Source of the DNA: Candidatus Sumerlaeota bacterium
GTDB taxonomy: Bacteria > Sumerlaeota > Sumerlaeia > Sumerlaeales > Sumerlaeaceae
DNA: 64,000 nt
Reading direction: 5' to 3'
Assembly (NCBI GenBank): GCA_017161655.1
Contig: JADFCV010000002.1
Span: 218,778 to 282,777, forward strand
Shown: in pieces, positions 1 to 64,000 of the stretch
How the letters are laid out: every line of letters starts with the position of its first letter
How positions within the stretch are numbered: position 1 is the first letter of the stretch
The notes under the pieces: model-generated
Seen by the model: only the letters and a program-made list of their open reading frames with translations
Told to the model about the DNA's origin: nothing
Database searches by the model: none
Made by a program: the position numbers and the translations under genes

Positions 1-341
1 CGACGGATTTGCGAAGGAGAAACATAAATGTCGTCCGGACCTGGCAGATAGTTGTAACTTGGCGAGCGCAAAAAACCAAAGCCATCTTGCAAAATTTCCA
101 GGACTCCTTCCCCTCGCAGCACCTCCGGCGGAGCGGTCGGATTTTCTTCCTGAGTTTTCTGCTGTGTCGCCTGCATGATTCGCAAGATCAGGTCTTGCTT
201 CCGCAGGTTTGAGTAGCCTTCGATGTTGAGCTCTTTTGCTATCTTTGTGAGCTCAGGAACAGTCTTTTTTCGTAGTGCTTCGATGTCCACAATAGGACCC
301 TCCGCAAGTGATGATGATAAGCATTGGGTTGCTTCTGACAT
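1..341 (-). CDS. rho: Transcription termination factor Rho, 5' part (N-terminal about 113 codons; gene continues beyond the window start). Not in the supplied ORF track because it is truncated by the window edge.
   Basis: Reverse-complement translation from the ATG at 341 gives [57 protein letters not shown]...[38 protein letters not shown]. This matches the Rho N-terminal and RNA-binding region ([13 protein letters not shown]...[18 protein letters not shown] in E. coli). It sits immediately upstream of coaE. Confidence 0.85.
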   Translation of the reverse strand, partial: [113 protein letters not shown]

Positions 342-435
342 CCCCACTGATGCCAAACTTATGCCGCGTTAGCCAACAACCTGAACGGTTTCGTCGCGCT
401 TGCCACGCTCTGAGCCATCAACAAGCGCCCAATCT

Positions 436-1041
436 CTAGTTTTGTTGTGAGCATTGAATTCCTAACTTCTGAAGGATACGACGCACCTGCTCGCGCGTCT
501 CATCCAATGTTCCACTGTTGTTGATGACAAAATCCGCACGCCTAACTTTCTCTTCGTCCGACCACTGGGCCTTCAGTCGGCGGCTGATTTCCGAATCCGT
601 CCACCCGTTGCGGCGCTTCAATCGCTCTCGTCGCACGTGATCTTCGGTCACCACCACGGCAACCTTGTCCACGAGAGATTCCAGACCATTTTCAAGCAGC
701 AGCGGCACCATAAAAACGACGAGTGGCTCGTCGCGATAGGCCTCTAATAAACGAAGCTCCTCTGCTCGAACTCTCGGATGAACAATCCCATTAAGCAACG
801 CGAGCTTCTCCCCATCCGCGAAAACAACTCGCGCCAGCTTCGTGCGATCAATTGTTCCGTCTGCGGCGAGAATTTCGCGGCCAAACTGGGCGACGATATC
901 CGCGTAAGCCGGAGCACCAGGGCGTTGTACCTGGTGGGAAATCTCGTCGGCGTCGACCACCCGTGCACCCGTGAGCTCAACAATCATGTCCGCCACGGTG
1001 CTCTTCCCGCTGCCTACCGTACCAGTTAGACCAAGTATCAC
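436..1041 (-). CDS. coaE: Dephospho-CoA kinase
   Basis: 201 aa. The N-terminal P-loop MILGLTGTVGSGKST and overall length are typical of CoaE. Confidence 0.85.
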   Translation of the reverse strand: MILGLTGTVGSGKSTVADMIVELTGARVVDADEISHQVQRPGAPAYADIVAQFGREILAADGTIDRTKLARVVFADGEKLALLNGIVHPRVRAEELRLLEAYRDEPLVVFMVPLLLENGLESLVDKVAVVVTEDHVRRERLKRRNGWTDSEISRRLKAQWSDEEKVRRADFVINNSGTLDETREQVRRILQKLGIQCSQQN

Positions 1042-1153
1042 AATCGCTTAAGACCCCTGGGAATGAATCACGGTAAGGCTCAATCGGGTGGATTCGTTTT
1101 TCTTATACCGCACCACTCGTGATATATTTTGGGGCTGTCGCTAACACAGTTCA

Positions 1154-2455
1154 TCACAGCGACTGGCACACGCGCCGTAGTGCTTCAATCGTGTAATCAA
1201 CTTGTTCGCGCTGGAGCACCAGTGGCGGGCAAAAACGAATCGAATGGGCTCCGCAACCGAGAATCAAAACTCCCTCAAAGAACATGCGTTTGACGATCTC
1301 GTTGCGCACCTCTGGAGAGGGACGCCCGGTCGCATCGAGTGCATCAATGCCAATCATCAATCCCAGTCCACGAGGGTTGCCCAAACACCCCACCTCTTGC
1401 GCGAGCTGTTTTAGGCGTTCGATGAGATAACTGCCCACCTCCGTTGCATTCGCCATAAGCGACTCTTCTAACAGGTCCACCGTCGCCAGAGCAGCTGCGC
1501 ATGCCACCGGATTGCCGCCAAAGGTTGAGGCATGCTGACCGGGCTGCCAATTCATGACGTCCGCACGCGCAATTACGGCCCCCAGTGGCAGACCGGAAGC
1601 GATGCCCTTTGCAGTGCAAATGATATCCGGTTCTAACCCGAAGTGCTCACTGGCGAACATCTTGCCTGTTCGTCCCATTCCGCATTGCACTTCGTCAGCG
1701 ACAAGCAAGATCCCGTAGCGCCGGCACATGTCCTGAAGATCGAGCAGCCACTGGCGATCGGGAACAATATAGCCTCCCTCACCCTGAATGGGCTCAACGA
1801 ACACCGCAGCAAAGTTCCCCTCGTCCACCACTCGTTTCACCACATCGCGCTCAATCGATTCCACAGGCTGCTGGTAATTAACGTGGACTACACCGCTCAA
1901 AAAGGGACCAAAATTCCGCCGCTGAATGTTCTTACTAGCAGTCAGAGAAAGCGCTCCCATAGTGCGACCATGAAATGAGCCATAGAAGGCGAGCATCTGA
2001 TGGCCGCGTGTGTGATGGCGCGCTAACTTGATAGCACATTCGATCGATTCAGCGCCAGAGTTTGTGAAAAAAACGCGCTTCGGTCCAGGAATCGGCGCAT
2101 GTGCGGCGAGTCTTTCTGCAAGCTTTACCTGCACTTCATAATAAAAATCTGTCCCACTCATGTGGAGGAACTGCTCAGCTTGCGAGCGGATTGCTTCGAC
2201 TACACGTGGATGGCTGTGGCCTGTGGAACACACTGCAATCCCCGCGGCAAGGTCGAGAAACCTGTTGCCATCAACATCCCACACCACACACCCTTCGCCA
2301 CGTTCCATCACAAAACCATAATCGCGCGTATAGGATGGAGACATGATTGCATGGTCGCGTTCGATCACCGAACGAGCTTTGGGGCCTGGCGGCGTGATTT
2401 TGATCTCCGGCAACAGAGCTGCCTGGGCGCTATTCGAAGCAAGTCCCTTTGTCAT
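1154..2455 (-). CDS. Class-III PLP-dependent aminotransferase (GabT/ArgD-like; 4-aminobutyrate or acetylornithine aminotransferase family)
   Basis: The ORF runs 1154..2587. The likely start is the internal ATG at 2455 (MTKGL...), which is preceded by GGAGGG. Motifs DVDGNRFLDLAAGIAVCSTGHSHPRVVEAI, LLVADEVQCGMGRTGKMFA and TFGGNP are present. Confidence 0.8.
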   Translation of the reverse strand: MTKGLASNSAQAALLPEIKITPPGPKARSVIERDHAIMSPSYTRDYGFVMERGEGCVVWDVDGNRFLDLAAGIAVCSTGHSHPRVVEAIRSQAEQFLHMSGTDFYYEVQVKLAERLAAHAPIPGPKRVFFTNSGAESIECAIKLARHHTRGHQMLAFYGSFHGRTMGALSLTASKNIQRRNFGPFLSGVVHVNYQQPVESIERDVVKRVVDEGNFAAVFVEPIQGEGGYIVPDRQWLLDLQDMCRRYGILLVADEVQCGMGRTGKMFASEHFGLEPDIICTAKGIASGLPLGAVIARADVMNWQPGQHASTFGGNPVACAAALATVDLLEESLMANATEVGSYLIERLKQLAQEVGCLGNPRGLGLMIGIDALDATGRPSPEVRNEIVKRMFFEGVLILGCGAHSIRFCPPLVLQREQVDYTIEALRRVCQSL

Positions 2456-2538
2456 GATTCCCTCCACAAAAAAGTCAACACGGTGCGAGCCACAGAAGTA
2501 TCTGCTCATACGAAGCGATAAGCGAAACGATACGTTGT

Positions 2539-3675
2539 CTAGAAAAACTTCTCTATTTTTGCACGGCTTTTTAGTTCTACACCCCAACGCAGATAAAGCT
2601 CACGCTGCTTGTAGCGGAGATAGGAACTACGCAAACATCCGGCGTGCTTTTCGCGCACCAGGATCACATGAAAGCCCTGCGGGGTTCTCACAACGTCGCT
2701 CAACTGTCCCGGTGCGAGCGAAAAAGCGACATCATCGAATGCACGAGACATCTTGCCCCGGGTAAGATAGCCCAAATCTCCACATTTCGCCGCAGTTTTG
2801 CGATCTTGGGAGTAGCGCAACGCCAGTTCGCAGAAATCAGCGCCTTGCTTCAGCATCTCATGAACTTTGCGTGCCATGCTCTCTGCTGCCAGAATTGTCT
2901 GTGTCGTCGCGTGTTCGGGTGCTGAGAAAAAAATGTGAGCAGCTCGAATCTCTTCCCCCTTATCAAGAGGGCCTACATGGTTTCTCGCAAATTCAAGAAG
3001 CTCTTGTTCAGTTGGCTCTTTCACCTTCTCAGCCATGGCATCCTCAATGCGCATACCAAGGATCTGCGTACGCGCTAATTCTCGAATGTCTTGCATGGAA
3101 AGCCCATAACGAACCGCGATGTCCTGAACCTTTTCCCCAGGAGGAAGTTCGCGATTCGTTTTCTCAATCGCGGTGTCAATTTCGGATTCGGTCACAACGA
3201 GACCGTGCTCTTTAGCATACTTGTTAATGAGAATTCGCTCAACAAGCTGGTCAAACACCGGTGCAGAAAGGGCACCAAGCAGCCCTAGCTCTTCTTGTTT
3301 TGTCTTGGGAATCGGAAACTGAGTAAATTTCTGCTGGGCACGGGCGAAAGCTAACTCAGCGAGGAAGCGCTTCTCCGTGATGGTTGTTCCTTCAACGATC
3401 GCCACAATTTTTTCGCCACGTTCGTTCTGCGGGCATCGCGACAGATCCAGCGGGGGAAACGCTCCGAGATCGGAGCGGGGAAGACGTTGCTCAGCTTCTT
3501 TCGCGGTCTCACGCGAGGGCACAACAATTTTTCCCTCTGGTAGCGAAGGTGCATTCTTGGCCGCCGTGGCCCTAGCTGAAATAGCCATGGCAAGGAGGGT
3601 CCCCACCAGAATGCCAAGGAGTCGGAAACCCCATCTTGTCGCGCTTGCCTTCCGCATGCTCGCTCTTGTCATCAC
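2539..3675 (-). CDS. Secreted peptidyl-prolyl cis-trans isomerase, SurA/PrsA (parvulin) family
   Basis: N-terminal signal peptide (RWGFRLLGILVGTLLAMAISARA). SurA-like chaperone region, then a C-terminal PpiC-type segment (DFCELALRYSQDRKTAAKCGDLGYLTRGKMSRAFDDVAFSLAPGQLSDVVRTPQGFHVILV). Confidence 0.7.
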   Translation of the reverse strand: MMTRASMRKASATRWGFRLLGILVGTLLAMAISARATAAKNAPSLPEGKIVVPSRETAKEAEQRLPRSDLGAFPPLDLSRCPQNERGEKIVAIVEGTTITEKRFLAELAFARAQQKFTQFPIPKTKQEELGLLGALSAPVFDQLVERILINKYAKEHGLVVTESEIDTAIEKTNRELPPGEKVQDIAVRYGLSMQDIRELARTQILGMRIEDAMAEKVKEPTEQELLEFARNHVGPLDKGEEIRAAHIFFSAPEHATTQTILAAESMARKVHEMLKQGADFCELALRYSQDRKTAAKCGDLGYLTRGKMSRAFDDVAFSLAPGQLSDVVRTPQGFHVILVREKHAGCLRSSYLRYKQRELYLRWGVELKSRAKIEKFF

Positions 3676-3751
3676 TCACCAGACCCGACGTGATATTTCG
3701 ATCCTCTTGCCCCCTGAATAGACCTACTTCAACCCTGTGCTGAACATTTGA

Positions 3752-5560
3752 ATGAAGTCCAAGACTTTTGTCATGCAAGATCACATCGGCGACGCCGCAG
3801 ATCGACATCTTGTTCGGCGTTTGCTAACGTTCCTGAAACCTTACTGGCATTTCATTGCACTCTCCAGTGTCGTCTCGCTTGCCATGGCCGCTTTGCAGCT
3901 CGTTGGCCCATACCTTGTAAAACTCACCATCGATGTCCATATCGCGCGGGCCAATGTTCCGGGAATCGTAAAAATGGCCGCCCTTTACGTAGCTGTTGTC
4001 CTCCTCCTCTTTCTTCTCGAATATACGCAAGGTATCCTCATTGCGTACGTTGGCCAGCTGGGGATGCGTCGGCTCCGTGAAACCCTTTTTGCCCACCTGC
4101 AAAGACTCGATGTCCAATTCTTCGATCGCAATCCGGTGGGACGATTGCTGACCCGTGTGACAAGCGACGTGCAGGCACTGAACGAACTCTTCTCGCAAGG
4201 CGTTATGACCGTGGCTGGCGATGTATTTCTGCTGGGAGCCATTTTCATTTTAATGCTTCGCACGAGCATCCCGCTGACCGTGCTGGTGCTTTTAACGGCC
4301 CCTCTCATCTTTGTCAGCGGTTATCTATTTAGCAAATTTGTCCGCGAGGCTTATCGAGACGTACGTCAACGGCTATCGCAGATGAACGCCTACTTGCAGG
4401 AAACGTTGGGGGGAATTCGCACCGTGATGGCCTACAATGCTCAAGAAAAGAGCTACGATAATTTTCAACGGCTCAACGATGCGTTTCGCGAAGCCAACAT
4501 GCGCACGGTCTTTTGTCACGCGGTGTTCTTGCCTGCAATCGAATTGATTAGTTCTGTCGCACTGGCGCTCATCCTTTGGAAGGGCGGCATCGGAACGATT
4601 GATCAAACGGTAACAATCGGAACAGTTGTCCTCTTTATTCAGTACACGCAACGCCTCTTTCAGCCCATTAAAGACCTGAGCGACAAGTACAACATTTTCC
4701 AGACAGCTATGGCTGCAGCCGAACGGCTGTTTAAGCTCCTGGATACGAAGCCAACGGTAACGTCGCCAGTGCAATCAATACCAGGGAAAAACTTCGAGAG
4801 GGATATTCGTTTCGAAAATGTCTGGTTTGCCTACGACGACGAGGACTGGGTGCTTCAGGATGTCACTTTTACGCTTCGCCGCGGAGAGACACTTGCGATT
4901 GTGGGACCAACTGGCAGCGGAAAAAGCACCATCGTCTCTCTTCTCATGCGCTTTTACGACGTCCAAAAAGGAAGAATTCTCCTCGATGACCGGGACATTC
5001 GCGACATCGCTCTCGAGGATTTGCGGCGTCTCATCGCTCTTGTGAATCAGGACATTTTTCTTTTTTCCGGGACGATTGCAGACAACATCCGGCTGGGGCG
5101 AAACGACATATCGCTCGAGCGCGTGATGGAATGTGCCCGTTACGTCAACGCGGCCAGCTTCATTGAAAAGCTGCCAGGTCAGTACAATTATCAAATCCAC
5201 GAAAGAGGGGTCACGCTCTCCGTTGGACAGAAGCAGCTTCTCGCCCTTGCGAGAGCACTTGCTTTTGATTCACCGATTCTCGTTCTCGATGAAGCTACAG
5301 CAAACATCGACACAGAGACTGAGCGCTTAATCCAAGACGCTCTTAATAAACTGCTTCACAATCGCACCGCACTCATCATCGCCCATCGTCTCTCAACAAT
5401 CCAGAAGGCAAACCGAATCATCGTTCTCCACCATGGCCGCATTCGCGAGGCCGGCACTCACCAAGAGCTTCTCCAGCACGGCGGACTTTATCGGATGCTT
5501 TATGAGCTGCAGTTTGCAAATCATCGCCCGAGTGCCGACGCGTTCGCATCACGAAGTTGA
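3752..5560 (+). CDS. ABC transporter, fused permease/ATPase exporter (MsbA/type-I exporter-like)
   Basis: 602 aa. Six-TM N-terminal half, Walker A GPTGSGKST, ABC signature LSVGQKQLLALARAL, Walker B ILVLDEAT. Confidence 0.85.
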   Translation: MKSKTFVMQDHIGDAADRHLVRRLLTFLKPYWHFIALSSVVSLAMAALQLVGPYLVKLTIDVHIARANVPGIVKMAALYVAVVLLLFLLEYTQGILIAYVGQLGMRRLRETLFAHLQRLDVQFFDRNPVGRLLTRVTSDVQALNELFSQGVMTVAGDVFLLGAIFILMLRTSIPLTVLVLLTAPLIFVSGYLFSKFVREAYRDVRQRLSQMNAYLQETLGGIRTVMAYNAQEKSYDNFQRLNDAFREANMRTVFCHAVFLPAIELISSVALALILWKGGIGTIDQTVTIGTVVLFIQYTQRLFQPIKDLSDKYNIFQTAMAAAERLFKLLDTKPTVTSPVQSIPGKNFERDIRFENVWFAYDDEDWVLQDVTFTLRRGETLAIVGPTGSGKSTIVSLLMRFYDVQKGRILLDDRDIRDIALEDLRRLIALVNQDIFLFSGTIADNIRLGRNDISLERVMECARYVNAASFIEKLPGQYNYQIHERGVTLSVGQKQLLALARALAFDSPILVLDEATANIDTETERLIQDALNKLLHNRTALIIAHRLSTIQKANRIIVLHHGRIREAGTHQELLQHGGLYRMLYELQFANHRPSADAFASRS

Positions 5561-6778
5561 GGCGCCAACCGCCCTTTTGAGTGATTCCTCAAAGATTTCC
5601 AAAGCACACGCACATTGTTCATGGGTCACGATAAGGGGCGGACTCATTCGGACAACGTTTTCTGCCAAAAGCGTTGTCTCAAGCACCAGACCTCGATTTC
5701 GAGCGCCATCTACCACCCGCCGCGCTAGGGCAGCCGATTCTAATTCAATGCCAATCATTAAACCCCTTCCGCGCACCTCTTTGATAACGGGATGGCGCGC
5801 TGCGAGTTCCCGAAGCGACGCCATAAGAAAATTGCCTTGCTTCACGGCATTCGCAAGCAGTTGCTCTTCCTCAATCACCTGCAGACCCGCAAGGCCCGCT
5901 GCGCAGCTCACTGGATGGCCTCCAAACGTTGTGATGTGGCTGAAAGGAGGCTCTGCTGCAAAGCGATACAGGACCTCTCGAGGCGCCATGACCCCTGCGA
6001 GGGGATAGCCCGCACCCAGCGCTTTTGCCACCGTTATAACATCCGGTGTGACTTCGAACAAATCTGCTGCAAACCATGCCTCACCAAGGCGTCCGAATGC
6101 TGTTTGCACCTCATCGAAAATGAGAAGCGCGCCGACTTCTGTGCAGCGGCGCCGCAGTGCCGACAAAAATTCGCGCGAAGGCACCCGAATACCGCCTTCA
6201 CCCTGAACCGGCTCGACAAGGACGCCCGACGTTTTCTCATCGATCAGTGACAGGTCCTCTAAGCAATCGTAACGCAGAAACCGTACCGGAAGCAGAATGG
6301 ACTCATAAGGGCGACGGAAGTCCTCGGAGCCAAAACACGAGGCGGCTCCAACAGTGTCACCATGATAAGCGCCATGAAACGCGCAAAACACACGTCGCTG
6401 TGTCATTTTAGCCGCCAACTTCAGGGCAGCATCGTTGGCTTCTGCACCCGTAGTGAGAAAATAAACACTATCGAGACCCTCTGGCGCAATTTTACTGAGC
6501 TTCGCTGCCAGTGCGATTTGAGGTTCTTGAAGATGCTCGCCGTAAACCATTGTATGAGCGAAGCGTTTTGCTTGCTCTATGACCGCCTCCACCACGCGCG
6601 GATGGCAATGCCCAACATTGGTGACGCTGATTCCGGCTATGAAATCAAGATAGGCCCGTCCCTCTCGGTCGTAAAGATAACAACCTTCAGCTCGTGCGAT
6701 TGGAAACTTTGCCGGGAAGGGTGAAGTTTGCCCGACATATTTCAGAAACAAATCTTCCAGTCTTTCGCTTATCGGCAT
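5549..6778 (-). CDS. Class-III aminotransferase (acetylornithine aminotransferase-like)
   Basis: 409 aa with DREGRAYLDFIAGISVTNVGHCHPRVVEAV, LIFDEVQTAFGRLGEAWFA and TFGGHP. Its 3' end overlaps the convergent ABC gene by 12 nt. Confidence 0.75.
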   Translation of the reverse strand: MPISERLEDLFLKYVGQTSPFPAKFPIARAEGCYLYDREGRAYLDFIAGISVTNVGHCHPRVVEAVIEQAKRFAHTMVYGEHLQEPQIALAAKLSKIAPEGLDSVYFLTTGAEANDAALKLAAKMTQRRVFCAFHGAYHGDTVGAASCFGSEDFRRPYESILLPVRFLRYDCLEDLSLIDEKTSGVLVEPVQGEGGIRVPSREFLSALRRRCTEVGALLIFDEVQTAFGRLGEAWFAADLFEVTPDVITVAKALGAGYPLAGVMAPREVLYRFAAEPPFSHITTFGGHPVSCAAGLAGLQVIEEEQLLANAVKQGNFLMASLRELAARHPVIKEVRGRGLMIGIELESAALARRVVDGARNRGLVLETTLLAENVVRMSPPLIVTHEQCACALEIFEESLKRAVGASTS

Positions 6779-7074
6779 GGTGTGTGTCGTCCTGAATCAT
6801 CTTTTCCCAACACCGAAGAATGGGAACGCCGGCTACTAACCAACCTCATAGTGCGATTTGAGTTCTTCCCGACAAGAAAATCGTTGCAATTGGAAAGAGA
6901 GATTTTGCGCAATGGTAAGTTGAAGCGACGCACTTCGAGGGGTGCCCCCCACCAAGGGCTCGTCTTCACACACAGCGTGAAGGCAGTGGTGCTAAGCAAA
7001 ATAATTCGAGATTTTTACACGGAGAGCCTCTTCGCTAGAGAAGAAAAACGAGGAGCTATGTAGAATACGAGCCG

Positions 7075-8310
7075 ATGAAGAGTCGCCGAGAGAATCTTAA
7101 AAGCGTAAGACACGGACGTTCCAGGAGACATCGGAGCGAGCCTTCGGAGCGTGCGTGGGTATTTCGTTTGTTTTATTTGCTCGGGACTCTCCTGGCCATC
7201 GCTGCCGTCACTCAGGCTGGCTATCGAGCCCTTCTCGACAGTCCCTATTTCGCATTGCGTGAAATCCGCGTGGTAGGACTCTCTCCGGCTCTCGCTCGTG
7301 ACATTGAAGGTCTCGTGAAAGACTGTATCGGTGTCAATCCGAACACTCTTGCATTAAAAGTTGGCGAGATTCGTCGCCGACTTGCCGAGCATCCTCGTTT
7401 GCGCAATGTAACTGTGGAGGTTGCCTACCCCCATGCCGTTGTTGTCAGCGGGGTAGAACGTACCCCCACAGCAATTCTCAGTGCGGATTCGTTTTATCTC
7501 GTAGCACGCGACGCCGTCGTTATCGAACGGTTGCCTCCCAGCGAGTTGCATCGCTATGAACTACCCTACATCACAGGCATTCCACCGCAAGCCATCGAAG
7601 TTGGTAAGAAAGTTAACTCGGATGGTCTCTTGCGATCTCTTGAAATGCTTGAGCTCCTCCGTGAACGAAATCCGGAACTTTACAGCCGCTTCAGCGAAGT
7701 CAATGTGGCCCAGGATCCTATCTCCGAGCTCGATAATGTCACAGCAAGGTTGCGCGGGGGTATGGAGGTTCGCTTTGGTGAAACAAATCCAGCGGAGAAG
7801 CTTGCACTCCTGGATTATTTTATTCAGCAGCAGCAAAATGCAGGGCATGATCCATTTGCCATGGCTTATGTGGATTTACGTGTTCCGAACCAGATTGTCT
7901 ATCTCGACAAAGTGACGGCGGCGGCCTTACGTGCCGGGAAAACAGATCCCCTCTTAGGTAGCATGGGAACGCAGTCTGCAATCAGAGAGGAAGACTCAAT
8001 GCAAGAAGAACGCTCCAACGCGATCGGCGCCAATCCTGATGGAGAGAAGTCTGCTTCGACTTCAGCCAAGAAACGCAGTGCTGCAAAGACGTCAAAGGAA
8101 CCAGACTCTCGTGCTCAACAAGGTTCTGTCGAAGAAAACAACGAAACTCGTGCCGAAGAGCCCGTGTTCGACGCAAATGAGGAGCCCAACCGTGGCACTC
8201 GACGTCCCTTGTGGCGGCCGCAGTTCCCACTGAAGCTATTTGGACGCAAGTCCCGACAAGTTGAAGAAGCTCCCGTACTGCTTGCCCCGAGCGACCCGGG
8301 CGAGCAATAG
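7075..8310 (+). CDS. ftsQ: Cell division protein FtsQ/DivIB (N-terminal TM anchor, POTRA domain, long low-complexity Ser/Glu/Lys/Arg C-terminal tail)
   Basis: TM helix FRLFYLLGTLLAIAAV, then YFALREIRVVGLSPALARDIEGLV (POTRA), immediately upstream of ftsA. The last ~110 aa are compositionally biased. Confidence 0.7.
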   Translation: MKSRRENLKSVRHGRSRRHRSEPSERAWVFRLFYLLGTLLAIAAVTQAGYRALLDSPYFALREIRVVGLSPALARDIEGLVKDCIGVNPNTLALKVGEIRRRLAEHPRLRNVTVEVAYPHAVVVSGVERTPTAILSADSFYLVARDAVVIERLPPSELHRYELPYITGIPPQAIEVGKKVNSDGLLRSLEMLELLRERNPELYSRFSEVNVAQDPISELDNVTARLRGGMEVRFGETNPAEKLALLDYFIQQQQNAGHDPFAMAYVDLRVPNQIVYLDKVTAAALRAGKTDPLLGSMGTQSAIREEDSMQEERSNAIGANPDGEKSASTSAKKRSAAKTSKEPDSRAQQGSVEENNETRAEEPVFDANEEPNRGTRRPLWRPQFPLKLFGRKSRQVEEAPVLLAPSDPGEQ

Positions 8311-8337
8311 CGACTCGTTGAAGGAGATACTTTTGCC

Positions 8338-9618
8338 ATGAGCAAGATCAAAGGGCCTGTGGTCGCGGCTCTCGACATTGGCACGACGGGAATTCGTGCA
8401 CTTCAGGCGATGGGTGTTGGTGACCTACCGACCGCAGTGCGGTTAAAGATTCTCGGACAGGGCTGTGTCCCGTCGCGTGGTGTCAGAGAAGCAAAAGTCG
8501 AGAACCTCGGAGAACTCGTTGAAGCAATTCACGGCGCAGTAGAAAGCTGCAGTGATCGATCCCGTATTAAGTTCAAGCGCGTCACACTTGGAATTGCCGG
8601 CAACTACACGCAGAGCCGTAACATTTCGGGGGAAATTCCGATCAAGTACTCACGCGCTATTTGCGAACGCGACATAGATCGCGTGGTCAGAGAAACCTTT
8701 GAAAATAACTTTCCCTTGAGCGCCGCTTATGTGCCGATAAACTATTTTATCCGCGGTTACAGGCTTGACGATGATTATGTCTCGGACCCACTCGGTATGC
8801 GAGGAAGCTCGCTTGGTGTGGATATCCACGTAGTCTATGTCCACTACGATAAATTAGAGAACCTTAAAAGAGCTGTCCAAAAAGCAGGTCTCATCGTAGA
8901 GCGAGTGGTCATCCAGAGCTTTGCATCTTCGCTAGCTGTGCTCGACGAGGAACAAAGGCAAGCCAGCACGATTGTCCTCGATATCGGAGGGGGCACAACA
9001 GACATCGCTGTTTTCTATAAAGGACAACCTGTCTTTACCGGTGCTTATCCTTACGCCGGAGAGATTATCACAAGCGATATCGCCAAGGTTTTCAACATCG
9101 GACTCAAAGAGGCCGAGAAACTTAAGTGCGAATGTGACCTGACTCATCTCGGCTCCCCATTCACCACTCTCCCAATCGGCAAGAACATTTACTCGAAGAA
9201 GGAGGCAGAAGCAGAGCAGCCAGACATCGTGGGAGTCATCGAAGCGCGAATCGAAGAGATCTTTACAGATATTCGAAGCATGCTTGAGAAAGAAGATGTT
9301 TTTTCACGCTACGCGCCAAGTGGGCTTGTCATTACCGGAGGTGGAGCTTCACTAAAAGGGATTGTAAAGAAAGCCCAGGCGATTTTTGAGCGCAGTCACG
9401 GAATTGGACATTTCGATGTTGTTGTTGGTCGGCCAACCCACCGAGTTGTTACGTCAGGATTGCAAGTCCACGACGATCCATCACTTTCGACTGTCATTGG
9501 ACTGGCCCTTTGCAGGCTTACGGGGGAACCATTTTCTGGAGGTATTCCAAGACGAAATAGTTGGTTGCACAACGTCGTAAGCTTCTGGAAGCGAATGTGG
9601 GCTAGCGACAGATTCTAG
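8338..9618 (+). CDS. ftsA: Cell division protein FtsA (actin-like ATPase)
   Basis: 426 aa with VAALDIGTTGIRAL, LDIGGGTTDIAVF and VITGGGASLKGI, in a position adjacent to ftsQ. The related PilM is shorter and would not follow ftsQ. Confidence 0.8.
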   Translation: MSKIKGPVVAALDIGTTGIRALQAMGVGDLPTAVRLKILGQGCVPSRGVREAKVENLGELVEAIHGAVESCSDRSRIKFKRVTLGIAGNYTQSRNISGEIPIKYSRAICERDIDRVVRETFENNFPLSAAYVPINYFIRGYRLDDDYVSDPLGMRGSSLGVDIHVVYVHYDKLENLKRAVQKAGLIVERVVIQSFASSLAVLDEEQRQASTIVLDIGGGTTDIAVFYKGQPVFTGAYPYAGEIITSDIAKVFNIGLKEAEKLKCECDLTHLGSPFTTLPIGKNIYSKKEAEAEQPDIVGVIEARIEEIFTDIRSMLEKEDVFSRYAPSGLVITGGGASLKGIVKKAQAIFERSHGIGHFDVVVGRPTHRVVTSGLQVHDDPSLSTVIGLALCRLTGEPFSGGIPRRNSWLHNVVSFWKRMWASDRF

Positions 9619-9638
9619 AAATTGCTCGGTGGCATAAA

Positions 9639-9724
9639 TGGTGCGGGCGAGAGGACTTGAACCTCCACTCCTTTCGGAACCGGATCCTAAGTCCGGCGCG
9701 TCTGCCATTCCGCCACGCCCGCAC
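9639..9724 (-). tRNA. tRNA-Leu (anticodon UAG), 86 nt with long variable arm, ends in CCA
   Basis: Reverse complement is GTGCGGGCGTGGCGGAATGGCAGACGCGCCGGACTTAGGATCCGGTTCCGAAAGGAGTGGAGGTTCAAGTCCTCTCGCCCGCACCA. It has a 7-bp acceptor stem, a CT-TAG-GA anticodon loop and a GTTCAAGTC T-arm. Confidence 0.9.
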
Positions 9725-9818
9725 ACGTGAGGCATTGCACTGAAACATACTGCCTACAGTTCTTTGCTATTCGAGTTCTTGTTGACCCCTACTGACCACA
9801 AAACTCTGTTAAGAAACC

Positions 9819-11282
9819 ATGATACTCTTGGATCGTACAAGTCGCGTGAAGAAGCACATTATTATTTTAATGTTTGCTGTCCTGAGCGCAGTTTCCCTCT
9901 TTGGTCAGTATTCCTCCACAGAGGAAACTAGCTCCAGCCCCCAGGCAGTCCTCATGCAGAGTCATTCGGATTCTGGACCGCAGCAAACGTCAGAAAACAC
10001 CTCATCAGATTCTGCAGGCCATCATGCAGTTCTCGTCGAAGAGGTCCTTCTGGCACTCATTCTGATTCTCCTCGCAGCAAAAGTTGGGGGCGATATCTTT
10101 GAACGTTTCGGCCAGCCAGCTGTGTTGGGCGAATTAATTTTTGGCATACTCATTGGGAACGCGGCAATTTTGCCCCTCGGTGGACTTGAAACTGCAATCT
10201 CATCGGTTGTGCACGATCCACATGTCGACACATTTCTCACCTTGCTCGCAGAAGTGGGAGTGGTGATCCTTCTTTTCGAGGTCGGTCTTGAATCCACAGT
10301 TGGCGAGATGTTGTCGGTCGGTCCGTCCTCGCTTCTAGTGGCTTTCTTGGGAGTTGTCGCTCCAGTAGCCCTTGGTTTCATTGTCGGCGAGATTTTTCTG
10401 CCAGAAGAACCTTGGACAGTGCACTTATTTCTGGGTGCTGTTCTTGCTGCGACAAGTGTCGGGATCACCGCGCGCGTGCTCTCTGATCTGGGCAAAACCC
10501 ATCTTCGCGAAGCCAAGATCATATTAGGTGCTGCCGTCATAGACGACGTGCTGGGGCTCATCACTCTGGCCGCCGTACAGGGGATCATCACAGCAACCAC
10601 TTCCGGTGGAAGCGTAAGTATCGCATCAATTGTCTGGATCGTCGTTAAGGCATTCCTGTTTTTTCTCGGGGCGATCGTTCTCGGACGTTTTATTTCCCGC
10701 TACTTTTACAAATTGGCGGCCTGTCTTCGTGGCAAAGGGATCCTGCTGACCTTGACCTTGGTCTGGTGTTTCGGCATTGCTTTTCTAGCCTCGAAATTGG
10801 GCCTGGCGCCCATTGTTGGCGCTTTTGCTGCAGGGTTAGTTCTGGAAGAAGCGACATTTGTAGATTGGCAGGGTCGAGAGAAGCCTTTGGAGTCGCTGCT
10901 TCGACCTGTCGCAGATTTCCTAGTCCCTGTGTTTTTCGTGCACATGGGCATGAAGGTTCAGCTTTCGGTTTTCGGAGAATTTAGTGTACTCGGCTTTGCT
11001 GCTGCCCTCACTTTTGCAGCGATAGTTGGCAAGCAGGTTTGTTCGCTGGGCGTCTTAGAAAAGGGTGTTGGTCGTTTCGTTGTCGGCTTGGGGATGATTC
11101 CCCGAGGAGAGGTAGGGCTGATCGTTGCAAGCATTGGGGCGGCGATGCGCACTGGCCAGGGGCACCCCGTCATTACGCAAGCCACCTTCTCTGCCACGGT
11201 CATCATGGTCGTCGTGACCACCATGCTCACCCCACCACTCTTGAAATGGGCCCTTGCACGCCTGGAAAAGAAAGGCTCTTGA
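9819..11282 (+). CDS. Cation:proton antiporter (CPA2/Kef-NhaP type) with N-terminal signal peptide and Ser-rich segment
   Basis: 487 aa, polytopic. Sodium/hydrogen-exchanger family motifs GELIFGILIGN and ATSVGITARVL. N-terminal MFAVLSAVSLFGQ, then a Ser/Thr-rich stretch of about 50 aa. Confidence 0.75.
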   Translation: MILLDRTSRVKKHIIILMFAVLSAVSLFGQYSSTEETSSSPQAVLMQSHSDSGPQQTSENTSSDSAGHHAVLVEEVLLALILILLAAKVGGDIFERFGQPAVLGELIFGILIGNAAILPLGGLETAISSVVHDPHVDTFLTLLAEVGVVILLFEVGLESTVGEMLSVGPSSLLVAFLGVVAPVALGFIVGEIFLPEEPWTVHLFLGAVLAATSVGITARVLSDLGKTHLREAKIILGAAVIDDVLGLITLAAVQGIITATTSGGSVSIASIVWIVVKAFLFFLGAIVLGRFISRYFYKLAACLRGKGILLTLTLVWCFGIAFLASKLGLAPIVGAFAAGLVLEEATFVDWQGREKPLESLLRPVADFLVPVFFVHMGMKVQLSVFGEFSVLGFAAALTFAAIVGKQVCSLGVLEKGVGRFVVGLGMIPRGEVGLIVASIGAAMRTGQGHPVITQATFSATVIMVVVTTMLTPPLLKWALARLEKKGS

Positions 11283-11338
11283 ACCAGAACGGCCGAGTAG
11301 AGGCCTGCCAATCACATCTCGCGTCGGTAGCAGATGGC

Positions 11339-12106
11339 TCAGCTTTTGTTTGCCGAGTAAATCTCTTTCAACCCAATCAGCGTTAAATCCTCGTTTTGTT
11401 CCTTCACAATGTGCGAACGGCTAGTGACCGATGATGCTAGACCACCTGTGGCAATAGTTTTCGTCTCGTAACCGAGTTCTTTCCAAATCTCCTCGATAAG
11501 CCTATCGACGGCCCCCGCCAATCCATGAAGCAATCCCGAGCGAATGCTCTCGACGGTAGTTCGGCCGATCGCATGATGGGGCTCGTGTGGTGCCACACGC
11601 GGCAAGCGGGCGGTTCTCCTTGCTAAAGCCTCTGCCGATAATTCTATTCCCGGCAAGATTGCTCCCCCCAGATACTCCTGGTCTTTGCTTACGACATCCA
11701 GCGTTACGGCAGTGCCAACATCCACGGCGATGATCGGTGCTCCATAGAGTTGCACACTAGCAACAGCATTAGCCAACCGGTCGACGCCCACCTCTTGGGG
11801 TTTTGCATATTTGTTGGCCACTGGCATGGGGGTGGCATGAGTCACGTGAAAGACCGGGGCATGGCAGTTTTGGCGCAGCGCACTGTCTATGACATCGGAC
11901 AGGACCGGAACCACGCTTCCAACCACAGCAGCCTCAATTCTATCTGAGCCGCCCTGGGCACGGGATAACAACATCTCGATGAAAACGCCATATTCGTCCG
12001 CCGTCCGTCTGGTGTCGGAGGCAAGACGCCATCGGCCGCAAATTTTGTCTCCCTCAAACAAACCAATAACGACGTTTGTGTTTCCGATATCCGCCACTAA
12101 GAGCAT
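11339..12106 (-). CDS. coaX: Type III pantothenate kinase
   Basis: 255 aa. MLLVADIGNTNVVIGLF is the signature start of CoaX, and the gene sits downstream of birA as in many genomes. Confidence 0.85.
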   Translation of the reverse strand: MLLVADIGNTNVVIGLFEGDKICGRWRLASDTRRTADEYGVFIEMLLSRAQGGSDRIEAAVVGSVVPVLSDVIDSALRQNCHAPVFHVTHATPMPVANKYAKPQEVGVDRLANAVASVQLYGAPIIAVDVGTAVTLDVVSKDQEYLGGAILPGIELSAEALARRTARLPRVAPHEPHHAIGRTTVESIRSGLLHGLAGAVDRLIEEIWKELGYETKTIATGGLASSVTSRSHIVKEQNEDLTLIGLKEIYSANKS

Positions 12107-12114
12107 GTTTCCCC

Positions 12115-13005
12115 TCAGTCTCTCCGCTCCGCACTTGGATCTGTCGGATGGTCAATTTCGTCCGTCCGGAGTTCGATGATGTCACCACTCAAAATTTGTC
12201 GTATAAGACCAGAGTCTGTTCGCACCAGCAAGCCGTTTTCGGATGACACACCCAACGCCACACCCTCGACGCGCTCGTTGGGAAGCATGATGCGAACGTG
12301 GCGCCCAATGGTTGTGCACAATTCATTCATCTTCTTGGTCAGGTGGTCCAAAGATCGGGACTTCCACCAACTCTCAAGTCGCCTTAAGACGTTCGCTAAA
12401 AGTGCCCAGCGATCGACCTCTCTTCCAACTTGTTCCGCTATAGATGTAGGTTTTACAGGTGCTGCGTCAGGCAGCTCGTGGCTTCTCTGATTGACGTTTA
12501 TTCCTATGCCAATCACATAAGCATCGGGAAACTTTGGCGAGCGCTCCACCAGAATTCCTGCGCACTTATGCCCGTGAATGACAACATCGTTTGGGTATTT
12601 GATTGTTGCTTCGAGTCCTGTTGCCTCGCGAATCGCTTCTGCAGTGCTAACTGGTCCAGCCATCATCACGAACTGGATCTGATCGACTCGGTTAACGAAA
12701 ACAGATTCTGGCGGAGCTGCCAAAACTAGCGACATGAGGATGGCCTTGCCTCGCGGAGCCAACCATGAACGCTCATTTCGCCCTTTGCCCGCAGTTTGGT
12801 AATCGGCAACAGCAAGGGTCCCATCAACTCCCTGCGGCGAACCGGCTGACTCCACAAATCTCATGAGCCACCGCGAAGTGGAATCTATCTCATCAAAAAA
12901 ATAGAACCGCCTCACCAAAGCGATGCTTTCCAGATAGCCAGCCAGTACCAGGGCGTCTTCCGGAGCTTCTGGCAGTTCCCCTATCTCGTCGTCCCACCAG
13001 CTCAT
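12115..13005 (-). CDS. birA: Biotin--[acetyl-CoA-carboxylase] ligase
   Basis: GKGRNERSWLAPRGKAILMSLVL (biotin-binding GRGRxGRxW-like motif). Its start ATGA overlaps the atpG stop by 4 nt. Confidence 0.8.
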   Translation of the reverse strand: MSWWDDEIGELPEAPEDALVLAGYLESIALVRRFYFFDEIDSTSRWLMRFVESAGSPQGVDGTLAVADYQTAGKGRNERSWLAPRGKAILMSLVLAAPPESVFVNRVDQIQFVMMAGPVSTAEAIREATGLEATIKYPNDVVIHGHKCAGILVERSPKFPDAYVIGIGINVNQRSHELPDAAPVKPTSIAEQVGREVDRWALLANVLRRLESWWKSRSLDHLTKKMNELCTTIGRHVRIMLPNERVEGVALGVSSENGLLVRTDSGLIRQILSGDIIELRTDEIDHPTDPSAERRD

Positions 13006-13874
13006 GCTTTCAGAGCTTCTGCGCCACTAACGATCTCAATAATCTCCTTGGTAATGGCCGCTTGGCGCGCCTTGTTCATCTTCAGCGTGAGCTTCTCGGT
13101 CAGTTCTTCACAATTACGCGTAGCGCCGCTCATCGCGATCATCCGGGCACTATGTTCAGCCGTAAACGTCTCCGCCAGAGTAATGTAGATTCGGTTGCTC
13201 ACGAAGCGAGGGAGAAGGGCTACTAAAACAGCTGATGGACTGGGCTCGAGTAAGAACTCCTGGCTACCACGAATCGGCAATGCCTCAGCTGATGCTTTAA
13301 TATCCGATCCAAGGGGCAACAAAACTTCAAATTCAGACCGATAAACAAGGGTCGAGACGAATTTGTTGTAGAGCAGGACAACTTCGTCGCAGTCCGCCGC
13401 AAGAAATGCTTCCACAAGCAGGCCGCCTATCTCTTGGGCTCGCGCGATAGAAAGCTTCGCCCCCAAATCCGGCACAGCGTGTCTGATGGAAACCTTCTTC
13501 GTTTTGAAATAATCGTAGCCTTTTTTCCCTACGCACACGAGTTCCACTGGCACGGTGCTCTCGCGCAGATAGGCCTCTGCCCGCTTAATAATTTGCGCAT
13601 TAAACGCCCCGGCCAGACCTCGGTCTGCCGTGAAGACAACCAACAATCGTTTGCTCACGGGTCTGCTTTCCAGAAGTGGATGAGCGACCGATCCACTTGC
13701 TGCCAGTCGCGAAAGCAAGTCTTTCAATTTCGCTGCGTAAGGTCTTCCAGCCATGAGCGCGGCTTGAGCACGTCGAAGCTTCGCTGCGCTCACCATTTCC
13801 ATCGCCCGCGTGATCTGCTTCGTGTTACGGATACTCCTCAACCGCCGCCGGAGCGCTTTCACATTCTCTGCCAT
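13002..13874 (-). CDS. atpG: F1 ATP synthase gamma subunit
   Basis: 290 aa. MAENVKALRRRLRSIRNTKQITRAMEMVSAAKLRRAQ is the canonical gamma N-terminus. The C-terminal helix is AITKEIIEIVSGAEALKA. Confidence 0.9.
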   Translation of the reverse strand: MAENVKALRRRLRSIRNTKQITRAMEMVSAAKLRRAQAALMAGRPYAAKLKDLLSRLAASGSVAHPLLESRPVSKRLLVVFTADRGLAGAFNAQIIKRAEAYLRESTVPVELVCVGKKGYDYFKTKKVSIRHAVPDLGAKLSIARAQEIGGLLVEAFLAADCDEVVLLYNKFVSTLVYRSEFEVLLPLGSDIKASAEALPIRGSQEFLLEPSPSAVLVALLPRFVSNRIYITLAETFTAEHSARMIAMSGATRNCEELTEKLTLKMNKARQAAITKEIIEIVSGAEALKA

Positions 13875-13980
13875 CGGTTTTTGTCCTTACATGCCCATTG
13901 ATTTAGCATCGGCCTTTAGCATAGATGCAGCAAAATCGAACTGCTTAGCGAACGCAAAACAATACCAACCCAGGCCACAA

Positions 13981-16047
13981 TCATTTATCCTGACGACCCA
14001 GCTCAGACGGGTCAAAAAGAGTGACGCCACTAGCCTTCCGATCGGGCGCGCAGCGCCGAATCGCTATCACTGTTCGGCAGAAAAACGGCATGGCCGGTCT
14101 TTGAAAGTGCACACCCAATGCAGGAGCTGCAACGCGCACAGAAAATTTCGGACTCATCCATCCTTGTAGGGGTGCCTGTTCCCCCAGGTAAGTTATCGCT
14201 TCTCCGCAGGGTTCCCATTCAAGCAAACACTCGAACAATTTCCCCTGCCACGTGGCGTGGCCATCCTTAACGGAAAGCTCTCCGGGAGCGAAATGCCACC
14301 ACAGGGTGATCTTGTTCGGCCTGATTGCTAAAGGCATTTCAGCGAAAACCTCATCCCACACCACGTACTTATCTTCAAAATCGGTGCTAATTGTCCGCCG
14401 GTGACGCCAGGGCGTATAGCCATCGTGGCTCGCGGCGCATTCTGCCCTTCCACCAAGTGTCCAGCATTCGAGGCGTGTTTTTGCCACCCGTCCCCACAAG
14501 AACGGCCCGCGCATTTCGGATTGGTCTCGCTCGTCAACTTCGAGTGTATTGTGAGCGCGTGTTGAACGAAACCAATTTCGCCAGACGCGCTGCCCGTGGT
14601 AGCAATAAGTTCCCGGATCAATGAGAATTTGCTCGCCTGCACCGTCGATCGTTATGGATAGAGCGTCGGCGTGGGCATGGGCGTAGAGTGGGCCATAACC
14701 ATGAGGACCAAAATCGGCGACTAATTTGGTTTCCTTCCCCTTCAGAACCAGTATGCCCGATGGTTGAAAAAGTTCAGCGTGAGACGACGATGTTTCCTGC
14801 GGAACAGAGTCCTTTGGAGGACTCATCATCGCAACTTTCGATGCAACTTGATCGCCTGTGTCAATCGACCAAATCCACCGTGCCAGACGGACAGCCAAAG
14901 GCTGTTCCGCATAGTGATAATTAGCGGAGTTGCCACAAAAGCAGCGGAGGATTTGTGGCCAATGACTAGCTTTGATTTCTAATCCCAGCGGCAGAATTCT
15001 CGCATCGTCGCTATCTCCCAGGGCTGGGAAAGGACATCCTTCGTTTTGAATCATCTCCAGAAAATGTGCTGATGCACCCCACCTTTGAAGCCAGGTTGAG
15101 GGAAGTCCAACGTTGGCGTGGCGTCGCACGGCTGCTGCGCAAAAGCTCCATTCCAGATCTTCGAGAAGATATGCCACACTTAGCTCGACGCAGGCGCCAT
15201 CGGGGGTAACTTGGCGGGGAAATTCCCCATCCATCATTCTGCCCCCTAAATCCCCAAACTTATGCGCTGTTCTAGAGAAACGCCAACAGCGGCCGGCGAT
15301 CTCCATGCCGACAGCCTCACCAAGGAGATGGTTGTTGGAAGATGAATAAAGGCTCCTGAAACGGTGACAAAAATCAGCAGCTACGGCGACGTATTGAGCA
15401 ACACATTGAAGCTCCGCATCAGTAAACACACGCAGAGGCTCAATCAAGGCTAAAGCCCAAGTCCAATTCACGATCCGGACGGCCTGTTCCAACCCTGACG
15501 TCCAATGCACACCGTGGTAGGGGGGATTAGCCTTAACAAAACTAATTATATCTTCGATAACAGTGCGTGCTACCTCTCGGTCAGTCAACAAACGCGCTGC
15601 AATAGCCCGCGGGACCAACCAAGGCATCCGCCCCAACTCCCAAACGTACTTCACCTCCCCAAGATTTTCCTGATGTCGAAAATCTATCGAGAACGCGTTT
15701 TCAGTTGCTGGCCAGGTTTTTCCAGTGACGGGGTCCGTGAACCAATTGATTGGTGTGCCGAAATCTCGTTCAGGAAGACCGAGCAACGCGAATGCGTTCC
15801 GCTTCTGCCCTTTTGCGAGCTGTGCTATGCGAGCAAATTCCTCTGCTGCCTCTTCGACGAGCCTGGGCGACGGCGCCTTAATTCGGAAGCTAAATGCTGA
15901 CTCTAAGGGTTGCCGAATCTGAAATAGTTTTCGCGGGGGACCAAACAATGAAAGTAGCCAAACATCAACTTTCTGCCTGGCACGATAAACGATCTCGGCA
16001 GGCGGCATGGCACGAAGTCGGTGATAGTACCACGTGAATCGCTTCAT
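13981..16047 (-). CDS. Heparinase II/III-like protein (polysaccharide lyase-like; common in EPS/O-antigen loci)
   Basis: 688 aa. The C-terminal region HGYGPLYAHAHADALSITIDGAGEQILIDPGTYCYHG...STRAHNTLEVDE matches the Hepar_II_III pattern (HgH.D.lsf...D.G...Y....HNT). Confidence 0.65.
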   Translation of the reverse strand: MKRFTWYYHRLRAMPPAEIVYRARQKVDVWLLSLFGPPRKLFQIRQPLESAFSFRIKAPSPRLVEEAAEEFARIAQLAKGQKRNAFALLGLPERDFGTPINWFTDPVTGKTWPATENAFSIDFRHQENLGEVKYVWELGRMPWLVPRAIAARLLTDREVARTVIEDIISFVKANPPYHGVHWTSGLEQAVRIVNWTWALALIEPLRVFTDAELQCVAQYVAVAADFCHRFRSLYSSSNNHLLGEAVGMEIAGRCWRFSRTAHKFGDLGGRMMDGEFPRQVTPDGACVELSVAYLLEDLEWSFCAAAVRRHANVGLPSTWLQRWGASAHFLEMIQNEGCPFPALGDSDDARILPLGLEIKASHWPQILRCFCGNSANYHYAEQPLAVRLARWIWSIDTGDQVASKVAMMSPPKDSVPQETSSSHAELFQPSGILVLKGKETKLVADFGPHGYGPLYAHAHADALSITIDGAGEQILIDPGTYCYHGQRVWRNWFRSTRAHNTLEVDERDQSEMRGPFLWGRVAKTRLECWTLGGRAECAASHDGYTPWRHRRTISTDFEDKYVVWDEVFAEMPLAIRPNKITLWWHFAPGELSVKDGHATWQGKLFECLLEWEPCGEAITYLGEQAPLQGWMSPKFSVRVAAPALGVHFQRPAMPFFCRTVIAIRRCAPDRKASGVTLFDPSELGRQDK

Positions 16048-17564
16048 AGTGCCACGGGGGAGGGTACAGCAGGATCACCAATCTTGATATGTCCAACCCA
16101 TCCGAAATGCGGCTCGAAACCAAATCGATTCCAGGGCAACTCATCAAAGGAGGCAGACCAAGTGGGAGTGTTTGACACAACTTGAATCTGTTCAGGTGCA
16201 ATTTCAGTCAGTCGCCACCGGATCTCGTTATCGAAGGCGCGACAGACTATAGGCACAAGTCGGTAGTCAAATCCCATAATTCGGGTGGCGACCGCGTCCG
16301 CAAGTACAGGGTTACGAGAGCCAATGATGAGACCACATGGCTTGTCTGAAGGGGCAAGCGGTCCATTCTTTTCGCCCCCAACAAGCCCGTCAATAACAGT
16401 TAAATAGTTACGCTGAATCGTGTTTTGCATAATCCCATTCTTGTCCGCGTAGAATAGGATCCGTTTTAGGTCCAGGCATGTTCGCCATATCGTATCATTA
16501 CCCCACCAATTTCCCGATCGGATCCGTCCCGCATTTGTGTCGCCAAACACGAGTTTTCCAAAAGATTTGAGCGGCCGAGCTACGACTCCTTTCAACGGCC
16601 CAAGATGGGGGAAGTATTCTTTGAACAGCTCCACCACTCTTTTTTCCACGCGATTTTTCATGTCATTACGATCGAATTGATCTCCCCCGTCTGCTGGGAT
16701 TCCCTCTGTGTGGTGGGGCAACCAGTTTTTGTTGCCGTTGATACCGATCATATTTTTTAACGAAAGGGTAACCCCAGCTTTTTTGTGCGTTTTCAGCTTT
16801 GGCAAATTGATCAAAACATCCGCGGCCAAAATTGTCCGACAGAGAGGATATTCATGCTTGCCGGGAGCATGATGCTCCTGCATCTCCGCTAAAGAATACT
16901 CTGCTCCCCGAAACTGTGCGGCTTTGAAGCTTACCGGTTCAAACAGAGAGTCGCTCTTGAGATCAACAGCAGCATATCCTAGAGGATCCCCCGGCAGTGC
17001 TTCGTGTCGAACGAGCACTCCATCAACTTTGTGAACATAGGCCAGTCTCAGATCGTAAACCTCTATGTCTAATCCGGTCTCTCTGCGATAAAACTCCCTT
17101 ATTTCTGGGATCCCCGAGATTCTAAGGATTTCAGAGAAAACAGCGTCATTTTGTGGTGAATCCGCAATTATGACACGTCCTTTGCCTTGCAGCCCCAGAT
17201 AAACATAGTCCAGAACCGCGCGAATGACAGAGCCATGAGTGATGAGGCTTTGACAGTCGATTCCGAAATCATGGAAATTTCTTACCCAATTAGGCTTCAA
17301 TAGGACGGTTTGCCCCGGAGATAGAATCTGCCCGAGAGGATTCCAGTTTGGGGTGCCAAATCGTGAGCTATCAAGCTCGAGTATGCGAAACAGTTCGCGT
17401 ACGGCCGAGTAGGCATAGTTTGGCTCCGAGCTAATGGCAGTGCCACTAAACGGATATTCAGGGAAATGCTCACTAGGATGAAACGGTGGGACTTCGGGGT
17501 ACTTCGGCTCTGTTTCCACCACTCCCACTTTTGTGCAGTACAAAATTTCTTTTTCCAACCACAT
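16044..17564 (-). CDS. DUF362-like protein (function unknown)
   Basis: 506 aa. LINLPKLKTHKKAGVTLSLKNMIGINGNK resembles the DUF362 core (K.H...g.t.alKN..G). Its stop overlaps the start of the heparinase-like gene by 4 nt. Confidence 0.4.
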   Translation of the reverse strand: MWLEKEILYCTKVGVVETEPKYPEVPPFHPSEHFPEYPFSGTAISSEPNYAYSAVRELFRILELDSSRFGTPNWNPLGQILSPGQTVLLKPNWVRNFHDFGIDCQSLITHGSVIRAVLDYVYLGLQGKGRVIIADSPQNDAVFSEILRISGIPEIREFYRRETGLDIEVYDLRLAYVHKVDGVLVRHEALPGDPLGYAAVDLKSDSLFEPVSFKAAQFRGAEYSLAEMQEHHAPGKHEYPLCRTILAADVLINLPKLKTHKKAGVTLSLKNMIGINGNKNWLPHHTEGIPADGGDQFDRNDMKNRVEKRVVELFKEYFPHLGPLKGVVARPLKSFGKLVFGDTNAGRIRSGNWWGNDTIWRTCLDLKRILFYADKNGIMQNTIQRNYLTVIDGLVGGEKNGPLAPSDKPCGLIIGSRNPVLADAVATRIMGFDYRLVPIVCRAFDNEIRWRLTEIAPEQIQVVSNTPTWSASFDELPWNRFGFEPHFGWVGHIKIGDPAVPSPVAL

Positions 17565-17588
17565 CGGTCTGACGTTCCCTAATCTACT

Positions 17589-18971
17589 TTATGATGGCGT
17601 CATGTGCGATATTTCTGGGAAAGCATCACCAGAATTTATCTTAGATAGGACAGCGACAAACTTCCCTCGGCCGGTTCGGGGGATATTTGCCACTCGCTCG
17701 ACAGAAATTTCTATGCCCGGTCCCAGGCGTTCTCTTGCGTTTCGTTTGATGATATCAGCATCGGCCTCGGAGAATTCCTGGTCAGGAACCACGAGTATCC
17801 GAACACAATCGAGAGTTTCCTGAACGATTTGACTCTCTACCACGTGCTTGACCCCTTTAAAAATGTGATCCAACCGCCCGACGGCACGTCCGTCCGGGGT
17901 CCACACATAAGATTCTTTTCGTCCTTGGATCGCGTCGATAATTCGAAATTCTCTTCCACACGGACATCTATCTTCTGCGGAAAGACGTACGGTATCGCCC
18001 GTACGATAACGCAACAGAATGAAGCTCTTATTGAATAGGGGAGTCCCAACCACTTCGAACTCGTTGTCCCCAGTTGGGACGTATTCAACGATTGCGTAAT
18101 CGGGGAATTCGTGGTAGCGACCATGTTCACAGGAACCCAAAGCAGCAGTTCTTTCAGTGTTCCCATAAAGATCAAAGATTCGGCACTGAAAAACCCTTTC
18201 GATAGTCTCGCGTTGGTATTCCAAAACCGTCTCTGAAGAAGTGAACACTCCTTTTACCGGAAATGGAGCCATCCCGAGATCCTCAAACGCTCGAGCAATC
18301 AAGTAGACAGAGGAAGGATACCCTTCGATCGCCGCTGGGGCAAACTGCCGAATCACCTCTACGTAAATGGGCAGCGTAGCCGCCGAAAGATGATAAGAAC
18401 TCATCAAGAGTTGGTTATCGGCAGGGCTGAAAAGCCAGTAAGGCGGTTCTGATTGCGTTGTGGGGACAATAAGTTCTCCTCGGAGTGTTACTCGTGGTTC
18501 TCCCATTTCATATCCGGACCAACGCCACTGGCGCCAGATCATCGCATGTTCATAATTGATAGAATAAATGTCGCGAAAACACACCAGCGGAGTCCCCGTT
18601 GTTCCCGACGAATAGGCTCTTCGTATCAGCCACTTCTTTGCCCGCTTGCTGAGAAACTGCTCGGGTGCTTTGCGAAGTGTCTCCTTATCCAGCAGTGGCA
18701 CTGCCTCAAGTACTTCGCGTGGGTTGCTACGCTCGGGATCCAATCTCAGTTCTTTGAACAAGCGCTCGTAGTACGGCACGAAGCGACAAGCTTCGATCAG
18801 AATTTCCTGGAGACGCTGTTCCTGCCATTCTCGGAGCTGTTGTGCCGTCCATTTTTGGTGATCTTCCATTTCTGCAAGAAGTCTTCTAAATGTATGTCCT
18901 TCTCGCAGAAAACGGTTGATGTATCCAGACCACACACGAGGATGTGCCCATTTCACCTGGAACTTACGCAT
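17589..18971 (-). CDS. Phenylacetate-CoA ligase family adenylate-forming enzyme (CapK / coenzyme F390 synthetase-like)
   Basis: 460 aa with YSSGTTGTPLV (AMP-binding core) and an N-terminal region typical of the CapK/PaaK-like family found in capsule loci. Confidence 0.75.
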   Translation of the reverse strand: MRKFQVKWAHPRVWSGYINRFLREGHTFRRLLAEMEDHQKWTAQQLREWQEQRLQEILIEACRFVPYYERLFKELRLDPERSNPREVLEAVPLLDKETLRKAPEQFLSKRAKKWLIRRAYSSGTTGTPLVCFRDIYSINYEHAMIWRQWRWSGYEMGEPRVTLRGELIVPTTQSEPPYWLFSPADNQLLMSSYHLSAATLPIYVEVIRQFAPAAIEGYPSSVYLIARAFEDLGMAPFPVKGVFTSSETVLEYQRETIERVFQCRIFDLYGNTERTAALGSCEHGRYHEFPDYAIVEYVPTGDNEFEVVGTPLFNKSFILLRYRTGDTVRLSAEDRCPCGREFRIIDAIQGRKESYVWTPDGRAVGRLDHIFKGVKHVVESQIVQETLDCVRILVVPDQEFSEADADIIKRNARERLGPGIEISVERVANIPRTGRGKFVAVLSKINSGDAFPEISHMTPS

Positions 18972-19298
18972 ACCAGAAATATCCTACGCACGGAATACTT
19001 CAATGCAAGGTTCTCTAGCGGGCTTACGGCCATTCTCTTTTTTAGAATTTAGCTGAGATCTTCTGTTTGTAGGGCTAGAGAGAAAGTTGCCGGGAGGAGG
19101 CGATGTACTGTCGAGGCCGAGGCGGCAGTCAGCGAAGAGGGGAGAGTACAGACTTCAGCCGGGGACGTCGGACCGACGTAGTCTCTGAGAACCGGTGCGG
19201 TGCTGAGACCAGTAAGTGAAGCAATGGTTGCCAATGATCTAATCCTTGACGATGCCTACATGTGGACAGAAGACAAAAAACTTTCGCCGAATACAGAA

Positions 19299-20480
19299 AT
19301 GAGCCCAGAATTCAGAGCCCGTAAACATTTGCTATTTCTTGTTGGCACACGTCCTGAGGCCATCAAGCTAGCCCCTCTGATTAAGAGAGCAGAGGCTGAC
19401 CCTGCACACTGGATAGTCACCGTTTGCTTTTCAGGTCAACACGACGAGCTGGCACAACAAGTCTTTGAGCTGTTCCGTATCGAGCCACAATTCCGGTTAA
19501 AGGTCATGCGTGCCGCTCAACCTCTGAGCGAGCTTTCTTCGCGTCTTCTCGAAGCTTTCTCGCCAGTGCTTGCGGATGTCCACCCCGATGCAGTGATTGT
19601 TCAGGGTGATACAACCACAGCATTTGTAGGTGCTCTTACTGCGTTTTACGAGCGGATTCCTGTAGCTCATGTCGAAGCTGGCCTCCGCACAAACAACCCT
19701 TACGCCCCCTTTCCTGAAGAAATAAATCGAAGGCTTATCGCTCAAATTGCTACCTGGCATTTTGCACCCACAGTTCGAGCCATGAAAAATCTGCTCGCCG
19801 AAAACATTCCGAGCGAAAAGATTTTCGTGGTTGGCAACACGGTCATTGATGCGGTGCGTGAGATTCTAAGACGGGCCCCCGAAACAAATACTGCTGAGGT
19901 GCTTGCCCCTCCTGATCGTCCTTTCGTTCTCGTCACCCATCACCGTCGTGAAAGCTTTGGCCTTCCCGTTGAACGAGTTTTTTGGGCCATCGAGCAACTT
20001 GCCCAAAGGCATCCAGAAATCGATTTTCTATTCCCTGTTCACCCAAATCCGAATGTCCGAGAGAGGGCAGTGGAGATTCTCGGAAAAAAGCCGAATATTC
20101 TTCTCCAGCCTCCTTTGCCCTATCATCTCTTTGTTCATCTCATGGCTCATGCGCTTTTCTTAATTACAGATTCAGGGGGCATTCAGGAAGAAGCCACAGC
20201 ACTGGGCAAGCATGTCCTCGTCACGCGAGAAATTACAGAACGGCCGGAAACAGTGGAAGCGGGTTTAGCTATTCTCGTGGGAACAGATCAACAAAAACTC
20301 ATGATTGCTGCCGAGCAGCTTCTAAGCTCAAAATCTCGATTGCAGGCTCCAATATCAAGCGAGGTAACGCCGTTTGGAGATGGTCGCGCCTCAGAACGAA
20401 TACTTGAAAAACTCTACGCCCAATTAGGGGCCGTGGAGATCACGTCAAAGGCTGATCCAGCAAAATCGAGTTATCTATAG
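19299..20480 (+). CDS. wecB: UDP-N-acetylglucosamine 2-epimerase (non-hydrolysing)
   Basis: LLFLVGTRPEAIKLAPLI, HVEAGLRTNNPYAPFPEEINRRL and VTHHRRES are present. The ORF opens at 19200; 19299 is the first ATG close to the conserved N-terminus. The start is uncertain. Confidence 0.8.
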   Translation: MSPEFRARKHLLFLVGTRPEAIKLAPLIKRAEADPAHWIVTVCFSGQHDELAQQVFELFRIEPQFRLKVMRAAQPLSELSSRLLEAFSPVLADVHPDAVIVQGDTTTAFVGALTAFYERIPVAHVEAGLRTNNPYAPFPEEINRRLIAQIATWHFAPTVRAMKNLLAENIPSEKIFVVGNTVIDAVREILRRAPETNTAEVLAPPDRPFVLVTHHRRESFGLPVERVFWAIEQLAQRHPEIDFLFPVHPNPNVRERAVEILGKKPNILLQPPLPYHLFVHLMAHALFLITDSGGIQEEATALGKHVLVTREITERPETVEAGLAILVGTDQQKLMIAAEQLLSSKSRLQAPISSEVTPFGDGRASERILEKLYAQLGAVEITSKADPAKSSYL

Positions 20481-20527
20481 CTTTCAGGTCGAGCCTTAAT
20501 TCCAACTCTCCGGCCTGGAGCAATGCC

Positions 20528-21712
20528 CTAACGCTCCTGAATGCCGAGAGCGATATTCACACCCTTGATAAAATTATCTACCATGTTCTCCATTGTCAGG
20601 TGCGCAATCGACGAAAAAACCTGTAACCGTCGCTTGGGCGTTTTCCAATCGTCAAGTGCTTGCGACAAAGCTACCGCAAACTCACGGGGTGAAATGTTGG
20701 GTGGTAAGAGAGTGGCATTAGACGGATTCAAATACTCAAACTCCGGAGTGTTTTCGGCATGCTGAAAGGCGACAACAGGAAGATCAAAGCACAACGCTCG
20801 CAGTGGTGCTAGTCCTACCTGGCCTGGTAAGCAGAATAAGTCGCTAGCGGTAAGGAGCTCTTGAGCAACGTTTTCCCCCACAGCGCCCATAAATCGAATG
20901 TTTTGTGGCCCCACAGGGGCTGCGAGTTGTTCTAATTGTTGTCGAGCGGGACCATCACCAACTAACAAAAGTAATGCTTGGGGACGGAGATCTCGCAAAA
21001 CATAAAACGTTTCTACCAGTCGATCGAGAAATTTCTGCTCCATAATACGGCCCAAATAAACAATGACTTCGCGGCCCGACAAATCATATTTCTCCCGTAG
21101 TTCCGCTCGCCGTTTCTGCAAAGCTTCAAAAGCCTGCCGTTCCCTCTTAATATCAATTGTGTTGTTCAAAGTAACAATTCGATCGGCGGGAACTCCTAAC
21201 TCTTCAAAGCGCTCCTTCTCCGTTTCCGTGTAAGCGAAGATCATATCTGCATGTCGAAAGGCCCATGCTTTTTGAGTCGCTAGAATCCGTCGTGTAAAAC
21301 GAGATCTTCGTTCCATTTCCTCTATAAGATTCCCACTATGACCCCACAGGCCACGACGAACTCCCACAACCTGCCATAAATTAACAAAAAAATAAGTAAG
21401 ATTGCTTACAACGGTATCTGTAATAACGAGGTCATAGTGTCGTGCCCTTTGGAAAAAGGTTTGCCAAACGATACCCGGGTTTTTGCGCGACAGAAAAATG
21501 GTTTTCACTTGGAGTATCGGAAACGCAAAAGCATTTGGGTCCAGATAGACTGGATACAGTCGCTTCGCCCTTTCTGGATCGCAGTCGTGGACGACTTGGA
21601 ACTCCCATGTGTCAGGCCGGCGTTCTTCCAAGAGCTCAAAAAAGCGTACCCGATAACTCCGCACGGAGTTTAGCTGGGCGATAAGAACTTTTTTGGGCAG
21701 ATTTTGCGGCAC
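20528..21712 (-). CDS. Glycosyltransferase family 4 (GT-B, glycosyl transferases group 1)
   Basis: 394 aa. C-terminal GT1 motifs VYLGRIMEQK, LLLVGDGPARQQLEQLA and LFCLPGQVGLAPLRALCFDLPVVAF. Confidence 0.75.
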   Translation of the reverse strand: MPQNLPKKVLIAQLNSVRSYRVRFFELLEERRPDTWEFQVVHDCDPERAKRLYPVYLDPNAFAFPILQVKTIFLSRKNPGIVWQTFFQRARHYDLVITDTVVSNLTYFFVNLWQVVGVRRGLWGHSGNLIEEMERRSRFTRRILATQKAWAFRHADMIFAYTETEKERFEELGVPADRIVTLNNTIDIKRERQAFEALQKRRAELREKYDLSGREVIVYLGRIMEQKFLDRLVETFYVLRDLRPQALLLLVGDGPARQQLEQLAAPVGPQNIRFMGAVGENVAQELLTASDLFCLPGQVGLAPLRALCFDLPVVAFQHAENTPEFEYLNPSNATLLPPNISPREFAVALSQALDDWKTPKRRLQVFSSIAHLTMENMVDNFIKGVNIALGIQER

Positions 21713-21740
21713 AGTGCGACATCCTTCATTTATAAATGAA

Positions 21741-21770
21741 GAGGGGAAAGCATGAAAGCCCTCCCCTTAA
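21741..21770 (-). terminator. Weak candidate intrinsic terminator downstream of ilvD
   Basis: GAGGG...CCCTC stem (5 bp, 13-nt loop), then an interrupted T-rich run on the minus strand. Weak. Confidence 0.2.
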
Positions 21771-21811
21771 GAAATAGCGTCAAACTGCGGAGGTTTCATA
21801 TCTGTCAGGGG

Positions 21812-23701
21812 TTACTCCCACTTCAGAACGCCCCCAGTGTCGGCGCTTGTAGCCATTGCAGCATAGCGGCCAAGCCAACCTCGTCTTAGCTCCTCAGGAA
21901 GACGTGATTTCCAGCCGCCAGCTTTCGCGAGTTCTTCGCGCCTCTTGGCGATCTCTTCGTCGCTTAACTTCACGTTGAGTTTATGATTCGGTATGTCGAT
22001 TTCGATAATATCGCCATCTCGCACAAGACCAATCACACCTCCCGCGGCAGCTTCAGGCGAAACATGTCCGATGCATGCGCCAGCAGTGCCGCCGCTGAAG
22101 CGTCCGTCCGTCACAAGAGCGCATTTATCACCGAGCCCCATCCCCTTGATGTAGGAAGTCGGGGAGAGCATTTCTTGCATGCCCGGCCCCCCTTTTGGCC
22201 CTTCGTTGCGGATGACCACGACATCACCCGGCTTCACCTTGCCACCGAGTATGCCCTTACACGCGTCTTCTTGCGACTCGAAAACAACCGCTGGCCCCGA
22301 GTGGACGAGCATTTGCGGAACCACACCTGCTGTCTTCACCACGGCCCCGCGCTCTGCCAAATTCCCGTAGAGAATTGCCAGGCCCCCTTCCTGCGAGTAG
22401 GCTTTTGGCACTGAGCGGATAACATCGAAAGCATCAAAAGGTTCTAGGTCAGCTGGCCGCTCTGCCTTCTCACCTTCAGGCTCAGCAGCTTGCTGACCTC
22501 TCTTCCGCGCTTCGCGCAGTTTCTGAGTCTCGGCCTCAAGAAGTGCCACCACTTCGTTGCGGGTGCGTCCTGTCGGAACACTTCCACGTTCCGAAAGATT
22601 GTGCCCTTCATCGATACAGGCTGGGGATCGCGGTGAGTACTTTCTGATGTTCTCGCCAAGCGTCTCCCCGGTCACTGTGATGCAGTCTTCCTTAAGTAGT
22701 CCCGGTTTGCCTTGCAGCAGCTCCCACAAAATTGTCATGATGCCGCCCGCACGAGCCACATCCTCCACATGGTACTTTGAAGATGGGGCCACCTTGCAGA
22801 CGTTAGGAGTCTTTTGTGAGAGTTCGTTGATTCGTTCCATTGAATACGGCACCCCTGCTTCATGCGCGATGGCCAGCACGTGAAGCAGAGTATTCGTGGA
22901 GCCTCCCATGGCCATGTCGAGAATCATGGCATTGTCGAAAGCCTCCAAAGTCGCGATATCTCGCGGCTTGATGTCACGTTCGAGAAGCGTCAGAATCTGA
23001 TGGGCAGCTCGCCGATAGAGACGCAGACGTTCCCTGTTCGTCGCGAGAACAGTGCCATTTCCTGGTAGCGCCATACCCAACGCTTCGCACAGGCAGTTCA
23101 TGGAATTCGCCGTAAACATGCCGGAGCATGAGCCGCAGGTTGGACATCCCTTGTCTTCAATTTCTTTGAACTGCTTCGCGTCAATTGTCCCGACCTGTTG
23201 TGCCCCCACGCCTTCGAACACACTTACCAAATCTACGCTCTTGCCACTAGCCAGGCGGCCTGCTTCCATTGGCCCACCGCTGACAAAAATCGTGGGTATA
23301 TTCACGCGCATGGCAGCCATGAGCATCCCCGGAACGATTTTGTCACAATTGGGAATGCAAATCATGGCATCAAAGCAATGAGCCCGAAGCATCGTTTCGA
23401 CGCAATCTGCGATGAGCTCGCGCGACGGCAATGAGTATTTCATGCCCGTGTGGCCCATGGCAATGCCATCGTCCACCCCAATGGTGTTAAAGACAAATGG
23501 CACTCCACCGGCCTCCCGCACACACTCCGCAATGTACTCACCCACTTCCTTCAGGTGCACGTGGCCCGGCACGATGTCCGTGTAAGAATTGGCGATCGCA
23601 ATGAACGGTTTGTTCATATCCTCATCGCGAACGCCCGTCGCCTTTAGCAGCGAACGGTGGGGTGCTCGCTCGGGTCCCTTTTTGATTATGTCACTTCGCA
23701 T
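21812..23701 (-). CDS. ilvD: Dihydroxy-acid dehydratase
   Basis: [57 protein letters not shown]. The ORF opens at 23752; the ATG at 23701 (MRSDIIKKG...), preceded by AAAGGA, fits the usual IlvD N-terminus. A ~35-aa charged insert lies before [11 protein letters not shown]. Confidence 0.85.
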
Positions 23702-23752
23702 AAGGGCAGGTCCTTTCTCGCAGCTATGACAAGTATGCTCCGCTGGCGGCAC

Positions 23753-24985
23753 TTATTTGCGCTTGGCAGACTTTGCGTTCTTGGCGGAAGCGGAAGATTT
23801 GTTGGTGCCACTAGAATCCTTAATGTTCCTTGCTGCCGTACCTTTTTTCTCACTTGTGCTAGTTTTTTTTGCACTCACAGACGCCTTTGATGTTGTTTTG
23901 CTGGAGGATTTGACCGAGCTAGTGCTCTTACGTGATGTGCGGGCGTCCGCAACAAGTCGACTGGTTTTCTTCTCCGAGCTCTGACGCCCGCCTCCCAGGT
24001 CTCGCCGGCTAATCACACGTCCCGTTGCATCATAGGTCACTTCTTCATACCGTCGGCCAAACAGCGAGCGTTTCTCAACAACGCGCTTCCTCACAATTGA
24101 CGCGTCAGCAATCATTTGCGCTGCTTCGGCTTGGTCATCCAGAGGAGCAAAGATACTCGTGAAATCCACACTCACGTTACGGGTGGCCCGAAAATAGTTC
24201 AAAATGCCCGTCGCGATCGCCTTGGCCTCCAGCTTGTTATACGCCAGCGACGCAAGCCGCAGATCCTCCTCCGGGTTGCTCATGAACGACGCCTCTACCA
24301 AAGCTGTCGGCATCGATGCCTTCTTGAGAATGCGATACGAGCCTGGCTTTGCCCCGGCACATTGGGTTCCCAGATAACGCGACACTGCCGAAGCTATATT
24401 GTCCGCTAGCGGAGCTGCAGAAGGCATCCCACTGGGGTAAAAAACAAGGGTGTAATTGGTCGATCGGTCACTCGCCTCGTTGTGGTGAATGCTAATGAAA
24501 AGATCGGAATGAGTCGAATTAGCAAGATTGGGGCGGTAATCGAGTTCATCTTGTTTGTTGCCGCAGTTGGTGCATCTATCGTCTGTCGTTCGGGTCATGA
24601 CCACATCCGCGCCCGCAGTTTCCAGATAGTGCTGCAAGATCAAGGCGACACGAAGGTTTACGTCGCTTTCGGTTTGACCCGTGGCTACACCGCGAGTGCC
24701 GCCAGTGTAGAGAATTTTGTCCCATTTCTCCTGCCCGCCGTGTCCGGGATCGATGCAAATGCGAATCCCTTCTAAAGGCTTGTGAGCCGTTGCATACGTG
24801 CTGATGGGAGCACGGCTTGGGGCCGCTATCTGTGGGACAGCGAACTGGGGCTGAAGCAACGCAAGTTCTTTCGCTGATGGGGTGAGTTGGGGCGCCACGC
24901 TAGGCGTGGGCATGGCCAGCGGCATAAACATCGCTGCGGCCACGGCTCCAGCGAGCATAACTTTCCACAGGCGCATGGCTAACAT
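23753..24985 (-). CDS. N-acetylmuramoyl-L-alanine amidase (Amidase_3/AmiC-type) with Lys/Ser-rich disordered C-terminal tail
   Basis: Signal peptide MLAGAVAAAMFMPLAMP. Catalytic core ICIDPGHGGQEKWDK...GADVVMTRTTD...FISIHHNEA. The last ~75 aa are K/S/T-rich low complexity. Confidence 0.75.
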   Translation of the reverse strand: MLAMRLWKVMLAGAVAAAMFMPLAMPTPSVAPQLTPSAKELALLQPQFAVPQIAAPSRAPISTYATAHKPLEGIRICIDPGHGGQEKWDKILYTGGTRGVATGQTESDVNLRVALILQHYLETAGADVVMTRTTDDRCTNCGNKQDELDYRPNLANSTHSDLFISIHHNEASDRSTNYTLVFYPSGMPSAAPLADNIASAVSRYLGTQCAGAKPGSYRILKKASMPTALVEASFMSNPEEDLRLASLAYNKLEAKAIATGILNYFRATRNVSVDFTSIFAPLDDQAEAAQMIADASIVRKRVVEKRSLFGRRYEEVTYDATGRVISRRDLGGGRQSSEKKTSRLVADARTSRKSTSSVKSSSKTTSKASVSAKKTSTSEKKGTAARNIKDSSGTNKSSASAKNAKSAKRK

Positions 24986-25069
24986 GTCCTCATAAGTCTA
25001 TATGCTGTACTCAACACTCGCTTGCCCTTCTATTTATTGAGTCCTTCCCTGTCAACCCCATAGCGACAC

Positions 25070-26134
25070 TTAACCGTCTTTTTCTATTCGTTCCCAGTGC
25101 CAGCAGCGCACGACTCGTTTTCCGTCAATAGATTCCAAATCAGGCATCTTGTGGCGACAGTCCTCCGTCGCAAATTCGCATCGAGGATGAAAACGGCACC
25201 CAGATGGAAAGCGTTGCGGATCTGGCACGCTGCCAGGTATCGTAAAGAGCGTTTTCCGCTTCCCGATCTCATCCACCGATGGGAGAGACCTCAGTAAACC
25301 GCGCGTATAAGGATGGAGTGGTCGGTCGAACATCTCTTCTACGCGTCCCAGCTCCACGATCTGGCCGGCATACATAATCGCGATCCGATCACACAGCTCG
25401 GCTACAATTCCCATGTCATGGGTGATGAGGAGCACCGCAGAGTGAAACTCTTCTGCGAGTTGCTGCAACAAATCGAGGATCTGGGCTTGAACGGTCACAT
25501 CAAGCGCTGTGGTGGGTTCGTCCGCGATCAATAAATCAGGATTGCACGCTAGAGCCATAGCAATCATGGCGCGCTGCCGCATACCGCCACTCAACTGGTG
25601 GGGATAGTCCCGTGATCGGCGGGCTGCTTCCGGGATTTGGACTCGTTCGAGAAGCCTGACAGTTTCTTGCAAAGCCTCACGTTTTGTAAGCCCACGATGG
25701 ACACGCAGAACCTCTGCCACCTGCTCACCTACGGTATGCAACGGATTGAGCGCAGTCATGGGCTCCTGAAACACCATTGCCAGGCGATTGCCTCTCAATC
25801 GCTGCATCTCACGTTCTTGCAGGGCGAGGAGATTCTGGCCTGAGAAAATAATCTCACCCTCTTCGATCGTCGCCGGAGGGGTCGGCAACAGCCGCATGAT
25901 TGACAGTGCCGTGACAGATTTGCCACAGCCAGACTCACCCACGAGGCCGAGTTTCTCGCCCCGCTTAAGTGCGAAACTTACTCCCTCCACTGCGCGAAAG
26001 GTCCCATCCAATGTCTCGAATTTCACGGTGAGATTTCGTACCTGGAGAAGATCCTCAGACGGGGCCGAGTGCAGCAAGGATTGCACTTCTCCCACCACAG
26101 CGTGCTCCTGGCTCGTTGTCTTGTTCTCTCTCAC
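25070..26134 (-). CDS. ABC transporter ATP-binding protein, oligopeptide/dipeptide (OppD/DppD) type, orphan (no permease or SBP adjacent)
   Basis: 354 aa. Walker [10 protein letters not shown], signature [15 protein letters not shown], Walker [13 protein letters not shown]. The C-terminal oligopeptide-ABC extension has Cys residues ([11 protein letters not shown]). Confidence 0.8.
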
Positions 26135-26192
26135 CTGTCAGGCTTCCGTTTTCTTCCTTCAACATTCGCTCCGATGACTGTTCGATGACTGT

Positions 26193-26948
26193 TCATCGAG
26201 AGCCAAAAAGTGCCGTTCCGATGCGCACAATGGTTGCTCCTTCTTCGACAGCCACCACGTAATCATTTGTCATTCCCATGGAAAGCTCTTTGCCTCGATA
26301 GTTTTTTGCGCCGGCAAACTCACGACCCATGCGATCGCGAATTTCCCGAAGCTGGCGAAAATATGGCCGTGTTTCCTCTGGATTCTCCAGGAAAGGCGCC
26401 ATCGTCATGTAACCTTCCACCGTGAGGTGCGGACAGTGTTCTAAAAGATGAGCGACTAGTCCGGCAGTATTTTCAGGGCTGATGCCTGATTTTGTCTCCT
26501 CTCCGGAGACGTTCACCTGAACAAGAACCGGAACGCCATGTTCTAGTCGTGCAGCATATTTTTCCAACTCATCCGCCAGCTTCGTAGAATCTACCGAATG
26601 AATCAGATCGAAGAGCGCCACGGCCTGCTTAGCTTTATTTGTTTGGAGGTGACCAATGAGATGAAACTTGCATCCATGCTCTCTTGCGTGCGGCAACAGC
26701 GTTGGGACCAAAGGGAACTTCTTTGCAGCTTCTTGAACGCGATTCTCTCCGAACTCTCGTAATCCTGCATTCCACGCAGCAACGATAGCTTCAATCGGAT
26801 GCGTTTTGGTCACGGCAACGATGCGTACTTCGCCCAACTCCCGACCGCTTCGCTCGCACGCTGCGGCGATGCGCTCTGAGATTTCCCTGAGTCGCTCCCC
26901 AATGGCTTCAGGCGTGTAAATGTTCACTGGGTCCATGCTCCTTGTCAT
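26193..26948 (-). CDS. yggS: YggS-family PLP-binding protein (PLP homeostasis; alanine-racemase-N fold)
   Basis: [31 protein letters not shown] and [12 protein letters not shown]. The ORF opens at 27074, but the ATG at 26948 gives the usual ~250-aa length. Confidence 0.8.
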
Positions 26949-27062
26949 CTGCTTTTTCTCTTTGCCCCTGGCCCAAGAAAATCTTCCATAGCATTTAATA
27001 GCCGCTGTTCGTTTATCCTGCAGCGCGTAACTTCGATTGCAAGCCTCGGAGGTGGTCATCTC

Positions 27063-27881
27063 ATGAATTTGCAAACTAAGAAAATTGGCTTCATAGGTGC
27101 TGGCAACATGGCACGAGCCATTGCTGGGGGAATCATCCGTAAGGGAATCGTCGCAGCTGAGAACGTCATAGCTTCTGATATCAGTGCGGAACAGAGAGCA
27201 GAGTTCGAACGTGCCACGGGCGCGAAAACCGTCCCATCCAATGTTGAAGTCACAACAGCTAGCGAAGTCATCGTCTTAGCCGTAAAGCCATTTCACGTGG
27301 CAGCTGTTTGTGAGGAAATTCGTTCGTTTCTCCAAACGCACCAGTTGATCCTCTCCATTTGCGCAGGCATTACGACAGGGTTTCTCCAACAACACCTCAC
27401 TCCGCAGGCGCGTGTGATCAGGGCCATGCCCAACACACCTGCTCTTATTAGCTGTGGCGCCACAGCGGTCTCAGGTGGATTGCACGCCACGCGCGCAGAC
27501 ATTCAAACGGCCCTCGAGCTGTTCAAAGCAGTTGGTGTGGCGATTGAGCTACCGGAGGACAAACTCGATCTGGTCACTGGTCTCAGCGGAAGCGGCCCCG
27601 CCTACGTCTTTTATTTTGCCGAGGCGTTAATAAGCGCAGCTGAGAAGCTTGGCCTTGGTCGTGCCGAAGCCGAGCTGCTGGTGAAACACACACTATTTGG
27701 CGCAGCGCGTTTGGCGCTCGAGAGCGAAAGATCCCTACCCGAGCTCCGTGCCGCAGTCACGACAAAAGGTGGCACCACAGAAGCCGGTCTTCGCGCCCTT
27801 GACGAATTTGGCTTCGCTCGAGCAATTGAGGAATGTGTCGCTGCAGCCACTCGGCGAAGTCGTGAACTCGCCCAACAATAA
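27063..27881 (+). CDS. proC: Pyrroline-5-carboxylate reductase
   Basis: 272 aa with KIGFIGAGNMARAIAGGII (NADP-binding GxGxxA) and the ProC C-terminal dimerisation region. Confidence 0.85.
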   Translation: MNLQTKKIGFIGAGNMARAIAGGIIRKGIVAAENVIASDISAEQRAEFERATGAKTVPSNVEVTTASEVIVLAVKPFHVAAVCEEIRSFLQTHQLILSICAGITTGFLQQHLTPQARVIRAMPNTPALISCGATAVSGGLHATRADIQTALELFKAVGVAIELPEDKLDLVTGLSGSGPAYVFYFAEALISAAEKLGLGRAEAELLVKHTLFGAARLALESERSLPELRAAVTTKGGTTEAGLRALDEFGFARAIEECVAAATRRSRELAQQ

Positions 27882-27937
27882 ATCGGCGCTGCTGCGCGTA
27901 AATGAGCGCACGGGGTGCATTGTATCCATTCATGCGC

Positions 27938-28027
27938 GGTGGGATGGCCGAGTGGTTTAAGGCAGCGGTCTTGAAAACCGCCAGGGGCGCAAGCTCCTCG
28001 TAGGTTCGAATCCTACTCCCACCGCCA
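27938..28027 (+). tRNA. tRNA-Ser (anticodon UGA), 90 nt with long variable arm
   Basis: GGTGGGATGGCCGAGTGGTTTAAGGCAGCGGTCTTGAAAACCGCCAGGGGCGCAAGCTCCTCGTAGGTTCGAATCCTACTCCCACCGCCA. Acceptor stem 7 bp, anticodon loop CT-TGA-AA, T-arm GGTTCGAATCC, 3' CCA. Confidence 0.9.
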
Positions 28028-28049
28028 CTGTTTTCTGGGGGAATATCTC

Positions 28050-28292
28050 ATGACTCTTGACGAACTTCTCCAGTGGCGCACCGTCAACGGTCACAGAGTT
28101 CTGCGATTTCTCAAGCAGCACCGCGAGGTTGCCGGTGTTCATTACATGACCACGGAAGACGATCAAGCCTATATCGAATTTGTCATAAAGCCTTGGGGAG
28201 ATTTGCTAACTCTCGAAGGAGAAGTGAGCGCAGCGTTTCCAGATGTTCCTTGGCAGATTATCGAGCCTGACGTCCAAATTGAAGAAGATTGA
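28050..28292 (+). CDS. Small acidic hypothetical protein (80 aa)
   Basis: ORF directly after tRNA-Ser with no recognisable motif. Coding status is uncertain. Confidence 0.3.
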   Translation: MTLDELLQWRTVNGHRVLRFLKQHREVAGVHYMTTEDDQAYIEFVIKPWGDLLTLEGEVSAAFPDVPWQIIEPDVQIEED

Positions 28293-28352
28293 AAACGAAA
28301 GAGGCGACGGAGACTCTCCGCCGCCTCACTGATGCTCGCCTCCAGGTCGGCC

Positions 28353-30332
28353 TTAGTAGCCTTCTGTCGGATTTACCCCGTATTTTGCTGCTGGATTGGC
28401 CCACCTGAGAAGACCCTGTTCTCTCGCCTTAAGCAACAAGTCGCACCGCGCAGCTTCTTCATTTTCCGTTGCCATATCAGTCTGCAATCGCTGGCGCACT
28501 TGTTCAAATGCTGGCGGTTCGCCTTCCCACCGTTCCTCAAGTTTGACCACGACAAACGTATTTCCAAACTGGCGCACTTCGCTGAGTTCCCCAGCTTTTA
28601 ACCAACTTGCTACCGCGCCAAACATTCGGCCGGCGGGATCGCTGAGATGCGCTAAAACGGATCGTTCGACAAGTCCGCCTGAAGAAGCTCGGTTGTCTTC
28701 CGAAAGCTCCCGCGCAAGCTTCTCAATGTTTTCACCAGCAAGGATGCGTTTGCGAATCTCCTCAGCCCTTTGCTTAGCAGCCTTTCGCGCTTCATCGAGG
28801 GACATCCCGGCGCTGGTAGGTTTCGCATTGACGCTGATGATATAGCCGCGTCCTTCCGGCAACCGCATGAGGTTTTTGCGCTCCTCATAAGCCTTTTTCA
28901 ACAAGGCTTCCGTCACCGGATATTTCTCAGCAATGTAGGAGGACAAAATTTTCTTCATGCGAGCACGCTTTCCTGCCCACTCAAGGTCGCGCGCAACGCG
29001 TGGGTCTTTGTCCACACCGCTTTCCAGGGCCCAGTAAATTGCTGCAAGCTCGTTTGCAACTTCGTCAAAAAGCATCGCCAAAGTCTGCGTGCTCTGGGCA
29101 CGGGTGCGGTAAGCAGCAGTGAATCGCGGGCCGTATACCTCCTCGATTTGTCGCAGGGTCCAGATGTCGTCCTTGATCTTTACTGCTGGTACGTCGCTGG
29201 ATAGACTGTCGGCTTTGGAGACATCGAAGAGTACCGTCACTCCCAGTTTCTCCTTGGTGCTTTTCACACCCTCCTGCCATTTCTTACGCACCATTTGAAC
29301 CTGGAGCGATCGCGGCAGGATACGGCTGGTGATGAGCTCCTCGGTTGTCGGGACGTATGTCGTGAGGCGGTCAGCGCAATACATCAGGTGAAGCCCATGA
29401 CTCGTCTCCAGGATTTCAGAAACCTGTCCTGGCTTGAGGTCGAATAAGGCATTTTCGAGAGCAAGATTCATGGGTTTGGCCTCGGGGCCAATCGGCATTC
29501 GTCTGCTGACCCATCCAATGTCCCCACCGACTTTGCCGCTGGCTGCCTCGGAATACTGCCGTGCCAGCAGGGAGAACGACGTCCCCGCGTCAGCCTGCTT
29601 TTTAACTTCTGTCATCCGTTTCCTCACAGCCTCGGTGCTGCTTGTCGGAATGTCCTTTGAAACCTGCATGAAGAGGTGAAAGGCATGAACTTGCTCAGGA
29701 CGCGTAAATCGTTCCGCATTTTCCCGCGTCCACGCATCCATCTCCGCTTTTGTTGGCGATGTTTCCGATTCGAGTTTCGCGCGCAACCCTTGTTTCAGCA
29801 CTGCTAATTCCTGGAAACTTGTATAGGGGATGGGCACGGCAGGTTTTGGGGTCTTCTGCGCTATGTCAGGAATGAGCTCCTCAATAATCTCTTGTAGCAC
29901 AAAATCTTGTAGGAGCTCGTGTAGGTGTTTTTCACTCCGGCCCCCGCCCTCAAGGTAATCTACCAGGTCGCAGTATGTCGTAAACGCATCTTCACGCAGC
30001 TTTTTCCCTTTCACCACAGCCAGAAGAAATTGGCCCGGGGTCCCCTCACCCGGCAGAGGCTCAGGGGGGCGCTTAGCCTGCCGCACGACAGCGGTCGTCG
30101 GAGTGACTTTCTGCTGAACTTTACTTGGCTTCGCTTTGGGGGATTTTCGATCGATGGGAGCTTTAGTGTCGGCTGCGAAGCTTCGACCTGAAAGCCCAAA
30201 ACACGCAACCACCAGCAATCCAAAAAGTGATGAGAAAAGCACCGCTCTTTTCGTCGAGAAGCATCTCGCTGCGTAGATCATCAGAGAACCTCCTGGTATA
30301 AACATCGATTGTGTTTGTCGCGGAACGCTCAA
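28353..30332 (-). CDS. Periplasmic chaperone / peptidyl-prolyl isomerase, PpiD/SurA-like, with C-terminal parvulin domain
   Basis: 659 aa. N-terminal signal/anchor LFSSLFGLLVVACFGLSG, long chaperone-like middle, C-terminal ARELSEDNRASSGGLVERSVLAHLSDPAGRMFGAVASWLKAGELSEVRQFGNTFVVVKL (PpiC-type). Confidence 0.6.
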   Translation of the reverse strand: MSVPRQTQSMFIPGGSLMIYAARCFSTKRAVLFSSLFGLLVVACFGLSGRSFAADTKAPIDRKSPKAKPSKVQQKVTPTTAVVRQAKRPPEPLPGEGTPGQFLLAVVKGKKLREDAFTTYCDLVDYLEGGGRSEKHLHELLQDFVLQEIIEELIPDIAQKTPKPAVPIPYTSFQELAVLKQGLRAKLESETSPTKAEMDAWTRENAERFTRPEQVHAFHLFMQVSKDIPTSSTEAVRKRMTEVKKQADAGTSFSLLARQYSEAASGKVGGDIGWVSRRMPIGPEAKPMNLALENALFDLKPGQVSEILETSHGLHLMYCADRLTTYVPTTEELITSRILPRSLQVQMVRKKWQEGVKSTKEKLGVTVLFDVSKADSLSSDVPAVKIKDDIWTLRQIEEVYGPRFTAAYRTRAQSTQTLAMLFDEVANELAAIYWALESGVDKDPRVARDLEWAGKRARMKKILSSYIAEKYPVTEALLKKAYEERKNLMRLPEGRGYIISVNAKPTSAGMSLDEARKAAKQRAEEIRKRILAGENIEKLARELSEDNRASSGGLVERSVLAHLSDPAGRMFGAVASWLKAGELSEVRQFGNTFVVVKLEERWEGEPPAFEQVRQRLQTDMATENEEAARCDLLLKAREQGLLRWANPAAKYGVNPTEGY

Positions 30333-30340
30333 TATAAAAC

Positions 30341-31414
30341 TTAGCGCCGCTTGCCACGCCCAGCTTTCGCGCGTGTTTTCGCTCGTGCCTTCTGATCCTT
30401 TTTCGTTTGGGGCTTTTGCGCTGCTGTTTTGGCCTTCTTGCGTTTTTTCTCGGCAGCACCTGATTTTTTTCGGCTAGCTGCCATCACTTTGGCTTTTTCC
30501 TTTGCCACCTTCTTCGCTTTGGGCTTTGCTGCGACTTTTGCCTTAGCTGCCTTCTTGGTCTTTTCGACGTCCTTTGTTTCTGATTTCCGCGGGCGACCAC
30601 GCTTCTTCGGTGCAGCTGGTTCTACTGCTGCCGTAACTTCTGTCTTCCGCGGACGCCCTCGTTTTCTCGGCGTGGGTGGTTGTGAGGGCTGGGCACCAGT
30701 TTCGCTTTTGCGCGGTCTCCCGCGGCGTCGCTTAGGCGCAATTTCTTCCGGTTCTTCGTCTAGTTTCTCTTCGATTGCAGCTATTCTCTCGTCCGCAGCC
30801 ACACTTTCCTTCTCTTCGAGCGCACCGGCCTGTTCTTGCGCTTGTTCCTCCTCAGGGCCAATCTCAGCCTCAGCGGCAGCACGTTCGCTTTCCCACTGTT
30901 CGGGTGGAATGCGGATGAAATCGGTTTCCACTAATTTTTCGAGGGCATCCTTGAGCTGATCAAAGACCCGTTTGAATGTGTCCATCGTCCCACCCATGGG
31001 ATCGGGAATCTGCACGTCCTTCCCATGGTAGCCAACGTACTCTTTGAGTAGGAAGGTTTTCCCCCGCGCCACATCGCTCTCGCGGATGGCTTTCTGAACA
31101 TGAAGCGAGGACATGCCAAGGATGAGGTCTGCTTCCTCAAGCATGTGCACCTTCATGGGACGAGAGCGATGGCGGCTGATGTCCACGCCCTCTTCTCTGA
31201 GAAGAAGTTCAGCTTCTGGGGTAGGCAAGAGACCGGTTGGTGTCATCACGCCGGCCGTTGAAATCTCAATCCAATCGATTCCCCGTTCGTGAAGTAGCTT
31301 TTTCAAATATCCTTCAGCCATCGGGCACCGGCAGTTGTCGCCAGTGTCCAGGAGCAACAGTTTTTTCTTCCGAACGCCAGGCTTCAGCTGGTTGTTCAAG
31401 TGTTTTCCCTCCAA
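30341..31414 (-). CDS. Fusion protein: YwlE-type low-molecular-weight phosphatase-like domain with nucleophile Cys replaced by Asp, acidic linker, three AT-hook motifs, and a histone-H1-like Lys/Ala-rich tail
   Basis: The N-terminal domain aligns to B. subtilis YwlE: LLLLDTGDNCRCPMAEGY vs IIFVCTGNTCRSPMAEAL, and TFLLKEYVGYHGKDVQIPDPMGG vs VFTLKEYVTGSHGDVLDPFGG. The tail carries PKRRRGRPRKSE, PRKRGRPRKTE and KKRGRPRKSE (GRP-core AT-hooks), then KKAAKAKVAAKPKAKKVAKEKAK. The start codon is TTG in the DNA. Confidence 0.65.
   Translation of the reverse strand: MEGKHLNNQLKPGVRKKKLLLLDTGDNCRCPMAEGYLKKLLHERGIDWIEISTAGVMTPTGLLPTPEAELLLREEGVDISRHRSRPMKVHMLEEADLILGMSSLHVQKAIRESDVARGKTFLLKEYVGYHGKDVQIPDPMGGTMDTFKRVFDQLKDALEKLVETDFIRIPPEQWESERAAAEAEIGPEEEQAQEQAGALEEKESVAADERIAAIEEKLDEEPEEIAPKRRRGRPRKSETGAQPSQPPTPRKRGRPRKTEVTAAVEPAAPKKRGRPRKSETKDVEKTKKAAKAKVAAKPKAKKVAKEKAKVMAASRKKSGAAEKKRKKAKTAAQKPQTKKDQKARAKTRAKAGRGKRR
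30575..30736 (-). repeat. Intragenic coding tandem repeats encoding the three (K/R)RGRPRK(S/T)E AT-hook units
   Basis: Three imperfect direct repeats of about 60 nt are visible in the DNA (gcggacgccctcgttttctcggcgt / cgcgggcgaccacgcttcttcggtg, etc.). They correspond to aa 227-280 of the protein. Confidence 0.6.
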
Positions 31415-31507
31415 GCAAAAAGGTCACAAAAATCGATTCTAACATGATCTTCGCGACCTCGGCAGCCACTCGTGCAAGAATTTTTTGCTAGGATGGGACC
31501 CAAAAAT

Positions 31508-31924
31508 TTAAGCCACAGCACCGAGTTTTGCTTTTCCCATGAGTTGCTGCATAGCCTCCTCAAAAAAGGGCTTTTCAATGAGATCTACGGCCCCAGCGGA
31601 AAGCGCCGTTACCCACAGCTCCTCGTCGCCCACATCCGTGACGACGGCGCAGATCACATCTTTCCTTTCACCGAGAATCTCATCGATCAGTTGGGCTACA
31701 TCCGCGCAAGTCTCACCCGCATCAATCAAGACGAGGTCAACCGCTTCCTGTTCGACGACGTTGTGAGCCTCATCCGGCTGGGAAGCTAACCGATATTGCA
31801 CCGGAATCCCAACCTTTTCCCCTGCACAGCGCGCTAAGCGTTCAGCGAGCTCTTTGTCATTGCTCACTACGAGAGCACGCAATGCATTCCCATGCGACCG
31901 CGTCAAACCGTTTGCACCCAGCAT
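31508..31924 (-). CDS. Stand-alone response-regulator receiver (CheY-like REC) protein
   Basis: 138 aa. beta1 ALVVSND, phospho-acceptor Asp in DLVLIDAG, Thr in AVVTD, Lys-Pro in IEKPF. No output domain. Confidence 0.6.
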   Translation of the reverse strand: MLGANGLTRSHGNALRALVVSNDKELAERLARCAGEKVGIPVQYRLASQPDEAHNVVEQEAVDLVLIDAGETCADVAQLIDEILGERKDVICAVVTDVGDEELWVTALSAGAVDLIEKPFFEEAMQQLMGKAKLGAVA

Positions 31925-32188
31925 TGGCGTGACCTCCTAACCTTCTACTTGACCCACTTTTTGGACACCATTTTTCTACGTCAGGTTTCGTAAGGAAAGT
32001 GACACGCACGTGAATTTGCGCGATTGGAACGATTGAACTTATGAGCGCGCCACACATTTGCTGCAACGCGCCTGCCAGGCTTAGTGGTCGGACACGAAAG
32101 CTGATTCTCAAAAAGAGCATCCACCTTTGCAGCGGAAGTCCAAGAGGCGCGCAGCGTCGCCCCTCTCACTCTCCTTCGTTCATCGCGA

Positions 32189-32947
32189 ATGTGGTGCTTC
32201 ACGCTTGAAACCGAACACCCAGCGGCCCCGAACTGTATGCGTCAAGGCGTGAAGACTAGGATTGCCATATATGATTTTGACACCTGTCGCCCAGCCCTTG
32301 AAGCCCATGCCCAAGAGTTGGCGGAGTCGGCAGAAGGACTTGCCCGCTGGGCATCATTCCGGGATTTTATTCAAACCTTTGCTCGTGAGGCTGTAGACAA
32401 TCGCACGTGCGTTATTGGTCAGTTTGATCCTGATGTTGTTTTCGCCTTTGTCCCGGCAGAAGGTTTGGGAGCCAATGATCGCGAAGCTGTGTGGGTCTCG
32501 GTACTTGACCATGCACGTCGACTGATGGGAGGAACCGCCGCTCCCTACTGGCTTGATTTTCTTGACGCGATTGCTCCTGAGGGAATCCCGAAATCACCCA
32601 TTCTCCAAAATTCTTGGCTGGATCCCCACCTTGCACAGGAACTCCAATCGTCGCAGGTTGTGATTTGGGTCTTTTTCAATGCGAGACGTTTTCTGGAAGC
32701 CGTCATTCAGCCACAGCTATCCAAGCGTGGCTTCATGATTTTGCCAGACGAATCTGATGAACAATTGAGCGAACTACGCGTGAAACATCCTGGTTGTCCG
32801 AACAAGGTTTTTCGCATTCCTTGGAACGTGTGGTTTCGCGAAATGGTTGGTGGCGGCTTCAACATGCTCTATCTCATGGCTCTCGTGGCAATCTACTTGC
32901 AGAAACTCGAGCACGCGGTGACAGACAGTGGGCAAAGCGAGCAGTAA
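32189..32947 (+). CDS. Hypothetical protein, first gene of the long co-directional array
   Basis: 252 aa with no recognisable motif (possible alternative start at 32237, MRQGVKTR). Its 3' end overlaps the next ORF by 20 nt. Confidence 0.4.
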   Translation: MWCFTLETEHPAAPNCMRQGVKTRIAIYDFDTCRPALEAHAQELAESAEGLARWASFRDFIQTFAREAVDNRTCVIGQFDPDVVFAFVPAEGLGANDREAVWVSVLDHARRLMGGTAAPYWLDFLDAIAPEGIPKSPILQNSWLDPHLAQELQSSQVVIWVFFNARRFLEAVIQPQLSKRGFMILPDESDEQLSELRVKHPGCPNKVFRIPWNVWFREMVGGGFNMLYLMALVAIYLQKLEHAVTDSGQSEQ

Positions 32948-35225
32948 GCGGCGCTATACGGACGTCGCTCTTTACCGGCGTCTCTTTGGCTATCTCCACG
33001 GCACACGAATGATTGTGGCGCTTCTGGTCGTGTGCATGGTCCTTGAGGGGGCATTCACGGTTCTCACAATTAGCCTTGTCCGGCCGACGCTCGACCTCCT
33101 GGTCAAGAACCGTATTTCCGATTCCTCCAAGGTCCAGCAGAAGGGTGTTTTCGAGATCGGTGCACCTGTGAAGCTACCTGACAACGTTGTGGCAGTGCGC
33201 GCCGTGGGAGAGCTGATTTCCTCACGTGCTGCAGACGAACTGCGTGATCTCTTTGAAGCCGTCATTCGGCCACCCACTCGACGGCTCGTTGTTGATCTTT
33301 CTCAGGTCACGGCCGTCAGCGATGTGGTCTGGGCCCAGTTCCTCTTTGCGAAGCTTCTTACCACTCAAGGCATCAAATTGGATGTCATCGTAGCCGCAAA
33401 CCTCACTTGGCCACCAACCCTTGGTTCGGACGAAAATTTCCGTTTCCTTTCCAGCCTTGATGAGGAGGCCACGCGCATCCTTGCGACTCAAATCGCTCAG
33501 GTCCCCTTGCCCAAGTTGAGCAAGCCGAAAAAAGAAGGCTTTGTTGCCAACCTAAAGCGGCGTGCCGGCGAGGCGGTGATGCCGTACCTTCAAAAGATTC
33601 AAGAATACGTCATGGTGAGCAGCGCCAACAAATTTCGGGTTCTTGCTGGCATTCTGGCGCTGTTAGTCATCTCAGCATTGTGTATGGTGATCGCTTCTTT
33701 TGGCGTCGGCTACCTCAGCGCCTACATGGCCAATCTCTGCGTGACGCGTCTGCGTAATCACGTGATGCGCCACATGCTCCATCTCGATATGGAATTTTTT
33801 AATCGCTACTCAGTTGGCAACCTGATGTCCACTGTGACCCAGGACGTAGCAGCAGTTTCTGGGGCGATCGACATTCTCTTTTCCAACGTTCTAAAAACTC
33901 CAATCACTGTGGCAATGCTCATCGTGGCCATGTTCTTTGTGTCGCCCAAACTAACCCTCTACAGCCTCACGGTGGCGCCTCTCATTGGTCTTCTGCTTTA
34001 CGGAATCGGCCGCCGCGTGCGCAAGGTCAGTCAGCGAATCCAGGAGTTGCGTGCCGTTCTGTCCTCAATTGCCCAGGAATCCTTTGCCGGGATTCGTGTC
34101 GTGAAAGGTTTCAACATGGAAGACCGGCAAGCGGATCGCTACGAGAAGGAAAGCTGGACCGCTTTCAAGCGTGGCCTAAAAACCGTTGTGGCCGAAGAGC
34201 TTGGCACCGGCCTTACGGCCTTCCTTGGTGTTTTCACCGTCGCCGCCATGATTCTCCTTGGTGGCTTTTATGTTCTGCAGACCCGCGAGCTTAGCGGCTC
34301 GGAGTTTGTCCTATTCGTTGTCTTTCTCTCGCAAGTCTTTCGTCCCCTTAAAGGAAGCAGCCGTGTGATTTCGAAAATCCAACGCGGCATGGCCGGAAGC
34401 GACCGCGTGTTCCGGGTCCTGGACCAGCAACCAAATATCAAAGATGATCCTTCGGCTCCCCCGATTGCCGCGCCTCAGCGCGAGATTCGCTTCGAGCATG
34501 TCTGGTTCCGATATCATTCCTCCTCTGACTTTGTGCTGCGCGATATTGATGTGACAATCGAACCAGGCAAAGCACTTGCAATCGTTGGCGAAACGGGGTC
34601 GGGAAAGACCACGCTGGTGAGTCTCTTACCACGTTTCTTTGACCCCAACCAAGGCCGAATCCTTTTCGACGACGTGGACATTCGGACCGTCCGGCTCCGT
34701 TCCCTCCGCGATCTGATTGCCCTCATATCGCAGGACGTTGTTCTTTTCGACGACACAGTCGCCAACAACATCGCCTACGGAATGCCAGCCGACACACCCA
34801 TGGAGCAAATCATTGCGGCGGCCAAAGCGGCAAATGCCCACGACTTCATCATGCGGTTACCAAAGGGGTATGACACGCTTGTCGGAGGTAGGGGAGTCCG
34901 TCTTTCAGGGGGCGAACGCCAGCGCATTTCCATCGCGCGTGCGTTCCTAAAAAACGCTCCCATTCTCATCCTCGACGAGGCAACAAGCCAGCTCGATGCC
35001 GAGACAGAGTCACTGATTCAGCAATCATTGCTCGAAATCATGAAAGACCGCACGGTCTTCGTGGTGGCCCATCGCCTTGCAACCATCTTGCACTGCCACG
35101 AAATTATCGTGCTTGATGCCGGTCGCATAGTCGAGCGAGGGACCCACGACGAGCTCCTTCAACTGGGCGGGCGATATGCGCGATACTATCAACTTCAGTT
35201 TGCCACCGCTGGCGAAAGCTCATGA
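32928..35225 (+). CDS. ABC exporter (fused TMD-NBD, MsbA-like) with a ~170-aa STAS-like domain inserted between TM1 and TM2
   Basis: 765 aa. TM1 MIVALLVVCMVLEGAFTVLTISLV. Then VVAVRAVGELISSRAADELRDLFEAVIRPPTRRLVVDLSQVTAVSDVVWAQFLFAKLLTTQGIKLDVIVAANL, matching the STAS/anti-sigma-antagonist pattern (L.G.L......L...vvDls.V.f.ds.g...l........g..l.l). Then TM2-6 and an NBD (GETGSGKTT; LSGGERQRISIARAF; ILILDEAT). Confidence 0.7.
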   Translation: MGKASSKRRYTDVALYRRLFGYLHGTRMIVALLVVCMVLEGAFTVLTISLVRPTLDLLVKNRISDSSKVQQKGVFEIGAPVKLPDNVVAVRAVGELISSRAADELRDLFEAVIRPPTRRLVVDLSQVTAVSDVVWAQFLFAKLLTTQGIKLDVIVAANLTWPPTLGSDENFRFLSSLDEEATRILATQIAQVPLPKLSKPKKEGFVANLKRRAGEAVMPYLQKIQEYVMVSSANKFRVLAGILALLVISALCMVIASFGVGYLSAYMANLCVTRLRNHVMRHMLHLDMEFFNRYSVGNLMSTVTQDVAAVSGAIDILFSNVLKTPITVAMLIVAMFFVSPKLTLYSLTVAPLIGLLLYGIGRRVRKVSQRIQELRAVLSSIAQESFAGIRVVKGFNMEDRQADRYEKESWTAFKRGLKTVVAEELGTGLTAFLGVFTVAAMILLGGFYVLQTRELSGSEFVLFVVFLSQVFRPLKGSSRVISKIQRGMAGSDRVFRVLDQQPNIKDDPSAPPIAAPQREIRFEHVWFRYHSSSDFVLRDIDVTIEPGKALAIVGETGSGKTTLVSLLPRFFDPNQGRILFDDVDIRTVRLRSLRDLIALISQDVVLFDDTVANNIAYGMPADTPMEQIIAAAKAANAHDFIMRLPKGYDTLVGGRGVRLSGGERQRISIARAFLKNAPILILDEATSQLDAETESLIQQSLLEIMKDRTVFVVAHRLATILHCHEIIVLDAGRIVERGTHDELLQLGGRYARYYQLQFATAGESS

Positions 35226-35256
35226 AAAATAGCCAGAAGGCATTCACTTATCGGTC

Positions 35257-36510
35257 TTGCCGGTTGCAATCAAGCATCACTCACAGATAGCGAAAGCCAT
35301 AAATATGGTGCAATTCGACGATATTCGCTTCGACTGTACGCATTACACAGGCTACAAGCCATGCCGATTTGGTAACGAATGCAAAGGTTGCTGGCACTAC
35401 GAGCCACGTGAGCCTTATTCCGCCGAGCCCGCCCAACCTCTCCGTACGGATGCGCCAGCCCGTTCGACGAACGACACCTCTCCCTTTCGCATTCTCATCA
35501 TCAAAACGGGGGCAATGGGTGACGTCCTCCGGACGACGACGCTTCTTGCTCCGTTACTTCGTCACTACCAGGGAGCAGAGATTACCTGGGTTACAGATGC
35601 TTCTGCTGTTCCTCTCTTGGTTCACAATCCCAAAATACACCGTCTGCTCACTCTCTCCGAAAAAACGAGAGAAAAACTCGCAAATGAGACATTTGATCTC
35701 TTGCTCAATTTCGAGAAAGATCCTGCTCCGTTAGCGCTAGCTGGCCTCGTCCCCGCGCGTTGCCATCGCGGCTTTGCTCCAACGCTGTGGAATACGCCAA
35801 CGGTCTTCAATGAAGCCTCGCGCTACGCACTGCTTCTCGGTGTCAGCGATGAATTGAAATTCCGTATTAACACGAAAACATATCCACAAATTGTTTCGGA
35901 AATGGCTGAGCTTTCTTATGCCCGAGATCCTTACGAACTCTATCTCTCGGAGCACGCTGTGGCAAAACGCGAAAAGCTTTGCAACGAATTGGCTCAGCGA
36001 GAGAGACCATGGATAGGGTTGAATACGGGCTGCGGGTCTGTGTTTCGCACGAAACTCTGGCCGTTAGACCGTTGGGTTGAACTGATTCGCGAGCTTCAAG
36101 CGACACTTCCTGCGGCAACCTTGCTTTTGCTCGGCGGTCCGGCCGAACGTGAAATGAATGCTCAGATCTTGCAGCAATGTCCGGGCGTCATTCACACTGG
36201 CTGCGACAATTCGTTAGAAGAGTTCTTCGGCATCGTGGATGCGTGCGACCTAGTTGTCAGCTCCGACAGCTTGGCCATGCACATTGCGATTGCTCTTAAA
36301 AAGCACGTGGTCGCACTATTTGGATCGACCTCTGCAACGGAAATCGACCTGTTCGACCGTGGCGAAAAAGTGGTCACCGACTTCGATTGCAGTCCGTGCT
36401 ACCTCAAGAATTGCGACAAGAACCCCACGTGCATGCAGGCCATGACTGGCCGACGTGTCGCTGAAGCGGTTCTCCGCCAACTTCAGTCCGTGGTGGGGAA
36501 TGCTCAATGA
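35257..36510 (+). CDS. Glycosyltransferase family 9 (ADP-heptose-dependent heptosyltransferase-like) with N-terminal Cys4 motif
   Basis: The GT9 core FRILIIKTGAMGDVLRTTTLLAPL...GLNTGCGS...LLLLGGPAERE begins at ~aa 77. It is preceded by FDCTHYTGYKPCRFGNECKGCWHY (C-x8-C-x5-C-x2-C). The ORF track start is TTG at 35257; the first ATG is 35305. Confidence 0.65.
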   Translation: MPVAIKHHSQIAKAINMVQFDDIRFDCTHYTGYKPCRFGNECKGCWHYEPREPYSAEPAQPLRTDAPARSTNDTSPFRILIIKTGAMGDVLRTTTLLAPLLRHYQGAEITWVTDASAVPLLVHNPKIHRLLTLSEKTREKLANETFDLLLNFEKDPAPLALAGLVPARCHRGFAPTLWNTPTVFNEASRYALLLGVSDELKFRINTKTYPQIVSEMAELSYARDPYELYLSEHAVAKREKLCNELAQRERPWIGLNTGCGSVFRTKLWPLDRWVELIRELQATLPAATLLLLGGPAEREMNAQILQQCPGVIHTGCDNSLEEFFGIVDACDLVVSSDSLAMHIAIALKKHVVALFGSTSATEIDLFDRGEKVVTDFDCSPCYLKNCDKNPTCMQAMTGRRVAEAVLRQLQSVVGNAQ

Positions 36511-38210
36511 TCGCGATGAGAGAAAAGGGGGCATCTTCTGACAAGGTGCCGTTTCCCTCATCTCTTATCGTGCTACGTGGCACACTTCCCGCATTCCTAG
36601 TTTTTTTGGCATCTCTCTGGCTTCTTTCCTTGGGTCAATTCACAGTGCGGCGCATCACGACTGGCCTCGAGCATCCTTACGTCCAGCTCGACAATGAAGA
36701 AGGTGCACTACTGGCGCAGACGCTTGAGCTGCGCGGCGGCACATTACCTTATCGTCCCCTTGTGGATTATCCTTACATCGTTGGGACCTATCCCCCCCTT
36801 TACCTGGCAGCAGCTGCTTTTTGCACGACGGCGGAGACGCCCTCCTTCTATGGGGGGAGACTCGTATCCGCGATTGCCGCGGCGATGTGTCTAGTGGCTT
36901 TGGCAGTAACGGGATGGCGCTTGGGGCGCTCGTTCTTGTCAGCAGTCGTTGCACCGTCTCTTTTCTTGGGGACGTTTGAGGTTTACAGTTGGTCCCCCTA
37001 TTTCCGTACGGATTTTCTGGCGCTTGCTTTTTCGCTGCTAGGACTCTGCGTTGGGCTCTCTTTTTTCCAGAAACGCGTGGCTCTCGTTTTTTCTGCGCTT
37101 CTGTTCGCATGCGCTTTTTTTACAAAACAAACGTCCATCGCTGCCCCATTAGCGTTGTCTGTTGCATTGCTGGGTCGGAACCGCCGAGCTGTCGCGTTGT
37201 TTGTTTTCACCTACCTCAGCGCAGTCGCGATCCCCTTTGCTCTACTCACTTTGCTCACTCGCGGCCAGTTCTTTGTTCACACAGTGCTCTACAATGCTAA
37301 CCGCATGAACTGGCCTGATCTGATTGTATGGGCCAAACATGTTTGGCGTTTCTATCCGTGGCTCCTGGGTCTTGTTGTTGCCGCGCTGGTGTTGCCGCAC
37401 CTCGAAGAATTAAGCGGCAAGTCATCTTCGATAGACCCGTCTAAGAATGACACCAGCGATGCATCAACTCATCCCGCCGGTGACGCAGAATTGTTATCGG
37501 TTACTCCGCCATCTTGCGCTCGTAGCAAGGATTCTCAAGGCGTGCTGAGCAGTGCCGCAGCGATTTATTTCCTCTTCTCTCTTATAAATTTCGTTGCGAT
37601 AGCAAAGGCGGGCAGCGCCGAAAACTATCTCCTGGAACCTCTCGCAGCTGCTGCTCTCCTTGTAGGCACGGCGTTAGGTCGCTTTGCGCGTCCTTCCCCA
37701 TCTGCAAATGACCATTCCTTGCACGTCCAGCGCGTCCTTACTGTATTGTTCCTCTGCCATGCCGTCCACGTTGCTCACTGGGCGCCCGTCATGTTTTCAC
37801 CAGCCAAGCAACCGACGTCCGAAGATTTCAAACTCGCAGCAGTTCTTACGCAGCGTCTGCGCTCGGTCGCCGATCCCGTCATTAGCGAGCTTGCGGGCTA
37901 TACGATTTTCGCGGGGAAAAAAGTGCTCTTTCAGCCTTTTATTATGAGTGAGTTGGCACGGCAGGGTCGCTGGGACGAAAGTCACTTCGTGCGCGACATT
38001 GCCAACCACCGTTTCTCTTTAATTGCCACGACCGTCGATCTTACCACCAACGCCTACTCGGATGCTTTCACACCTGCCATGCGTGAGGCGATTCGGACGC
38101 ATTACGAACGTGCCGAAAAGTTTGAGTCCGGTCAGCTTTGGCGGTATTATCTTTTTTGTCCCAAACGCGATCCTGTCCAGCCGATCACCGGGAAGAAACA
38201 AAGCGGATGA
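36507..38210 (+). CDS. Polytopic membrane protein resembling GT-C-fold glycosyltransferases (ArnT/PMT/GT39/GT87-like)
   Basis: 567 aa with at least 10 predicted TM helices. First loop DYPYIVGTYPPLY, FTKQTSIAAPL. Soluble C-terminal domain of ~130 aa. The start overlaps the GT9 stop (ATGA). Confidence 0.4.
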   Translation: MIAMREKGASSDKVPFPSSLIVLRGTLPAFLVFLASLWLLSLGQFTVRRITTGLEHPYVQLDNEEGALLAQTLELRGGTLPYRPLVDYPYIVGTYPPLYLAAAAFCTTAETPSFYGGRLVSAIAAAMCLVALAVTGWRLGRSFLSAVVAPSLFLGTFEVYSWSPYFRTDFLALAFSLLGLCVGLSFFQKRVALVFSALLFACAFFTKQTSIAAPLALSVALLGRNRRAVALFVFTYLSAVAIPFALLTLLTRGQFFVHTVLYNANRMNWPDLIVWAKHVWRFYPWLLGLVVAALVLPHLEELSGKSSSIDPSKNDTSDASTHPAGDAELLSVTPPSCARSKDSQGVLSSAAAIYFLFSLINFVAIAKAGSAENYLLEPLAAAALLVGTALGRFARPSPSANDHSLHVQRVLTVLFLCHAVHVAHWAPVMFSPAKQPTSEDFKLAAVLTQRLRSVADPVISELAGYTIFAGKKVLFQPFIMSELARQGRWDESHFVRDIANHRFSLIATTVDLTTNAYSDAFTPAMREAIRTHYERAEKFESGQLWRYYLFCPKRDPVQPITGKKQSG

Positions 38211-39106
38211 GGCACGATTCCTCACATCTTGTAGGACGCCTCCTCATGCTGACCTCTGCTCTTTGCTTCGGAGTTATGGCTCTTCTCACCCGCATTCTTG
38301 CTTCTCTTCCCAGTGCCGAGAAGGTGTTCTTCCGAAGTTTTATCGGTCTCCTTCTCACAGCTGCTGCGTTCGTTGTCTTCTGTCGGCCTTTACCTCGGCC
38401 ACGCAATTATCGAGGGCTAATATGGCGCGGGATCTTTGGCAGTTTGGCGCTGCTCTGTTACTTTTACGCTATCGACCGTTGCGGCCTGCCGAAAGCCACA
38501 CTCTATTGTTACACCTATCCCGTGTGGGCGACACTTCTGGCATGGGCCGACTTGGGAGAGCGGCCATCGTCGCATGCCATTCTGGCCACTCTCGTTGCTG
38601 TGCTTGGCGTTGTTTTGACCCTGGAATTTCATGCAGACGCGCTTCTATCATTTTCGCATGCGGATGTCATTGGCCTACTGGCTGGGGCCTTTACGGGGGC
38701 TGCGATTGTCAGCGTTCGGCGCCTTCGTCAGGTTGAGTCTTCATGGTGGATTGTCATCTTCTTCACTTCCATCGGAGCTCTTCTCAGTGCCCCATTTCTT
38801 TTTGTTTCGTTCAAGCCGCCGGCGATGCTTGAGTGGCTAGGACTCATCGCACTTGCAGCGGCCGCCGCTGTGGCTCAGCTTCTGATGACAAAAGCCTATC
38901 GCACGCTCACCGCTGCAGAGGGAAGTTTGCTCTCGCTCACTGTGGTGCCATGGAGCTCCCTCTTTTCTGTCATTTTTCTAAGCGAAGTGCCACCGCTTCG
39001 CTTTTGGATAGGCGCTGCGGTTGTGTTCCTCGCAGTTGGGTGGCTCGTCCTTCACCAGACGAGCACACGTCCTGCCACACTGCCAGAGTCGCCGCTCGTC
39101 GACTGA
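38207..39106 (+). CDS. EamA/DMT-superfamily transporter (10-TM drug/metabolite exporter family)
   Basis: Two EamA-like halves (LALLCYFYAIDRCGLPKATLYCYTYPVWATLLAW; LLSLTVVPWSSLFSVIFLSE). The ATG at 38207 overlaps the upstream stop (ATGA). The ORF track lists a longer form from 38138. Confidence 0.7.
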   Translation: MRHDSSHLVGRLLMLTSALCFGVMALLTRILASLPSAEKVFFRSFIGLLLTAAAFVVFCRPLPRPRNYRGLIWRGIFGSLALLCYFYAIDRCGLPKATLYCYTYPVWATLLAWADLGERPSSHAILATLVAVLGVVLTLEFHADALLSFSHADVIGLLAGAFTGAAIVSVRRLRQVESSWWIVIFFTSIGALLSAPFLFVSFKPPAMLEWLGLIALAAAAAVAQLLMTKAYRTLTAAEGSLLSLTVVPWSSLFSVIFLSEVPPLRFWIGAAVVFLAVGWLVLHQTSTRPATLPESPLVD

Positions 39107-39194
39107 AATTTCACCAGTCAACCTTGAGAAAACTATGCACGTCTGAACCTGTGCAAAGCCAGATGCCTTTGCCTTGAGCGACTGTGAGGTGGAA

Positions 39195-40433
39195 ATGGTG
39201 AGTCACAATCATGGGCCAGTGGTTTCCTTGCAACCGCAGCTCCGGCGGCTTGTGGAGCAAGGAGAAATAGGAATTCCTGAACTTGCGGATGCGATCCTCG
39301 ACGGCGCGGAAAGCGTCGCCGCAAGCGATGTCCACATCGAGGCCCATGCCCAGTCCTACGTGGTACGTTTTCGTGTAGATGGAATGCTGCTCGATGTCAT
39401 TTCGATTCCCAAGTCACTCGGGGAAAACCTCATTGGCCGCCTGAAGATGATGGCCCGGGTCCTTACTTACAGGAAACGTGTGCCGCAGGACGGACGGGTA
39501 GAAGCTGGAGGAATCGGGATTAGGGCGGCGTTCATGCCAACCTTGCACGGTGAAAAGGCTGTCCTTCGGCTGCCTGTCGCTAACGTTCCGCAACGTCTTC
39601 ATGAGCTAGGAATGACTGATGACGACCGCACATGCCTAGAACGCGAGCTGATCGGCGGGCACGGAGTGATTTTTCTCACTGGCCCTTCCAGTAGCGGCAA
39701 GAGCACCACCATTTATGCTGCTCTCCGCTACATTCTTGAGCACTCGCCCCTGATACCAAATATTCTCACACTCGAAGATCCCATCGAGCAGGAGGTTCCA
39801 GGCGTCAATCAGACCCAAATCGACCCAGCTGGTGGGCTGACCTTTCCTGCCGGGCTTCGGACTATACTGCGGATGGATCCTGACGTCATTGTCGTGGGGG
39901 AGATTCGCGACGAAGAGACCGCGCGCATTGCTGTCCACGCTGGACTAAGTGGCCATAGAGTCTTAACCACCATTCACTCCGGATCCTGCGCACAGGTCTA
40001 TGCCCGCCTCCTTCACATGGGGATCGAGCCGTTTCTTCTCGCAACCGCAGTCTCTCTCATCATGGCCCAGCGCCTGGCGCGGCGCGTGTGCTCTTCTTGT
40101 GCTCAGCCACGTCCACTCGACCAGTGGGAAACCCGCCTCCTATCCGGGGAAGATTCGAGTGATTTTACCGGTGTGTCAGCCCCAGGGTGCCCAGACTGTT
40201 TCGGGACGGGTGCTCGTGGCCGATTGGCCATATTTGAATTGGCGGTCCCTTCTGCCGCAGTACGTCAAGCTGTCCTGGAGTGCGCGCCAGCACCTTTGAT
40301 CGCGGAGCTTCTCGAGGCGGCGGGAATGCGTCCTTTGCGCGTTGCTCTGCGTAACGCTGTCGTTGCCCACCAAGTTAGCATCGAAGAAGCAATTCGCCTG
40401 ACTGGAGGAATTAGGGATGAACGGGCCAGCTAA
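39195..40433 (+). CDS. GspE/PilB/ComGA-family secretion ATPase, minimal form (no N1 domain) with C-terminal tetracysteine motif
   Basis: SDVHIEAH...VRFRVDGML, RLKMMARVLTYRKRVPQDGRV. Walker A variant LTGPSSSGKSTTIYAAL, VGEIRDEETARIAVHAGLSGHRVLTTIHS, and CSSC...CPDC. ATG at 39195 preceded by GAGGTGG; the ORF track start is TTG at 39174. Confidence 0.8.
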   Translation: MVSHNHGPVVSLQPQLRRLVEQGEIGIPELADAILDGAESVAASDVHIEAHAQSYVVRFRVDGMLLDVISIPKSLGENLIGRLKMMARVLTYRKRVPQDGRVEAGGIGIRAAFMPTLHGEKAVLRLPVANVPQRLHELGMTDDDRTCLERELIGGHGVIFLTGPSSSGKSTTIYAALRYILEHSPLIPNILTLEDPIEQEVPGVNQTQIDPAGGLTFPAGLRTILRMDPDVIVVGEIRDEETARIAVHAGLSGHRVLTTIHSGSCAQVYARLLHMGIEPFLLATAVSLIMAQRLARRVCSSCAQPRPLDQWETRLLSGEDSSDFTGVSAPGCPDCFGTGARGRLAIFELAVPSAAVRQAVLECAPAPLIAELLEAAGMRPLRVALRNAVVAHQVSIEEAIRLTGGIRDERAS

Positions 40434-42528
40434 AGAGGAACCGAAACACTCAAAGCAGGATTCTTCGATCGAGCATGAAAGCGACGTAAGAATCCGGCCG
40501 GGATACGTTCCTTATGTTTCGAAAACGCATCGTTTGGTTACCGAGCGCGAAATCTCTCCGTGGGGTGCTGCCAAAACGTTTCTCGCTTGGGCGTTTCTCG
40601 GATTCCTTTTGCTTATTGTGTCCTCGACTGTGCGAGATGGACGGTTCCCACGTTCGGAAAACATCCGTTTTGCCATTGGGCTGTCTGGCCTCGCATGGGG
40701 GCTCTGCTATCTCATCGTACGTCTTACTGAAAGAGCTGCGCGATGGGCTGTCGGCGGCATAAAAAGCCAAAGTCTGTCGCGCATATACGCAGCGATCGTT
40801 GCATCCGTACTTCTTGGCACCCTATCCGTGTATTCCCCCCTCCCACTTCTGATCCGCCATTATCTACTTTCTGAGAATATATCGCCTGGTTTTGAGACAA
40901 AAGACTTGCTTCGGGATTTCTCGCAAGCCGTGGCCTTAGGGATCTGGGCGTTATTTACTGTTTTTGTTTGGCTCTATCGGCCACTGGCAACGAAATCCTC
41001 TGCTACCCGGCACTCCAGGGTTCTTGTGCTCGTAGTAGCGGGTTCTTTGCTGCTGGTGATGATGATAGTCCGGGGTATGTATGAGAATCACCCACAACAG
41101 ACCATCGGAGGATTGTGGCTAAGCTACCTTGTTCTGAGCGATTTGCACCCACAATGGGATCGAGAAGTAGTCAAATTCGCTCCGCAACTTGCTCTTTTGT
41201 CTGCGTTTGCCATCCCTCTGTTTGTCGTGTTACTATTGCTGCTCAACGCAAGAACTTGGGGTCCCGACGTTTCGATAAGAAGTCCTTTAGGGCCTATTCG
41301 CCCGCGGGTAAGCATCTCAGCAGCTCTTAATGCTCTTATCCACGGCGCACTGGTCGTTGGTGCAATAGCCTGCTTCAGTGTGGGAGCAACCGCCACAAGT
41401 CCCTTGGAGACACCCAGGGCCATGTGGTTGTTATTTATTCTTTTTCTCGTTAGCTTCTTGGTCGGCCGCTTGTCCCTTGCAGCATTTATGCTGCCTCAAA
41501 GGGCCCGGTGGCAGCCATCTTTTTACGAACATCTCGCTTTGGCAGTCGAAAGTGGCTATCCTCTGTCGGACGCAATTCTTAGCTACCTCGAGTCTGACAT
41601 TCCCTCATCAGTCAAGATGGCTCTGTTTCAGATTCTCCACAGTATCGAGCTCGGCGTCTCTCTTCCTCAGGCTTTACTTGAGAATCCTGTAATGTTTCCA
41701 GCTCAAGATGCAGCCTTAATCGCGAGCGCAGAGGATCCAGCCACACTTGCTCAAACACTTCGCTATTTGGCGAACCAGGAGCGTCGCCGTAGCTACGAGA
41801 CTCTGAGCCTTTCCTATTTGCGACTCATTGCTCTCGAGGCAATTGCGGCGGTGATAATCTTCTTCTTCATCTCAATAGTCTCGCTGCCGAAAATCCTGGC
41901 TGTTTCGACTCAAGCCACAGTCATACCTATCCCGCAGTTTTCGCAGGCGGTCTTCGCTGCGTCGGACTGGGTTACGGAACACGTTCTTGAGATTCTGGCA
42001 CTGCTATTTCTTGCCTATCTACTCATTCGGGTAATTTACTCCCGCAGTCTTATCTTTCGGATCATCGTATGGCGCCTGTGTCCTATCCTGAAGCACTATC
42101 ATTGGGCAAAGCGCCTCGCGGGCTTCAGTCTTGGTCTGCGCCTCCAACTTCAGCGGGGGGCTCACATCGCGGAAGGAATTAAGAACGCTCAGGCTGTTGT
42201 GGGGGATTTGGTCTTTAGCCGGTTAGCCGATCGCCTTGCTGATCTGGTAAACTTGGGGAACCCTCTTTACGTTGCCGTGGGAAGCGTGCGTGCGTTCCCC
42301 GCTTCATTCGCCGCGTTTCTCGCACTGGGGGCTCGTAGTGAACGACTTCCTGAGGTACTCGAGCTGCTCGCCGAGGACTATCAGCGTCAAACGACACTGT
42401 TGCGTGAGCGGCTACTTGGGATTGCCAGCATCCTCGTCGCTCTCGCTGTGCTAATTCTAGCGGTCTGCTACGTAATGGCGGTTTACTTGGTCATGTTTAG
42501 GGTCGTCTTGGGAGTTCCTTATGAATAG
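40417..42528 (+). CDS. GspF/PilC-like platform protein (two T2SSF domains) with ~340-aa N-terminal polytopic extension
   Basis: 703 aa. T2SSF-like FYEHLALAVESGYPLSDAILSYLE...GVSLPQALLENPVMFPAQDAALIASAEDPATLAQTLRYLA at ~aa 350-480. A second at ~aa 520-700 (RLAGFSLGLRLQLQRGAHIAEGIKNA...LPEVLELLAEDYQRQ). About 8 TM helices precede the first. The start overlaps the gspE-like stop. Confidence 0.6.
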   Translation: MNGPAKEEPKHSKQDSSIEHESDVRIRPGYVPYVSKTHRLVTEREISPWGAAKTFLAWAFLGFLLLIVSSTVRDGRFPRSENIRFAIGLSGLAWGLCYLIVRLTERAARWAVGGIKSQSLSRIYAAIVASVLLGTLSVYSPLPLLIRHYLLSENISPGFETKDLLRDFSQAVALGIWALFTVFVWLYRPLATKSSATRHSRVLVLVVAGSLLLVMMIVRGMYENHPQQTIGGLWLSYLVLSDLHPQWDREVVKFAPQLALLSAFAIPLFVVLLLLLNARTWGPDVSIRSPLGPIRPRVSISAALNALIHGALVVGAIACFSVGATATSPLETPRAMWLLFILFLVSFLVGRLSLAAFMLPQRARWQPSFYEHLALAVESGYPLSDAILSYLESDIPSSVKMALFQILHSIELGVSLPQALLENPVMFPAQDAALIASAEDPATLAQTLRYLANQERRRSYETLSLSYLRLIALEAIAAVIIFFFISIVSLPKILAVSTQATVIPIPQFSQAVFAASDWVTEHVLEILALLFLAYLLIRVIYSRSLIFRIIVWRLCPILKHYHWAKRLAGFSLGLRLQLQRGAHIAEGIKNAQAVVGDLVFSRLADRLADLVNLGNPLYVAVGSVRAFPASFAAFLALGARSERLPEVLELLAEDYQRQTTLLRERLLGIASILVALAVLILAVCYVMAVYLVMFRVVLGVPYE

Positions 42529-42707
42529 CAAAATCACAAGAGGGCTGTTCGAATTGCCTTTCCGTGCCGAGAGAGGGCCAGTCCACGTTGCCCACCAAAC
42601 GGCCCCGCGGCATCCGACTCTGCACTTGCAACGACAAGAGCTTTCATGTGGGCCACGGTCTCCTAACGGGGTGACAAATCATCTTCACGTGAGAGGAGAG
42701 AGCGCGA

Positions 42708-43766
42708 ATGCATGCTTACGATGATCTGGAAATCATTTTAGCCGAATTGGCCCATCTCGATGCTGCGGGACTGAATGCGGAAGAAGGGATAGCGGCATTG
42801 CGCGAGCGGATTCGGAGCCGGCCGCTTCGCCAGGCGCTCGATGAACTTGAGGAAAACTGCCGATGCGGACTGACACTCGGCCAGGCTATGGCTCGGGTGG
42901 GAGGTATCTTTCATCCTGTCATACGCGGGCTTGTTGTGGCAGGGGAGAAAAGCGGGGATCTGGCCGGCGCCCTCGTGAAGTCAGCGTCTTTCCTCGCTAT
43001 GCGACGCAGTGTCCTGAGCGCACTTCGCACCGCAGGGCTTTATCCGTTTGCCGTTCTCACCGTTGGAGCCATTGTCTCAGTGCTTCTCGCCTTCTTTATT
43101 TTACCTCATCAGTGGGCACTCGTCGAGAAAATGCACCTTCAAATCTGGCGGACAGACCACACTCAGTCGCCGCATTCCGCATTCGTTGCCGCCAGCATTG
43201 CCATCCGTGCTTCTGCTCTGCTCATTTGTGCTCTCTGGCTAGCGGCCGTGGTTTTAGCTCTCCTCATGCTGAAGGCTCCCCATCAACCTCTTCTGCACCG
43301 CGTCATCGCGCGGCTGCCTGGTTTTGGCCCTGTTGTCAGGCGCTACTTCTTATTCCACTTCGCGTCCGTTCTCGAAATGCAGCTCAGCCGCGGCGTTCCG
43401 CTCACACAAGCGCTGGATGCCCTGGCGGACGATGCAAGTCTTCCACTGGTAGCTGAAGCAGCCCGTTGTGCTCGAAACTCTCTTGAGCTGGGCGCGCCGA
43501 TGTCAAACGGCCTTGTGCTGACGCCGATCGTTTTCCCCCCACAAGAGCTATGGTTCTTGCGTCACGCTGAACGCTACGAACATGTGCCCCGCTATTTTGC
43601 TGAGCTTGCAAACAAAACGGCCGCGGAAATCCGGACCATAGAAAGACTTATACTCAGATTCGAGCCGCTAGCAATCGGCCTACTCAGCATCGTTGTTGCC
43701 ATGTTTCTCGTTTCAGTCTTTCTCCCGATTTCGCGTTGGTATCAATTCATTTCCCTGGGGGAGTGA
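42708..43766 (+). CDS. GspF/PilC-like platform protein (two T2SSF-like domains, compact 352 aa)
   Basis: LRQALDELEENCRCGLTLGQAMARVGGIFHPVIRGLVVAGEKSGDLAGALVKSASF and VVRRYFLFHFASVLEMQLSRGVPLTQALDAL...PQELWFLRHAERYEHVPRYFAELA, each followed by TM helices. Confidence 0.6.
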   Translation: MHAYDDLEIILAELAHLDAAGLNAEEGIAALRERIRSRPLRQALDELEENCRCGLTLGQAMARVGGIFHPVIRGLVVAGEKSGDLAGALVKSASFLAMRRSVLSALRTAGLYPFAVLTVGAIVSVLLAFFILPHQWALVEKMHLQIWRTDHTQSPHSAFVAASIAIRASALLICALWLAAVVLALLMLKAPHQPLLHRVIARLPGFGPVVRRYFLFHFASVLEMQLSRGVPLTQALDALADDASLPLVAEAARCARNSLELGAPMSNGLVLTPIVFPPQELWFLRHAERYEHVPRYFAELANKTAAEIRTIERLILRFEPLAIGLLSIVVAMFLVSVFLPISRWYQFISLGE

Positions 43767-43770
43767 AACG

Positions 43771-44205
43771 ATGATGAAGAGAGTCATGATTTCAAAGGCT
43801 GGGGGAGTGCACCGGCAAGCCGCGATCACGCTCCTGGAGATGCTTGTCGTCATAGCAGTTCTCAACATAGCCTTTTTGGGTTATCTCTTACTCGCGGATC
43901 GAGCCATGAGTACGGCGGCCTGGGGACGCGACATGACACTTGCCCTGACCCTGGCCCAGAACGAACTTGAATGGTGGCAATCAGCGTCGGCTGAAGCTCG
44001 CGCGAACCTGGGGCCAGGTGACCACAATTTTGCCAACCCAACCGCGGAGAACATCCGTCAACCATTTACCGCAAGACTTCACGTCGAGCCCGTAGGAGAT
44101 AGCCTTCTCCTACTTCGCGCTGTTGTTCAACGCGAACACTGGCACCGCCCAGTTCAAATCGAGCTCGAAACACTCATTCCAAGAGAGGGAGGACAGCGGC
44201 AATGA
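43771..44205 (+). CDS. Prepilin/pseudopilin-like protein (N-terminal methylation-type hydrophobic helix, non-canonical cleavage site)
   Basis: MMKRVMISKAGGVHRQAAITLLEMLVVIAVLNIAFLGYLL is a class-III-signal-like N-terminus with Glu at the expected +5 but Ala, not Gly, before the helix. GGGGGAG Shine-Dalgarno upstream of the ATG at 43771. Confidence 0.5.
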   Translation: MMKRVMISKAGGVHRQAAITLLEMLVVIAVLNIAFLGYLLLADRAMSTAAWGRDMTLALTLAQNELEWWQSASAEARANLGPGDHNFANPTAENIRQPFTARLHVEPVGDSLLLLRAVVQREHWHRPVQIELETLIPREGGQRQ

Positions 44206-44786
44206 CAAGATCAGCACCATCGCTTCGTGCGTCGCAGCGTTCCCTTCGCAACGCATTCACACTTATCGAACAACTCATTGTCATCGCGATTGTCTCAATG
44301 CTGAGCGCGTCACTGCTCGTGGCTTTCCTGTTTTGTCTCAGGCTGGAGAAAGCAATATCCGCCCAGCAAACTCTCTCTGACACTTTTGCTGAGCTCGATC
44401 GCACTTGGCGCCACGATATTCACGGAGCTAATCGCGTGTCGTTGGTCTCGTCCAGAGCTAGCGATACACTCACGACTGTCGTTTTGATAGAGTATGATCA
44501 ACGCGACTCGCGGTTTCCATGCCGTTATGAAATTTCCCCAGACAGGCGCGGGCGGTTTACGCTTGTTCGTGCGATTGCGGGCGATCGCAAGACAACCACC
44601 ACCCAGACCCTGGCGCGCGAGCTTATGGGAGCAACGGTTTCGCTAGATGAGGAAAAGTCCCTCTACGAGCTGCGCATCACTGCCACAGCTGGATTTGACG
44701 TTTTTCATGCTCGCCAGGACCTCCGCATCATCGCGAGCGGCAAAGCGCAACCAATAAAAACCATTTTCGGGGAGGTGCCCCAATGA
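44202..44786 (+). CDS. Prepilin/pseudopilin-like protein with A|FTLIE-type leader site
   Basis: MTRSAPSLRASQRSLRNAFTLIEQLIVIAIVSMLSASLLVAFLF. FTLIE with Glu+5 is canonical, but Ala replaces Gly at position -1. The start overlaps the upstream stop (ATGA). Confidence 0.6.
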   Translation: MTRSAPSLRASQRSLRNAFTLIEQLIVIAIVSMLSASLLVAFLFCLRLEKAISAQQTLSDTFAELDRTWRHDIHGANRVSLVSSRASDTLTTVVLIEYDQRDSRFPCRYEISPDRRGRFTLVRAIAGDRKTTTTQTLARELMGATVSLDEEKSLYELRITATAGFDVFHARQDLRIIASGKAQPIKTIFGEVPQ

Positions 44787-45163
44787 GACTCCTCCGTTCT
44801 GCAACGCCTGTTGGTCGCCATCCCAGCCGTGGCTCAACGATGCTCTATGTCGGCGGAATCGTCGCTGTTGCCATGATTCTTCTGTTCGGGCTTACCGAGC
44901 AAAGCATCGCACACACACATCACGTCGGCAGCCTTGTTAACCGGGCACGCGCCGAGTGGCTCCTCCGAGGAGGGTATGTCATCTTATCAGCCCCCGAGAC
45001 CCGTCTGCCGAGCAAGGAAAAGCTACATCTTCCAGTTCGGACAGGGAATTTACAGTGTACAGTCGAACACACATCGGCGGGACTCGCACTTCTGGCAACA
45101 GCGAGCGTGCCCAGGGACAATCCGCGTCTCAGCGTAATCGCGAAGTGGTTACGTCAAGACTGA
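44783..45163 (+). CDS. Small membrane-anchored protein (possible minor pilin-like or assembly component), last gene of the array
   Basis: 126 aa with a single N-terminal TM MLYVGGIVAVAMILLFGLTEQ. The start overlaps the upstream stop (ATGA). No recognisable motif. Confidence 0.35.
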   Translation: MRLLRSATPVGRHPSRGSTMLYVGGIVAVAMILLFGLTEQSIAHTHHVGSLVNRARAEWLLRGGYVILSAPETRLPSKEKLHLPVRTGNLQCTVEHTSAGLALLATASVPRDNPRLSVIAKWLRQD

Positions 45164-45215
45164 GCCCACCGCAGCGAACAATTGTTCCTCTGCACTCGGT
45201 TCTGTCGTCTACCCT

Positions 45216-46289
45216 CTAGTCCAGCCATTCTTGCAAGTGAGCGGATACGAAAGCGTCGTCGGGCAGCCATGGATACTGAGCGCATACCCGCGTGATTTCC
45301 TCTGCCTGCCCCGGTGAGAGATCGAGCGTTGGGTCCAGGCATAATCGGGTCCGCAATAAACCTTGTCGCCGAAGGACTTCATTGATCCCCGGGATGCAGC
45401 CCCGAAATCCATGCGCTGCATCAAAAATAGCTGCATTCGCGTCCGTTAATTGGGCTCCGCGCTCTAACAGGGATTTCGGAACATCCGAGTGGTGCGATCG
45501 GATGTCGCGAATTTCGTGCAGCAGCCGCACTGCCGTGCGTGTCCACACGCTAAACTGTCCCAGTAAGCCGCCGCGCATGTATATCGGTGGTCCTTCATGG
45601 CGTTTCGCCACAGCAAAGGGAGTCGTGAGATCCGCCACAATGTTGTCATCGTTACCGGTGTAAAGGGCAATGTCGTTCTCACGGCCCGCATCACAGACAG
45701 CACGCACCACATCGAGTGTTCGATAGCGATCAAACGGCGCCACCTTAATGGCGACGACGTTCTCGATCTGGACAAATTCCTTCCAGAACTCGTAGGGCAG
45801 AATCCGTCCCCCGACCGCTGGTTGAAGATAAAACCCGACAAGTGGTGCGACCTCAGCCACTGCTCGGCAGTGCTCAAGCAGTTGTCGTAAAGTGGCCCTG
45901 CGTAAACTTGCGAGACTCAAAAGAACGGCATCATAGCCCAGTGTCATAGCGAGCGACGCTTCTCGTCGTGCCTGTCTGGTATGGCCGCAGACACCTGCAA
46001 TTCTCACCAAGCGTTTATGAACCACACGTTCCGCTTCCTCAGCAGCTTCCGCACATAACCGAAGGACCGGCTCAAACAAGCCAATGCCCGGCTCTCGGAT
46101 TTCAAATTGCGTCGTATGCACGGCCACGGCTATGCCCCCCGCACCAGCTGCGGCGTAATAGCGAATGAGTGCACGCTGATAGCGTGTGTCGAAACGCCGT
46201 TCTTCATCCAGCGCCAACGGAACAGCAGGAATGACAATTCCTTTGAGCAACTCTTCGTGTACTGCCCGATCGAACTGTGATGCTGCCAC
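45216..46289 (-). CDS. Dihydrodipicolinate synthase / N-acetylneuraminate lyase superfamily (class-I aldolase TIM-barrel)-like protein
   Basis: GIVIPAVPLALDEERRFDTRYQRALIRYYAAAGAGGIAVAVHTTQFEI, GYDAVLLSLASL, PLVGFYLQPAV and NVVAIKVAPFD follow the DapA/NAL topology, including the Schiff-base Lys position. Confidence 0.45.
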   Translation of the reverse strand: MAASQFDRAVHEELLKGIVIPAVPLALDEERRFDTRYQRALIRYYAAAGAGGIAVAVHTTQFEIREPGIGLFEPVLRLCAEAAEEAERVVHKRLVRIAGVCGHTRQARREASLAMTLGYDAVLLSLASLRRATLRQLLEHCRAVAEVAPLVGFYLQPAVGGRILPYEFWKEFVQIENVVAIKVAPFDRYRTLDVVRAVCDAGRENDIALYTGNDDNIVADLTTPFAVAKRHEGPPIYMRGGLLGQFSVWTRTAVRLLHEIRDIRSHHSDVPKSLLERGAQLTDANAAIFDAAHGFRGCIPGINEVLRRQGLLRTRLCLDPTLDLSPGQAEEITRVCAQYPWLPDDAFVSAHLQEWLD

Positions 46290-46302
46290 TGTCCTTCTCC
46301 CT

Positions 46303-47352
46303 TTAGTCCAGAAACTGTCCGTCTGTGACTTGAAAGTGTGTGGTGGTATTTAGCCGCGGCATACCACTTTTGACCCAGTGCGCTGTCCAACGAACCATAG
46401 TTTCCACGTCTACTTGTGCCGGGCCAAAGAGTTGGTTCGCGCGCCGTGCATCCGTGAGATAAGCAACTTCTCCTTCGTCCTCGTTAAGAAGCAGATCCTT
46501 TTGCATGGCTGCAGCGAGTTTCTCCGCAAGTTCACGCACGGAGAGCTTTTCCACCCCGCTCACGTTCAGCACTTCTGCCGGAGTGGCTGCCAGCTCGAGA
46601 CTCCGAAGTGCCCAATTGTTCATGTCGCCCTGCCAGATGATGTTCACAGCAGGAACCTTGAGGGATATACTGCGTCCGGCAGCAATGTCGGCGGCCAAAT
46701 CGGTGAGAACGCCGTAGCGTAACGCCTGTGCATAATTGAGTCGAAAAAAGAGTGTTGGCACTCGCCACTGCTCGCACACAAACTCAAAGATGCGTTCACG
46801 TCCCAAGCACGACCAGGCGTATTCGCCAACTGGCCCAACAGGGTCTTTGTCGCTGCAACCGCAGGATTTCACATCGACCAAAGGATAGACACATCCAGTC
46901 GAAAATACGACGACCCTCTTCGCTTCTTTTAGCAGTGGCACCAAAACGAGAGGCACGGCAGTGTTTGTTGCCCAAGTCCGCGCTTCTGTTCCCCGTGCGC
47001 CAAATTTTCTTCCCGTTAAAAAGATTATGTTGGAAACCCGCGGGAGTGATGCCACCTGATTGACGTCTAACAAATCGCAGGCAACCGTTTTTACCCCAAC
47101 CGATTCTAAATCGCGCCGTACTCTGCTATCCGAAAAACGCGACACTCCGTACACTTTAGCATTTTTACCAGCTGCAGCAAATGCGCGCACGGCCATTCGC
47201 GCCAATGAAGGGCCAATTTTCCCCCCTGCGCCAAGGATCATGAGATCCCCCTCGCACTTGCTCAAAGCCTGAATGGTCTGTTCCTGAGGTCGCGACAGCA
47301 ACTCGTCCAGTTGAGTTTCGGATTCCACAAGGTCAGGCAAATTCTCAGTCAT
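46303..47352 (-). CDS. NAD(P)-dependent epimerase/dehydratase (extended SDR)
   Basis: LMILGAGGKIGPSLARM (Rossmann GxxGxxG), VVVFSTGCVYP. The ORF opens at 47400; the ATG at 47352 (MTENLP) avoids overlap with the divergent aminotransferase gene. Confidence 0.65.
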   Translation of the reverse strand: MTENLPDLVESETQLDELLSRPQEQTIQALSKCEGDLMILGAGGKIGPSLARMAVRAFAAAGKNAKVYGVSRFSDSRVRRDLESVGVKTVACDLLDVNQVASLPRVSNIIFLTGRKFGARGTEARTWATNTAVPLVLVPLLKEAKRVVVFSTGCVYPLVDVKSCGCSDKDPVGPVGEYAWSCLGRERIFEFVCEQWRVPTLFFRLNYAQALRYGVLTDLAADIAAGRSISLKVPAVNIIWQGDMNNWALRSLELAATPAEVLNVSGVEKLSVRELAEKLAAAMQKDLLLNEDEGEVAYLTDARRANQLFGPAQVDVETMVRWTAHWVKSGMPRLNTTTHFQVTDGQFLD

Positions 47353-47440
47353 TGTGTCAGACTCCAGCGAACTTTGCTTGCACCAGCCAAGCGCTAGCAA
47401 TCAACTGAGACTCGTGGCAAAACCAAAAAGGAATTTCAAA

Positions 47441-48580
47441 ATGGTGCCAGGCTCTGAATTCTCTATCGATATTCGTAGCGAATTTCCCATCAAAGAGCAG
47501 TATGTCTTTCTGAACCATGCCGGCGTGGCGCCCATACCCGCCTCCACGCAGACCGCTATTACTGAGTTTGCACGCGACGCCGCGGAGGAAGGGCCGGCTA
47601 ACTACCCAGCGTGGCTTCATGGTATGGCCCGGGCACGCGAAGCTGCAGGGGAGCTTCTTCGGTGTCGGCCGGATGACGTTTGTTTTGTGCACAACACGAC
47701 CCACGGCGTTCTGATCATAGCGAATTCTATCCGGTGGCGAGAAGGTGACAACGTGGTCGGGTTCGAGCATGAGTTTCCCGCCAATATTCACCCCTGGCGA
47801 AACTTGCGCGAGAGGGGAGTGGAGTTGCGTCTCGTACCGGAAAAAGCGGATTTCCGCTACTCGCTCGACGACCTTCTCGCCGCCATCGACGCTCGCACAC
47901 GGCTTGTCGCGGTGTCGTGGGTCGAATATGGAACTGGCACGCGAAACGATCTGGCGGCGATTGCGGAAATCTGCCGAAAACGCGGAGTGCGACTATTCGT
48001 CGATGCCATTCAGGGGCTCGGGGTTCTACCCATGGATGTGCAAGCTTATGGTATCGATTTCCTGGCTGCTGATGGTCACAAGTGGCTGCTAGCGCCCGAA
48101 GGGTGTGGAATTCTTTACGTCCGTCCCGAGTGCATTGACGATCTAAACCTCAGCATGTGCGGCTGGTGTGGTCTTCGAAATCCCCAGGATTATGATAACT
48201 ACGAACAGGAATATAAACCGACGGCCAAGCGTTTTGAAGAAGGCTCTCACAATCTCATGACAATTCATGCGCTGGGGTGCTCCATGCGTCTGCTGCTGGA
48301 TGCCGGTATCGAGAAGATCGCAGAGCGCGTTTTGGAGCTGACAGATTGGCTCATGGAGAATCTTTTAGCAAAGGGCTATGATATTGTGACTCCTCGTTCT
48401 TGGAGAGACCGGGCCGGAATTGTAAGCGCGCGCAAGAGTGGGGTCGATCCTGTCGAGCTTGCTAAGTCACTGCAAGAAAAGAAAATCCTCGTCGCGGCAC
48501 GTCGCGGATTCCTCCGCATATCCCCACATTTTTACAACGATTTTGAAGAACTCCAACGCTTATTGAACCTTTTGCCTTAA
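47441..48580 (+). CDS. Class-V aminotransferase (cysteine desulfurase / selenocysteine-lyase-like fold)
   Basis: VFLNHAGVAPIP, FLAADGHKWLLAPEGCGILYVR (PLP-Lys in DGHKW). The ORF opens at 47354; the ATG at 47441 gives the conventional N-terminus. Confidence 0.7.
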   Translation: MVPGSEFSIDIRSEFPIKEQYVFLNHAGVAPIPASTQTAITEFARDAAEEGPANYPAWLHGMARAREAAGELLRCRPDDVCFVHNTTHGVLIIANSIRWREGDNVVGFEHEFPANIHPWRNLRERGVELRLVPEKADFRYSLDDLLAAIDARTRLVAVSWVEYGTGTRNDLAAIAEICRKRGVRLFVDAIQGLGVLPMDVQAYGIDFLAADGHKWLLAPEGCGILYVRPECIDDLNLSMCGWCGLRNPQDYDNYEQEYKPTAKRFEEGSHNLMTIHALGCSMRLLLDAGIEKIAERVLELTDWLMENLLAKGYDIVTPRSWRDRAGIVSARKSGVDPVELAKSLQEKKILVAARRGFLRISPHFYNDFEELQRLLNLLP

Positions 48581-48619
48581 GCGGCCAAACTAGAAGTTTT
48601 TTCTTCAAAAATATGAGCA

Positions 48620-48638
48620 CAGCTCAGTTCATGAGCTG
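48620..48638. other. Perfect 7-bp stem / 5-nt loop hairpin (CAGCTCA gttca TGAGCTG) in the convergent intergenic region
   Basis: Seen directly in the sequence. On the minus strand it is followed by ATATTTTTGAAG, so it could act as a distal terminator for the sigma-factor gene. Confidence 0.3.
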
Positions 48639-48900
48639 GGAGCAGCAGCGCGAGCAACAAAGCCTCAATGAAACGGAAAAGCACTGATTTGTTTTAAGGG
48701 GGCACGCGACAGAGACGTCACCGAGAAATTCCAGTTTGCTAGGTAGGGGGATGCGTCGAAAAGGCAAACTCTTTTCCCTGAATCGAAAAGAAAAATGTGA
48801 CGACTGAAAGGCATCCTTCGGTCGTCCCATTCTCGAAATTTTCTTAGGAAAAGTTCGCTAAGTGTTGGCCCTCCGGCGCTTCAGCATAGTTGCTCAGCGA

Positions 48901-49767
48901 TCAATTCTTTTCCCCGATAACTTCCAGATACTTTTCACGCAATTCCTGACGAGCGTTGAACAGGCGGCTCATGACTGTGCCGATGGGAATATCGAGCGCG
49001 TCCGCAATCTCCTTGTAAGAGAGATTGTGGAAATGCTTCATGATGATGATTTCGCGAAAGTCCGGTTTTAGTCGGTTAATGGCTTCCCACAGTTGCTCAC
49101 GTTCTTGGTTCTGCTCAAACTGTTCACGAGGATTTGGCCGATTCTCTCGGAACTGCATGTATTGCTCTTCTTCGAGCTCATCGATCGAATCGTTACGTAC
49201 ACGTGCACTCTTTTTGATGTAATTCAGGCAGTGGTTCTTAATAATTTTGTAGAACCACGGGAAAAAGGGCGAGTTCAGGTCAAAAGTCTTGATCGCTTTG
49301 AAGGCTTTGACAAACGCGTCCTGCGACAGATCAAGTGCATCTTCGTGGTTGTTCACAAAGCTCACGGCTGTATAGTAGGCTTTGCGCTTGTACGCGTTGA
49401 CAAGCTCCTCAAATGCCTCGCGGTCACCCTCTTGCACGCGACGGATAATTTCCCGTTCCTGGTCGGGTGTGAGAAACTGTTCTGGTCCGAGCAATTCATC
49501 AAGGTCCCCGCGCACCTCAACCTCGGGAATCTGCTCGGGAACAGTCACGACCTCCATCGTGCCTTCCGGAAGCTCGAGAGGCAGCTCGTGACCCGCCGCT
49601 TCGGCCACGCTTTCTGCCCGCTCGTGCCTCTCTTCCTTCGGCCGTTTTGATGTTCTCGTCCTATTCACCGGCTTCTTCTTCGTCGTCCTCAGAGTATTTT
49701 CCTTGCGATTTTTAACCAATAGAGTCTCAGCCATTTCGCTAACATTTCTAATCGTTATTTCAGCCAT
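48901..49767 (-). CDS. RNA polymerase sigma-70 family factor (ECF/sigma-24-like) with ~100-aa Lys-rich/acidic N-terminal extension
   Basis: Region 2 EGDREAFEELVNAYKRKAYYTAVSFVNNHEDALDLSQDAFVKAFK. Region 4 SYKEIADALDIPIGTVMSRLFNARQELREK. N-terminal TTKKKPVNRTRTSKRPKEERHE. Confidence 0.75.
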   Translation of the reverse strand: MAEITIRNVSEMAETLLVKNRKENTLRTTKKKPVNRTRTSKRPKEERHERAESVAEAAGHELPLELPEGTMEVVTVPEQIPEVEVRGDLDELLGPEQFLTPDQEREIIRRVQEGDREAFEELVNAYKRKAYYTAVSFVNNHEDALDLSQDAFVKAFKAIKTFDLNSPFFPWFYKIIKNHCLNYIKKSARVRNDSIDELEEEQYMQFRENRPNPREQFEQNQEREQLWEAINRLKPDFREIIIMKHFHNLSYKEIADALDIPIGTVMSRLFNARQELREKYLEVIGEKN

Positions 49768-50121
49768 CCCCTGTACCCTCCTTCAACCTTATTTTGTCAG
49801 TTGAGAGGAGAGCACAAAACATGCCACCCCTACGCTCGCAGCGACATCCTCTCTCGCTCTTTTTCCCGCACCATGTTGAAACGATTCTGTGGTGGCTTGA
49901 TGACTCCCCTCGTTTATTAGCATTTCATCACTTACGAGTTGAGTGTAAGCGATTTGTTCTTCGCCATGGCCGAGTGCAGCCGTCCCCGATTTCCCCCCAA
50001 ATGTCTCCGCTTTTCCAGAAAGTGTTCAAAAACGGCTCACTGGGCGTTACATATTGAGCAAGCTGCGCCTAGGAAACAATGATTCGAGAGACAGAAATAG
50101 AATTAGTGCTCCGTCGCTGAG

Positions 50122-50577
50122 CTACTGGCGCTCTTCGTAGCGACCGCCACGAGTCCAGTCGTCGTACTCATCCCAATACCAGTTGCTACGACTGGTTCCA
50201 CAATAATTTCCCCGTGGGTATTTCGCCTCTGTTTTATAATTTGGCCACAGGCGCGGATGGTAAAAAGGATAATACTTCGGGCTCAACCCTTCGTAGCGAT
50301 GGTACGAGGCGGGAAAATAATACGTTGGACCGTAATCGTTGTGCAACGCAAAGCCCTGTCCCACCCGCCGTTTTGGAACGGGAAGAGGCGCATCACGATC
50401 CACAGCAAAATCACCAGCAGGAGGGCCAATTTTCTTGGGGGCCACACGCGCGGGGCGCCCTGGTTCGCAAATGGCGGTGCCTCGCGGAAGTTCACCACCA
50501 GCCTGCACAAGACTCATACTTACCAACAGGCAGCCTGCCACCGTCAACATGCGACACGATGTCACACTCAGTTTCAT
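50122..50577 (-). CDS. Small secreted Tyr/Trp-rich protein (hypothetical)
   Basis: Signal peptide MKLSVTSCRMLTVAGCLLVSMSLVQAGG. The mature part is ~10% Tyr+Trp (YYFPASYHRYEGLSPKYYPFYHPRLWPNYK...NWYWDEYDDW). Confidence 0.45.
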   Translation of the reverse strand: MKLSVTSCRMLTVAGCLLVSMSLVQAGGELPRGTAICEPGRPARVAPKKIGPPAGDFAVDRDAPLPVPKRRVGQGFALHNDYGPTYYFPASYHRYEGLSPKYYPFYHPRLWPNYKTEAKYPRGNYCGTSRSNWYWDEYDDWTRGGRYEERQ

Positions 50578-50827
50578 TTTCTATCCTTTTTCTGCTGATA
50601 CACAGGAGACTAAGCCAGTGCCCCACCGGCGTTGTCAACTAGAGAACCAAACGACCGTGACACAATGTTGACACTCTTGCGGAATTATGCGTTTTGTGTC
50701 AGAGAAAAAGCTTGAGCCAGGAGCATGCAACCATGCATGCAAGTGGCACACACTTTGCCCACAAATTTCGGCGTCCGTGAGAATTGCCTTTGTGGACAAT
50801 GACCGAGAATGTTGACGAGGAACTGAT

Positions 50828-51520
50828 GTGATGACCACGGCTCGAACAATCGCCATCGGGTTGGGTGTTTTGTTTGTTCTGGGCGGACTGAGTGAGGACC
50901 TTGCATTTGCCCAATGCTCAAGCCCACCTATTCCGTTTTTCGATACAGCCAAATCCGGAGAGCGTCCCTCGCAGTATCAGCCGAATCAGATTTGTCCGCC
51001 ACGCCCCAAGGTGGATTTTACTGAGGAAGGGCAGCCGATCCTTATCAAACGTTACCCCATGAATAGCCGGCAGTCGATTCTCCACTTTCGCAAATATCCC
51101 TATTACGCGAACACGCAGGGAGTTGAACACGTCCAGCGTGGCAAGCGTTTAAAGCGCCAGCCAGAAGTTGTGCTCTCAGAAGATCAGAAGGCAATTCTCC
51201 GCAAGTGGGGGCAACCAGACTATCTCCGTGGTCCGTATCGCAGCACCCGCGGCGATTCTGTCGTCGAGTGGGTTTATCACCGGCTTAACCACTTGTTTCA
51301 GTTCGTAGACGGGACGATGGTCTACGAAGGGCCACTCACAGACCAGGAGCGAACCGTCCTCACCTACGGACTACCCCGTGAGATTCTATCAAGCACCGTG
51401 GCCCCTAACATCCGCCGTGAAACGTGGTTTTACAATTCCTCCTGGCATCCCAACAAAGAAATGGTTTTCAGCTTTGCCAATGGCAAGCTGGTGTTCTCTG
51501 ATGAGAACTACTCTCACTAA
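50828..51520 (+). CDS. Secreted hypothetical protein (230 aa)
   Basis: Signal peptide MMTTARTIAIGLGVLFVLGGLSEDLAFAQ. No recognisable domain. Confidence 0.45.
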   Translation: MMTTARTIAIGLGVLFVLGGLSEDLAFAQCSSPPIPFFDTAKSGERPSQYQPNQICPPRPKVDFTEEGQPILIKRYPMNSRQSILHFRKYPYYANTQGVEHVQRGKRLKRQPEVVLSEDQKAILRKWGQPDYLRGPYRSTRGDSVVEWVYHRLNHLFQFVDGTMVYEGPLTDQERTVLTYGLPREILSSTVAPNIRRETWFYNSSWHPNKEMVFSFANGKLVFSDENYSH

Positions 51521-51523
51521 CAA

Positions 51524-53134
51524 ATGTCACCGTTGGATGTTGCTTCGATTACGCGAAAGGACACAAACATGAGAGAATACCCCCATAAGATTTGGCTCTG
51601 CGATTTCTCAAGATTTGTGCTGCAGCTTCTCTTTCCTGCGCTCGTGATCACCTTTATCCAGTTCAGTGCAGAGCCGTTGCGAGCGCGTCCGGTCGAGGGG
51701 CGGCGCGAAGCGCTTGCTTTGCTCGCTGAGGGCCAGGAAAGCCTGAAGAATGGAAAAGTGTCGCAGGCCATCGAGCTTCTGCGTCGGTCGGTCGAAATTG
51801 CCCCTTCTCCCGCTGCTTACTACGCACTGGGGCAGGCACTGCGCAAAGCCGGACAAAAGGATGAGGCACGGTCCGCTTTCGAAAAAGCCGTGGAGCTCAA
51901 TCCTGCCTACGAATTGGCCAAACAGGCGTTGAAAGATCTCGAGAGCGCTGGGCCACACTCGGCAAATGATTCCACGAATTTTGATGCAGTTGTCAGTGAG
52001 CAAGAAACACTCGAATCTCTGAAAACCGGCGACCAGCCGGAGCGCTCTGAAGCTAAGCCCACGATCCTGGCGGTCGGAGCTCTACTTCCGAAACCAAAGA
52101 AACTCTTGGGCTCTGCGGCTCCCTCGATTCCATCTCCTCCCAATCAGGTTCGTGATGGGACCGCACGGGACGCCGTCATCCCGCAGCAGCCAGTCGAGGT
52201 AATACAAGAGGTTCCTGTTCGGGAAATCGTGACAGCATCCGTGGCGAAAAAACAAGAACGCGGACGCATTGCAACCACTGGGCGAGAGACCGCTGAAGAG
52301 TCAGCGACGAGTACACTTAAGAAATTCAGCTTGTGGCGTGGAAAAAAAGAACAGGGCGCGACCCCAGGCCAAAGGAGCGAGGAGAATAAGGTCGCGGGGC
52401 AACAGCCACAGGATGTGTCGAGGTCAGCTCAGAGTCGCTCCGAGCAAAACTCGAATGCGAGGACGACTGCTCCAGACGCTCGCGCCATCAATGAGGCGGC
52501 ATTCTCCTCTGACGAGCCAGAAAATCAAAAACCTGCAAAGCGCTATGGGAACCCCACAAAGATCCTTCTCGGAACGTTCGAATTCCACAAAGAGAAGGGT
52601 GATGCATATCGGCGGGCTCAGCGCTGGACGGAAGCGGCCGATGAGTATCAGGCGGCGTTAGAGAAAAATCCGGATGACGCAGAGACCCGGGCGATGTTGG
52701 CAGAGTGTCTGGCGCGGGCGGGCGAGGTCGATGTGGCCGAGGAACAGTTTCGCCGTGCGTTGGAGATGGATCCTGGCGATCCACGCGTTCTGTTCCGAAT
52801 GGGCAACACCTACCGACAGCTCAAACGCCTCGACGATGCCATTTCTGCGTATCGGAAGGCTCTTGCTGCGAATCCCAACGATGTTGTGATTCGCAACAAT
52901 CTTGGCGTCGTGTACATGGAAAAAGGCCAGTACGCGAAAGCTGCTCAGGAATTCAAAAAGGTTCTCGAGATTGATCCCAAATATGACAAAGCGGTACTGA
53001 ATCTCGGCATTCTCTACGACGAGCATTTAGGCGACAAGACACAAGCACTCCAGTATTATCAACGCTACGTGCAAATGGGGGCGCCACGCGCGCGTGAAGT
53101 CCAACGGTGGGTGGAAGAGCTTCAAAACAAATGA
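51524..53134 (+). CDS. TPR-repeat protein with N-terminal anchor and central low-complexity region
   Basis: TPR units AAYYALGQALRKAGQKDEARSAFEKAVELNP. The C-terminal block is DAYRRAQRWTEAADEYQAALEKNPDD...GNTYRQLKRLDDAISAYRKALAANPNDVVIRNNLGVVYMEKGQYAKAAQEFKKVLEIDP. Alternative start at 51569. Confidence 0.65.
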   Translation: MSPLDVASITRKDTNMREYPHKIWLCDFSRFVLQLLFPALVITFIQFSAEPLRARPVEGRREALALLAEGQESLKNGKVSQAIELLRRSVEIAPSPAAYYALGQALRKAGQKDEARSAFEKAVELNPAYELAKQALKDLESAGPHSANDSTNFDAVVSEQETLESLKTGDQPERSEAKPTILAVGALLPKPKKLLGSAAPSIPSPPNQVRDGTARDAVIPQQPVEVIQEVPVREIVTASVAKKQERGRIATTGRETAEESATSTLKKFSLWRGKKEQGATPGQRSEENKVAGQQPQDVSRSAQSRSEQNSNARTTAPDARAINEAAFSSDEPENQKPAKRYGNPTKILLGTFEFHKEKGDAYRRAQRWTEAADEYQAALEKNPDDAETRAMLAECLARAGEVDVAEEQFRRALEMDPGDPRVLFRMGNTYRQLKRLDDAISAYRKALAANPNDVVIRNNLGVVYMEKGQYAKAAQEFKKVLEIDPKYDKAVLNLGILYDEHLGDKTQALQYYQRYVQMGAPRAREVQRWVEELQNK

Positions 53135-53201
53135 GCTGGGATATGCTCCCCACATGGTCTCGTGCAGAACACACGATAAAGCTGTAGGAGGTTTGTCTTC
53201 G

Positions 53202-54506
53202 ATGAAACAGGCCTGTAATCATCGCACTACCGGTGGAGTCCTTGCGTTTCTTGTTCTGGGCAGTTTAGCGTTGTCCGGTGTTGTCTTTGCGCAGCAAAGA
53301 CCCGGCCAGAGTGCTGACACGTCTCGAGTAGCTTCTGATGCAGCACGTCGTTACGTCTTACGAGGAACGACGACACCTTTGTTCCGAAAAGCCCCAGTGA
53401 CCTCAGCTCCCTCTATTTTGAATCGGCGCCTTGCCACTACAGGCCCTCTAACCCGCGCTGCAATGACCACGGAAGCACTGATGCGCGCGCGACTTGCGCA
53501 GCAAGCCGAACGACAAAAGTTTGTGAGATCAGTCGCCCCAATGACAACTGCTGCACTGCGTGCTTTCGTGACACCAACAAGTGCGCCCCAATCACTTCAG
53601 CGAGTCATTTCGCTTCTCCACAGCAGCAATCGCCGCTCTACGGTTGAGACCTGTCATTGCCCCGCTCATCCTCTTGGCGGAATTGACCGCGAAGCGCGGG
53701 TCGTTGACGAGATTGAAGCCAGCGGACAGCCATGCATACTTGTAGATGCAGGTGGCTACCTGCGTTTGCCGCCTAACGAACGCAGCAAACAAGGAGCCGC
53801 CATCGCGCTGGAGGCCATTACGAAAATGGGTACCCATGCGGTCAATGTCGGAATCACCGATCTTTCCGCCGGCTCCAAATTTCTGCGCGATCTCGAAACC
53901 TCCTTTTCGGTCCCGTTCGTCTCAACCAATGTTCTGACAAAGGAGGGAAAACAGCTATTTCCGGCCTATCGACTTGTTCCAGTTCGCCTTCTTGACGGAA
54001 AGAAGGTGACAGTGGCCGTTGTCGGTGTAACGCGTCCGAACAAAGCCGACGAAAATTCTCCGCGCTTGGGAACTGTCCCTGACGATGTGACGATCGGGGA
54101 CCCAAAAGAGGCCCTAGAGCGTACCATCCCCGACGTGCGGAAGAAAGCCGACCTCGTCATTCTTTTGGCGTACTATACGCGGGAAGATGCTCCGAGCTTT
54201 GTTGCTTCATTGTCTCCTAAAGCGCGCCCTGACGTTGTGGTGTGCGGGGATTTCACTGTGGGACAACGTCGCGAATACTACCTTGCCAATCTAACTCAGG
54301 TTGATGGGCTTTACTATCTTACCGGCGGTTATGAGGGACGTCAGCTGGGGCACACGATGCTCGAACTCGACAAGAAAAACACAGTCGTAAGTGCAAGCTC
54401 AAAGCTTATCGAAATCGAGCAATCCATTCCACCTAACTCGAGCTTTACACCGTTTGTTGAGCAATATCAAAAGCGCATGTCGAACTTACTTATGGAAGGT
54501 AAGTAA
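53202..54506 (+). CDS. Secreted 5'-nucleotidase/metallophosphoesterase-like protein with degenerate metal-binding motifs
   Basis: Signal peptide GGVLAFLVLGSLALSGVVFAQ. CILVDAGGYL...AITKMGTHAVNVGITDLSAG...VPFVSTNV follows the UshA/5'-NT fold order (DaGD..G / GNHEFD / sANv), but the His/Asn ligands are replaced. GGAGG precedes the ATG at 53202. Confidence 0.4.
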   Translation: MKQACNHRTTGGVLAFLVLGSLALSGVVFAQQRPGQSADTSRVASDAARRYVLRGTTTPLFRKAPVTSAPSILNRRLATTGPLTRAAMTTEALMRARLAQQAERQKFVRSVAPMTTAALRAFVTPTSAPQSLQRVISLLHSSNRRSTVETCHCPAHPLGGIDREARVVDEIEASGQPCILVDAGGYLRLPPNERSKQGAAIALEAITKMGTHAVNVGITDLSAGSKFLRDLETSFSVPFVSTNVLTKEGKQLFPAYRLVPVRLLDGKKVTVAVVGVTRPNKADENSPRLGTVPDDVTIGDPKEALERTIPDVRKKADLVILLAYYTREDAPSFVASLSPKARPDVVVCGDFTVGQRREYYLANLTQVDGLYYLTGGYEGRQLGHTMLELDKKNTVVSASSKLIEIEQSIPPNSSFTPFVEQYQKRMSNLLMEGK

Positions 54507-54733
54507 GCCCTTTGCGTTCCTAATTCAAACGTTTCCAATATGATTTCATCGTGACTTTTTTGAAACTCGATGAATACCGAAGCGGAAATTTGGTTTTCGG
54601 GGACGTGAAAGCGCTCACTTTCTAGCACTGACGTGAGAAGCACCATCAGGTGCTTATTCTGTATCAGTGCAAGAAAAGATGAGCACGACGGGGCATCATA
54701 CGCCTCACATTCCATTTCAAGAGAAAGGAAGCT

Positions 54734-56920
54734 ATGACACCGCAGGCACTCTTCTACGTCGTAATGGCCATTTCGGTCCTGGGACTCGTTGTTTCGTTCA
54801 TTCTTGCCAAATGGGTACTCGCCCATGACACCGGCACTGATGCAATGCGCGTTATATCTGACGCCATCAAAGAAGGCGCAGAGGCGTTTTTGAAGCGCCA
54901 ATACAAGACCATCTTTGCTTTGTCCATCGTGCTCGCCGTCCTGCTTGCAGCCTTCTACTATCATGAGAAAGGCTCCGAGCTTGCAGTGCGGACACTCGTT
55001 TCCTTCCTCTTTGGCGCATTTTGTTCTGGTTTTGCCGGTTTTATCGGCATGTACATTTCGATTCGCTCGAACATCCGTACCGCGTCCGCAGCCACCAAGG
55101 ACCTCAACAGCGCCCTTCGGATTGCTTTGCGCGGTGGTGCCGTCTCCGGCATTATGGTGGTAGCGATGTCTCTTCTTGGTGTGGGGCTTCTCTTCTGGTT
55201 TTTTGACGGATTGAAGCATCCCGATACCGTCCCTCTCCAGATCGTGGGCTACGGTTTTGGAGCCTCCTTCGTGGCCCTTTTTGCTCAGCTTGGTGGTGGA
55301 ATCTATACCAAAGCCGCCGACGTCGGTGCTGACCTGGTCGGTAAAGTTGAGGCGGGCATCCCCGAAGATGATCCGCGAAATCCCGCCGTTATTGCAGACC
55401 TTGTTGGCGATAACGTGGGTGACTGTGCAGGCCGTGGCGCGGACCTCTTTGAATCTACCGCTGCGGAAAACATCGGCGCTATGATCCTCGGAATCGCCCT
55501 TTACAAGATCACTGGTGATCATGGGCCAGTCTTCGGTCTCGGCGCAATTATCTTTCCGTTGTTTGCGCGTGCGCTCGGACTGATCGCCTCCATCGTGGGT
55601 GTTTATTCCGTCAAGGTGAAGGGTAGCGAAGACGCTGGTTGGGAAGATCCGATGGCAGCTCTTAATCGCGGCTACCTTGTCACCACCATTCTGGCCATCA
55701 TCGGTTTCTACATTGCTGTCCATCTCCTCTTGAAAGGCGAAATTTTCTTCTTCCTCGCCGGCCTCGTTGGAATTCTTTGCTCCTATGCTTTTGTGTGGAT
55801 CACTCAGTACTACACTGAGTACCGCTACCGGCCGGTGCGCTGGATCGCAGACTCATGTCAGACCGGACCTGCAACAACGATCATCAGTGGTCTTTCCGTC
55901 GGCATGGAATGCACAGCTATTCCAGTTTTGGTGATTTCGGCCGCCCTCATGCTGACCTATAAATTTGGCCAGCTTGGGATGCTCTCCGTGCTTGGGGGCT
56001 GGGCCGGACTTGAAAAAGCCGGAATTTCGCCCACGGCAGCCGGTCTTTATGGCACCGCCATCGCAACGATGGGTATGCTCTCAACCGCCGCCTATATTCT
56101 GGCGATGGATACCTTTGGCCCCATCACAGACAACGCCGGTGGCATTGTTGAAATGAGTCAGCAGCCCGAAAGCATTCGTGAGAAAACAGACCGTCTGGAT
56201 GCCGTTGGTAACACGACCAAGGCACTCACAAAAGGTTACGCCGTGGGCTCCGCTGCTCTCGCGGCTTTCCTCCTTTTCCAGGCCTATATCGATGAGGTGA
56301 ACGAGTACCTGAAGCACGCTGGAAAAGCGATCATGACGACTGTTGACCTGGGCCATGTTCCGGTGTTTGTCGGCGGCATGATCGGGGCCATGCTTGTGTT
56401 CCTTTTCTCAGCTTTGGCCATCCGTGCGGTTGGGCGTGCCGCTCAGTCGGTGATCGTCGAAGTGCGTCGCCAGTTCCGGGAGAAACCTGGCATCATGAAA
56501 GGCACTGAGAAGCCAGACTATGCCACTTGTGTGGACATCGTGACAAAAGCGGCTCTGCGGCAGATGGTTTTCCCTGGCATCTTGCCAGTAGTGGTTCCAG
56601 CAGCGCTCGGTTTCGGTCTGAAGTTCTTCACGAAAGAAGGCGTGGCTCCCCAGGCTGTTGCTGCACTCCTCATGGTCGGAACCATTGGCGGCATTTTGAT
56701 GGCCCTCTTTATGAATAACGGTGGTGGAGCGTGGGACAACGCGAAGAAATACATCGAGACCGGCGCCTATGGCGGGAAGGGCAGCGATGCTCACAAAGCC
56801 GCAGTTGTTGGCGATACGGTCGGCGATCCCTTTAAGGATACCGCCGGGCCATCCCTCCACGTGCTTATCAAGCTTCTAAGCACCATCACCCTCGTGTTGG
56901 CTCCGCTCTTCATCCGCTAA
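54734..56920 (+). CDS. hppA: Membrane-bound proton/sodium-translocating pyrophosphatase (V-type H+-PPase)
   Basis: 728 aa, ~16 [95 protein letters not shown]. Confidence 0.9.
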
Positions 56921-56945
56921 CCGAAGTCAGATGTTCATGGTGTTA

Positions 56946-56982
56946 GCCCGGCTTCAACCCTGTGTTGAAGCCGGGCATTTTC
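56946..56982 (+). terminator. Rho-independent terminator of hppA
   Basis: Perfect 13-bp stem GCCCGGCTTCAAC / GTTGAAGCCGGGC with a 5-nt loop, followed by ATTTTCG, 26 nt after the stop codon. Confidence 0.75.
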
Positions 56983-57154
56983 GTGAAGTGGGACATCTTT
57001 TCGCAGCTGGGTCAGATTCGAAAAATTGTGCTTTTTCGGGGAAACGGTCCCGATGTTCGGGTCTTGACCCTGTTAAAGTTGTCCCCGCTCCCTGTTAGGG
57101 AAAAGTCTTGGTAGTCAGCGAGTAGTCGAGTACCATCGAAGGAGGGACCTACTC

Positions 57155-58387
57155 TTGCGATTTGAGCCGTTCATTGCGCGGCGCTATCTTTTTAGCGGCC
57201 ATCACAAAGCACTTCTTTCAGCAATCACGCTAATCTCCATAGGCGGTGTCGCCGTGGGGGTTTTTGCGCTCATAGTTGTCATCGCCGTCATGGAAGGCTT
57301 TGATCGCAATTTGGTCGAAAAAATTATCGGCGCGTATGCTCACATCGAAATTGTGCGCGCAAGCACCGACTCCCCGCCCGTAGTGCCCGCGAAAATGCTA
57401 ACAACCATCGAAAAACTCCCGGGTGTTAAGGCGGTCGGCCCTGTTATTATGCGGCAGGCTCTCTTGCAAGTTATTCCCGGTGAAGGTGAAGAACCTCGCC
57501 AAACTGCCGTCTTCGTTCAAGGGGTGGACCTGGAACGCGAGCGCCACATTACGAAGCTCATGGATAAGGTCAGTGGCAAAGCGATGCCTGACCACGGAGA
57601 AATTGTGATCGGGAAAAAAGTCGCACAAAGACTTTATATTCCTCTCGGCACTCGCGTGACCGTTTTCTCGCCTGTCTTTGTACGCACACCAACTGGTGGG
57701 ACTGCCCTTGCTAGAAACGCTGTCGTGGCGGGGATTTTCGACTCCGGTTTTCCAGAAGCTGACGAGATGATCGCTTACACCGATCTCGAAACTGCCCGTG
57801 CACTCTTTATGGTACCAGAAGACGAAGTTGACGGCCTCCATCTCGTGGTGGACGATCCTCAAAAAGTTGATCAGGTGAAACGTCTCGTCCAGGAAGCTGT
57901 CGGCCCGGCCTACCTTGTCACGACGTGGCGAGAGCGCAACCCCGTCCTGTTCGATGCTCTGGTCTTGGAAAAATGGGCTATGTTCATCATCTTGCTGCTG
58001 ATCGTTCTCGTCGCCTCCTTCAACATTGTCGGAACTCTTATCATGGTCGTCATTGAGAAAACGCGCGAGATTGGCATTCTCAAATCCATGGGGGCGACAG
58101 AAGACGCCATCATGCGCATATTTGTCTTTCAGGGACTGTTCATCGGCGGGATCGGGACTCTACTGGGCGCGGTAGGCGGCCTTTCGACATGTTATCTTCT
58201 TCAAAATCACATTCGTATCGACATCCTATCTGAAGCCTATCTTTCTGACCGCATTCCCATCCTCATAAATACGCAGTGGAACATCCTCATCATCCTTTCC
58301 GCTCTGGCCATCTGCCTCATCACCTCACTTTATCCAGCGCGCCAGGCCGCAAAACTCGATCCCGTGGAGGCTCTCCGCTATGAGTGA
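57155..58387 (+). CDS. lolC: Lipoprotein-release ABC transporter permease (LolC/LolE, FtsX-like)
   Basis: MRFEPFIARRYLFSGHHKALLSAITLISIGGVAVGVFALIVVIAVMEGF, periplasmic domain, then 3 C-terminal TM. TTG start with GGAGGG 8 nt upstream. Confidence 0.75.
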   Translation: MRFEPFIARRYLFSGHHKALLSAITLISIGGVAVGVFALIVVIAVMEGFDRNLVEKIIGAYAHIEIVRASTDSPPVVPAKMLTTIEKLPGVKAVGPVIMRQALLQVIPGEGEEPRQTAVFVQGVDLERERHITKLMDKVSGKAMPDHGEIVIGKKVAQRLYIPLGTRVTVFSPVFVRTPTGGTALARNAVVAGIFDSGFPEADEMIAYTDLETARALFMVPEDEVDGLHLVVDDPQKVDQVKRLVQEAVGPAYLVTTWRERNPVLFDALVLEKWAMFIILLLIVLVASFNIVGTLIMVVIEKTREIGILKSMGATEDAIMRIFVFQGLFIGGIGTLLGAVGGLSTCYLLQNHIRIDILSEAYLSDRIPILINTQWNILIILSALAICLITSLYPARQAAKLDPVEALRYE

Positions 58388-59084
58388 ACCAGCAAGCTCG
58401 CGTGAACTTATCCTGAAGGCGGAAAATGTCGAGAAACATTATCGTGATGGTGAGCGCTTGCTGAAAGTTCTCCGTGGGGCTTCACTGGAAGTCTACGCAG
58501 GTGAGATTGTCTCCATTGTTGGGGCAAGTGGCTCAGGAAAAAGTACGCTTCTTCACTTACTAGGCGCTCTAGACCGCGCCACTTCTGGGACAATCCTTTT
58601 CCGAGGTCGTGACTATTCAACGATGTCAAACGCTGAGCTCGCGGCTCTGCGCAACCGCTCAATTGGTTTCATCTTCCAATTTCACCATCTTCTTTCGGAG
58701 TTCTCCGCTCGCGAGAATGTGATCATCCCTGGGCTGATCGCGGGACGGCCACAAGACGAACTCATCGCGCTTGCGGACCGACGGTTAGGCGAACTTGGCT
58801 TGTCCGACCGTTTGCATCATCGCCCGGCCAAATTGTCGGGAGGCGAACAACAGCGTGTGGCTCTGGCCCGCGCTCTCATCAATGATCCGGATCTTGTCCT
58901 GGCTGATGAGCCGACGGGAAATCTTGACGCGGAATCTGCAGCCACGGTCATCGATTTGCTGTGGAGCAACGTCCGAGATAATCATCGAGCTCTCGTCATT
59001 GTTACTCACGATCCCGAAATCGCACGCCGTGCCGACCGGTGTCTGCGGTTGCGTGATGGGCGACTTTTTCCCGAAACAGCATAG
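58380..59084 (+). CDS. lolD: Lipoprotein-release ABC transporter ATP-binding protein
   Basis: Walker [27 protein letters not shown], Walker [13 protein letters not shown]. Overlaps lolC by 8 nt. Confidence 0.8.
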
Positions 59085-59086
59085 CT

Positions 59087-59117
59087 CATGAATGCGTTCG
59101 CATGGCGCTTTTTATTT
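59087..59117 (+). terminator. Weak candidate terminator after lolD (short ATGCG/CGCAT-type hairpin plus CTTTTTATTT)
   Basis: The T-tract is clear and the stem is short. Confidence 0.25.
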
Positions 59118-59225
59118 AGAAGCCGGGTGCGCAAGCTAGGGTTCATTGTCTTAAAATCTGAGTGAAGATTGTGCGCTCTGCAATCCTACGCGAGGATTTC
59201 GTGACACGAAAACAGGACGAAAATC

Positions 59226-60872
59226 ATGGTTAGAAGAAATTTGCTCATTGCCCTTTTACTCATCCTCTCTCCAGCCATTTTTGCCGAAGAGTACGAAATT
59301 GTCATCGAGTCAGGAGCTGGGGGACAGAACAGAGAGTGGTTTGCTACTGTCGAAGGGAATTGGATGGAGAGTGCAAGTAAAAGTAAGGCGCCAGGACTCA
59401 CTGCGACCAAAGCTCTGTTCAAACAAGCGGGAACGCCTGGTGTTGCACGTTTTACGCCAGATATTCCCGTCGCCGGAGAGTATGAAGTTTTTGCCACTTA
59501 TCCAGATTCGGGCAATGCGGTCGGAGTCATCTACCATGTTCATTCAGCCAGTGGTGACGCCGATGTTGTCATAGACCAGCGGGGACGCGACGACCGCGCG
59601 AAGCCCCGTGCAAACACGTGGTTCTCGCTTGGAAAGTTCAAGTTCAACAAAGGAAAAGATGGTTACGTTGAGGTCCGTGACCCGCAAACCGGCAAAGCAG
59701 CAAACGAAAAAGAACCAAACGTTAGAATTTACGCTGACGCTGTCAAGTTCATCCCTCTAGGTTTTGCACTTCCGCCACAGTTTGCCGCAAAAAAGGCGAG
59801 CGGCAGTACCGCCGGTTCCTCCCTCGCCAATCTGCCGGCGACTCCCGCACCAAGTGCTGCGCCCCAATTGCCCTTGCCCCAGCCCACTGTTGCGTCGAGC
59901 GTGCCTCCCCTCGCGCAAGCTGCGGCGGCGTCTGGTCCGGCGAACTTACCCTCTCAAGCCTTACCGTCGCTAGGGCAGGCTTCCACCGCTCAGGCAGCCA
60001 CGCCCAGCTTACCCCAGCTTTCGAGCACTATGCCATCTCTTTCTTCTTTGCCCGCGGAGCAAACGCCTTCGCTGCCTGGCGTAAGCGGCTCTTCGACCCA
60101 AGTGGCCGGTCCTCCCTCTTTGCCTGCGCTTAGCAGCACGCCTGCTTCGCAGGCGGCATCGTCCGTAGCGCCAAGCCTTCCTGCTCTTGGATCTGCGGAA
60201 AATGTCCCGTCTGCTCCAGCGGCAATGCCCGCCCTACCGGCGGCAGGCAGTGGCCCCGCGAGTCAGCCGGGTGCCGTCGTCGCAGCGGGCCAGGCCCCTG
60301 CTTTGCCGGTTTTAGGAGCACCGCCGGCTCCGCCATCGTCCGAAGCCACTCCGACCCAGGCGGGTTCGGCTATTCCGGCGCTTCAGCCGCTTTCACCAAA
60401 CGCGCCGCCACCGCCGCAACTTCCCCCTGTGGGCGATATGCAGGCTGGACTGCCACCGGTGCCTCCGGCGCAGCTCACTCCCTCTTCGCCTGCACCTGGA
60501 TCAACAGGCGTGCAAGCACCGCCCTCTTCTGATGGACTCTCATGGATTTACGATGAGGGAACGGCTCACTCCGTGGCGCGGAGCCAGAATAAAAAAGTAC
60601 TCGTCTTCTTCGTGGCCGACGGCAATCGTGACGTCCAGAAATATGAATCCGAGTATTTTAAGCACCCTGCTGTGCGCGAGGTACTGACAAACTTTGTGCT
60701 CCACAAGGTCAATTTCCCATTGAACACCAAGGCAGCGTACAAAGTGAAAGTTTACGGAGCTGGAGCCATTGCCGTAACTGACGGGTATGGGGACCGAATC
60801 GGAGGCGTGCCGCACATTCCTCCAACCCCAGAGGACCTGGCAAAAGAGCTGCGGGAACTTGCGGCCAAGTAG
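59226..60872 (+). CDS. Secreted multi-domain protein: N-terminal beta-rich domain, ~270-aa Pro/Ala/Ser/Gln-rich linker, C-terminal thioredoxin-fold-like domain (no CxxC)
   Basis: Signal peptide MVRRNLLIALLLILSPAIFA. Linker rich in LPALSS / PAxP repeats. C-terminal KKVLVFFVADGNRDVQKYESEYFKHPAVREVL. Confidence 0.5.
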   Translation: MVRRNLLIALLLILSPAIFAEEYEIVIESGAGGQNREWFATVEGNWMESASKSKAPGLTATKALFKQAGTPGVARFTPDIPVAGEYEVFATYPDSGNAVGVIYHVHSASGDADVVIDQRGRDDRAKPRANTWFSLGKFKFNKGKDGYVEVRDPQTGKAANEKEPNVRIYADAVKFIPLGFALPPQFAAKKASGSTAGSSLANLPATPAPSAAPQLPLPQPTVASSVPPLAQAAAASGPANLPSQALPSLGQASTAQAATPSLPQLSSTMPSLSSLPAEQTPSLPGVSGSSTQVAGPPSLPALSSTPASQAASSVAPSLPALGSAENVPSAPAAMPALPAAGSGPASQPGAVVAAGQAPALPVLGAPPAPPSSEATPTQAGSAIPALQPLSPNAPPPPQLPPVGDMQAGLPPVPPAQLTPSSPAPGSTGVQAPPSSDGLSWIYDEGTAHSVARSQNKKVLVFFVADGNRDVQKYESEYFKHPAVREVLTNFVLHKVNFPLNTKAAYKVKVYGAGAIAVTDGYGDRIGGVPHIPPTPEDLAKELRELAAK

Positions 60873-61273
60873 GCCCACGAATCCGGCCATGTTCGGCGCT
60901 ACGGCGCAAAGCTTTCCTCCCAGCGAATCTGAGAATGGAAGAGAGGCGTGTTGGGCTCTTCCCCTCCCCAATGAAACGAGGCGAGTGCGAAATTTCGTGG
61001 CCACGAACACTAGGTCCCTGCTCTCCACGCCCGTCAAAGGGGCCAAACTCGCGGTCCGCGAACAAAGCCGGCCCCCTTCATTCTTTAAAGGGCAAAGTGC
61101 GGTTTCGTTGTTGGAAATCTCATCAACGCGGGGAATGCCGCCTCAACCATCCGAATGAACTGCGAGAACAGTCACTTGGCGAAGCTGTTTCCCCAATATC
61201 TGAGTAGACACTGCATCTCACGGACCTACTGCTCTACGGCCTAGAGCAAGGGATGTAACCCGGAAGTTGCTCT

Positions 61274-63307
61274 CTAAAGCTCAGCTGTAAGTTCACTCTG
61301 TGGGCCCATCACGATTCGGAATTTGATGGGCTTGTTTTCTGCTACCATAGCCCACATCATTGCCATCTGCTCAAGTTGGACGTCAGGTGGCACCCGTTCG
61401 CTTTTTCCCATGAGAATCTCTTGCACCTGGAGCTCATAAGCAACGCGTGCAATTGCGAACCAGCTATTATTGGATGGGATCACGAGCGGTTTCACCGCGA
61501 CACCATATTTTTCTGCCAGCTCAACGACTCTCGTGAACAAAAGCTCCTCATCTCGTGTGAACACGTGCTCAAAGCTCTGTTCGCCCTTCTCAACTTTGAC
61601 TGAGATCACGATGACTTCGGTGTCGCGCGCAACAGCTTCCTCCAGTGCGACTTTCAGGTGCTGCAAGTTGTTAGGATCCCTGGCTGGTACGAGCACTCGC
61701 GCTTTCCCCTCTTCGAGATCAATAATGTCTGCTGAGATCTCGCTTTTGCGCTCGAGTGCAAACTTTTCTTTGTGCTCGTGTTCAATTCCCGCTTTGCGCC
61801 GACGCCGTACCGTTAACCACTCGGAAAGGGTGAACAGCGCAAAGAAAGCAGTTGTGAACGACACTCCGGAAATCGTCGCGAGCTGTTTTGTAAGCAGGTT
61901 CGTAAAAGCCACGGCCACAAGCACCAGGGTCACAGCACCTAGTCCGAGAGGGATCTCTACGCCCCCAATTCTGGGGTTTAGTGGCACTCGCCATGTGCGC
62001 TCGCCTTTATACTTAAAGCGAAGAATCAGCATGGACACAGCCATGAATGTAAAGCTCCACACGACGCCGAACGCATAGGCTTCCCCCAAAAGAGTGACAT
62101 CACCACGGCTTGCAAGTATAACGGCGATTTGCAACGCTGTGATGAGATTTAAAATGCGATAAGTCGTTCCGTAGCGGCTATGTGGCTGCCTAAACCAGTC
62201 GTCGAGAATTCCGTCTTCAGCTACACGATTCAGTACACCATTGGACCCAATGAGCGAGGTGTTGACGGCTCCTGACAGAATCATTGCTCCTACGCCCACG
62301 ACAAAAGCTGTCATCAGCAGTTTCAAGGGAGTCGGTCCAGCTAGGTGCTTCACAAGCTCATTCAGTAAGTTGTCGCCAGCCGTCTTGCGAATCTCGTCAG
62401 GAACCAACATCACCGAGGCGAAAGAGGTGAAGCCAGTAAATGAGACGGAAAAGACAAAAATCACGATCGCAGCCCTGATCAAGTTCTTGTGCTTGGGCGC
62501 TTCAATTTCGCGGTAAACTTGGGCCAACGTCTCCTCCCCGCTCATTGCCAGCAAGCTGTGTCCAAAAGCCACCACGAACACAGCCAGCCCCATGGTTCGC
62601 ACCCACGGCACGTCTTTGAGCCATCCAAGCGCGTGGTCCTCAAGGACAGGTTTCAACGGTGGTAGTTGGACTGGCCGAAGCCACATGGTCACGAGCGACC
62701 ACAAAATGAGAATCGCGACCATGACTGCGGTCACGATCATGATTTTCAGCGCTTTGTCGCTGCTTTCCTCGATCCCCTTAATGTTGAGCCACCAGAAATA
62801 AAGAGTCACGGCGATGGCAAAGGCGCTTGCAAAAATATGCGGGGCTACCGAAACCGAAAATCCAAGCTGCTGCCCAGCAAACTCAATGAGCCCACGCAAA
62901 TAGTGGCCGGCAGAGACGGCGGAGATGGGACCTGTAAGCACAAAATCGAAAACTAGCGCCGACACTGCAACTTTCGCCATGAAATGGCCCATGGCTTCGC
63001 GGACAATACGATAAACCCCGCCTCGCACGAACATCGAGCAGCTCTCAACGTAAACGGCCCGCACACATGCCGAAAAGAGCATGACCATCAGAATAAACCA
63101 TGGGGCCGCCTTGCCTATCGCATGCTCGGCTATTCCGCCAATATAATACGCTGTGCTTGCTAGGTCGTTGAGAACAACTGCTGCAGCATGCCAGAAGGAA
63201 ATAAAGGTTAGCATCGCCGTGGTAAGAACCACCACGCGCGTGCCTTTTCCGGAGCCACCGGGCCTAACGTGAGGTCCCTCACCGTGCGATTTCGCGGTCT
63301 CTGTCAT
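61274..63307 (-). CDS. APC-superfamily amino-acid/polyamine permease fused to a C-terminal universal-stress-protein (UspA)-like domain
   Basis: 12 TM (AAVVLNDLASTAYYIGGIAEHAIG...). The C-terminal ~150 aa (ARVLVPARDPNNLQHLKVALEEAV...VIVISV...LVIPSNNSWFAIARVAYELQVQEILMG) resemble Usp. Confidence 0.65.
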   Translation of the reverse strand: MTETAKSHGEGPHVRPGGSGKGTRVVVLTTAMLTFISFWHAAAVVLNDLASTAYYIGGIAEHAIGKAAPWFILMVMLFSACVRAVYVESCSMFVRGGVYRIVREAMGHFMAKVAVSALVFDFVLTGPISAVSAGHYLRGLIEFAGQQLGFSVSVAPHIFASAFAIAVTLYFWWLNIKGIEESSDKALKIMIVTAVMVAILILWSLVTMWLRPVQLPPLKPVLEDHALGWLKDVPWVRTMGLAVFVVAFGHSLLAMSGEETLAQVYREIEAPKHKNLIRAAIVIFVFSVSFTGFTSFASVMLVPDEIRKTAGDNLLNELVKHLAGPTPLKLLMTAFVVGVGAMILSGAVNTSLIGSNGVLNRVAEDGILDDWFRQPHSRYGTTYRILNLITALQIAVILASRGDVTLLGEAYAFGVVWSFTFMAVSMLILRFKYKGERTWRVPLNPRIGGVEIPLGLGAVTLVLVAVAFTNLLTKQLATISGVSFTTAFFALFTLSEWLTVRRRRKAGIEHEHKEKFALERKSEISADIIDLEEGKARVLVPARDPNNLQHLKVALEEAVARDTEVIVISVKVEKGEQSFEHVFTRDEELLFTRVVELAEKYGVAVKPLVIPSNNSWFAIARVAYELQVQEILMGKSERVPPDVQLEQMAMMWAMVAENKPIKFRIVMGPQSELTAEL

Positions 63308-63735
63308 TGTTTACAAGCTCCTGATTCTCAATCCATGAACGGAATTCAGACGGGTGCGGCAACGCAAGGGCCGCGGGGGAGACAACATACGAGAGTTCCT
63401 GAGTTCGTAGGGGGGTATGAAGCTGGATAGACAGCGCGCTACCCCGGCGAGGTTCGCCACCGTCGTCACAAGAGTGAGGATCCATAGATTCGACTGTTGT
63501 CTTCTCCAAAGATTCTAATTCGCAAACCCTTAGGAGAAGCCATCACAAGCGCTTCTCGGTGCCTACGAGGTTAGCTGACGGGCTCGGCGAGAGAAGCCTT
63601 GCCTATGCGCGTTACTGCCACGCAATTCGCCCCACGTTCTGGGTCCCCCGTTCAGCTTCAAGCTGATTCGGCATTTTCCAGTCCCAAGTTACGCAAGAGC
63701 TCACTTCCCTATTCAGCTGCCGATCTTGCCCCGCA

Positions 63736-63993
63736 TCAAGATTCCAGATCTGCTGCGGTGTTTAGTTTGTCGGCAAGCACGGTGAGCACATTTTGCGACA
63801 CTTCGGCAAAGCCTCCATCAACCAGATACTCGTTTACGGAATCATCGGTCTCGTGAATAACCATTTTCCCTTTTCCGAGAGCCGCAACAAGAGGCGCGTG
63901 ATGAGCAAGGACTCCGAAATACCCTTCCGCACCCGGCAGCGTCACACTTAAGACATCACGATTGAGAACCTCTGCCTCCTGAGTGTACACCAC
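63736..63993 (-). CDS. atpC: F1 ATP synthase epsilon subunit
   Basis: 85 aa. LSVTLPGAEGYFGVLAHHAPLVAALGKGKMVIH...GGFAEVSQNVLTVLAD matches the epsilon beta-sandwich plus helix. atpD is presumably just beyond the window end. Confidence 0.8.
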   Translation of the reverse strand: MVYTQEAEVLNRDVLSVTLPGAEGYFGVLAHHAPLVAALGKGKMVIHETDDSVNEYLVDGGFAEVSQNVLTVLADKLNTAADLES

Positions 63994-64000
63994 AAGACGA

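Follow-up and report, generated by a model that had tools for sequence, protein, structure and literature searches.

Known Relatives of the Protein

LMW-PTPs are treated as obligate cysteine enzymes. The nucleophile position has been made non-thiol in laboratory-made mutants, including YwlE C7S (PDB 4kk4), DARP C7S and PTP1B C215D. The C7S change leaves both YwlE and DARP turnover-dead, and the mutant residue is phosphorylated without turnover. PTP1B C215D, which is a precedent for a Cys-to-Asp change, reportedly retains activity.

In YwlE, Thr11 at position 5 of the P-loop is critical for activity on phosphoarginine (pArg) (PMC7772506). Loss of catalytic residues has been considered elsewhere among phosphatases: RPTP D2 domains are discussed as pseudophosphatases, and Drosophila LMW-PTPs that were once labelled pseudophosphatases proved active (PMC7772506). 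For STYX-type and RPTP D2 pseudophosphatases a reader or trap role has been proposed.

Basic DNA-binding extensions are known in a different bacterial setting. The DNA-binding domain of Myxococcus xanthus CarD is made up of an acidic segment and, after it, RGRP hooks (PMC4374960), and the title of Garcia-Heras 2009, as given in the reference list of that paper, describes an H1-like domain as functionally equivalent to it. The chlamydial Hc1/HC2 proteins are stand-alone nucleoid proteins of Lys/Ala-rich, low-complexity basic sequence.

The window (the whole stretch of 64,000 nucleotides from a Candidatus Sumerlaeota bacterium that was analysed) encodes a protein that resembles each of these in part. 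YwlE of B. subtilis and G. stearothermophilus shows 33–34% identity and a TM-score of 0.89–0.91 to the window protein, and shares its P-loop length, Cys at position 6, Arg, PMAEG helix start and DP loop. The window protein differs in that the nucleophilic Cys is Asp, Thr11 is Asn and Ser14 is Cys, and in an added acidic/AT-hook/H1-like extension of about 190 residues. Like the STYX-type and D2 pseudophosphatases, it substitutes a catalytic residue in a conserved fold under purifying selection; unlike them, it has the LMW-PTP class II fold, is bacterial, is fused to a putative nucleic-acid-binding tail and is itself a putative pseudophosphatase. In contrast to the engineered mutants, the Asp change here is natural and ancient, and P-loop positions 4, 5 and 8 have been substituted along with it.

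In CarD, too, a disordered acidic segment with RGRP AT-hooks is joined to a folded domain, but that folded partner is the CarD_CdnL_TRCF RNA polymerase-binding domain rather than an LMW-PTP fold. The window protein also has both hooks and an H1-like end, it comes from a different phylum, and the two tails show no homology beyond motif and composition. With the chlamydial proteins the likeness is one of basic low-complexity composition, and here the tail is an appendage on an enzyme fold. The literature search found no paper describing the combination of LMW-PTP, AT-hooks and H1-like tail, and no description of a bacterial LMW-PTP pseudophosphatase, in agreement with an earlier, sequence-only reading of this locus that did not recognise the architecture as a described one.

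The Gene and Its Neighbourhood

The gene lies on the reverse strand together with the following features.

30341..31399 (-): gene for the Asp-variant LMW-PTP/AT-hook/H1-like protein (open reading frame list, exact product on Logan contigs, N-termini of homologues)
31408..31412 (-): GGAGG, Shine-Dalgarno-like motif, 8 nt 5′ of the TTG at 31399 (direct sequence reading)
28353..30281 (-): downstream double-parvulin PPIase gene with an N-terminal signal peptide (two Pfam Rotamase matches)
28301..28327 (-): terminator-like hairpin with a 12-bp stem and 9 GC pairs, directly after the PPIase stop codon
31508..31924 (-): upstream gene, on the same strand, for a single-domain response-regulator receiver (Pfam Response_reg)

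A single unbroken open reading frame (30341..31414, minus strand) would encode 357 residues from TTG 31414, the start assumed earlier, whereas TTG 31399 gives a product of 352 residues. The spacing of the GGAGG motif favours the second start. In addition, an identical 352-residue protein is called on three independent Logan contigs, always from TTG 31399; an exact look-up matched this version and gave no match for the 357-residue one. The P-loop Asp is residue 15–18 in homologues, and comparison of N-termini likewise favours the shorter product. The true start is probably TTG 31399 rather than TTG 31414.

The PPIase gene is probably co-transcribed with the Asp-variant gene. A promoter scan found no sigma-70-like site, a negative that says little in this phylum. 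The upstream receiver gene is present at loci L090–L093 and L096 and absent at L084, L089 and L097 (tblastn). Conservation of the receiver is confined to the closest sub-clade; it is therefore not part of the core system, and it was rejected as a functional partner.

No second LMW-PTP, rpiB, glyA or lptFG homologue occurs in the 64-kb window or in the Asp-type loci searched. No other real gene in the window has a K/R-rich tail as strong as that of the Asp-variant protein; an amidase has a milder tail that is rich in K, S and T. The gene shows no differences between the window and locus L081, but it lies inside a 5-kb block that is identical throughout, and this comparison was therefore set aside as evidence of gene-specific constraint.

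The Phosphatase Fold and Its P-loop

Four features define the folded part of the protein.

30932..31345 (-): LMW-PTP fold domain (LMWPc, PF01451; Pfam, AF2, Foldseek)
31325..31348 (-): P-loop, D-T-G-D-N-C-R-C (HMMER alignments to YwlE and 4egs, codons, clade conservation)
31157..31171 (-): H-R-S-R-P motif (alignments A1 and A2, column statistics)
30986..31003 (-): D-loop DPMGGT with the general-acid Asp (family alignment)

The YwlE-like character of the N-terminal domain, as proposed earlier, is well supported. Pfam LMWPc matches residues 24–161 at E=1.1e-25 with 90.9 bits (cut-off 23.2), over profile positions 6–143 of 144, which amounts to the full domain. The best structure-linked sequence matches by phmmer against the PDB are 4egs (3.5e-22) and B. 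subtilis YwlE (1.6e-19). The AF2 model of the domain has pLDDT 93–98, and in Foldseek it superposes on 4egs and YwlE with TM 0.89–0.93 and rmsd 1.3–1.5 Å, or TM 0.83–0.93 and rmsd 1.3–1.8 Å when Wzb is included, as a flavodoxin-like fold with a four-stranded parallel sheet. This fold and the full-domain match place the protein in the LMW-PTP family.

The P-loop codons, read directly from 31348 to 31325, are GAC ACT GGC GAC AAC TGC CGG TGC. In the phmmer alignments to 4egs and YwlE, the query segment LLLLDTGDNCRCPMAEG is aligned to LFVCTGNTCRSPMAEG, which places Asp opposite the nucleophilic Cys. The same holds in every PDB alignment, so the C-X5-R-S/T signature lacks its nucleophile; GAC is two base changes away from a Cys codon. 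The Cys-to-Asp change proposed by the sequence-only reading is thus borne out, and no Cys was found at that position. The P-loop Arg is kept as in other family members (R29 in the 357-residue numbering, R24 in the 352-residue numbering) and is invariant.

Two further P-loop positions have changed. Position 5, which determines pArg specificity, is Asn in place of the Thr of YwlE-type arginine phosphatases; it is Asn in 100% of the DTGDNCRC clade and Thr in 100% of the Cys/Ser clade, and across all Asp-type forms it is Asn or Ile. The loss of this determinant was not mentioned in the earlier reading. Position 8, where a Ser or Thr stabilises the thiolate, is Cys in the window protein and in 92% of the Asp clade in the alignment subset, with G, A and S variants also occurring.

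The rest of the site is retained. The H-R-S of the HRSRP motif is invariant family-wide. DP, at 31003–30998, corresponds to D138-P139 (357-residue numbering) and is invariant in all classes, as expected of an LMW-PTP and in line with the earlier statement that the general-acid loop is kept; DPMG is unchanged across Asp, Cys and Ser forms. The following residue is Gly in the window protein and commonly Cys in the Cys/Ser clade.

NCBIfam models do not separate Asp-type from Cys-type proteins, and all scores fall far below the cut-offs. Arsenate reductase (ArsC) of the LMW-PTP type was considered and rejected: its models give 37–40 bits against cut-offs of 174–215, and Cys10 of ArsC is Asp in the window protein.

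The Basic Tail

The extension begins with an acidic linker and ends in a basic segment.

30743..30892 (-): acidic linker of 50 residues, 20 D/E and 4 K/R, predicted helical (composition, AF2)
30701..30733 (-): AT-hook 1, KRRRGRPRKSE (Pfam AT_hook)
30638..30667 (-): AT-hook 2, RKRGRPRKTE (Pfam AT_hook, best stretch at residues 249–259)
30578..30607 (-): AT-hook 3, KKRGRPRKSE (Pfam AT_hook)
30344..30562 (-): Lys/Ala-rich, histone-H1-like C-terminal end of 73 residues, 33 K/R and 3 D/E, predicted disordered (composition, pLDDT <50)

All of these elements had been named in the earlier reading, and all are present. AF2 places helices in the linker at residues 171–184 and 187–219 (pLDDT 85–95). Pfam AT_hook (PF02178) gives 26 bits (cut-off 17.4) over three stretches, and the RGRP core, with basic residues on its flanks, occurs in multiple copies. 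Hooks 2 and 3 lie in a 60-nt direct repeat with 73% DNA identity, and the RGRP codons of the hooks differ at synonymous sites, which means that the peptide motif is what is conserved. The C-terminal end has the Lys/Ala-rich, disordered, basic character of H1-like segments, and Pfam HC2 or a curated H1-like model gave no match for the window protein; HC2 is matched by 2 of 56 aligned family members (E=3e-5). The tail is translated in frame with the phosphatase domain in the single open reading frame, which removes the concern that it might be out of frame.

It is reasonable to infer that the tail binds nucleic acid. From one orthologue to another in the family, the tail alternates between a K/A/P H1-like and an AT-hook form, which parallels the equivalence of HMGA and H1 modules indicated by the title of Garcia-Heras 2009.

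A Sumerlaeota Family with Several Residues at the Nucleophile Position

A metagenome search with the Asp-only alignment A2 gave family loci; the same search with the single window protein gave no matches. A genome-contig profile search with the mixed alignment A1 yielded, among the matches listed, mainly generic LMW-PTPs and one Sumerlaeota locus (L001).

The family comprises 141 Sumerlaeota clusters of YwlE-like proteins, all of them with basic tails. Of these, 103 clusters have an N-terminus that is intact: 45 carry Cys at the nucleophile position, 18 carry Ser, 1 carries Ala and 39 carry Asp. DTGDNCRC is found in 29 of the 39 Asp clusters, so the substitution recurs in orthologues. The family has evidently replaced its nucleophile repeatedly, from Cys to Ser, Ala or Asp. 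Neighbor-joining trees (200 bootstraps, P-loop columns excluded) were used to ask whether the DTGDICRC clade arose independently of the DTGDNCRC clade; Asp monophyly received 16% support, and deep nodes are short.

Conservation in the Asp clade is high. R24, H77-R78-S79 and D133-P134-M135-G136 (352-residue numbering) are invariant, and column statistics identify 11 positions that are constrained solely in the Asp clade and none solely in the Cys/Ser clade. Among Asp-type members the domain is 57–80% identical, compared with 38–66% for the adjacent PPIase, and the close pair L092/L093 has no differences in 170 domain codons versus 11 in the tail. The tail sequence evolves fast in this pair. The Asp clade is under strong purifying selection, and its active site is nearly invariant and remodelled, not decayed. 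An essential catalytic residue lost from a fold under purifying selection is what characterises a pseudoenzyme, and both are seen here. Nevertheless, "pseudo" in the sense of lacking activity is a hypothesis, given that a Cys-to-Asp change can leave residual or altered activity.

Basic tails occur in every nucleophile class, and their median net charge lies between +18 and +31. Most are simple K/A/P or K/S/T low-complexity sequences without AT-hooks, which are present in 8 of 39 Asp-type tails and in none of 45 Cys-type tails. The closest relatives of the window protein (71–80% identity) have an acidic linker and 1–3 AT-hooks, and acidic linkers are found in the nearest relatives P0127 and L090. 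Cys-type members include proteins with the canonical CTGNTCRS loop. The basic tail is ancestral to the whole Sumerlaeota family; being carried also by canonical CTGNTCRS members, it was not gained by an already dead enzyme. The earlier proposal of a DNA-binding factor that co-opted an inactive phosphatase fold needs correcting in this respect. Taken as a whole, the sequence anatomy of that reading held on every point; its start at 31414 is probably wrong, and the fusion extends well beyond this protein and the Asp form.

The genomic context differs between the forms. Cys-type relatives keep the CTGNTCRS loop of YwlE together with the ywlE-rpiB-glyA neighbourhood, and nearly all Cys/Ser loci with enough flank are preceded by lptFG and/or followed by rpiB or glyA. 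This lptFG-ywlE-rpiB/glyA context is ancestral. The window gene lacks it and lies instead upstream of the parvulin PPIase, which is found downstream of every Asp-type locus with enough downstream sequence (the window/L081–L083, L084, L089, L090, L091, L093, L094, L097 and L100). We propose that the Asp-type gene moved from the lptFG-ywlE-rpiB-glyA cluster to a site upstream of a periplasmic parvulin PPIase. Among about 17 PGAP-annotated MAG proteins, from incomplete MAGs and a word-indexed search, no accession block or locus tag places an Asp-type protein together with a Cys/Ser-type one, and the window protein appears to be the sole family member in its lineage.

Possible Functions of the Asp-Type Proteins

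The reading we favour, at a probability of roughly 45%, takes the Asp-type branch of the Sumerlaeota-specific YwlE-like family as a phosphate-binding module that does without thiol chemistry and is tethered to nucleic acid. The protein would be cytoplasmic and consist of a folded YwlE-type LMW-PTP domain and an HMGA/H1-like disordered region. The domain keeps the phosphate-binding cradle, namely the P-loop backbone, Arg, H-R-S motif and DP loop; Asp has taken the place of the thiol nucleophile, Asn that of the pArg-selecting Thr and Cys that of the thiolate-stabilising Ser. A cysteinyl-phosphate intermediate would be impossible in such a domain, which would probably act as an oxidation-insensitive module for binding or trapping phosphorylated ligands, its chemistry at most slow or single-turnover. 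The tail would anchor the protein to nucleic acid, most likely to DNA, through insertion of the AT-hooks into the minor groove at AT-rich tracts and non-specific contacts made by the K/A end. By analogy with HMGA-type proteins and CarD, the acidic linker may shield the basic tail.

Several considerations weigh on this reading. That the gene is stably linked to one for a periplasmic PPIase is hard to connect with a nucleoid role and counts against it. With two carboxylates in the P-loop, anion binding should be weaker unless these are metal-bridged or protonated. Moreover, retained catalysis would account for the invariant general-acid Asp and the near-invariant new Asp, Asn and Cys no less well than mere binding.

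Asp-based chemistry or turnover on phosphoramidates by the window protein is possible, and a rather unlikely competing reading builds on it: D18 may attack a phosphoramidate (pArg or pHis) or another activated phosphate to form a labile acyl-phosphate that hydrolyses, which would make the protein an active Asp phosphatase or phosphotransfer module, in effect a thiol-free, oxidation-proof YwlE tethered to nucleic acid. The near-invariant Asp P-loop, the strictly kept Arg and DP loop, and the greater constraint on the Asp clade than on the Cys/Ser clade would all suit an enzyme. A non-thiol nucleophile does become phosphorylated in YwlE C7S, whose crystal structure carries phosphoserine according to the title of PDB 4kk4, a functional characterisation of PTP1B C215D is among the references listed in PMC3172300, and predicted pseudophosphatases among LMW-PTPs were later found active (PMC7772506). 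On the other hand, the pArg-selecting Thr has given way to Asn or Ile, no HAD- or receiver-type metal-binding constellation is evident, and the residue at position 8 differs between members of the Asp clade (C, G, A, S). Turnover is also very unlikely for the Ser and Ala variants of the same family, C7S being dead, and the family as a whole therefore seems to tolerate loss of catalysis. An extended version, which we consider unlikely, would make the Asp-types natural carboxylate-based phosphatases or phosphotransferases on the LMW-PTP fold, an oxidation-proof pArg/pHis eraser concentrated on the chromosome by its HMGA/H1-like tail and the sole YwlE-type protein of its lineage, with the Ser/Ala forms as single-turnover traps or readers.

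A second alternative concerns the tail. RNA, polyphosphate and membranes are also ligands that basic K/A/P tails can have, and the extension might be no DNA or nucleoid anchor at all. Its target could be RNA, tRNA or ribosomes, polyphosphate, or acidic membranes, or it could serve as a charge or solubility appendage; the protein's role would then be tied to the housekeeping ywlE neighbourhood (tsaC/rpiB/glyA, t6A) and not to chromatin. Tailed Cys/Ser-type members do sit in the lptFG-ywlE-rpiB-glyA cluster, LMWPc is often fused to Sua5/TsaC (P0097) and the matches of 350–390 residues may be similar fusions, most tails are simple and hookless, and the tail changes quickly in L092/L093. However, the window protein (three hooks) and its closest relatives (1–3) carry RGRP hooks after an acidic segment, as in the CarD DNA-binding domain (PMC4374960), the hook peptides are conserved despite synonymous codon change, and two family tails match the chlamydial histone-like HC2 model. 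We regard this alternative as improbable.

A last reading, close to refuted, would see here a gene in decay, an artefact of sequencing or frame, or an LMW-PTP relative of the thiol-redox or arsenate-reductase kind that uses C23 and C25. In its favour, the nucleophile is lost, NCBIfam arsenate-reductase models match weakly (37–40 bits) and PGAP labels the Asp-type proteins "hypothetical". Against it, the identical protein occurs on 3 further independent contigs, 39 Asp-type clusters are under strong constraint, all NCBIfam matches are far below cut-offs of 157–247 bits, YwlE-type phosphatases are the best sequence and structure matches with ArsC matches much weaker and partly truncated in overlap, and C25 gives way to G, A or S in some Asp-clade members.

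Implications

The tailed family is conserved and undescribed. It belongs to an uncultured phylum, bears HMGA/H1-like tails throughout and is strongly conserved, with its nucleophile replaced several times (by Ser, Ala and Asp). It is the second bacterial case, after CarD, with seemingly interchangeable AT-hook and H1-like modules. If the favoured reading of a phosphate-binding module is correct and the Asp-type domain is a reader, it would be a prokaryotic reader of a phospho-mark tethered to nucleic acid, and a new kind of nucleoid-associated factor. If it is an enzyme, it would represent natural Asp-based chemistry on a Cys-phosphatase scaffold and, were the carboxylate-based proposal true, a natural switch from thiol to acyl-phosphate chemistry. 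In either case, the natural variant set of C, S, A and D offers compact material on pArg recognition by YwlE-type sites.

Gene and start codon

The minus strand from 30341 to 31414 is a single unbroken ORF, counted in the ORF list as 357 aa from a TTG, with the tail in frame. The sequence-only reading had placed the gene at these coordinates; the ORF stands, while the start is better placed at a second TTG, at 31399. This codon has GGAGG 8 nt upstream by direct reading of the sequence, gene calls on three independent public contigs give the resulting 352-aa product, and the N-termini of homologues match this shorter form. Exact look-up of the 357-aa product among public records gave no entry. 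Residue numbers below refer to the 352-aa product. An antisense ORF of 176 aa (30429-30959, plus strand) overlaps the tail-coding region; this unsupported, low-complexity ORF, rich in Ala, Ser and Phe, most likely results from the biased composition.

An LMW-PTP fold without its thiol

Codons 31348-31325 (minus strand) read GAC ACT GGC GAC AAC TGC CGG TGC, which encode D-T-G-D-N-C-R-C. Residues 24-161 of the 357-aa product match Pfam LMWPc (E=1.1e-25), and a phmmer search of all PDB chains gave 4egs first (3.5e-22), followed by several YwlE entries of B. subtilis and Geobacillus (1.6e-19 to 7.8e-18). In every printed PDB alignment, LLLLDTGDNCRCPMAEG of the query lies on LFVCTGNTCRSPMAEG, so that Asp takes the place of the nucleophile; the DP loops of the query and of YwlE also align. 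An AlphaFold2 model built from a 56-sequence alignment has pLDDT 93-98 across the domain; its structural matches to 4egs, YwlE and Wzb reach TM 0.83-0.93 (rmsd 1.3-1.8 Å for the best matches). The N-terminal part is thus YwlE-like, with Cys replaced by Asp and the general-acid loop kept, as had been read from the sequence; the phosphate cradle is intact and the thiol nucleophile is absent.

Both the HMM match and the fold place the domain in the LMW-PTP fold family. Of the four signature positions of a catalytically competent member it lacks two, the Cys and the Ser/Thr; it also lacks the Thr at P-loop position 5 that is the arginine-phosphatase determinant of YwlE, and does not lie in a ywlE neighborhood. 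Annotation as a protein arginine or tyrosine phosphatase is therefore unwarranted.

Column statistics, together with the Asp-only alignment A2, show no variation within the DTGDNCRC clade at D18, T19, G20, N22, C23 and R24, with D21 conserved at 96% and C25 at 92% (otherwise G, A or S). H77-R78-S79 and D133-P134-M135-G136, the latter containing the DP loop, are invariant across all nucleophile classes. T22N, S25C, V46I and Y142F set the Asp clade apart. Position 22, the counterpart of YwlE Thr11, is Thr in 100% of the Cys/Ser clade and Asn in 100% of the DTGDNCRC clade; Thr11 has been reported as critical for arginine-phosphatase activity (PMC7772506). Eleven positions are constrained in the Asp clade alone and none in the Cys/Ser clade alone. 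L092 and L093, closely related metagenomic copies, are identical in all 170 codons of the domain; their 11 codon differences (6 synonymous, 5 non-synonymous) are confined to the tail. Among Asp-type members the domain is 57-80% identical, compared with 38-66% for the adjacent peptidyl-prolyl isomerase (PPIase). This pattern is the signature of a functional site, one that is conserved and has been remodeled, not lost to decay.

The C-terminal tail

The extension is an HMGA/H1-like disordered region with the following parts, in order:

Acidic stretch: 50 aa, 20 D/E; predicted helices, pLDDT 85-95
AT-hook 1: KRRRGRPRKSE
AT-hook 2: RKRGRPRKTE
AT-hook 3: KKRGRPRKSE
Lys/Ala-rich end: 73 aa, 33 K/R, 3 D/E; pLDDT below 50

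The acidic linker, the three hooks and the H1-like end of the sequence-only reading are all recovered. Pfam AT_hook scores 26 bits over three stretches (cut-off 17.4), so the sequence definition of the hook applies; the end is H1-like in composition only, and no curated H1/HC2 model matched the tail. The RGRP cores differ synonymously (CGC GGG AGA CCG, CGA GGG CGT CCG and CGT GGT CGC CCG), which argues for preservation of the peptide motif and not for recent DNA duplication. Among the real genes of the 64-kb window, no other ends in a tail comparably rich in K/R, and basic tails are therefore no proteome-wide trait.

The closest analogue for the logic of this tail is CarD, to whose acidic/RGRP-hook DNA-binding domain an H1-like domain is reportedly functionally equivalent, going by the title of a 2009 study by Garcia-Heras. 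In M. xanthus CarD, the DNA-binding domain consists of an acidic segment followed by RGRP hooks (PMC4374960). The window also contains, at 23753-24985 (minus strand), an N-acetylmuramoyl-L-alanine amidase (Amidase_3) ORF that ends in a K/S/T-rich, basic, low-complexity tail.

Family and ancestry of the fusion

A word-indexed search and an exhaustive phmmer search of 1.84 billion representatives recovered a well-separated family (monophyly 99.5%, NJ bootstrap) of 141 protein clusters (P-numbers), 103 with an intact N-terminus and 38 that are N-terminally truncated gene calls. All named members are Candidatus Sumerlaeota, Sumerlaeia, Sumerlaeaceae, BRC1 or plain "bacterium". The Asp substitution recurs in these orthologues, as one of four classes. 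The small DTGDICRC clade may be a second, convergent Asp lineage; in NJ trees, monophyly of the Asp forms had 16% bootstrap support.

Residue at the nucleophile position in the 103 clusters with an intact N-terminus
Cys-type: 45; mostly CTGNTCRS
Asp-type: 39; 29 DTGDNCRC, 4 DTGDICRC, 6 minor variants
Ser-type: 18; STGNTCRS, STGDTCRS
Ala-type: 1; ATGDTCRS

Basic C-terminal tails occur in all four classes (median net charge +18 to +31) and are absent from the YwlE homologues retrieved from outside Sumerlaeota. It follows that the family inherited the joining of YwlE-like domain and H1-like tail from its ancestor; since this fusion is also present with the canonical CTGNTCRS active site, the tail was not recruited by a dead enzyme. 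The sequence-only interpretation is thus upheld in part: no special co-option is involved, and the domain is a putative, not an established, pseudophosphatase. The AT-hooks came later and are found, as [RK]GRP motifs, in 8 of 39 Asp-type, 0 of 45 Cys-type and 1 of 18 Ser-type tails. The closest relatives, P0127 (79% identity), the locus L090 (80%), P0128/L092 (71-73%) and P0129/L094 (71-72%), share the order of acidic linker, one to three hooks and basic end.

Ser/Ala-type members (P0035, P0038, P0043, P0048, P0050, P0051, P0053, P0060, P0061, P0066, P0070, P0073, P0146; loci L087, L106, L111, L113, L121) are scattered at several places in the tree, with tails and the ancestral lptFG-ywlE-rpiB-glyA context. 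They are natural equivalents of YwlE C7S, a turnover-dead, phosphoserine-forming laboratory mutant.

YwlE is the closest analogue of the window protein in fold; eukaryotic pseudophosphatases, together with the laboratory mutants YwlE C7S and PTP1B C215D, are the closest for its active-site change. Literature searches found no paper on LMW-PTP with AT-hook or H1-like architectures, in line with the initial impression of an undescribed combination, none on bacterial LMW-PTP pseudophosphatases, and no description of the protein in Sumerlaeota genome studies. Outside the window, the giant proteins P0135 (1679 aa) and P0201 (2197 aa) from the phmmer search have a PEP-utilising/PPDK-like N-terminal part with a GGGLLSHAAITTRELG motif and then 2-5 LMWPc-like domains in tandem, whose P-loops degrade along the array (VCAGNACRSP, ACSFNTSRSP, VGAGYTDRSR, ACTHNTSRSP, VCAANHSRSP); such arrays may offer a further natural set of LMW-PTP folds, some active and some inactive.

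Genomic context

The window gene is flanked by two genes on its own strand:

28353-30332 (minus strand): PPIase, SurA/PpiD-like, two parvulin domains and a signal peptide
31508-31924 (minus strand): receiver, a single-domain response regulator of 138 aa, directly upstream

All Asp-type loci with enough downstream sequence (the window with L081-L083, plus L084, L089, L090, L091, L093, L094, L097 and L100) have next a protein of ~600-660 aa with an N-terminal signal peptide and two parvulin (Rotamase) domains; where gene calls exist (three loci), the gap between the two genes is 1-60 nt. The window PPIase has a mildly basic, Pro-rich segment after its signal peptide. A terminator with a 12-bp stem follows its gene, so the Asp-type and PPIase genes probably form one operon in the window. 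A periplasmic chaperone-type PPIase is linked across deep divergence to a predicted cytoplasmic nucleic-acid-binding protein. The receiver is conserved upstream in the closest relatives only (L090-L093 and L096, besides the window); by eye it has an acceptor-Asp-like LID, Thr and Lys-Pro, with N-D in place of D-D after strand 1.

Of the Cys- and Ser-type loci with enough flanks, nearly all have lptFG upstream and/or rpiB or glyA downstream, an arrangement whose ywlE-rpiB-glyA part resembles the Bacillus ywlE region. No Asp-type protein could be paired with a Cys/Ser-type one by accession block or locus-tag prefix among ~17 PGAP-annotated MAG proteins (cluster representatives or members recovered), and the sole complete chromosome in the match list (5.99 Mb) yielded just a Cys-type protein. 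On moderate evidence, drawn from incomplete MAGs and a word-indexed search, this points to lineage-specific forms that exclude each other, the Asp type being the only family member where it occurs.

Positions 27959-41399 differ from L081, a Logan contig from another sample, at 153 of 13,441 positions. The 5-kb stretch ~27959-33000 (unk236, receiver, LMW-PTP gene, PPIase) is identical in both, against 1-4.5% differences in the T2SS and EamA genes; it looks like a recent recombination or sweep block.

Possible functions

A Cys-to-Ser change leaves YwlE and DARP turnover-dead. In the YwlE C7S crystal (PDB 4kk4) the active-site serine is phosphorylated, so the side chain at this position need not be a thiol to take a phosphoryl group from a phosphoramidate. 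Through its tail the window protein would be tethered to nucleic acid, DNA being the likeliest partner; the acidic helix may shield the basic region, and the domain would bind phosphorylated ligands without cysteinyl-phosphate chemistry. Since Ser and Ala variants are found repeatedly within this one family, a role of the non-Cys forms in binding, trapping or reading is favored, and is tentatively given a probability of about 0.45.

The main rival, that Asp is a working nucleophile forming a labile acyl-phosphate, is judged unlikely, although the invariant general-acid loop and the new Asp and Asn residues fit it equally well and earlier LMW-PTP pseudophosphatase calls have been overturned experimentally (PMC7772506). 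It is quite unlikely that the protein works at the chromosome as a naturally Asp-based enzyme built on a Cys-phosphatase scaffold. A non-DNA role for the tail is improbable. Decay, artefact or an ArsC-like reading is hardly credible beside the conservation of the Asp site.

In public records of the family, 38 of the 141 gene calls (P0024-P0027, P0071-P0092, P0156-P0166) begin at the Met of PMAEG and omit the P-loop; the true starts are probably TTG or GTG. Because about a quarter of calls start at this Met, automated annotation masks the identity of the nucleophile in many of these records.

Follow-up and report, generated by a model that had tools for sequence, protein, structure and literature searches.

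Gene content and layout of the array

Eleven genes, all on the plus strand, occupy positions 32189-45163 (~13 kb) of the 64-kb window, the whole stretch of DNA analysed, in a Candidatus Sumerlaeaceae-type genome. The ORF junctions bear out the initial annotation, which had described a tightly spaced array without a strand switch, and HMM searches agree with its gene calls and families (ABC exporter, GT9, EamA, GspE-like ATPase, two GspF-like proteins and prepilins); where it had counted two or three prepilin-like proteins, three are present. Judging by related loci, the array appears to consist of two separable units lying side by side: a glycan-building and export set (module A, 32.2-39.1 kb) and a stripped-down pilus machine (module B, 39.2-45.2 kb). 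There are two real intergenic gaps in the whole array, and one of them, of 88 bp (39107-39194), sits at the A/B junction. Its equivalents in the related loci L001, L002 and L006 measure about 53-235 bp, and two additional GspF genes are inserted at this point in L006. The gap contains no Rfam match and no conserved motif, and no convincing terminator was detected in it. It is compatible with read-through, and the two modules may or may not be carried on one transcript.

Putative glycan assembly and export genes

Module A opens with a conserved hypothetical gene (32189-32947, +; 252 aa), for which the ATG at 32237 (236 aa) is a more likely start than 32189. Its product has a single hydrophobic helix at the C-terminus and no match in Pfam, NCBIfam or PDB, and its orthologues lie before the ABC gene in L001, L002, L006 and L007. 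Here it overlaps the start of the ABC gene by 20 bp. The latter (32928-35225, +) encodes a 765-aa half-transporter of the MsbA/PglK/HepA type (ABC_membrane, 1e-46; ABC_tran, 5e-30). It scored 500 bits with the MsbA model TIGR02203 (cutoff 602) and 428 bits against an MsbA-model cutoff of 867, falling below both MsbA equivalogs (TIGR02203 and NF008381), and was also matched by HepA, PglK and glucan-exporter models. An insert of ~150 aa between TM1 and TM2, corresponding to the 'STAS-like' region, scored 18.8 and 18.9 bits with the STAS profiles PF01740 and PF13466 (cutoffs 22.6 and 29.2); it is predicted to be periplasmic because it is situated between TM1 and TM2 in the MsbA topology, and it is absent from the L007 orthologue. 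A single-sequence AF2 model displays a beta-alpha-beta-alpha-beta pattern, at an unreliable pLDDT of 50. The window harbors a second, shorter MsbA-like gene at 3752-5560.

The next gene (35257-36510, +), starting with TTG at 35257 or ATG at 35305, encodes a GT9 glycosyltransferase of the GT-B fold (PF01075, 1e-19; 71 bits, gathering cutoff 22). Heptosyltransferase I/II models gave about 90 bits, under every WaaC, WaaF and WaaQ equivalog cutoff, and the only PDB matches were WaaF, WaaC and 3tov, all weak (1e-9). A specific similarity to the BAHT protein heptosyltransferases, which had been cited as GT9-like precedents, was not borne out, since the PDB sequence search recovered the LPS heptosyltransferases WaaF and WaaC, whereas no TibC chain was found at E<=1. 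Both the LPS enzymes WaaC/WaaF and the BAHT enzymes TibC/AAH are GT9 proteins (PF01075), but the array protein differs from them in its additional Cys-rich segments at the N- and C-termini. Among the 33 loci with enough upstream sequence, the GT9 gene adjoins the GT-C gene in 20, and in P0161 the two are fused into one protein. The GT9-GT-C pair is the core of module A.

The GT-C gene (36507-38210, +) represents a small subfamily without a Pfam match; a profile search of PDB sequences returned no match, and sequence identity to ArnT is 13%. The earlier guess of a GT-C membrane glycosyltransferase is upheld by the predicted structure, an ArnT-like model that combines a polytopic GT-C fold, whose first extracytoplasmic loop bears an acidic catalytic motif (D62 and E65 of DNEEG, invariant and near the start of the loop), with a small alpha/beta C-terminal domain at residues 455-555. 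TfpW of P. aeruginosa group IV, a proven GT-C pilin arabinosyltransferase modelled best on ArnT, has a C-terminal TPR domain and is encoded directly after pilA (bioRxiv 10.1101/2020.04.19.049825). It had been cited as a precedent for the array enzyme. The two are alike in being membrane GT-C proteins whose best structural template is ArnT and whose first periplasmic loop has an acidic motif. However, neither the position beside pilA nor the TPR domain applies to the array protein: its gene lies upstream of the ATPase, four genes before the pilins, and its family is mostly without pilus neighbours. Since TfpW is also ArnT-like, the ranking of folds leaves room for a protein acceptor.

The GT-C gene overlaps the EamA/DMT transporter gene (38207-39106, +; PF00892, 3e-30; ~9-10 TM helices) by 4 bp (ATGA), and the two are translationally coupled. 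EamA occurs only in Sumerlaeaceae-type loci (L001, L002, L006, L044 and L049) and is absent from L007-L009. Compared with the Arn pathway of lipid A modification and MsbA, in which the GT-C enzyme ArnT is combined with the DMT flippase ArnE/F, the array lacks an ArnC-type polyprenyl-phosphate sugar synthase as well as sugar-nucleotide genes, and its EamA is a full-length single protein of ~10 TM helices, whereas ArnE/F is a 4-TM pair. From protein families and folds and the conserved GT9-GT-C(-ABC) linkage, we infer the steps, substrate, donor sugar and acceptor of module A, which would build and export a lipid-linked envelope glycoconjugate. The cytoplasmic GT9 would glycosylate a lipid-linked acceptor, the MsbA/PglK-like exporter would flip the glycosylated lipid to the outer face, and the ArnT-like GT-C would add a sugar from a polyprenyl-phosphate donor, which EamA/DMT may supply by analogy with ArnE/F.

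A candidate filament machine with paired platform proteins

Module B begins with a short GspE/PilB-type assembly ATPase (39195-40433, +; 412 aa; T2SSE, PF00437, 9e-96) that lacks the N-terminal N1E/MshEN domain, its alignment starting at position 99 of the GspE model. It carries a Walker A motif (GPSSSGKS) and a tetracysteine motif (CSSC...CPDC), and its orthologues form a clade of 404-422 aa. Scores with the GspE (363 bits, cutoff 630) and PilB (327 bits) models were both below the cutoffs, and the PDB matches were EpsE (4e-82) and PilB (2e-74). Two platform proteins follow. The first, FL (40417-42528, +; 703 aa; T2SSF twice, 1e-19), has an N-terminal extension of ~340 aa with 8 TM helices and then a complete, diverged two-domain GspF/PilC core, with which HofC/GspF models align at residues 368-695. 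This extension is common to P0192 only, as found by exhaustive search; a word-based search returned FL alone. The second, Fs (42708-43766, +; 352 aa; 3 TM helices; T2SSF, 1e-27; GspF model, 3e-37), is a conserved short GspF paralogue forming an orthologous group apart from FL, with cross-group scores of 20-40 bits. Both contain two PF00482 stretches. An Fs gene always comes after an FL gene, and the pair is kept in every locus and in places duplicated as a pair. FL and Fs appear from these comparisons to be an ancient platform-protein pair, the unusual trait of module B.

Three prepilin-like genes complete the module. Pil1 (43771-44205, +; 144 aa; N_methyl, 1.6e-4; GspI model, 1.8e-4) has the signal ...HRQAA↓ITLLE, kept as R-(G/A)↓(L/I/V)TL(L/W)E in 6 loci, and its PDB matches are restricted to the pilin alpha1-N segment. 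Pil2 (44202-44786, +; 194 aa; N_methyl, 1.6e-4; TIGR02532, 21.4 against a cutoff of 16.3) has ...LRNA↓FTLIE, invariant as (G/A)↓(F/V)TLIE across 6 loci, and matches pilin N-termini in PDB. Both carry a class III signal (G/A at -1, Glu5) by PF07963/TIGR02532. Pil3 (44783-45163, +; 126 aa; RG↓STMLY) has no Pfam match and lacks Glu5, an N-terminus of the GspK-type 'tip' style; its RG(S/T)TMLY motif and TM helix are conserved in 6 loci. In the proposed mechanism, the N1-less ATPase would drive the FL/Fs platform, which would assemble a short (pseudo)pilus from the three prepilin-type proteins. This would need a prepilin peptidase from elsewhere and, if the filament leaves the cell, also a secretin.

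Comparison with known type IV filament systems

With its ATPase, T2SSF platform proteins and prepilins, module B has the generic constituents of the type IV filament superfamily. The profile scan of window ORFs agreed with the claim that secretin, PilMNOP and prepilin peptidase are lacking there. Neither the window ORFs that were scanned nor the 10-kb flanks examined at L001-L009 yielded a Peptidase_A24, and the 64-kb window contains no secretin, GspC/L/M, PilM/N/O/P or PilT, so that the type IVa pilus parts (PilM/N/O/P, PilQ and PilT) are all missing from it. The lone PilM_2 match in the window is FtsA, adjoining FtsQ. Elsewhere in Sumerlaeota MAGs, T4P twitching genes have been reported (PMC8092238).

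The T2SS core (GspE-GspF-pseudopilins) provides the best HMM and structure matches for the ATPase (GspE/EpsE) and Fs (GspF), and further likeness comes from the weakly GspI-like pil1 and the GspK-like absence of Glu5 in pil3. However, module B has neither GspC, D, L and M nor the ATPase N1E domain, which in GspE binds GspL, and its T2SS equivalog scores are far under the cutoffs (363 against 630, 129 against 424). A T2SS sensu stricto was rejected on these grounds. The same resemblances, together with the lack of a secretin and PilMNOP/GspLM at the locus and the adjacency of A and B within the family, could be read as a T2SS-like endopilus or piston that helps to carry the glycoconjugate of module A, or else a glycoprotein, across the envelope, or as module A remodelling the envelope locally for secretin-free passage. 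We regard this coupling as highly improbable: it is entirely inferential, the T2SS-specific parts are absent, the modules are separable in related loci, and we know of no type IV filament that exports a lipid-linked glycan.

Like module B, Tad/T4c systems have two different platform proteins encoded by tandem genes, TadB and TadC, but these have a single T2SSF domain each and were born by gene fission (10.1101/576694, PMC10191384). The two T2SSF domains of both FL and Fs point instead to duplication, and the ATPase is of the GspE/PilB type, scoring 38 bits with the TadA model. A Tad (T4c) identity was rejected on this score and on the platform proteins not being single-domain.

Module B shares the order ATPase-platform-small prepilins with monoderm Com systems (ComGA-ComGB-ComGC..GG), and comG operons likewise contain no alignment-subcomplex genes (PMC10191384). 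Neither has a secretin, PilMNOP or GspLM, and in both the peptidase is encoded elsewhere. Module B might then be a DNA-uptake pseudopilus, equivalent to comGA-comGB-comGC... and unrelated to module A, with its second platform gene a redundant duplicate; matches of the ATPase to ComGA (5e-59) and of FL/Fs to ComGB (1e-15 to 1e-18) fit such a reading. Yet every Com score is under its cutoff (ComGA, 199.5 bits against 300; ComGB, 57-68 against 240; ComGC, 17 against 75), and the ComGA and ComGB scores are weaker than those for GspE/GspF. Moreover, no ComEA, ComEC, ComC or other DNA-uptake genes were found near module B in the window. Module B carries three pilin-like genes only and has two diverged full-length platform paralogues where Com has one. 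The antiquity of the FL/Fs pair and its presence in all loci, at times even duplicated as a pair, argue against redundancy. A Com-type role is therefore doubtful, and membership of the ComM-type pili was rejected.

Distribution of the two modules in related loci

The gene-order check in relatives gave a divided answer: the full 11-gene order does recur, in three distinct Sumerlaeaceae-type loci only (L001, L002 and L006), but as these also share unrelated flanking genes, its conservation is indistinguishable from general synteny. Downstream sequence of at least 4 kb is available for 29 GT-C-anchored loci. Five of these (three distinct) have the ATPase and GspF genes, and each of the five is Sumerlaeaceae-type, its GT-C at least 45% identical; the other 24, comprising every non-Sumerlaeaceae-type locus in this set, have no pilus genes beside GT-C. 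L007 keeps the upstream flank (rotamase, LMWPc) and hyp-ABC-GT9-GT-C, followed directly by tuf and the ribosomal operon, L008 has GT9 and GT-C only, and L009 has ABC and a GT9::GT-C fusion. GT4 enzymes are the other recurrent neighbours in GT-C loci. Conversely, in L003 and L004 (ATPase 51-53% identical) three pilin-like genes accompany the ATPase and FL/Fs pairs, and ABC, GT9, GT-C and EamA are all missing. With 10 kb of flank visible per locus, the missing module could sit elsewhere in the L003, L004 and L007 genomes.

These distributions bear on the proposal of the initial annotation that the array is one dedicated system, in which GT9 and GT-C, fed with lipid-linked sugars by ABC and EamA, glycosylate the pilins of a glycosylated filament. 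The co-directional, tightly packed genes, the order kept in L001, L002 and L006 and the GT-C fold of the model with its TfpW precedent would suit such a system, as would EamA and a divergent response regulator, which are confined to loci that have module B and thus follow its distribution. Against it, one module is found without the other in L003, L004, L007-L009 and all non-Sumerlaeaceae GT-C loci with enough flank, and the order is tied to flanking synteny. The differences of GT-C from TfpW in gene position and C-terminal domain and the lack of BAHT affinity in GT9 count against it as well, and so does the only conserved N-x-T of pil1, an N-P-T, a sequence disfavoured for N-glycosylation. 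A dedicated system is accordingly not supported and we consider it unlikely; pilin glycosylation is given similarly poor odds.

The best explanation, with a probability of roughly 0.6, is that two adjacent, independently distributed modules are present, one for envelope glycoconjugate assembly and export and the other a minimal Com/T2SS-like type IV filament. As far as the compared loci indicate, their adjacency appears to be a lineage-specific juxtaposition. It is improbable, though conceivable, that the juxtaposition is functional in Sumerlaeaceae, with a previously unrecognised ArnT/TfpW-like GT-C subfamily, supplied by GT9/ABC/EamA, modifying either the subunits of a new type IV filament class or its way through the envelope. 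If true, the hallmarks of that class would be an N1-less ATPase, a set of three pilins and a full-length platform that is obligately hetero-paired (FL with Fs, in some cases as two pairs), with no dedicated secretin. Against plain juxtaposition, three deeply diverged lineages (ATPase 55-71% and GT-C 45-50% identical) keep all eleven genes adjacent and on one strand, a persistence that exceeds what random neighbours usually show, and L001 does so despite having lost the DHDPS/epimerase flank.

Organization of the array

The best description of this Sumerlaeaceae locus is of two abutting modules, one for an envelope glycoconjugate and the other a minimal type IV filament module with a paired platform. 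An ORF scan recovered an uninterrupted plus-strand run at 32189–45163, bounded on each side by minus-strand genes (a response regulator at 31508–31924 and a DHDPS-like gene at 45216–46289). The recount gave eleven genes, in agreement with the co-directional, tightly packed set of the initial annotation: taking the likeliest start codons, the junctions between successive genes measure −20, +31, −4, −4, +88, −17, +179, +4, −4 and −4 bp, seven of the ten overlapping or no longer than 4 bp. Module A comprises a hypothetical protein, an ABC exporter, a GT9 glycosyltransferase and a GT-C glycosyltransferase, with an EamA transporter adjoining; module B comprises a GspE/PilB-type ATPase, a long and a short GspF-type platform protein (FL and Fs) and three pilin-type proteins (pil1–pil3). 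One of the two real gaps of the array falls precisely at the A/B junction, which is also the point of difference in the related locus L006. No conserved promoter-like motif and no convincing terminator were found in this 88-bp gap, and no Rfam family matched across 31–46 kb, including the A/B boundary and the gap at 42529–42707. GC and GC3 are uniform over both modules and flanks and so give no hint of recent acquisition.

The two platform genes are separated by a 179-bp gap (42529–42707) that is particular to the window genome; it measures 15 bp in the orthologous locus L001 and is replaced by an overlap in L002. Because the orthologous loci leave so little room there and no Pfam family matches, an ORF at 42521–42724 (67 aa), which has no counterpart in relatives, was rejected as a twelfth gene and is probably not one.

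Conservation of the two modules in related loci

The closest named orthologues of the array proteins belong to Candidatus Sumerlaeaceae and Ca. Sumerlaea chitinivorans. Among the loci anchored on the ATPase, the eleven-gene order is complete in L001 (71% identical) and L002 (62%), which also retain an upstream flank of a double-PPIase rotamase, an LMW phosphatase and the response regulator; the downstream flank has an aminotransferase in both loci and DHDPS/epimerase as well in L002. L006 (ATPase 55%, GT-C 45%) has the same arrangement with two more GspF genes between EamA and the ATPase. In L003 and L004 (51–53%), the ATPase is accompanied by GspF pairs and by three small genes for pilin-like proteins, and ABC, GT9, GT-C and EamA are missing; L005 and L094 (45–46%) have the ATPase alone. 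The ATPase search of genome contigs returned a single Sumerlaeaceae locus, corresponding to L001; the other matches, none above 42% identity, were generic GspE proteins from Myxococcota, Acidobacteriota and further groups. In L007, the same upstream flank and the hypothetical protein–ABC–GT9–GT-C genes are followed directly by tuf and the ribosomal protein operon; L008 has GT9 and GT-C only, and L009 has an ABC gene and a GT9::GT-C fusion protein, P0161.

Since module B occurs without A in L003 and L004, and A without B in L007–L009, the array resolves into module A, with GT9–GT-C as its core, and module B, each also occurring without the other. The eleven-gene order is kept in L001, L002 and L006 and split in L003, L004, L007, L008 and L009. 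Its conservation is indistinguishable from background synteny, because the only loci with both modules also keep unrelated neighbours. A module matrix obtained by tblastn over 57 GT-C-anchored loci placed the ATPase and GspF in 5 of the 29 loci that extend 4 kb or more downstream (three distinct, all Sumerlaeaceae-type), and GT9 next to GT-C in 20 of the 33 with sufficient upstream sequence. Outside Sumerlaeaceae, the recurrent partners found by unbiased neighbour clustering were GT9, GT4 and MoxR/DUF58, with no pilus genes.

The initial annotation had proposed a single system in which the glycosyltransferases serve the pilins. The separate occurrence of the modules leaves that claim unsupported, and a dedicated glycosylated-pilus system appears unlikely to us. 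It would be favoured by the contiguity and shared direction of the modules, which survive deep divergence even with a changed flank (L001), by the A/B gap lacking a convincing terminator, and by two genes confined to loci with module B, namely EamA, which is translationally coupled to the GT-C gene, and the divergent response regulator. TfpW, a proven GT-C pilin glycosyltransferase of P. aeruginosa (10.1101/2020.04.19.049825), is also ArnT-like; however, tfpW directly follows pilA and encodes a TPR domain, and neither feature holds for the window GT-C. The GT9, at first likened to the BAHT protein heptosyltransferases, matches WaaF and WaaC among PDB structures and no BAHT structure. The present evidence thus does not support the array as a glycosylated pilus factory, and two abutting modules remain the preferred description.

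GT-C-like genes (26–29% identical) lie divergent from PilB in L076 (~5753–9247), L077 (7593–11533; full-length PilB of 656 aa with MshEN and T2SSE) and L080 (~4268–8008), with housekeeping neighbours (ychF, pdxT, mreB/C), and a PilT-like gene lies 5 kb from a GT-C-like gene in L068/L069. These were set aside as an independent GT-C/pilus link, being lone ATPases among housekeeping genes with no GspF or pilins; the association of distant GT-C-like genes with PilB or PilT may be weak or coincidental.

Module A proteins and their putative pathway

Searches with Pfam and NCBIfam upheld most of the original family assignments (ABC, GT9, EamA, GspE/PilB ATPase, two T2SSF and two N_methyl), while STAS fell below its cutoff (18.8 versus 22.6 bits). 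Nothing in Pfam or the PDB matched the hypothetical protein. The ABC exporter (765 aa) contains ABC_membrane (1e-46) and ABC_tran (5e-30) domains; its top NCBIfam model is MsbA (500 bits, under the cutoff of 602), and HepA, PglK and glucan exporters also match. Its STAS-like segment is an insert of ~150 aa that separates TM1 from TM2 and has no equivalent in the L007 orthologue; a single-sequence structure model of this N-terminal region was of unusable quality (pLDDT 50). A second MsbA-like exporter of canonical size (602 aa) is encoded at 3752–5560 (+), so the 765-aa exporter is probably not the housekeeping lipid flippase.

The GT9 (35257–36510) matches PF01075 (1e-19) and scores under every heptosyltransferase equivalog cutoff. 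It carries C-x10-C-x5-C-x2-C near the N-terminus (residues ~26–46) and C-x2-C-x5-C-x6-C near the C-terminus (~387–404), which suggests metal-binding sites absent in WaaC and WaaF. The GT-C belongs to a small subfamily without a Pfam match; its fold was examined by structure prediction because the family profile matched nothing among PDB sequences. The EamA protein matches PF00892 (3e-30). P0161 (959 aa; L009 4844–7723) joins a GT9 domain to a GT-C-like domain and is followed downstream by LPG_synthase_TM and polysaccharide deacetylase genes. The fusion provides Rosetta-stone evidence that GT9 and the GT-C subfamily act together.

GT9, MsbA/PglK and GT-C enzymes have established roles in LPS-core, Arn and lipid-linked oligosaccharide pathways, and ArnE/F flip the sugar donor. 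By analogy with these pathways, we infer that the cytoplasmic GT9 would glycosylate a lipid-linked acceptor, the ABC exporter would flip the glycosylated lipid to the outer face, and the GT-C would there add a sugar from a polyprenyl-phosphate donor, which EamA/DMT may flip in the manner of ArnE/F. The GT-C subfamily, tightly linked and sometimes fused to GT9, would represent a conserved putative two-step glycoconjugate pathway in several uncultured lineages. This subfamily and the FL/Fs pair are two points beyond routine annotation in the uncultivated, worldwide phylum Sumerlaeota (BRC1), whose envelope and surface appendages are, to our knowledge, essentially unstudied.

Module B and its paired platform

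The GspE/PilB-type ATPase (T2SSE, 9e-96) lacks the N-terminal N1E/MshEN domain, has Walker A and a CxxC...CxxC tetracysteine motif, and is closest among solved structures to EpsE and PilB. The two platform proteins match T2SSF (1e-19 and 1e-27), and two prepilin-like proteins match N_methyl (1.6e-4 each). Class III-type N-termini are kept in all three small proteins over six loci, with R(G/A)|(L/I/V)TLLE in pil1, (G/A)|(F/V)TLIE in pil2 and RG|(S/T)TMLY, without Glu5, in pil3. GspK-type minor pilins sit at the filament tip and likewise have no Glu5, and by this analogy pil3 is probably placed at the tip. The N1-less ATPase would drive a two-paralogue platform, and the three pilin-type proteins would thereby be polymerised to form a short filament. 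The locus has no secretin, so the filament would be either a periplasmic endopilus (T2SS/Com-like) or the user of a secretin encoded elsewhere.

As initially noted, the window has no prepilin peptidase, secretin or PilN/O/P among the ORFs scanned with Pfam (at least 150 aa, and a few smaller), and the sole PilM-like match is FtsA, beside FtsQ. The only genomic survey of the phylum reports T4P twitching genes in all MAGs (PMC8092238); the peptidase and secretin may therefore sit elsewhere in the genome.

Pairwise comparison of all GspF homologues split them into two ancient groups with cross-group scores of just 20–40 bits. Fs proteins are ~350 aa and well conserved (100–350 bits within the group); FL proteins are 400–700 aa and fast-evolving (55–180 bits). 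The order in module B loci is always FL→Fs. The window, L001, L002 and L004 each have a single pair, L006 has two, and L003 has two together with an additional copy. The window FL has an N-terminal extension of ~340 aa with 8 TM helices, for which a word-based search returned only FL itself and an exhaustive search one other cluster, P0192; FL has gained this 8-TM extension in the window lineage. Current models regard the platform as a homo-oligomer, against which a hetero-paired platform, if true, would be a useful natural experiment. In the reference survey of the superfamily, the systematic case of a platform encoded by two genes is TadB/TadC, which arose by fission and have one domain each; other platform duplicates are called rare there (8% of representatives; 10.1101/576694; PMC10191384). 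FL and Fs are, in contrast, two-domain paralogues, and their conserved pairing is for this reason a variant worth noting, not a new type of machine.

In L003 (275–11025), five T2SSF genes and one ATPase are directly preceded by an ECF sigma factor and a 280-aa unknown protein; in L005, an ECF sigma factor and a small unknown protein directly precede the lone ATPase. Their recurrence hints that this ATPase clade is under ECF-sigma control.

Other observations in the window

The single-domain response regulator (31508–31924, −), divergent from the array, is kept in L001, L002, L006 and L044; L007 is without it and also without EamA and the pilus module. A gene at 30341–31414 (−) encodes an LMW protein tyrosine phosphatase domain with a long C-terminal extension bearing an AT-hook motif; both L007 and every Sumerlaeaceae-type locus keep it upstream of module A. 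A heparinase II/III-like lyase, DUF362 and a 460-aa protein without a Pfam match lie in a row at 13981–18971 (−); DUF362 is also found close to GT-C-like genes in L068 and to the ATPase in L005. A minus-strand ORF at 54467–55723 (418 aa) is very probably a shadow ORF, since it has no family match and nearly wholly overlaps an H+-pyrophosphatase gene at 54734–56920 (+; PF03030, 6e-267).

Follow-up and report, generated by a model that had tools for sequence, protein, structure and literature searches.

Gene content and distribution of the platform block

The window, by which we mean the whole 64-kb stretch of DNA analyzed (64,000 nucleotides from a Candidatus Sumerlaeota bacterium), contains a co-directional block encoding, in order, a short GspE ATPase, a long GspF, a short GspF and three pilin-like proteins. 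The block is a minimal type IV filament or T2SS-like machine of a small lineage, probably Sumerlaeota. Its genes, and the two parts of the long GspF, are as follows:

39195..40433, + strand: short GspE/PilB-type assembly ATPase, 412 aa, with Walker A GPSSSGKST and a CxxC...CxxC pattern
40417-42528, + strand: long GspF ORF, ATG start, 703 aa
40417..41511, + strand: orphan domain at the N terminus of the long GspF, residues 1-365, with a K/R-rich, predicted cytoplasmic tail (1-53) and then 8 predicted TM helices
41512..42528, + strand: GspF/PilC-type core of the long GspF, residues 366-703, carrying two T2SSF repeats and TMS at 470-488, 523-541 and 666-684
42708..43766, + strand: short GspF, 352 aa, with two T2SSF repeats, 3 TMS, Y112-P113 (TMS1) and E319-P320 (TMS3)
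43771..44205, + strand: pilin-like protein 1, 144 aa, prepilin N-methylation motif (…QAA/ITLLE…)
44202..44786, + strand: pilin-like protein 2, 194 aa, prepilin motif (…NA/FTLIE…)
44783..45163, + strand: third small protein, 126 aa, N-terminal TM, Glu5 absent, no family match

The genes upstream of the platform cluster (32189..39106, + strand) are co-directional with it and conserved in related loci as far as the flanks extend:

32189-32947, + strand: 252-aa protein of unknown function
33009-35225, + strand: ABC exporter
35305-36510, + strand: GT9
36507-38210, + strand: 567-aa polytopic protein whose orthologs match GT87/PMT_2, i.e., GT-C type
38246-39106, + strand: EamA

The ATPase scores best with the GspE and PilB models (363 and 327 bits, respectively) and reaches only 38 bits with the TadA-family model. 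Its match is confined to GspE profile positions 99-486, indicating that it lacks the N1 domain, which in T2SS ATPases binds GspL. No second ATPase accompanies this single GspE-like protein in the block or the scanned window ORFs, and a Pfam scan of 40 window ORFs found no members of the GspL/M/C, PilM/N/O, secretin or prepilin-peptidase families. Genes for accessory proteins, a secretin and a peptidase may lie beyond the 64-kb window, and the conserved unknowns of the block could be accessory components themselves; these are the 252-aa ORF, for which the AF2 model is of low confidence (pLDDT 51.4), and the third small protein, found at the same position in all loci (119-127 aa). A promoter/terminator scan was uninformative, and the 179-nt spacer that separates long and short GspF does not encode a structured RNA (z = +0.82) and has no Rfam match.

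We recovered five further independent loci with this gene arrangement (L002, L046, L048, L050 and L051, making six with the window); the nearest named one belongs to a Candidatus Sumerlaeaceae MAG. In all six, the long and short GspF genes adjoin or overlap and follow a single ATPase gene. The short-GspF family comprises 7 clusters (353-360 aa), stands well apart from canonical GspFs and shows 39-52% identity across lineages. The long and short families give distance trees of the same topology, which indicates co-inheritance; the trees do not resolve whether the paralogs are sister duplicates. Word-index searches with the full-length long GspF and with its C-half returned only self-matches or weak canonical GspFs, while metagenome scans yielded no matches with the long-GspF alignment and a single weak canonical locus with the short one. 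The arrangement defines a small, rare family, probably of Sumerlaeota. Literature searches pairing Sumerlaeota or Sumerlaea with type II secretion or pili found no reports, and the titles and abstracts returned for Sumerlaeota together with ‘secretion system’ were unrelated.

The N-terminal membrane domain of the long GspF

The long GspF consists of an N-terminal domain of ~365 residues and a GspF/PilC core, the eight-helix module being joined to the core through a linker of ~10 residues. The earlier note had described an extension of ~340 residues with ~8 TM helices; its polytopic nature and eight hydrophobic segments hold up, while the bounds of the NCBIfam core alignments put its length at ~365.

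Several lines of evidence show that this extension is translated. A GGAGGA Shine-Dalgarno sequence precedes the ATG, which in the window lies within a 17-nt overlap with the end of the GspE gene; the GspE stop is overlapped by the long-GspF start in 5 of the 6 loci, and a comparable context (GGAGG plus start codon) occurs at the upstream position in every one. No internal start near the boundary between N-domain and core is conserved across the six loci, and three of them (L002, L048 and L050) lack ATG and GTG codons altogether over ~35 codons around it. Codon-level comparison with contig L001 (98.7% identical) revealed 44 differences and no indels in the gene, distributed over codon positions 1, 2 and 3 as 4, 11 and 29. 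The pN/pS ratio of the N-domain was 0.25, next to 0.30 in the C-half and 0.23 in GspE, pointing to purifying selection on the N-domain. The five further loci each have one uninterrupted ORF of 647-728 aa, despite the divergence of the short GspFs among lineages, and the TM pattern is conserved among the orthologs. The long GspF is thus a real gene, translated from its first ATG. That translation truly starts inside it (e.g., at M358, leaving the first 365 codons untranslated), as the earlier note had considered, or that it is a decaying, non-functional paralog, is very improbable and largely refuted by these start contexts and coding signatures, even if the M358 ATG lies 11 codons before the core and would give a product of ~346 aa, near the size of the short paralog, and the N-domain lacks homologs outside its own family.

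Kyte-Doolittle analysis of the N-domain identified 8 hydrophobic segments (54-72, 83-101, 127-145, 168-186, 202-220, 258-276, 306-324 and 338-356), and a single-sequence AF2 model of the protein, itself of low confidence (pLDDT 52.5), has long helices at the same positions. K+R counts run 9, 5, 4 and 4 over the putative cytoplasmic loops and 3, 3, 2 and 1 over the periplasmic ones. They follow the positive-inside rule and suggest a putative N-in/C-in topology, which would put the first cytoplasmic domain of the GspF core on the cytoplasmic side. The domain is present in all six loci with 7-8 TM helices and 313-391 aa, at a pairwise identity of only ~20%. Few residues are invariant among the 6 orthologs (R109, L174, R201, A208 and L342); the two arginines are the only polar ones, with no invariant Asp, Cys, His or Ser, and D167 is found in 5 of the 6. 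Conserved positions (E105, R109, W185-P189 [‘WLYRP’] and R201) all fall in predicted cytoplasmic loops; indels, by contrast, are frequent in the periplasmic ones. So few invariant residues at ~20% identity would fit a loosely constrained anchor, and they indicate no specific activity.

By sequence comparison, the predicted 8-TM domain is without counterpart in the protein, family and PDB sequence databases searched. An exhaustive phmmer search of residues 1-365 against 1.84 billion representative proteins returned only the self-match, none of the six N-domains matched a Pfam or NCBIfam family, and PDB sequences gave no match; a lone GspN hit in one of the six (14.8 bits, cut-off 140) is noise. 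The following candidate identities were rejected. A prepilin peptidase (Peptidase_A24, PF01478) had no match at E≤5 in the 6 N-domains, which have no invariant Asp. A GspL/GspM/GspC or PilM/N/O protein had no consistent profile match, and the 7-8 TM helices are not the bitopic or cytoplasmic form of these proteins; no similarity to them was detected with Pfam and NCBIfam profiles or PDB sequences. A degenerate extra GspF repeat and an internal 4+4 TM duplication received hhalign probabilities of 0.1% and 0.2%, respectively. The suggestion in the earlier note that the domain is a fused accessory component therefore found no backing in similarity to GspL/M/C, PilM/N/O or prepilin peptidase; as a functional substitute for accessory components, the domain could still fill such a place.

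Platform cores and channel motifs

Both paralogs carry two T2SSF repeats and three core TM segments, as do members of the T2SSF superfamily, in which each cytoplasmic four-helix-bundle domain stands ahead of a TMS. Pfam T2SSF (PF00482, cut-off 25.2) matches the long protein in two stretches with 71 bits (E = 1.2e-19) and the short one, also in two stretches, with 97 bits (E = 9.6e-28), and the NCBIfam GspF/HofC/PilC/ComGB profiles cover residues 368-695 and 6-343, respectively. These profiles bear out what the earlier note had read from the DNA, namely a 703-aa GspF/PilC-type protein followed by a compact second GspF, with both repeats in each paralog, unlike the Tad pair; the lack of T2SSF profile support that could have overturned that assignment was not observed for either protein. 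The NCBIfam alignments of both begin only at profile position ~63-68, the canonical N-domain of ~60 aa being missing from each. With the GspF equivalog model (TIGR02120, curated cut-off 424) the long and short proteins score 63 and 128.7 bits, and neither reaches the PilC, HofC, ComGB or XpsF equivalog cut-offs. In a Foldseek search with the AF2 model of the long protein, only the Cyto1 domain found matches (EpsF, OutF, PilC and TcpE cytoplasmic domains, target-normalised TM-score 0.67-0.83).

Channel motifs were compared among 6 long, 6 short and 12 canonical sequences. Tyr-Pro in TMS1 and Glu-Pro in TMS3 have been reported as channel motifs of all GspF/PilC proteins, and the PulF study has them lining the constriction of a trimer channel (PMC10790770). 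Tyr-Pro is present in all short and all canonical sequences (6/6 and 12/12), whereas the long family never has the Pro and has the Tyr in 3 of 6. Glu-Pro is likewise invariant in the short family (6/6); neither residue occurs in any of the six long proteins, nor does the Pro at the end of TMS3. The long family instead has an invariant Glu in TMS1 (E474, 6/6) at a column that is V, L or M in all other sequences, one helical turn deeper in the helix, with an uncertainty of ±1 residue in its register relative to the Tyr position owing to an alignment gap. Its Cyto1 GExSG-type motif is degenerate. Lacking the Tyr-Pro and Glu-Pro channel features, the long protein is a divergent superfamily member with a rewired core rather than a canonical platform; the short paralog has a canonical platform core similar to that of ComGB. 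The lost channel residues and new TM Glu of the long core, the ATPase without N1, the absence of the ~60-aa N-domain from both paralogs and the rare family defined by the arrangement are observations beyond those of the earlier note.

Models of the platform and comparison with known systems

With a probability that we put slightly short of an even chance, the two paralogs co-assemble into one heteromeric platform, at whose periphery the 8-TM module lies. Long and short GspF would join beneath the hexameric ATPase; canonical ATPase-coupling and channel elements would come from the short subunit(s), and a modified acidic pore residue from the long one. The 8-TM module would sit at the edge of the oligomer, in the place taken by the dispensable N-domain in PulF, and might serve there as a stator, for docking or to anchor the platform in the membrane; in classical systems such a role falls to the separate bitopic GspL/M/C or PilM/N/O proteins. 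In PulF the nonessential N-domain and TMS2 lie at the oligomer periphery (PMC10790770), making an N-terminal TM fusion sterically plausible. The invariable pairing of the two genes, the gene overlaps and the agreement of the two trees favor such an obligate pair over independent platforms, and the complementary channel motifs of the two families also speak for the heteromer. A wider version of the heteromeric reading, which we offer tentatively, is that the block belongs to a type IV filament subclass not described before, with an obligate heteromer, a pore acid moved from TMS3 to TMS1 and an 8-TM domain standing in for the GspL/M/C (PilM/N/O) accessory layer as a whole; the machine might further be linked to the neighboring GT-C/EamA/ABC glycan genes.

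It is doubtful that the paralogs instead work independently, as separate homo-oligomeric platforms taking turns on one ATPase. They might then handle different pilin sets, or divide assembly from disassembly or regulation, and the 8-TM module would be a specialisation of the second platform. Each paralog is formally complete in repeats and core TMS, the single GspE-like protein is the only ATPase seen in the block and the scanned window ORFs, and the invariant TM Glu could give the long family a pore of its own; the long core, however, is without residues that every GspF/PilC protein is reported to conserve (PMC10790770) and its Cyto1 GExSG-type motif is degenerate, and two independent platforms sit poorly with the shared inheritance of the pair.

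Quite improbable, in our estimate, is a fused enzyme or transport module, whether a pilin-modifying enzyme, a flippase tied to the GT9/GT-C/EamA/ABC genes or a non-homologous prepilin peptidase. Eight TM helices are a typical size for such membrane enzymes, and no prepilin peptidase was found among the scanned window ORFs. Yet Peptidase_A24, transporter and enzyme families are unmatched in all six N-domains, Asp, Cys, His and Ser are never invariant, the only invariant polar residues being R109 and R201 in predicted cytoplasmic loops, and the sequence turns over fast, with periplasmic loops full of indels. The conserved glycan-type genes lie directly upstream on the same strand, but gene order is conserved to either side of the block as well, and their adjacency may reflect only overall genome collinearity.

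Whether GspF/PilC proteins form dimers or trimers, and what the Tyr-Pro/Glu-Pro constriction does, is still debated (PMC10790770). A heteromer of a canonical subunit and a partner that lacks the channel residues and carries a different Glu and an 8-TM block would have a built-in asymmetry, allowing tests of stoichiometry, pore composition and platform anchoring without the classical accessory proteins. With a long and a standard platform protein side by side, the rare cluster is a natural test case for platform assembly. It also illustrates that an orphan membrane domain can become fixed on a core machine component throughout a lineage, and the 365-aa domain, which has no family assignment, merits its own entry in protein family databases.

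Among known systems, GspF/PulF/EpsF and PilC (PF00482, ~400 aa) resemble both paralogs in their repeats and core TMS, and the Cyto1 fold of the long one is like that in the EpsF, OutF, PilC and TcpE structures. The short paralog keeps the channel motifs of these proteins; the long one differs in its missing channel prolines and TMS3 Glu, its TMS1 Glu and its 365-aa N-domain, and both differ in lacking the ~60-aa N-domain and scoring far under the equivalog cut-offs. Two full-length platform copies are also a departure from these systems, and a PulF-type trimer of identical subunits would not obviously accommodate them.

The N-domain may be analogous in role to GspL/GspM/GspC and PilM/N/O (ATPase-platform anchoring, pilin docking), though these are bitopic or cytoplasmic proteins with defined folds and Pfam families of their own and its polytopic sequence is unlike theirs. 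Archaeal platforms (ArlJ/FlaJ, archaeal PilC) are polytopic with 7-9 TM helices and thus, like the long paralog, exceed three; their extra helices are distributed after the T2SSF domains and are not known to form a separate N-terminal block, and the core described here groups with bacterial GspF/PilC/ComGB profiles.

The Tad/Epd systems likewise have two homologous platform genes in tandem, TadB and TadC, for which a heteromer is presumed (PMC6668835, PMC10790770), a precedent for the heteromeric reading. Each of these has one T2SSF domain, through gene fission, as against two per paralog here, and the ATPase of the block is of the GspE/PilB type with CxxC motifs, not TadA-like; a TadB/TadC-type pair is thereby ruled out.

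The ComGA/ComGB competence pseudopilus is a similarly minimal system: its short ATPase lacks N-terminal domains, its platform has no N-domain, its pilins are few and its locus includes no PilMNO/GspLM. We know of no polytopic extension of ComGB. The ComGB profile matches the long protein at E = 2e-15 (57 bits) and the short one at E = 1e-18 (68 bits), against a cut-off of 240 bits, and ComGB also lacks the N-domain (PMC10790770). Com systems have one platform gene, whereas the block described here has two.

A fused platform gene and its partner

It is almost certain that the long GspF is real, translated and conserved, that it joins an orphan 8-TM domain to a divergent GspF, and that its partner is a canonical GspF. 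Both platform ORFs lie where the earlier note had placed them, in a co-directional block whose gene starts and stops mostly overlap:

32189-32947, +, unknown protein, 252 aa; opens the block
33009-35225, +, ABC exporter, extended N-terminally by ~200 aa
35305-36510, +, GT9
36507-38210, +, polytopic protein, 567 aa; orthologs match GT87/PMT_2 (GT-C type)
38246-39106, +, EamA
39195-40433, +, GspE/PilB-type ATPase, 412 aa
40417-42528, +, long GspF, ATG start, 703 aa
42708-43766, +, short GspF, 352 aa
43771-44205, +, prepilin-motif protein (QAA↓ITLLE)
44202-44786, +, prepilin-motif protein (NA↓FTLIE)
44783-45163, +, third small TM protein; N-terminal TM segment, without Glu5

Pfam T2SSF (PF00482; cut-off 25.2 bits) matches two stretches in each protein (long, E 1.2e-19; short, E 9.6e-28), and the NCBIfam GspF, HofC, PilC and ComGB profiles align end-to-end over residues 368-695 and 6-343, respectively. 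Judged by these profiles, both are T2SSF superfamily members with both repeats, as had been proposed, and both are without the N-domain of ~60 residues found in canonical GspF, since the NCBIfam match begins at about profile position 63-68. Neither reaches the equivalog cut-offs of the four NCBIfam families, and the long GspF does not carry the channel motifs reported for all GspF/PilC. BLASTP pairs residues 379-695 of the long protein with 20-343 of the short; from these alignment limits, the extra part (N-domain) comprises residues 1-365, so that the polytopic extension claimed earlier is present, with 8 TM segments by hydropathy, but is larger than the ~340 residues estimated.

The ATPase aligns to GspE profile positions 99-486 and therefore lacks the N1 domain; Walker A is present, and so is the CxxC…CxxC tetracysteine motif that assembly ATPases typically carry. 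Secretin, prepilin peptidase, GspL/M/C and PilM/N/O families have no match among 40 window ORFs. The predicted -1 cleavage residue is Ala, not Gly, in both recognizable prepilin-like proteins. The 179-nt spacer between the platform genes (42529-42707) occurs only in the window and L001, a 98.7%-identical contig (elsewhere the two genes overlap or lie within 18 nt of each other); it has no RNA structure (z = +0.82) or Rfam match, and a 37-aa minus-strand ORF is called in the L001 spacer.

The 252-aa protein has no match in Pfam, NCBIfam or PDB sequences, one C-terminal hydrophobic segment (219-237), an unusable AF2 single-sequence model (pLDDT 51), and 60% identity to its ortholog in L002 (a Candidatus Sumerlaeaceae MAG), above the conservation of the short GspF; it might serve the system as a cytoplasmic accessory protein that has escaped recognition. 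The ABC exporter extension has weak STAS matches (residues 82-142). Four other features were recorded:

30341-31414, -, low-molecular-weight phosphotyrosine phosphatase domain plus C-terminal region with an AT-hook match
31508-31924, -, response-regulator receiver gene adjoining the phosphatase fusion gene
61274-63307, -, amino-acid permease ORF
63545-63683, -, c-di-AMP riboswitch (RF00379, 84 bits, full-length), just 5' of the permease ORF

The phosphatase/receiver arrangement recurs in L001, and L002 has candidate counterparts matching in size, strand and position.

The N-domain and the distribution of the family

On four grounds the N-terminal part of the long GspF is a real protein: start context, comparison with L001, ORF conservation and membrane-protein character. 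A Shine-Dalgarno sequence (GGAGGA) lies 7-13 nt 5' of the ATG, which overlaps the upstream ATPase stop by 17 nt, and a GGAGG-type sequence precedes the upstream start in all loci. L001 (Logan assembly) has the same 703-codon ORF with 0 indels and 44 differences, distributed 4/11/29 over codon positions 1/2/3; pN/pS (Nei-Gojobori) is lowest for the short GspF (0.18), followed by the ATPase (0.23), codons 1-365 (0.25) and the GspF core (0.30). One unbroken ORF of 647-728 aa occupies the same position in 5/5 further independent loci, and the loci compared share no common internal start close to the domain boundary. Hydropathy places 7-8 TM segments in each ortholog, in agreement with the ~8 helices first suggested, and a low-confidence AF2 model has long helices at these segments. 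The start signals, L001 substitutions and ORF conservation contradict a true start downstream of the extension. Alternate N-domain loops carry 9/5/4/4 K+R (other loops, 3/3/2/1), which fits an N-in/C-in topology and would thereby put the first GspF cytoplasmic domain in the cytoplasm.

A phmmer search of 1.84 billion representatives with residues 1-365 found nothing but the query protein; the six N-domains gave no consistent match to Pfam and NCBIfam at permissive thresholds, and their profile matched zero PDB sequences. Hhalign shows neither relatedness of the N-domain to the GspF core nor internal duplication. Only close members of the family are visibly homologous (L051 vs. L002: N-domain, 50% identity; core, 69%); other pairs have ~20% in the N-domain vs. 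~33% in the core, 50% in the short GspF and 71% in the ATPase. Among the six loci that constitute the family sample, invariant N-domain residues are few (R109, L174, R201, A208, L342). The best-conserved positions (E105, R109, W185-L-Y-R-P189, R201) all fall in predicted cytoplasmic loops; predicted periplasmic loops are rich in indels. The six orthologs share no invariant Asp, Cys, His or Ser, an argument against the active site of a peptidase or transferase.

The same architecture recurs in the five further independent loci. With the ATPase as query against GTDB representative genomes, the nearest match is L002 (71% identity, identical gene order); the next, in a Sumerlaeota MAG (L003, 6003-7238; 43% identity), has a different gene context and no adjoining GspF-like ORF in the 10 kb downstream flank, so in this phylum such ATPases are not confined to platform clusters. 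A Sumerlaeota origin of the window is probable from these matches. Seven clusters of its type (353-360 aa), among 5.8 billion, are all that a profile search based on the short GspF retrieves; E-values then jump from 1e-87 to 1e-23, where canonical GspFs begin. Every inspected locus has the ATPase, long GspF, short GspF and three small genes; by contrast, each of 12 other loci whose retrieved flanks include a GspF has just one GspF ORF (344-468 aa). The paired-platform family is rare, and searches of the literature on Sumerlaeota secretion and pili, judged by titles and abstracts, found no description of it. EamA, the GT-C-like gene, GT9 and ABC lie 5' of the ATPase in all related loci, within flank reach; this set suggests a polyprenyl-phosphate-sugar-dependent periplasmic glycosylation module adjoining the pilin genes, and might possibly glycosylate the pilins.

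A rewired core in the long GspF

In the PulF trimer, TMS1 and TMS3 line the central channel, whose constriction carries the Tyr-Pro and Glu-Pro motifs, with TMS2 and a nonessential N-domain at the periphery; ComGB lacks that N-domain (PMC10790770). An alignment of 24 sequences combined six members each of the long-core and short-paralog families with twelve canonical GspFs.

Channel-motif residues in the alignment
TMS1 Tyr: canonical 12/12; short 6/6; long 3/6
TMS1 Pro: canonical 12/12; short 6/6; long 0/6
TMS3 Glu: canonical 9/12 (rest Q/G); short 6/6; long 0/6
TMS3 Pro: canonical 12/12; short 6/6; long 0/6
Pro at TMS3 end: canonical 11/12; short 6/6; long 0/6
E474 column: canonical V/L/M; short V/L; long Glu 6/6

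By these columns the short paralog resembles an ordinary platform without the N-domain. The long paralog, on this alignment, no longer has the canonical residues of the pore and kink but retains one acidic residue within the membrane, in a new position: E474, 3-4 residues past the Tyr position (register ±1 owing to an alignment gap), is predicted one helical turn deeper on the same helix face. In Cyto1, the short family has an intact 'GExSG' motif and the long family a degenerate one.

Models of the platform and known systems

We tentatively favor, at not quite even chances, a heteromeric platform formed by both paralogs, in which the peripheral 8-TM block would be an integral anchor in the membrane, a stator or a docking surface for pilins. 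A heteromer is suggested by constant co-occurrence (in all loci the genes are together, overlapping or adjacent, behind a single ATPase), congruent distance trees of the two families, complementary motif retention and the Tad precedent. The 8-TM block would sit outside the oligomer, beside the membrane face of Cyto1, because the GspF-core N-terminus is peripheral in the PulF model and the TM8-Cyto1 linker has only ~10 residues; its conserved cytoplasmic loops may face the ATPase or Cyto domains. The proposed role is the most economical given an ATPase without N1 and a cluster without recognizable GspL/M/C or PilM/N/O homologs.

Two independent homo-oligomeric platforms sharing one ATPase seem rather unlikely, as the long core has lost residues thought essential. 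It is more doubtful still that the N-domain is an enzyme or transporter tied to the neighboring glycan genes or to pilin processing: it has no family match and no conserved catalytic-type residue, and adjacency to the glycan genes says little, because synteny reaches past either end of the block. An untranslated N-terminus or a decaying long gene can be dismissed as extremely improbable, contradicted by start context, L001 substitutions, pN/pS, kept ORFs and TM pattern.

The proposed heteromeric platform has a precedent in Tad/Epd, the only systems with paired platform genes in the survey of Denise et al. (PMC6668835), where each gene has one T2SSF domain and the pair arose by gene fission (PMC6668835). 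Each paralog here has two T2SSF stretches, the difference from Tad that the earlier note had already pointed out, and the system is not Tad-like. Com pseudopilus systems are similarly minimal in composition, but the system described here has two platform genes.
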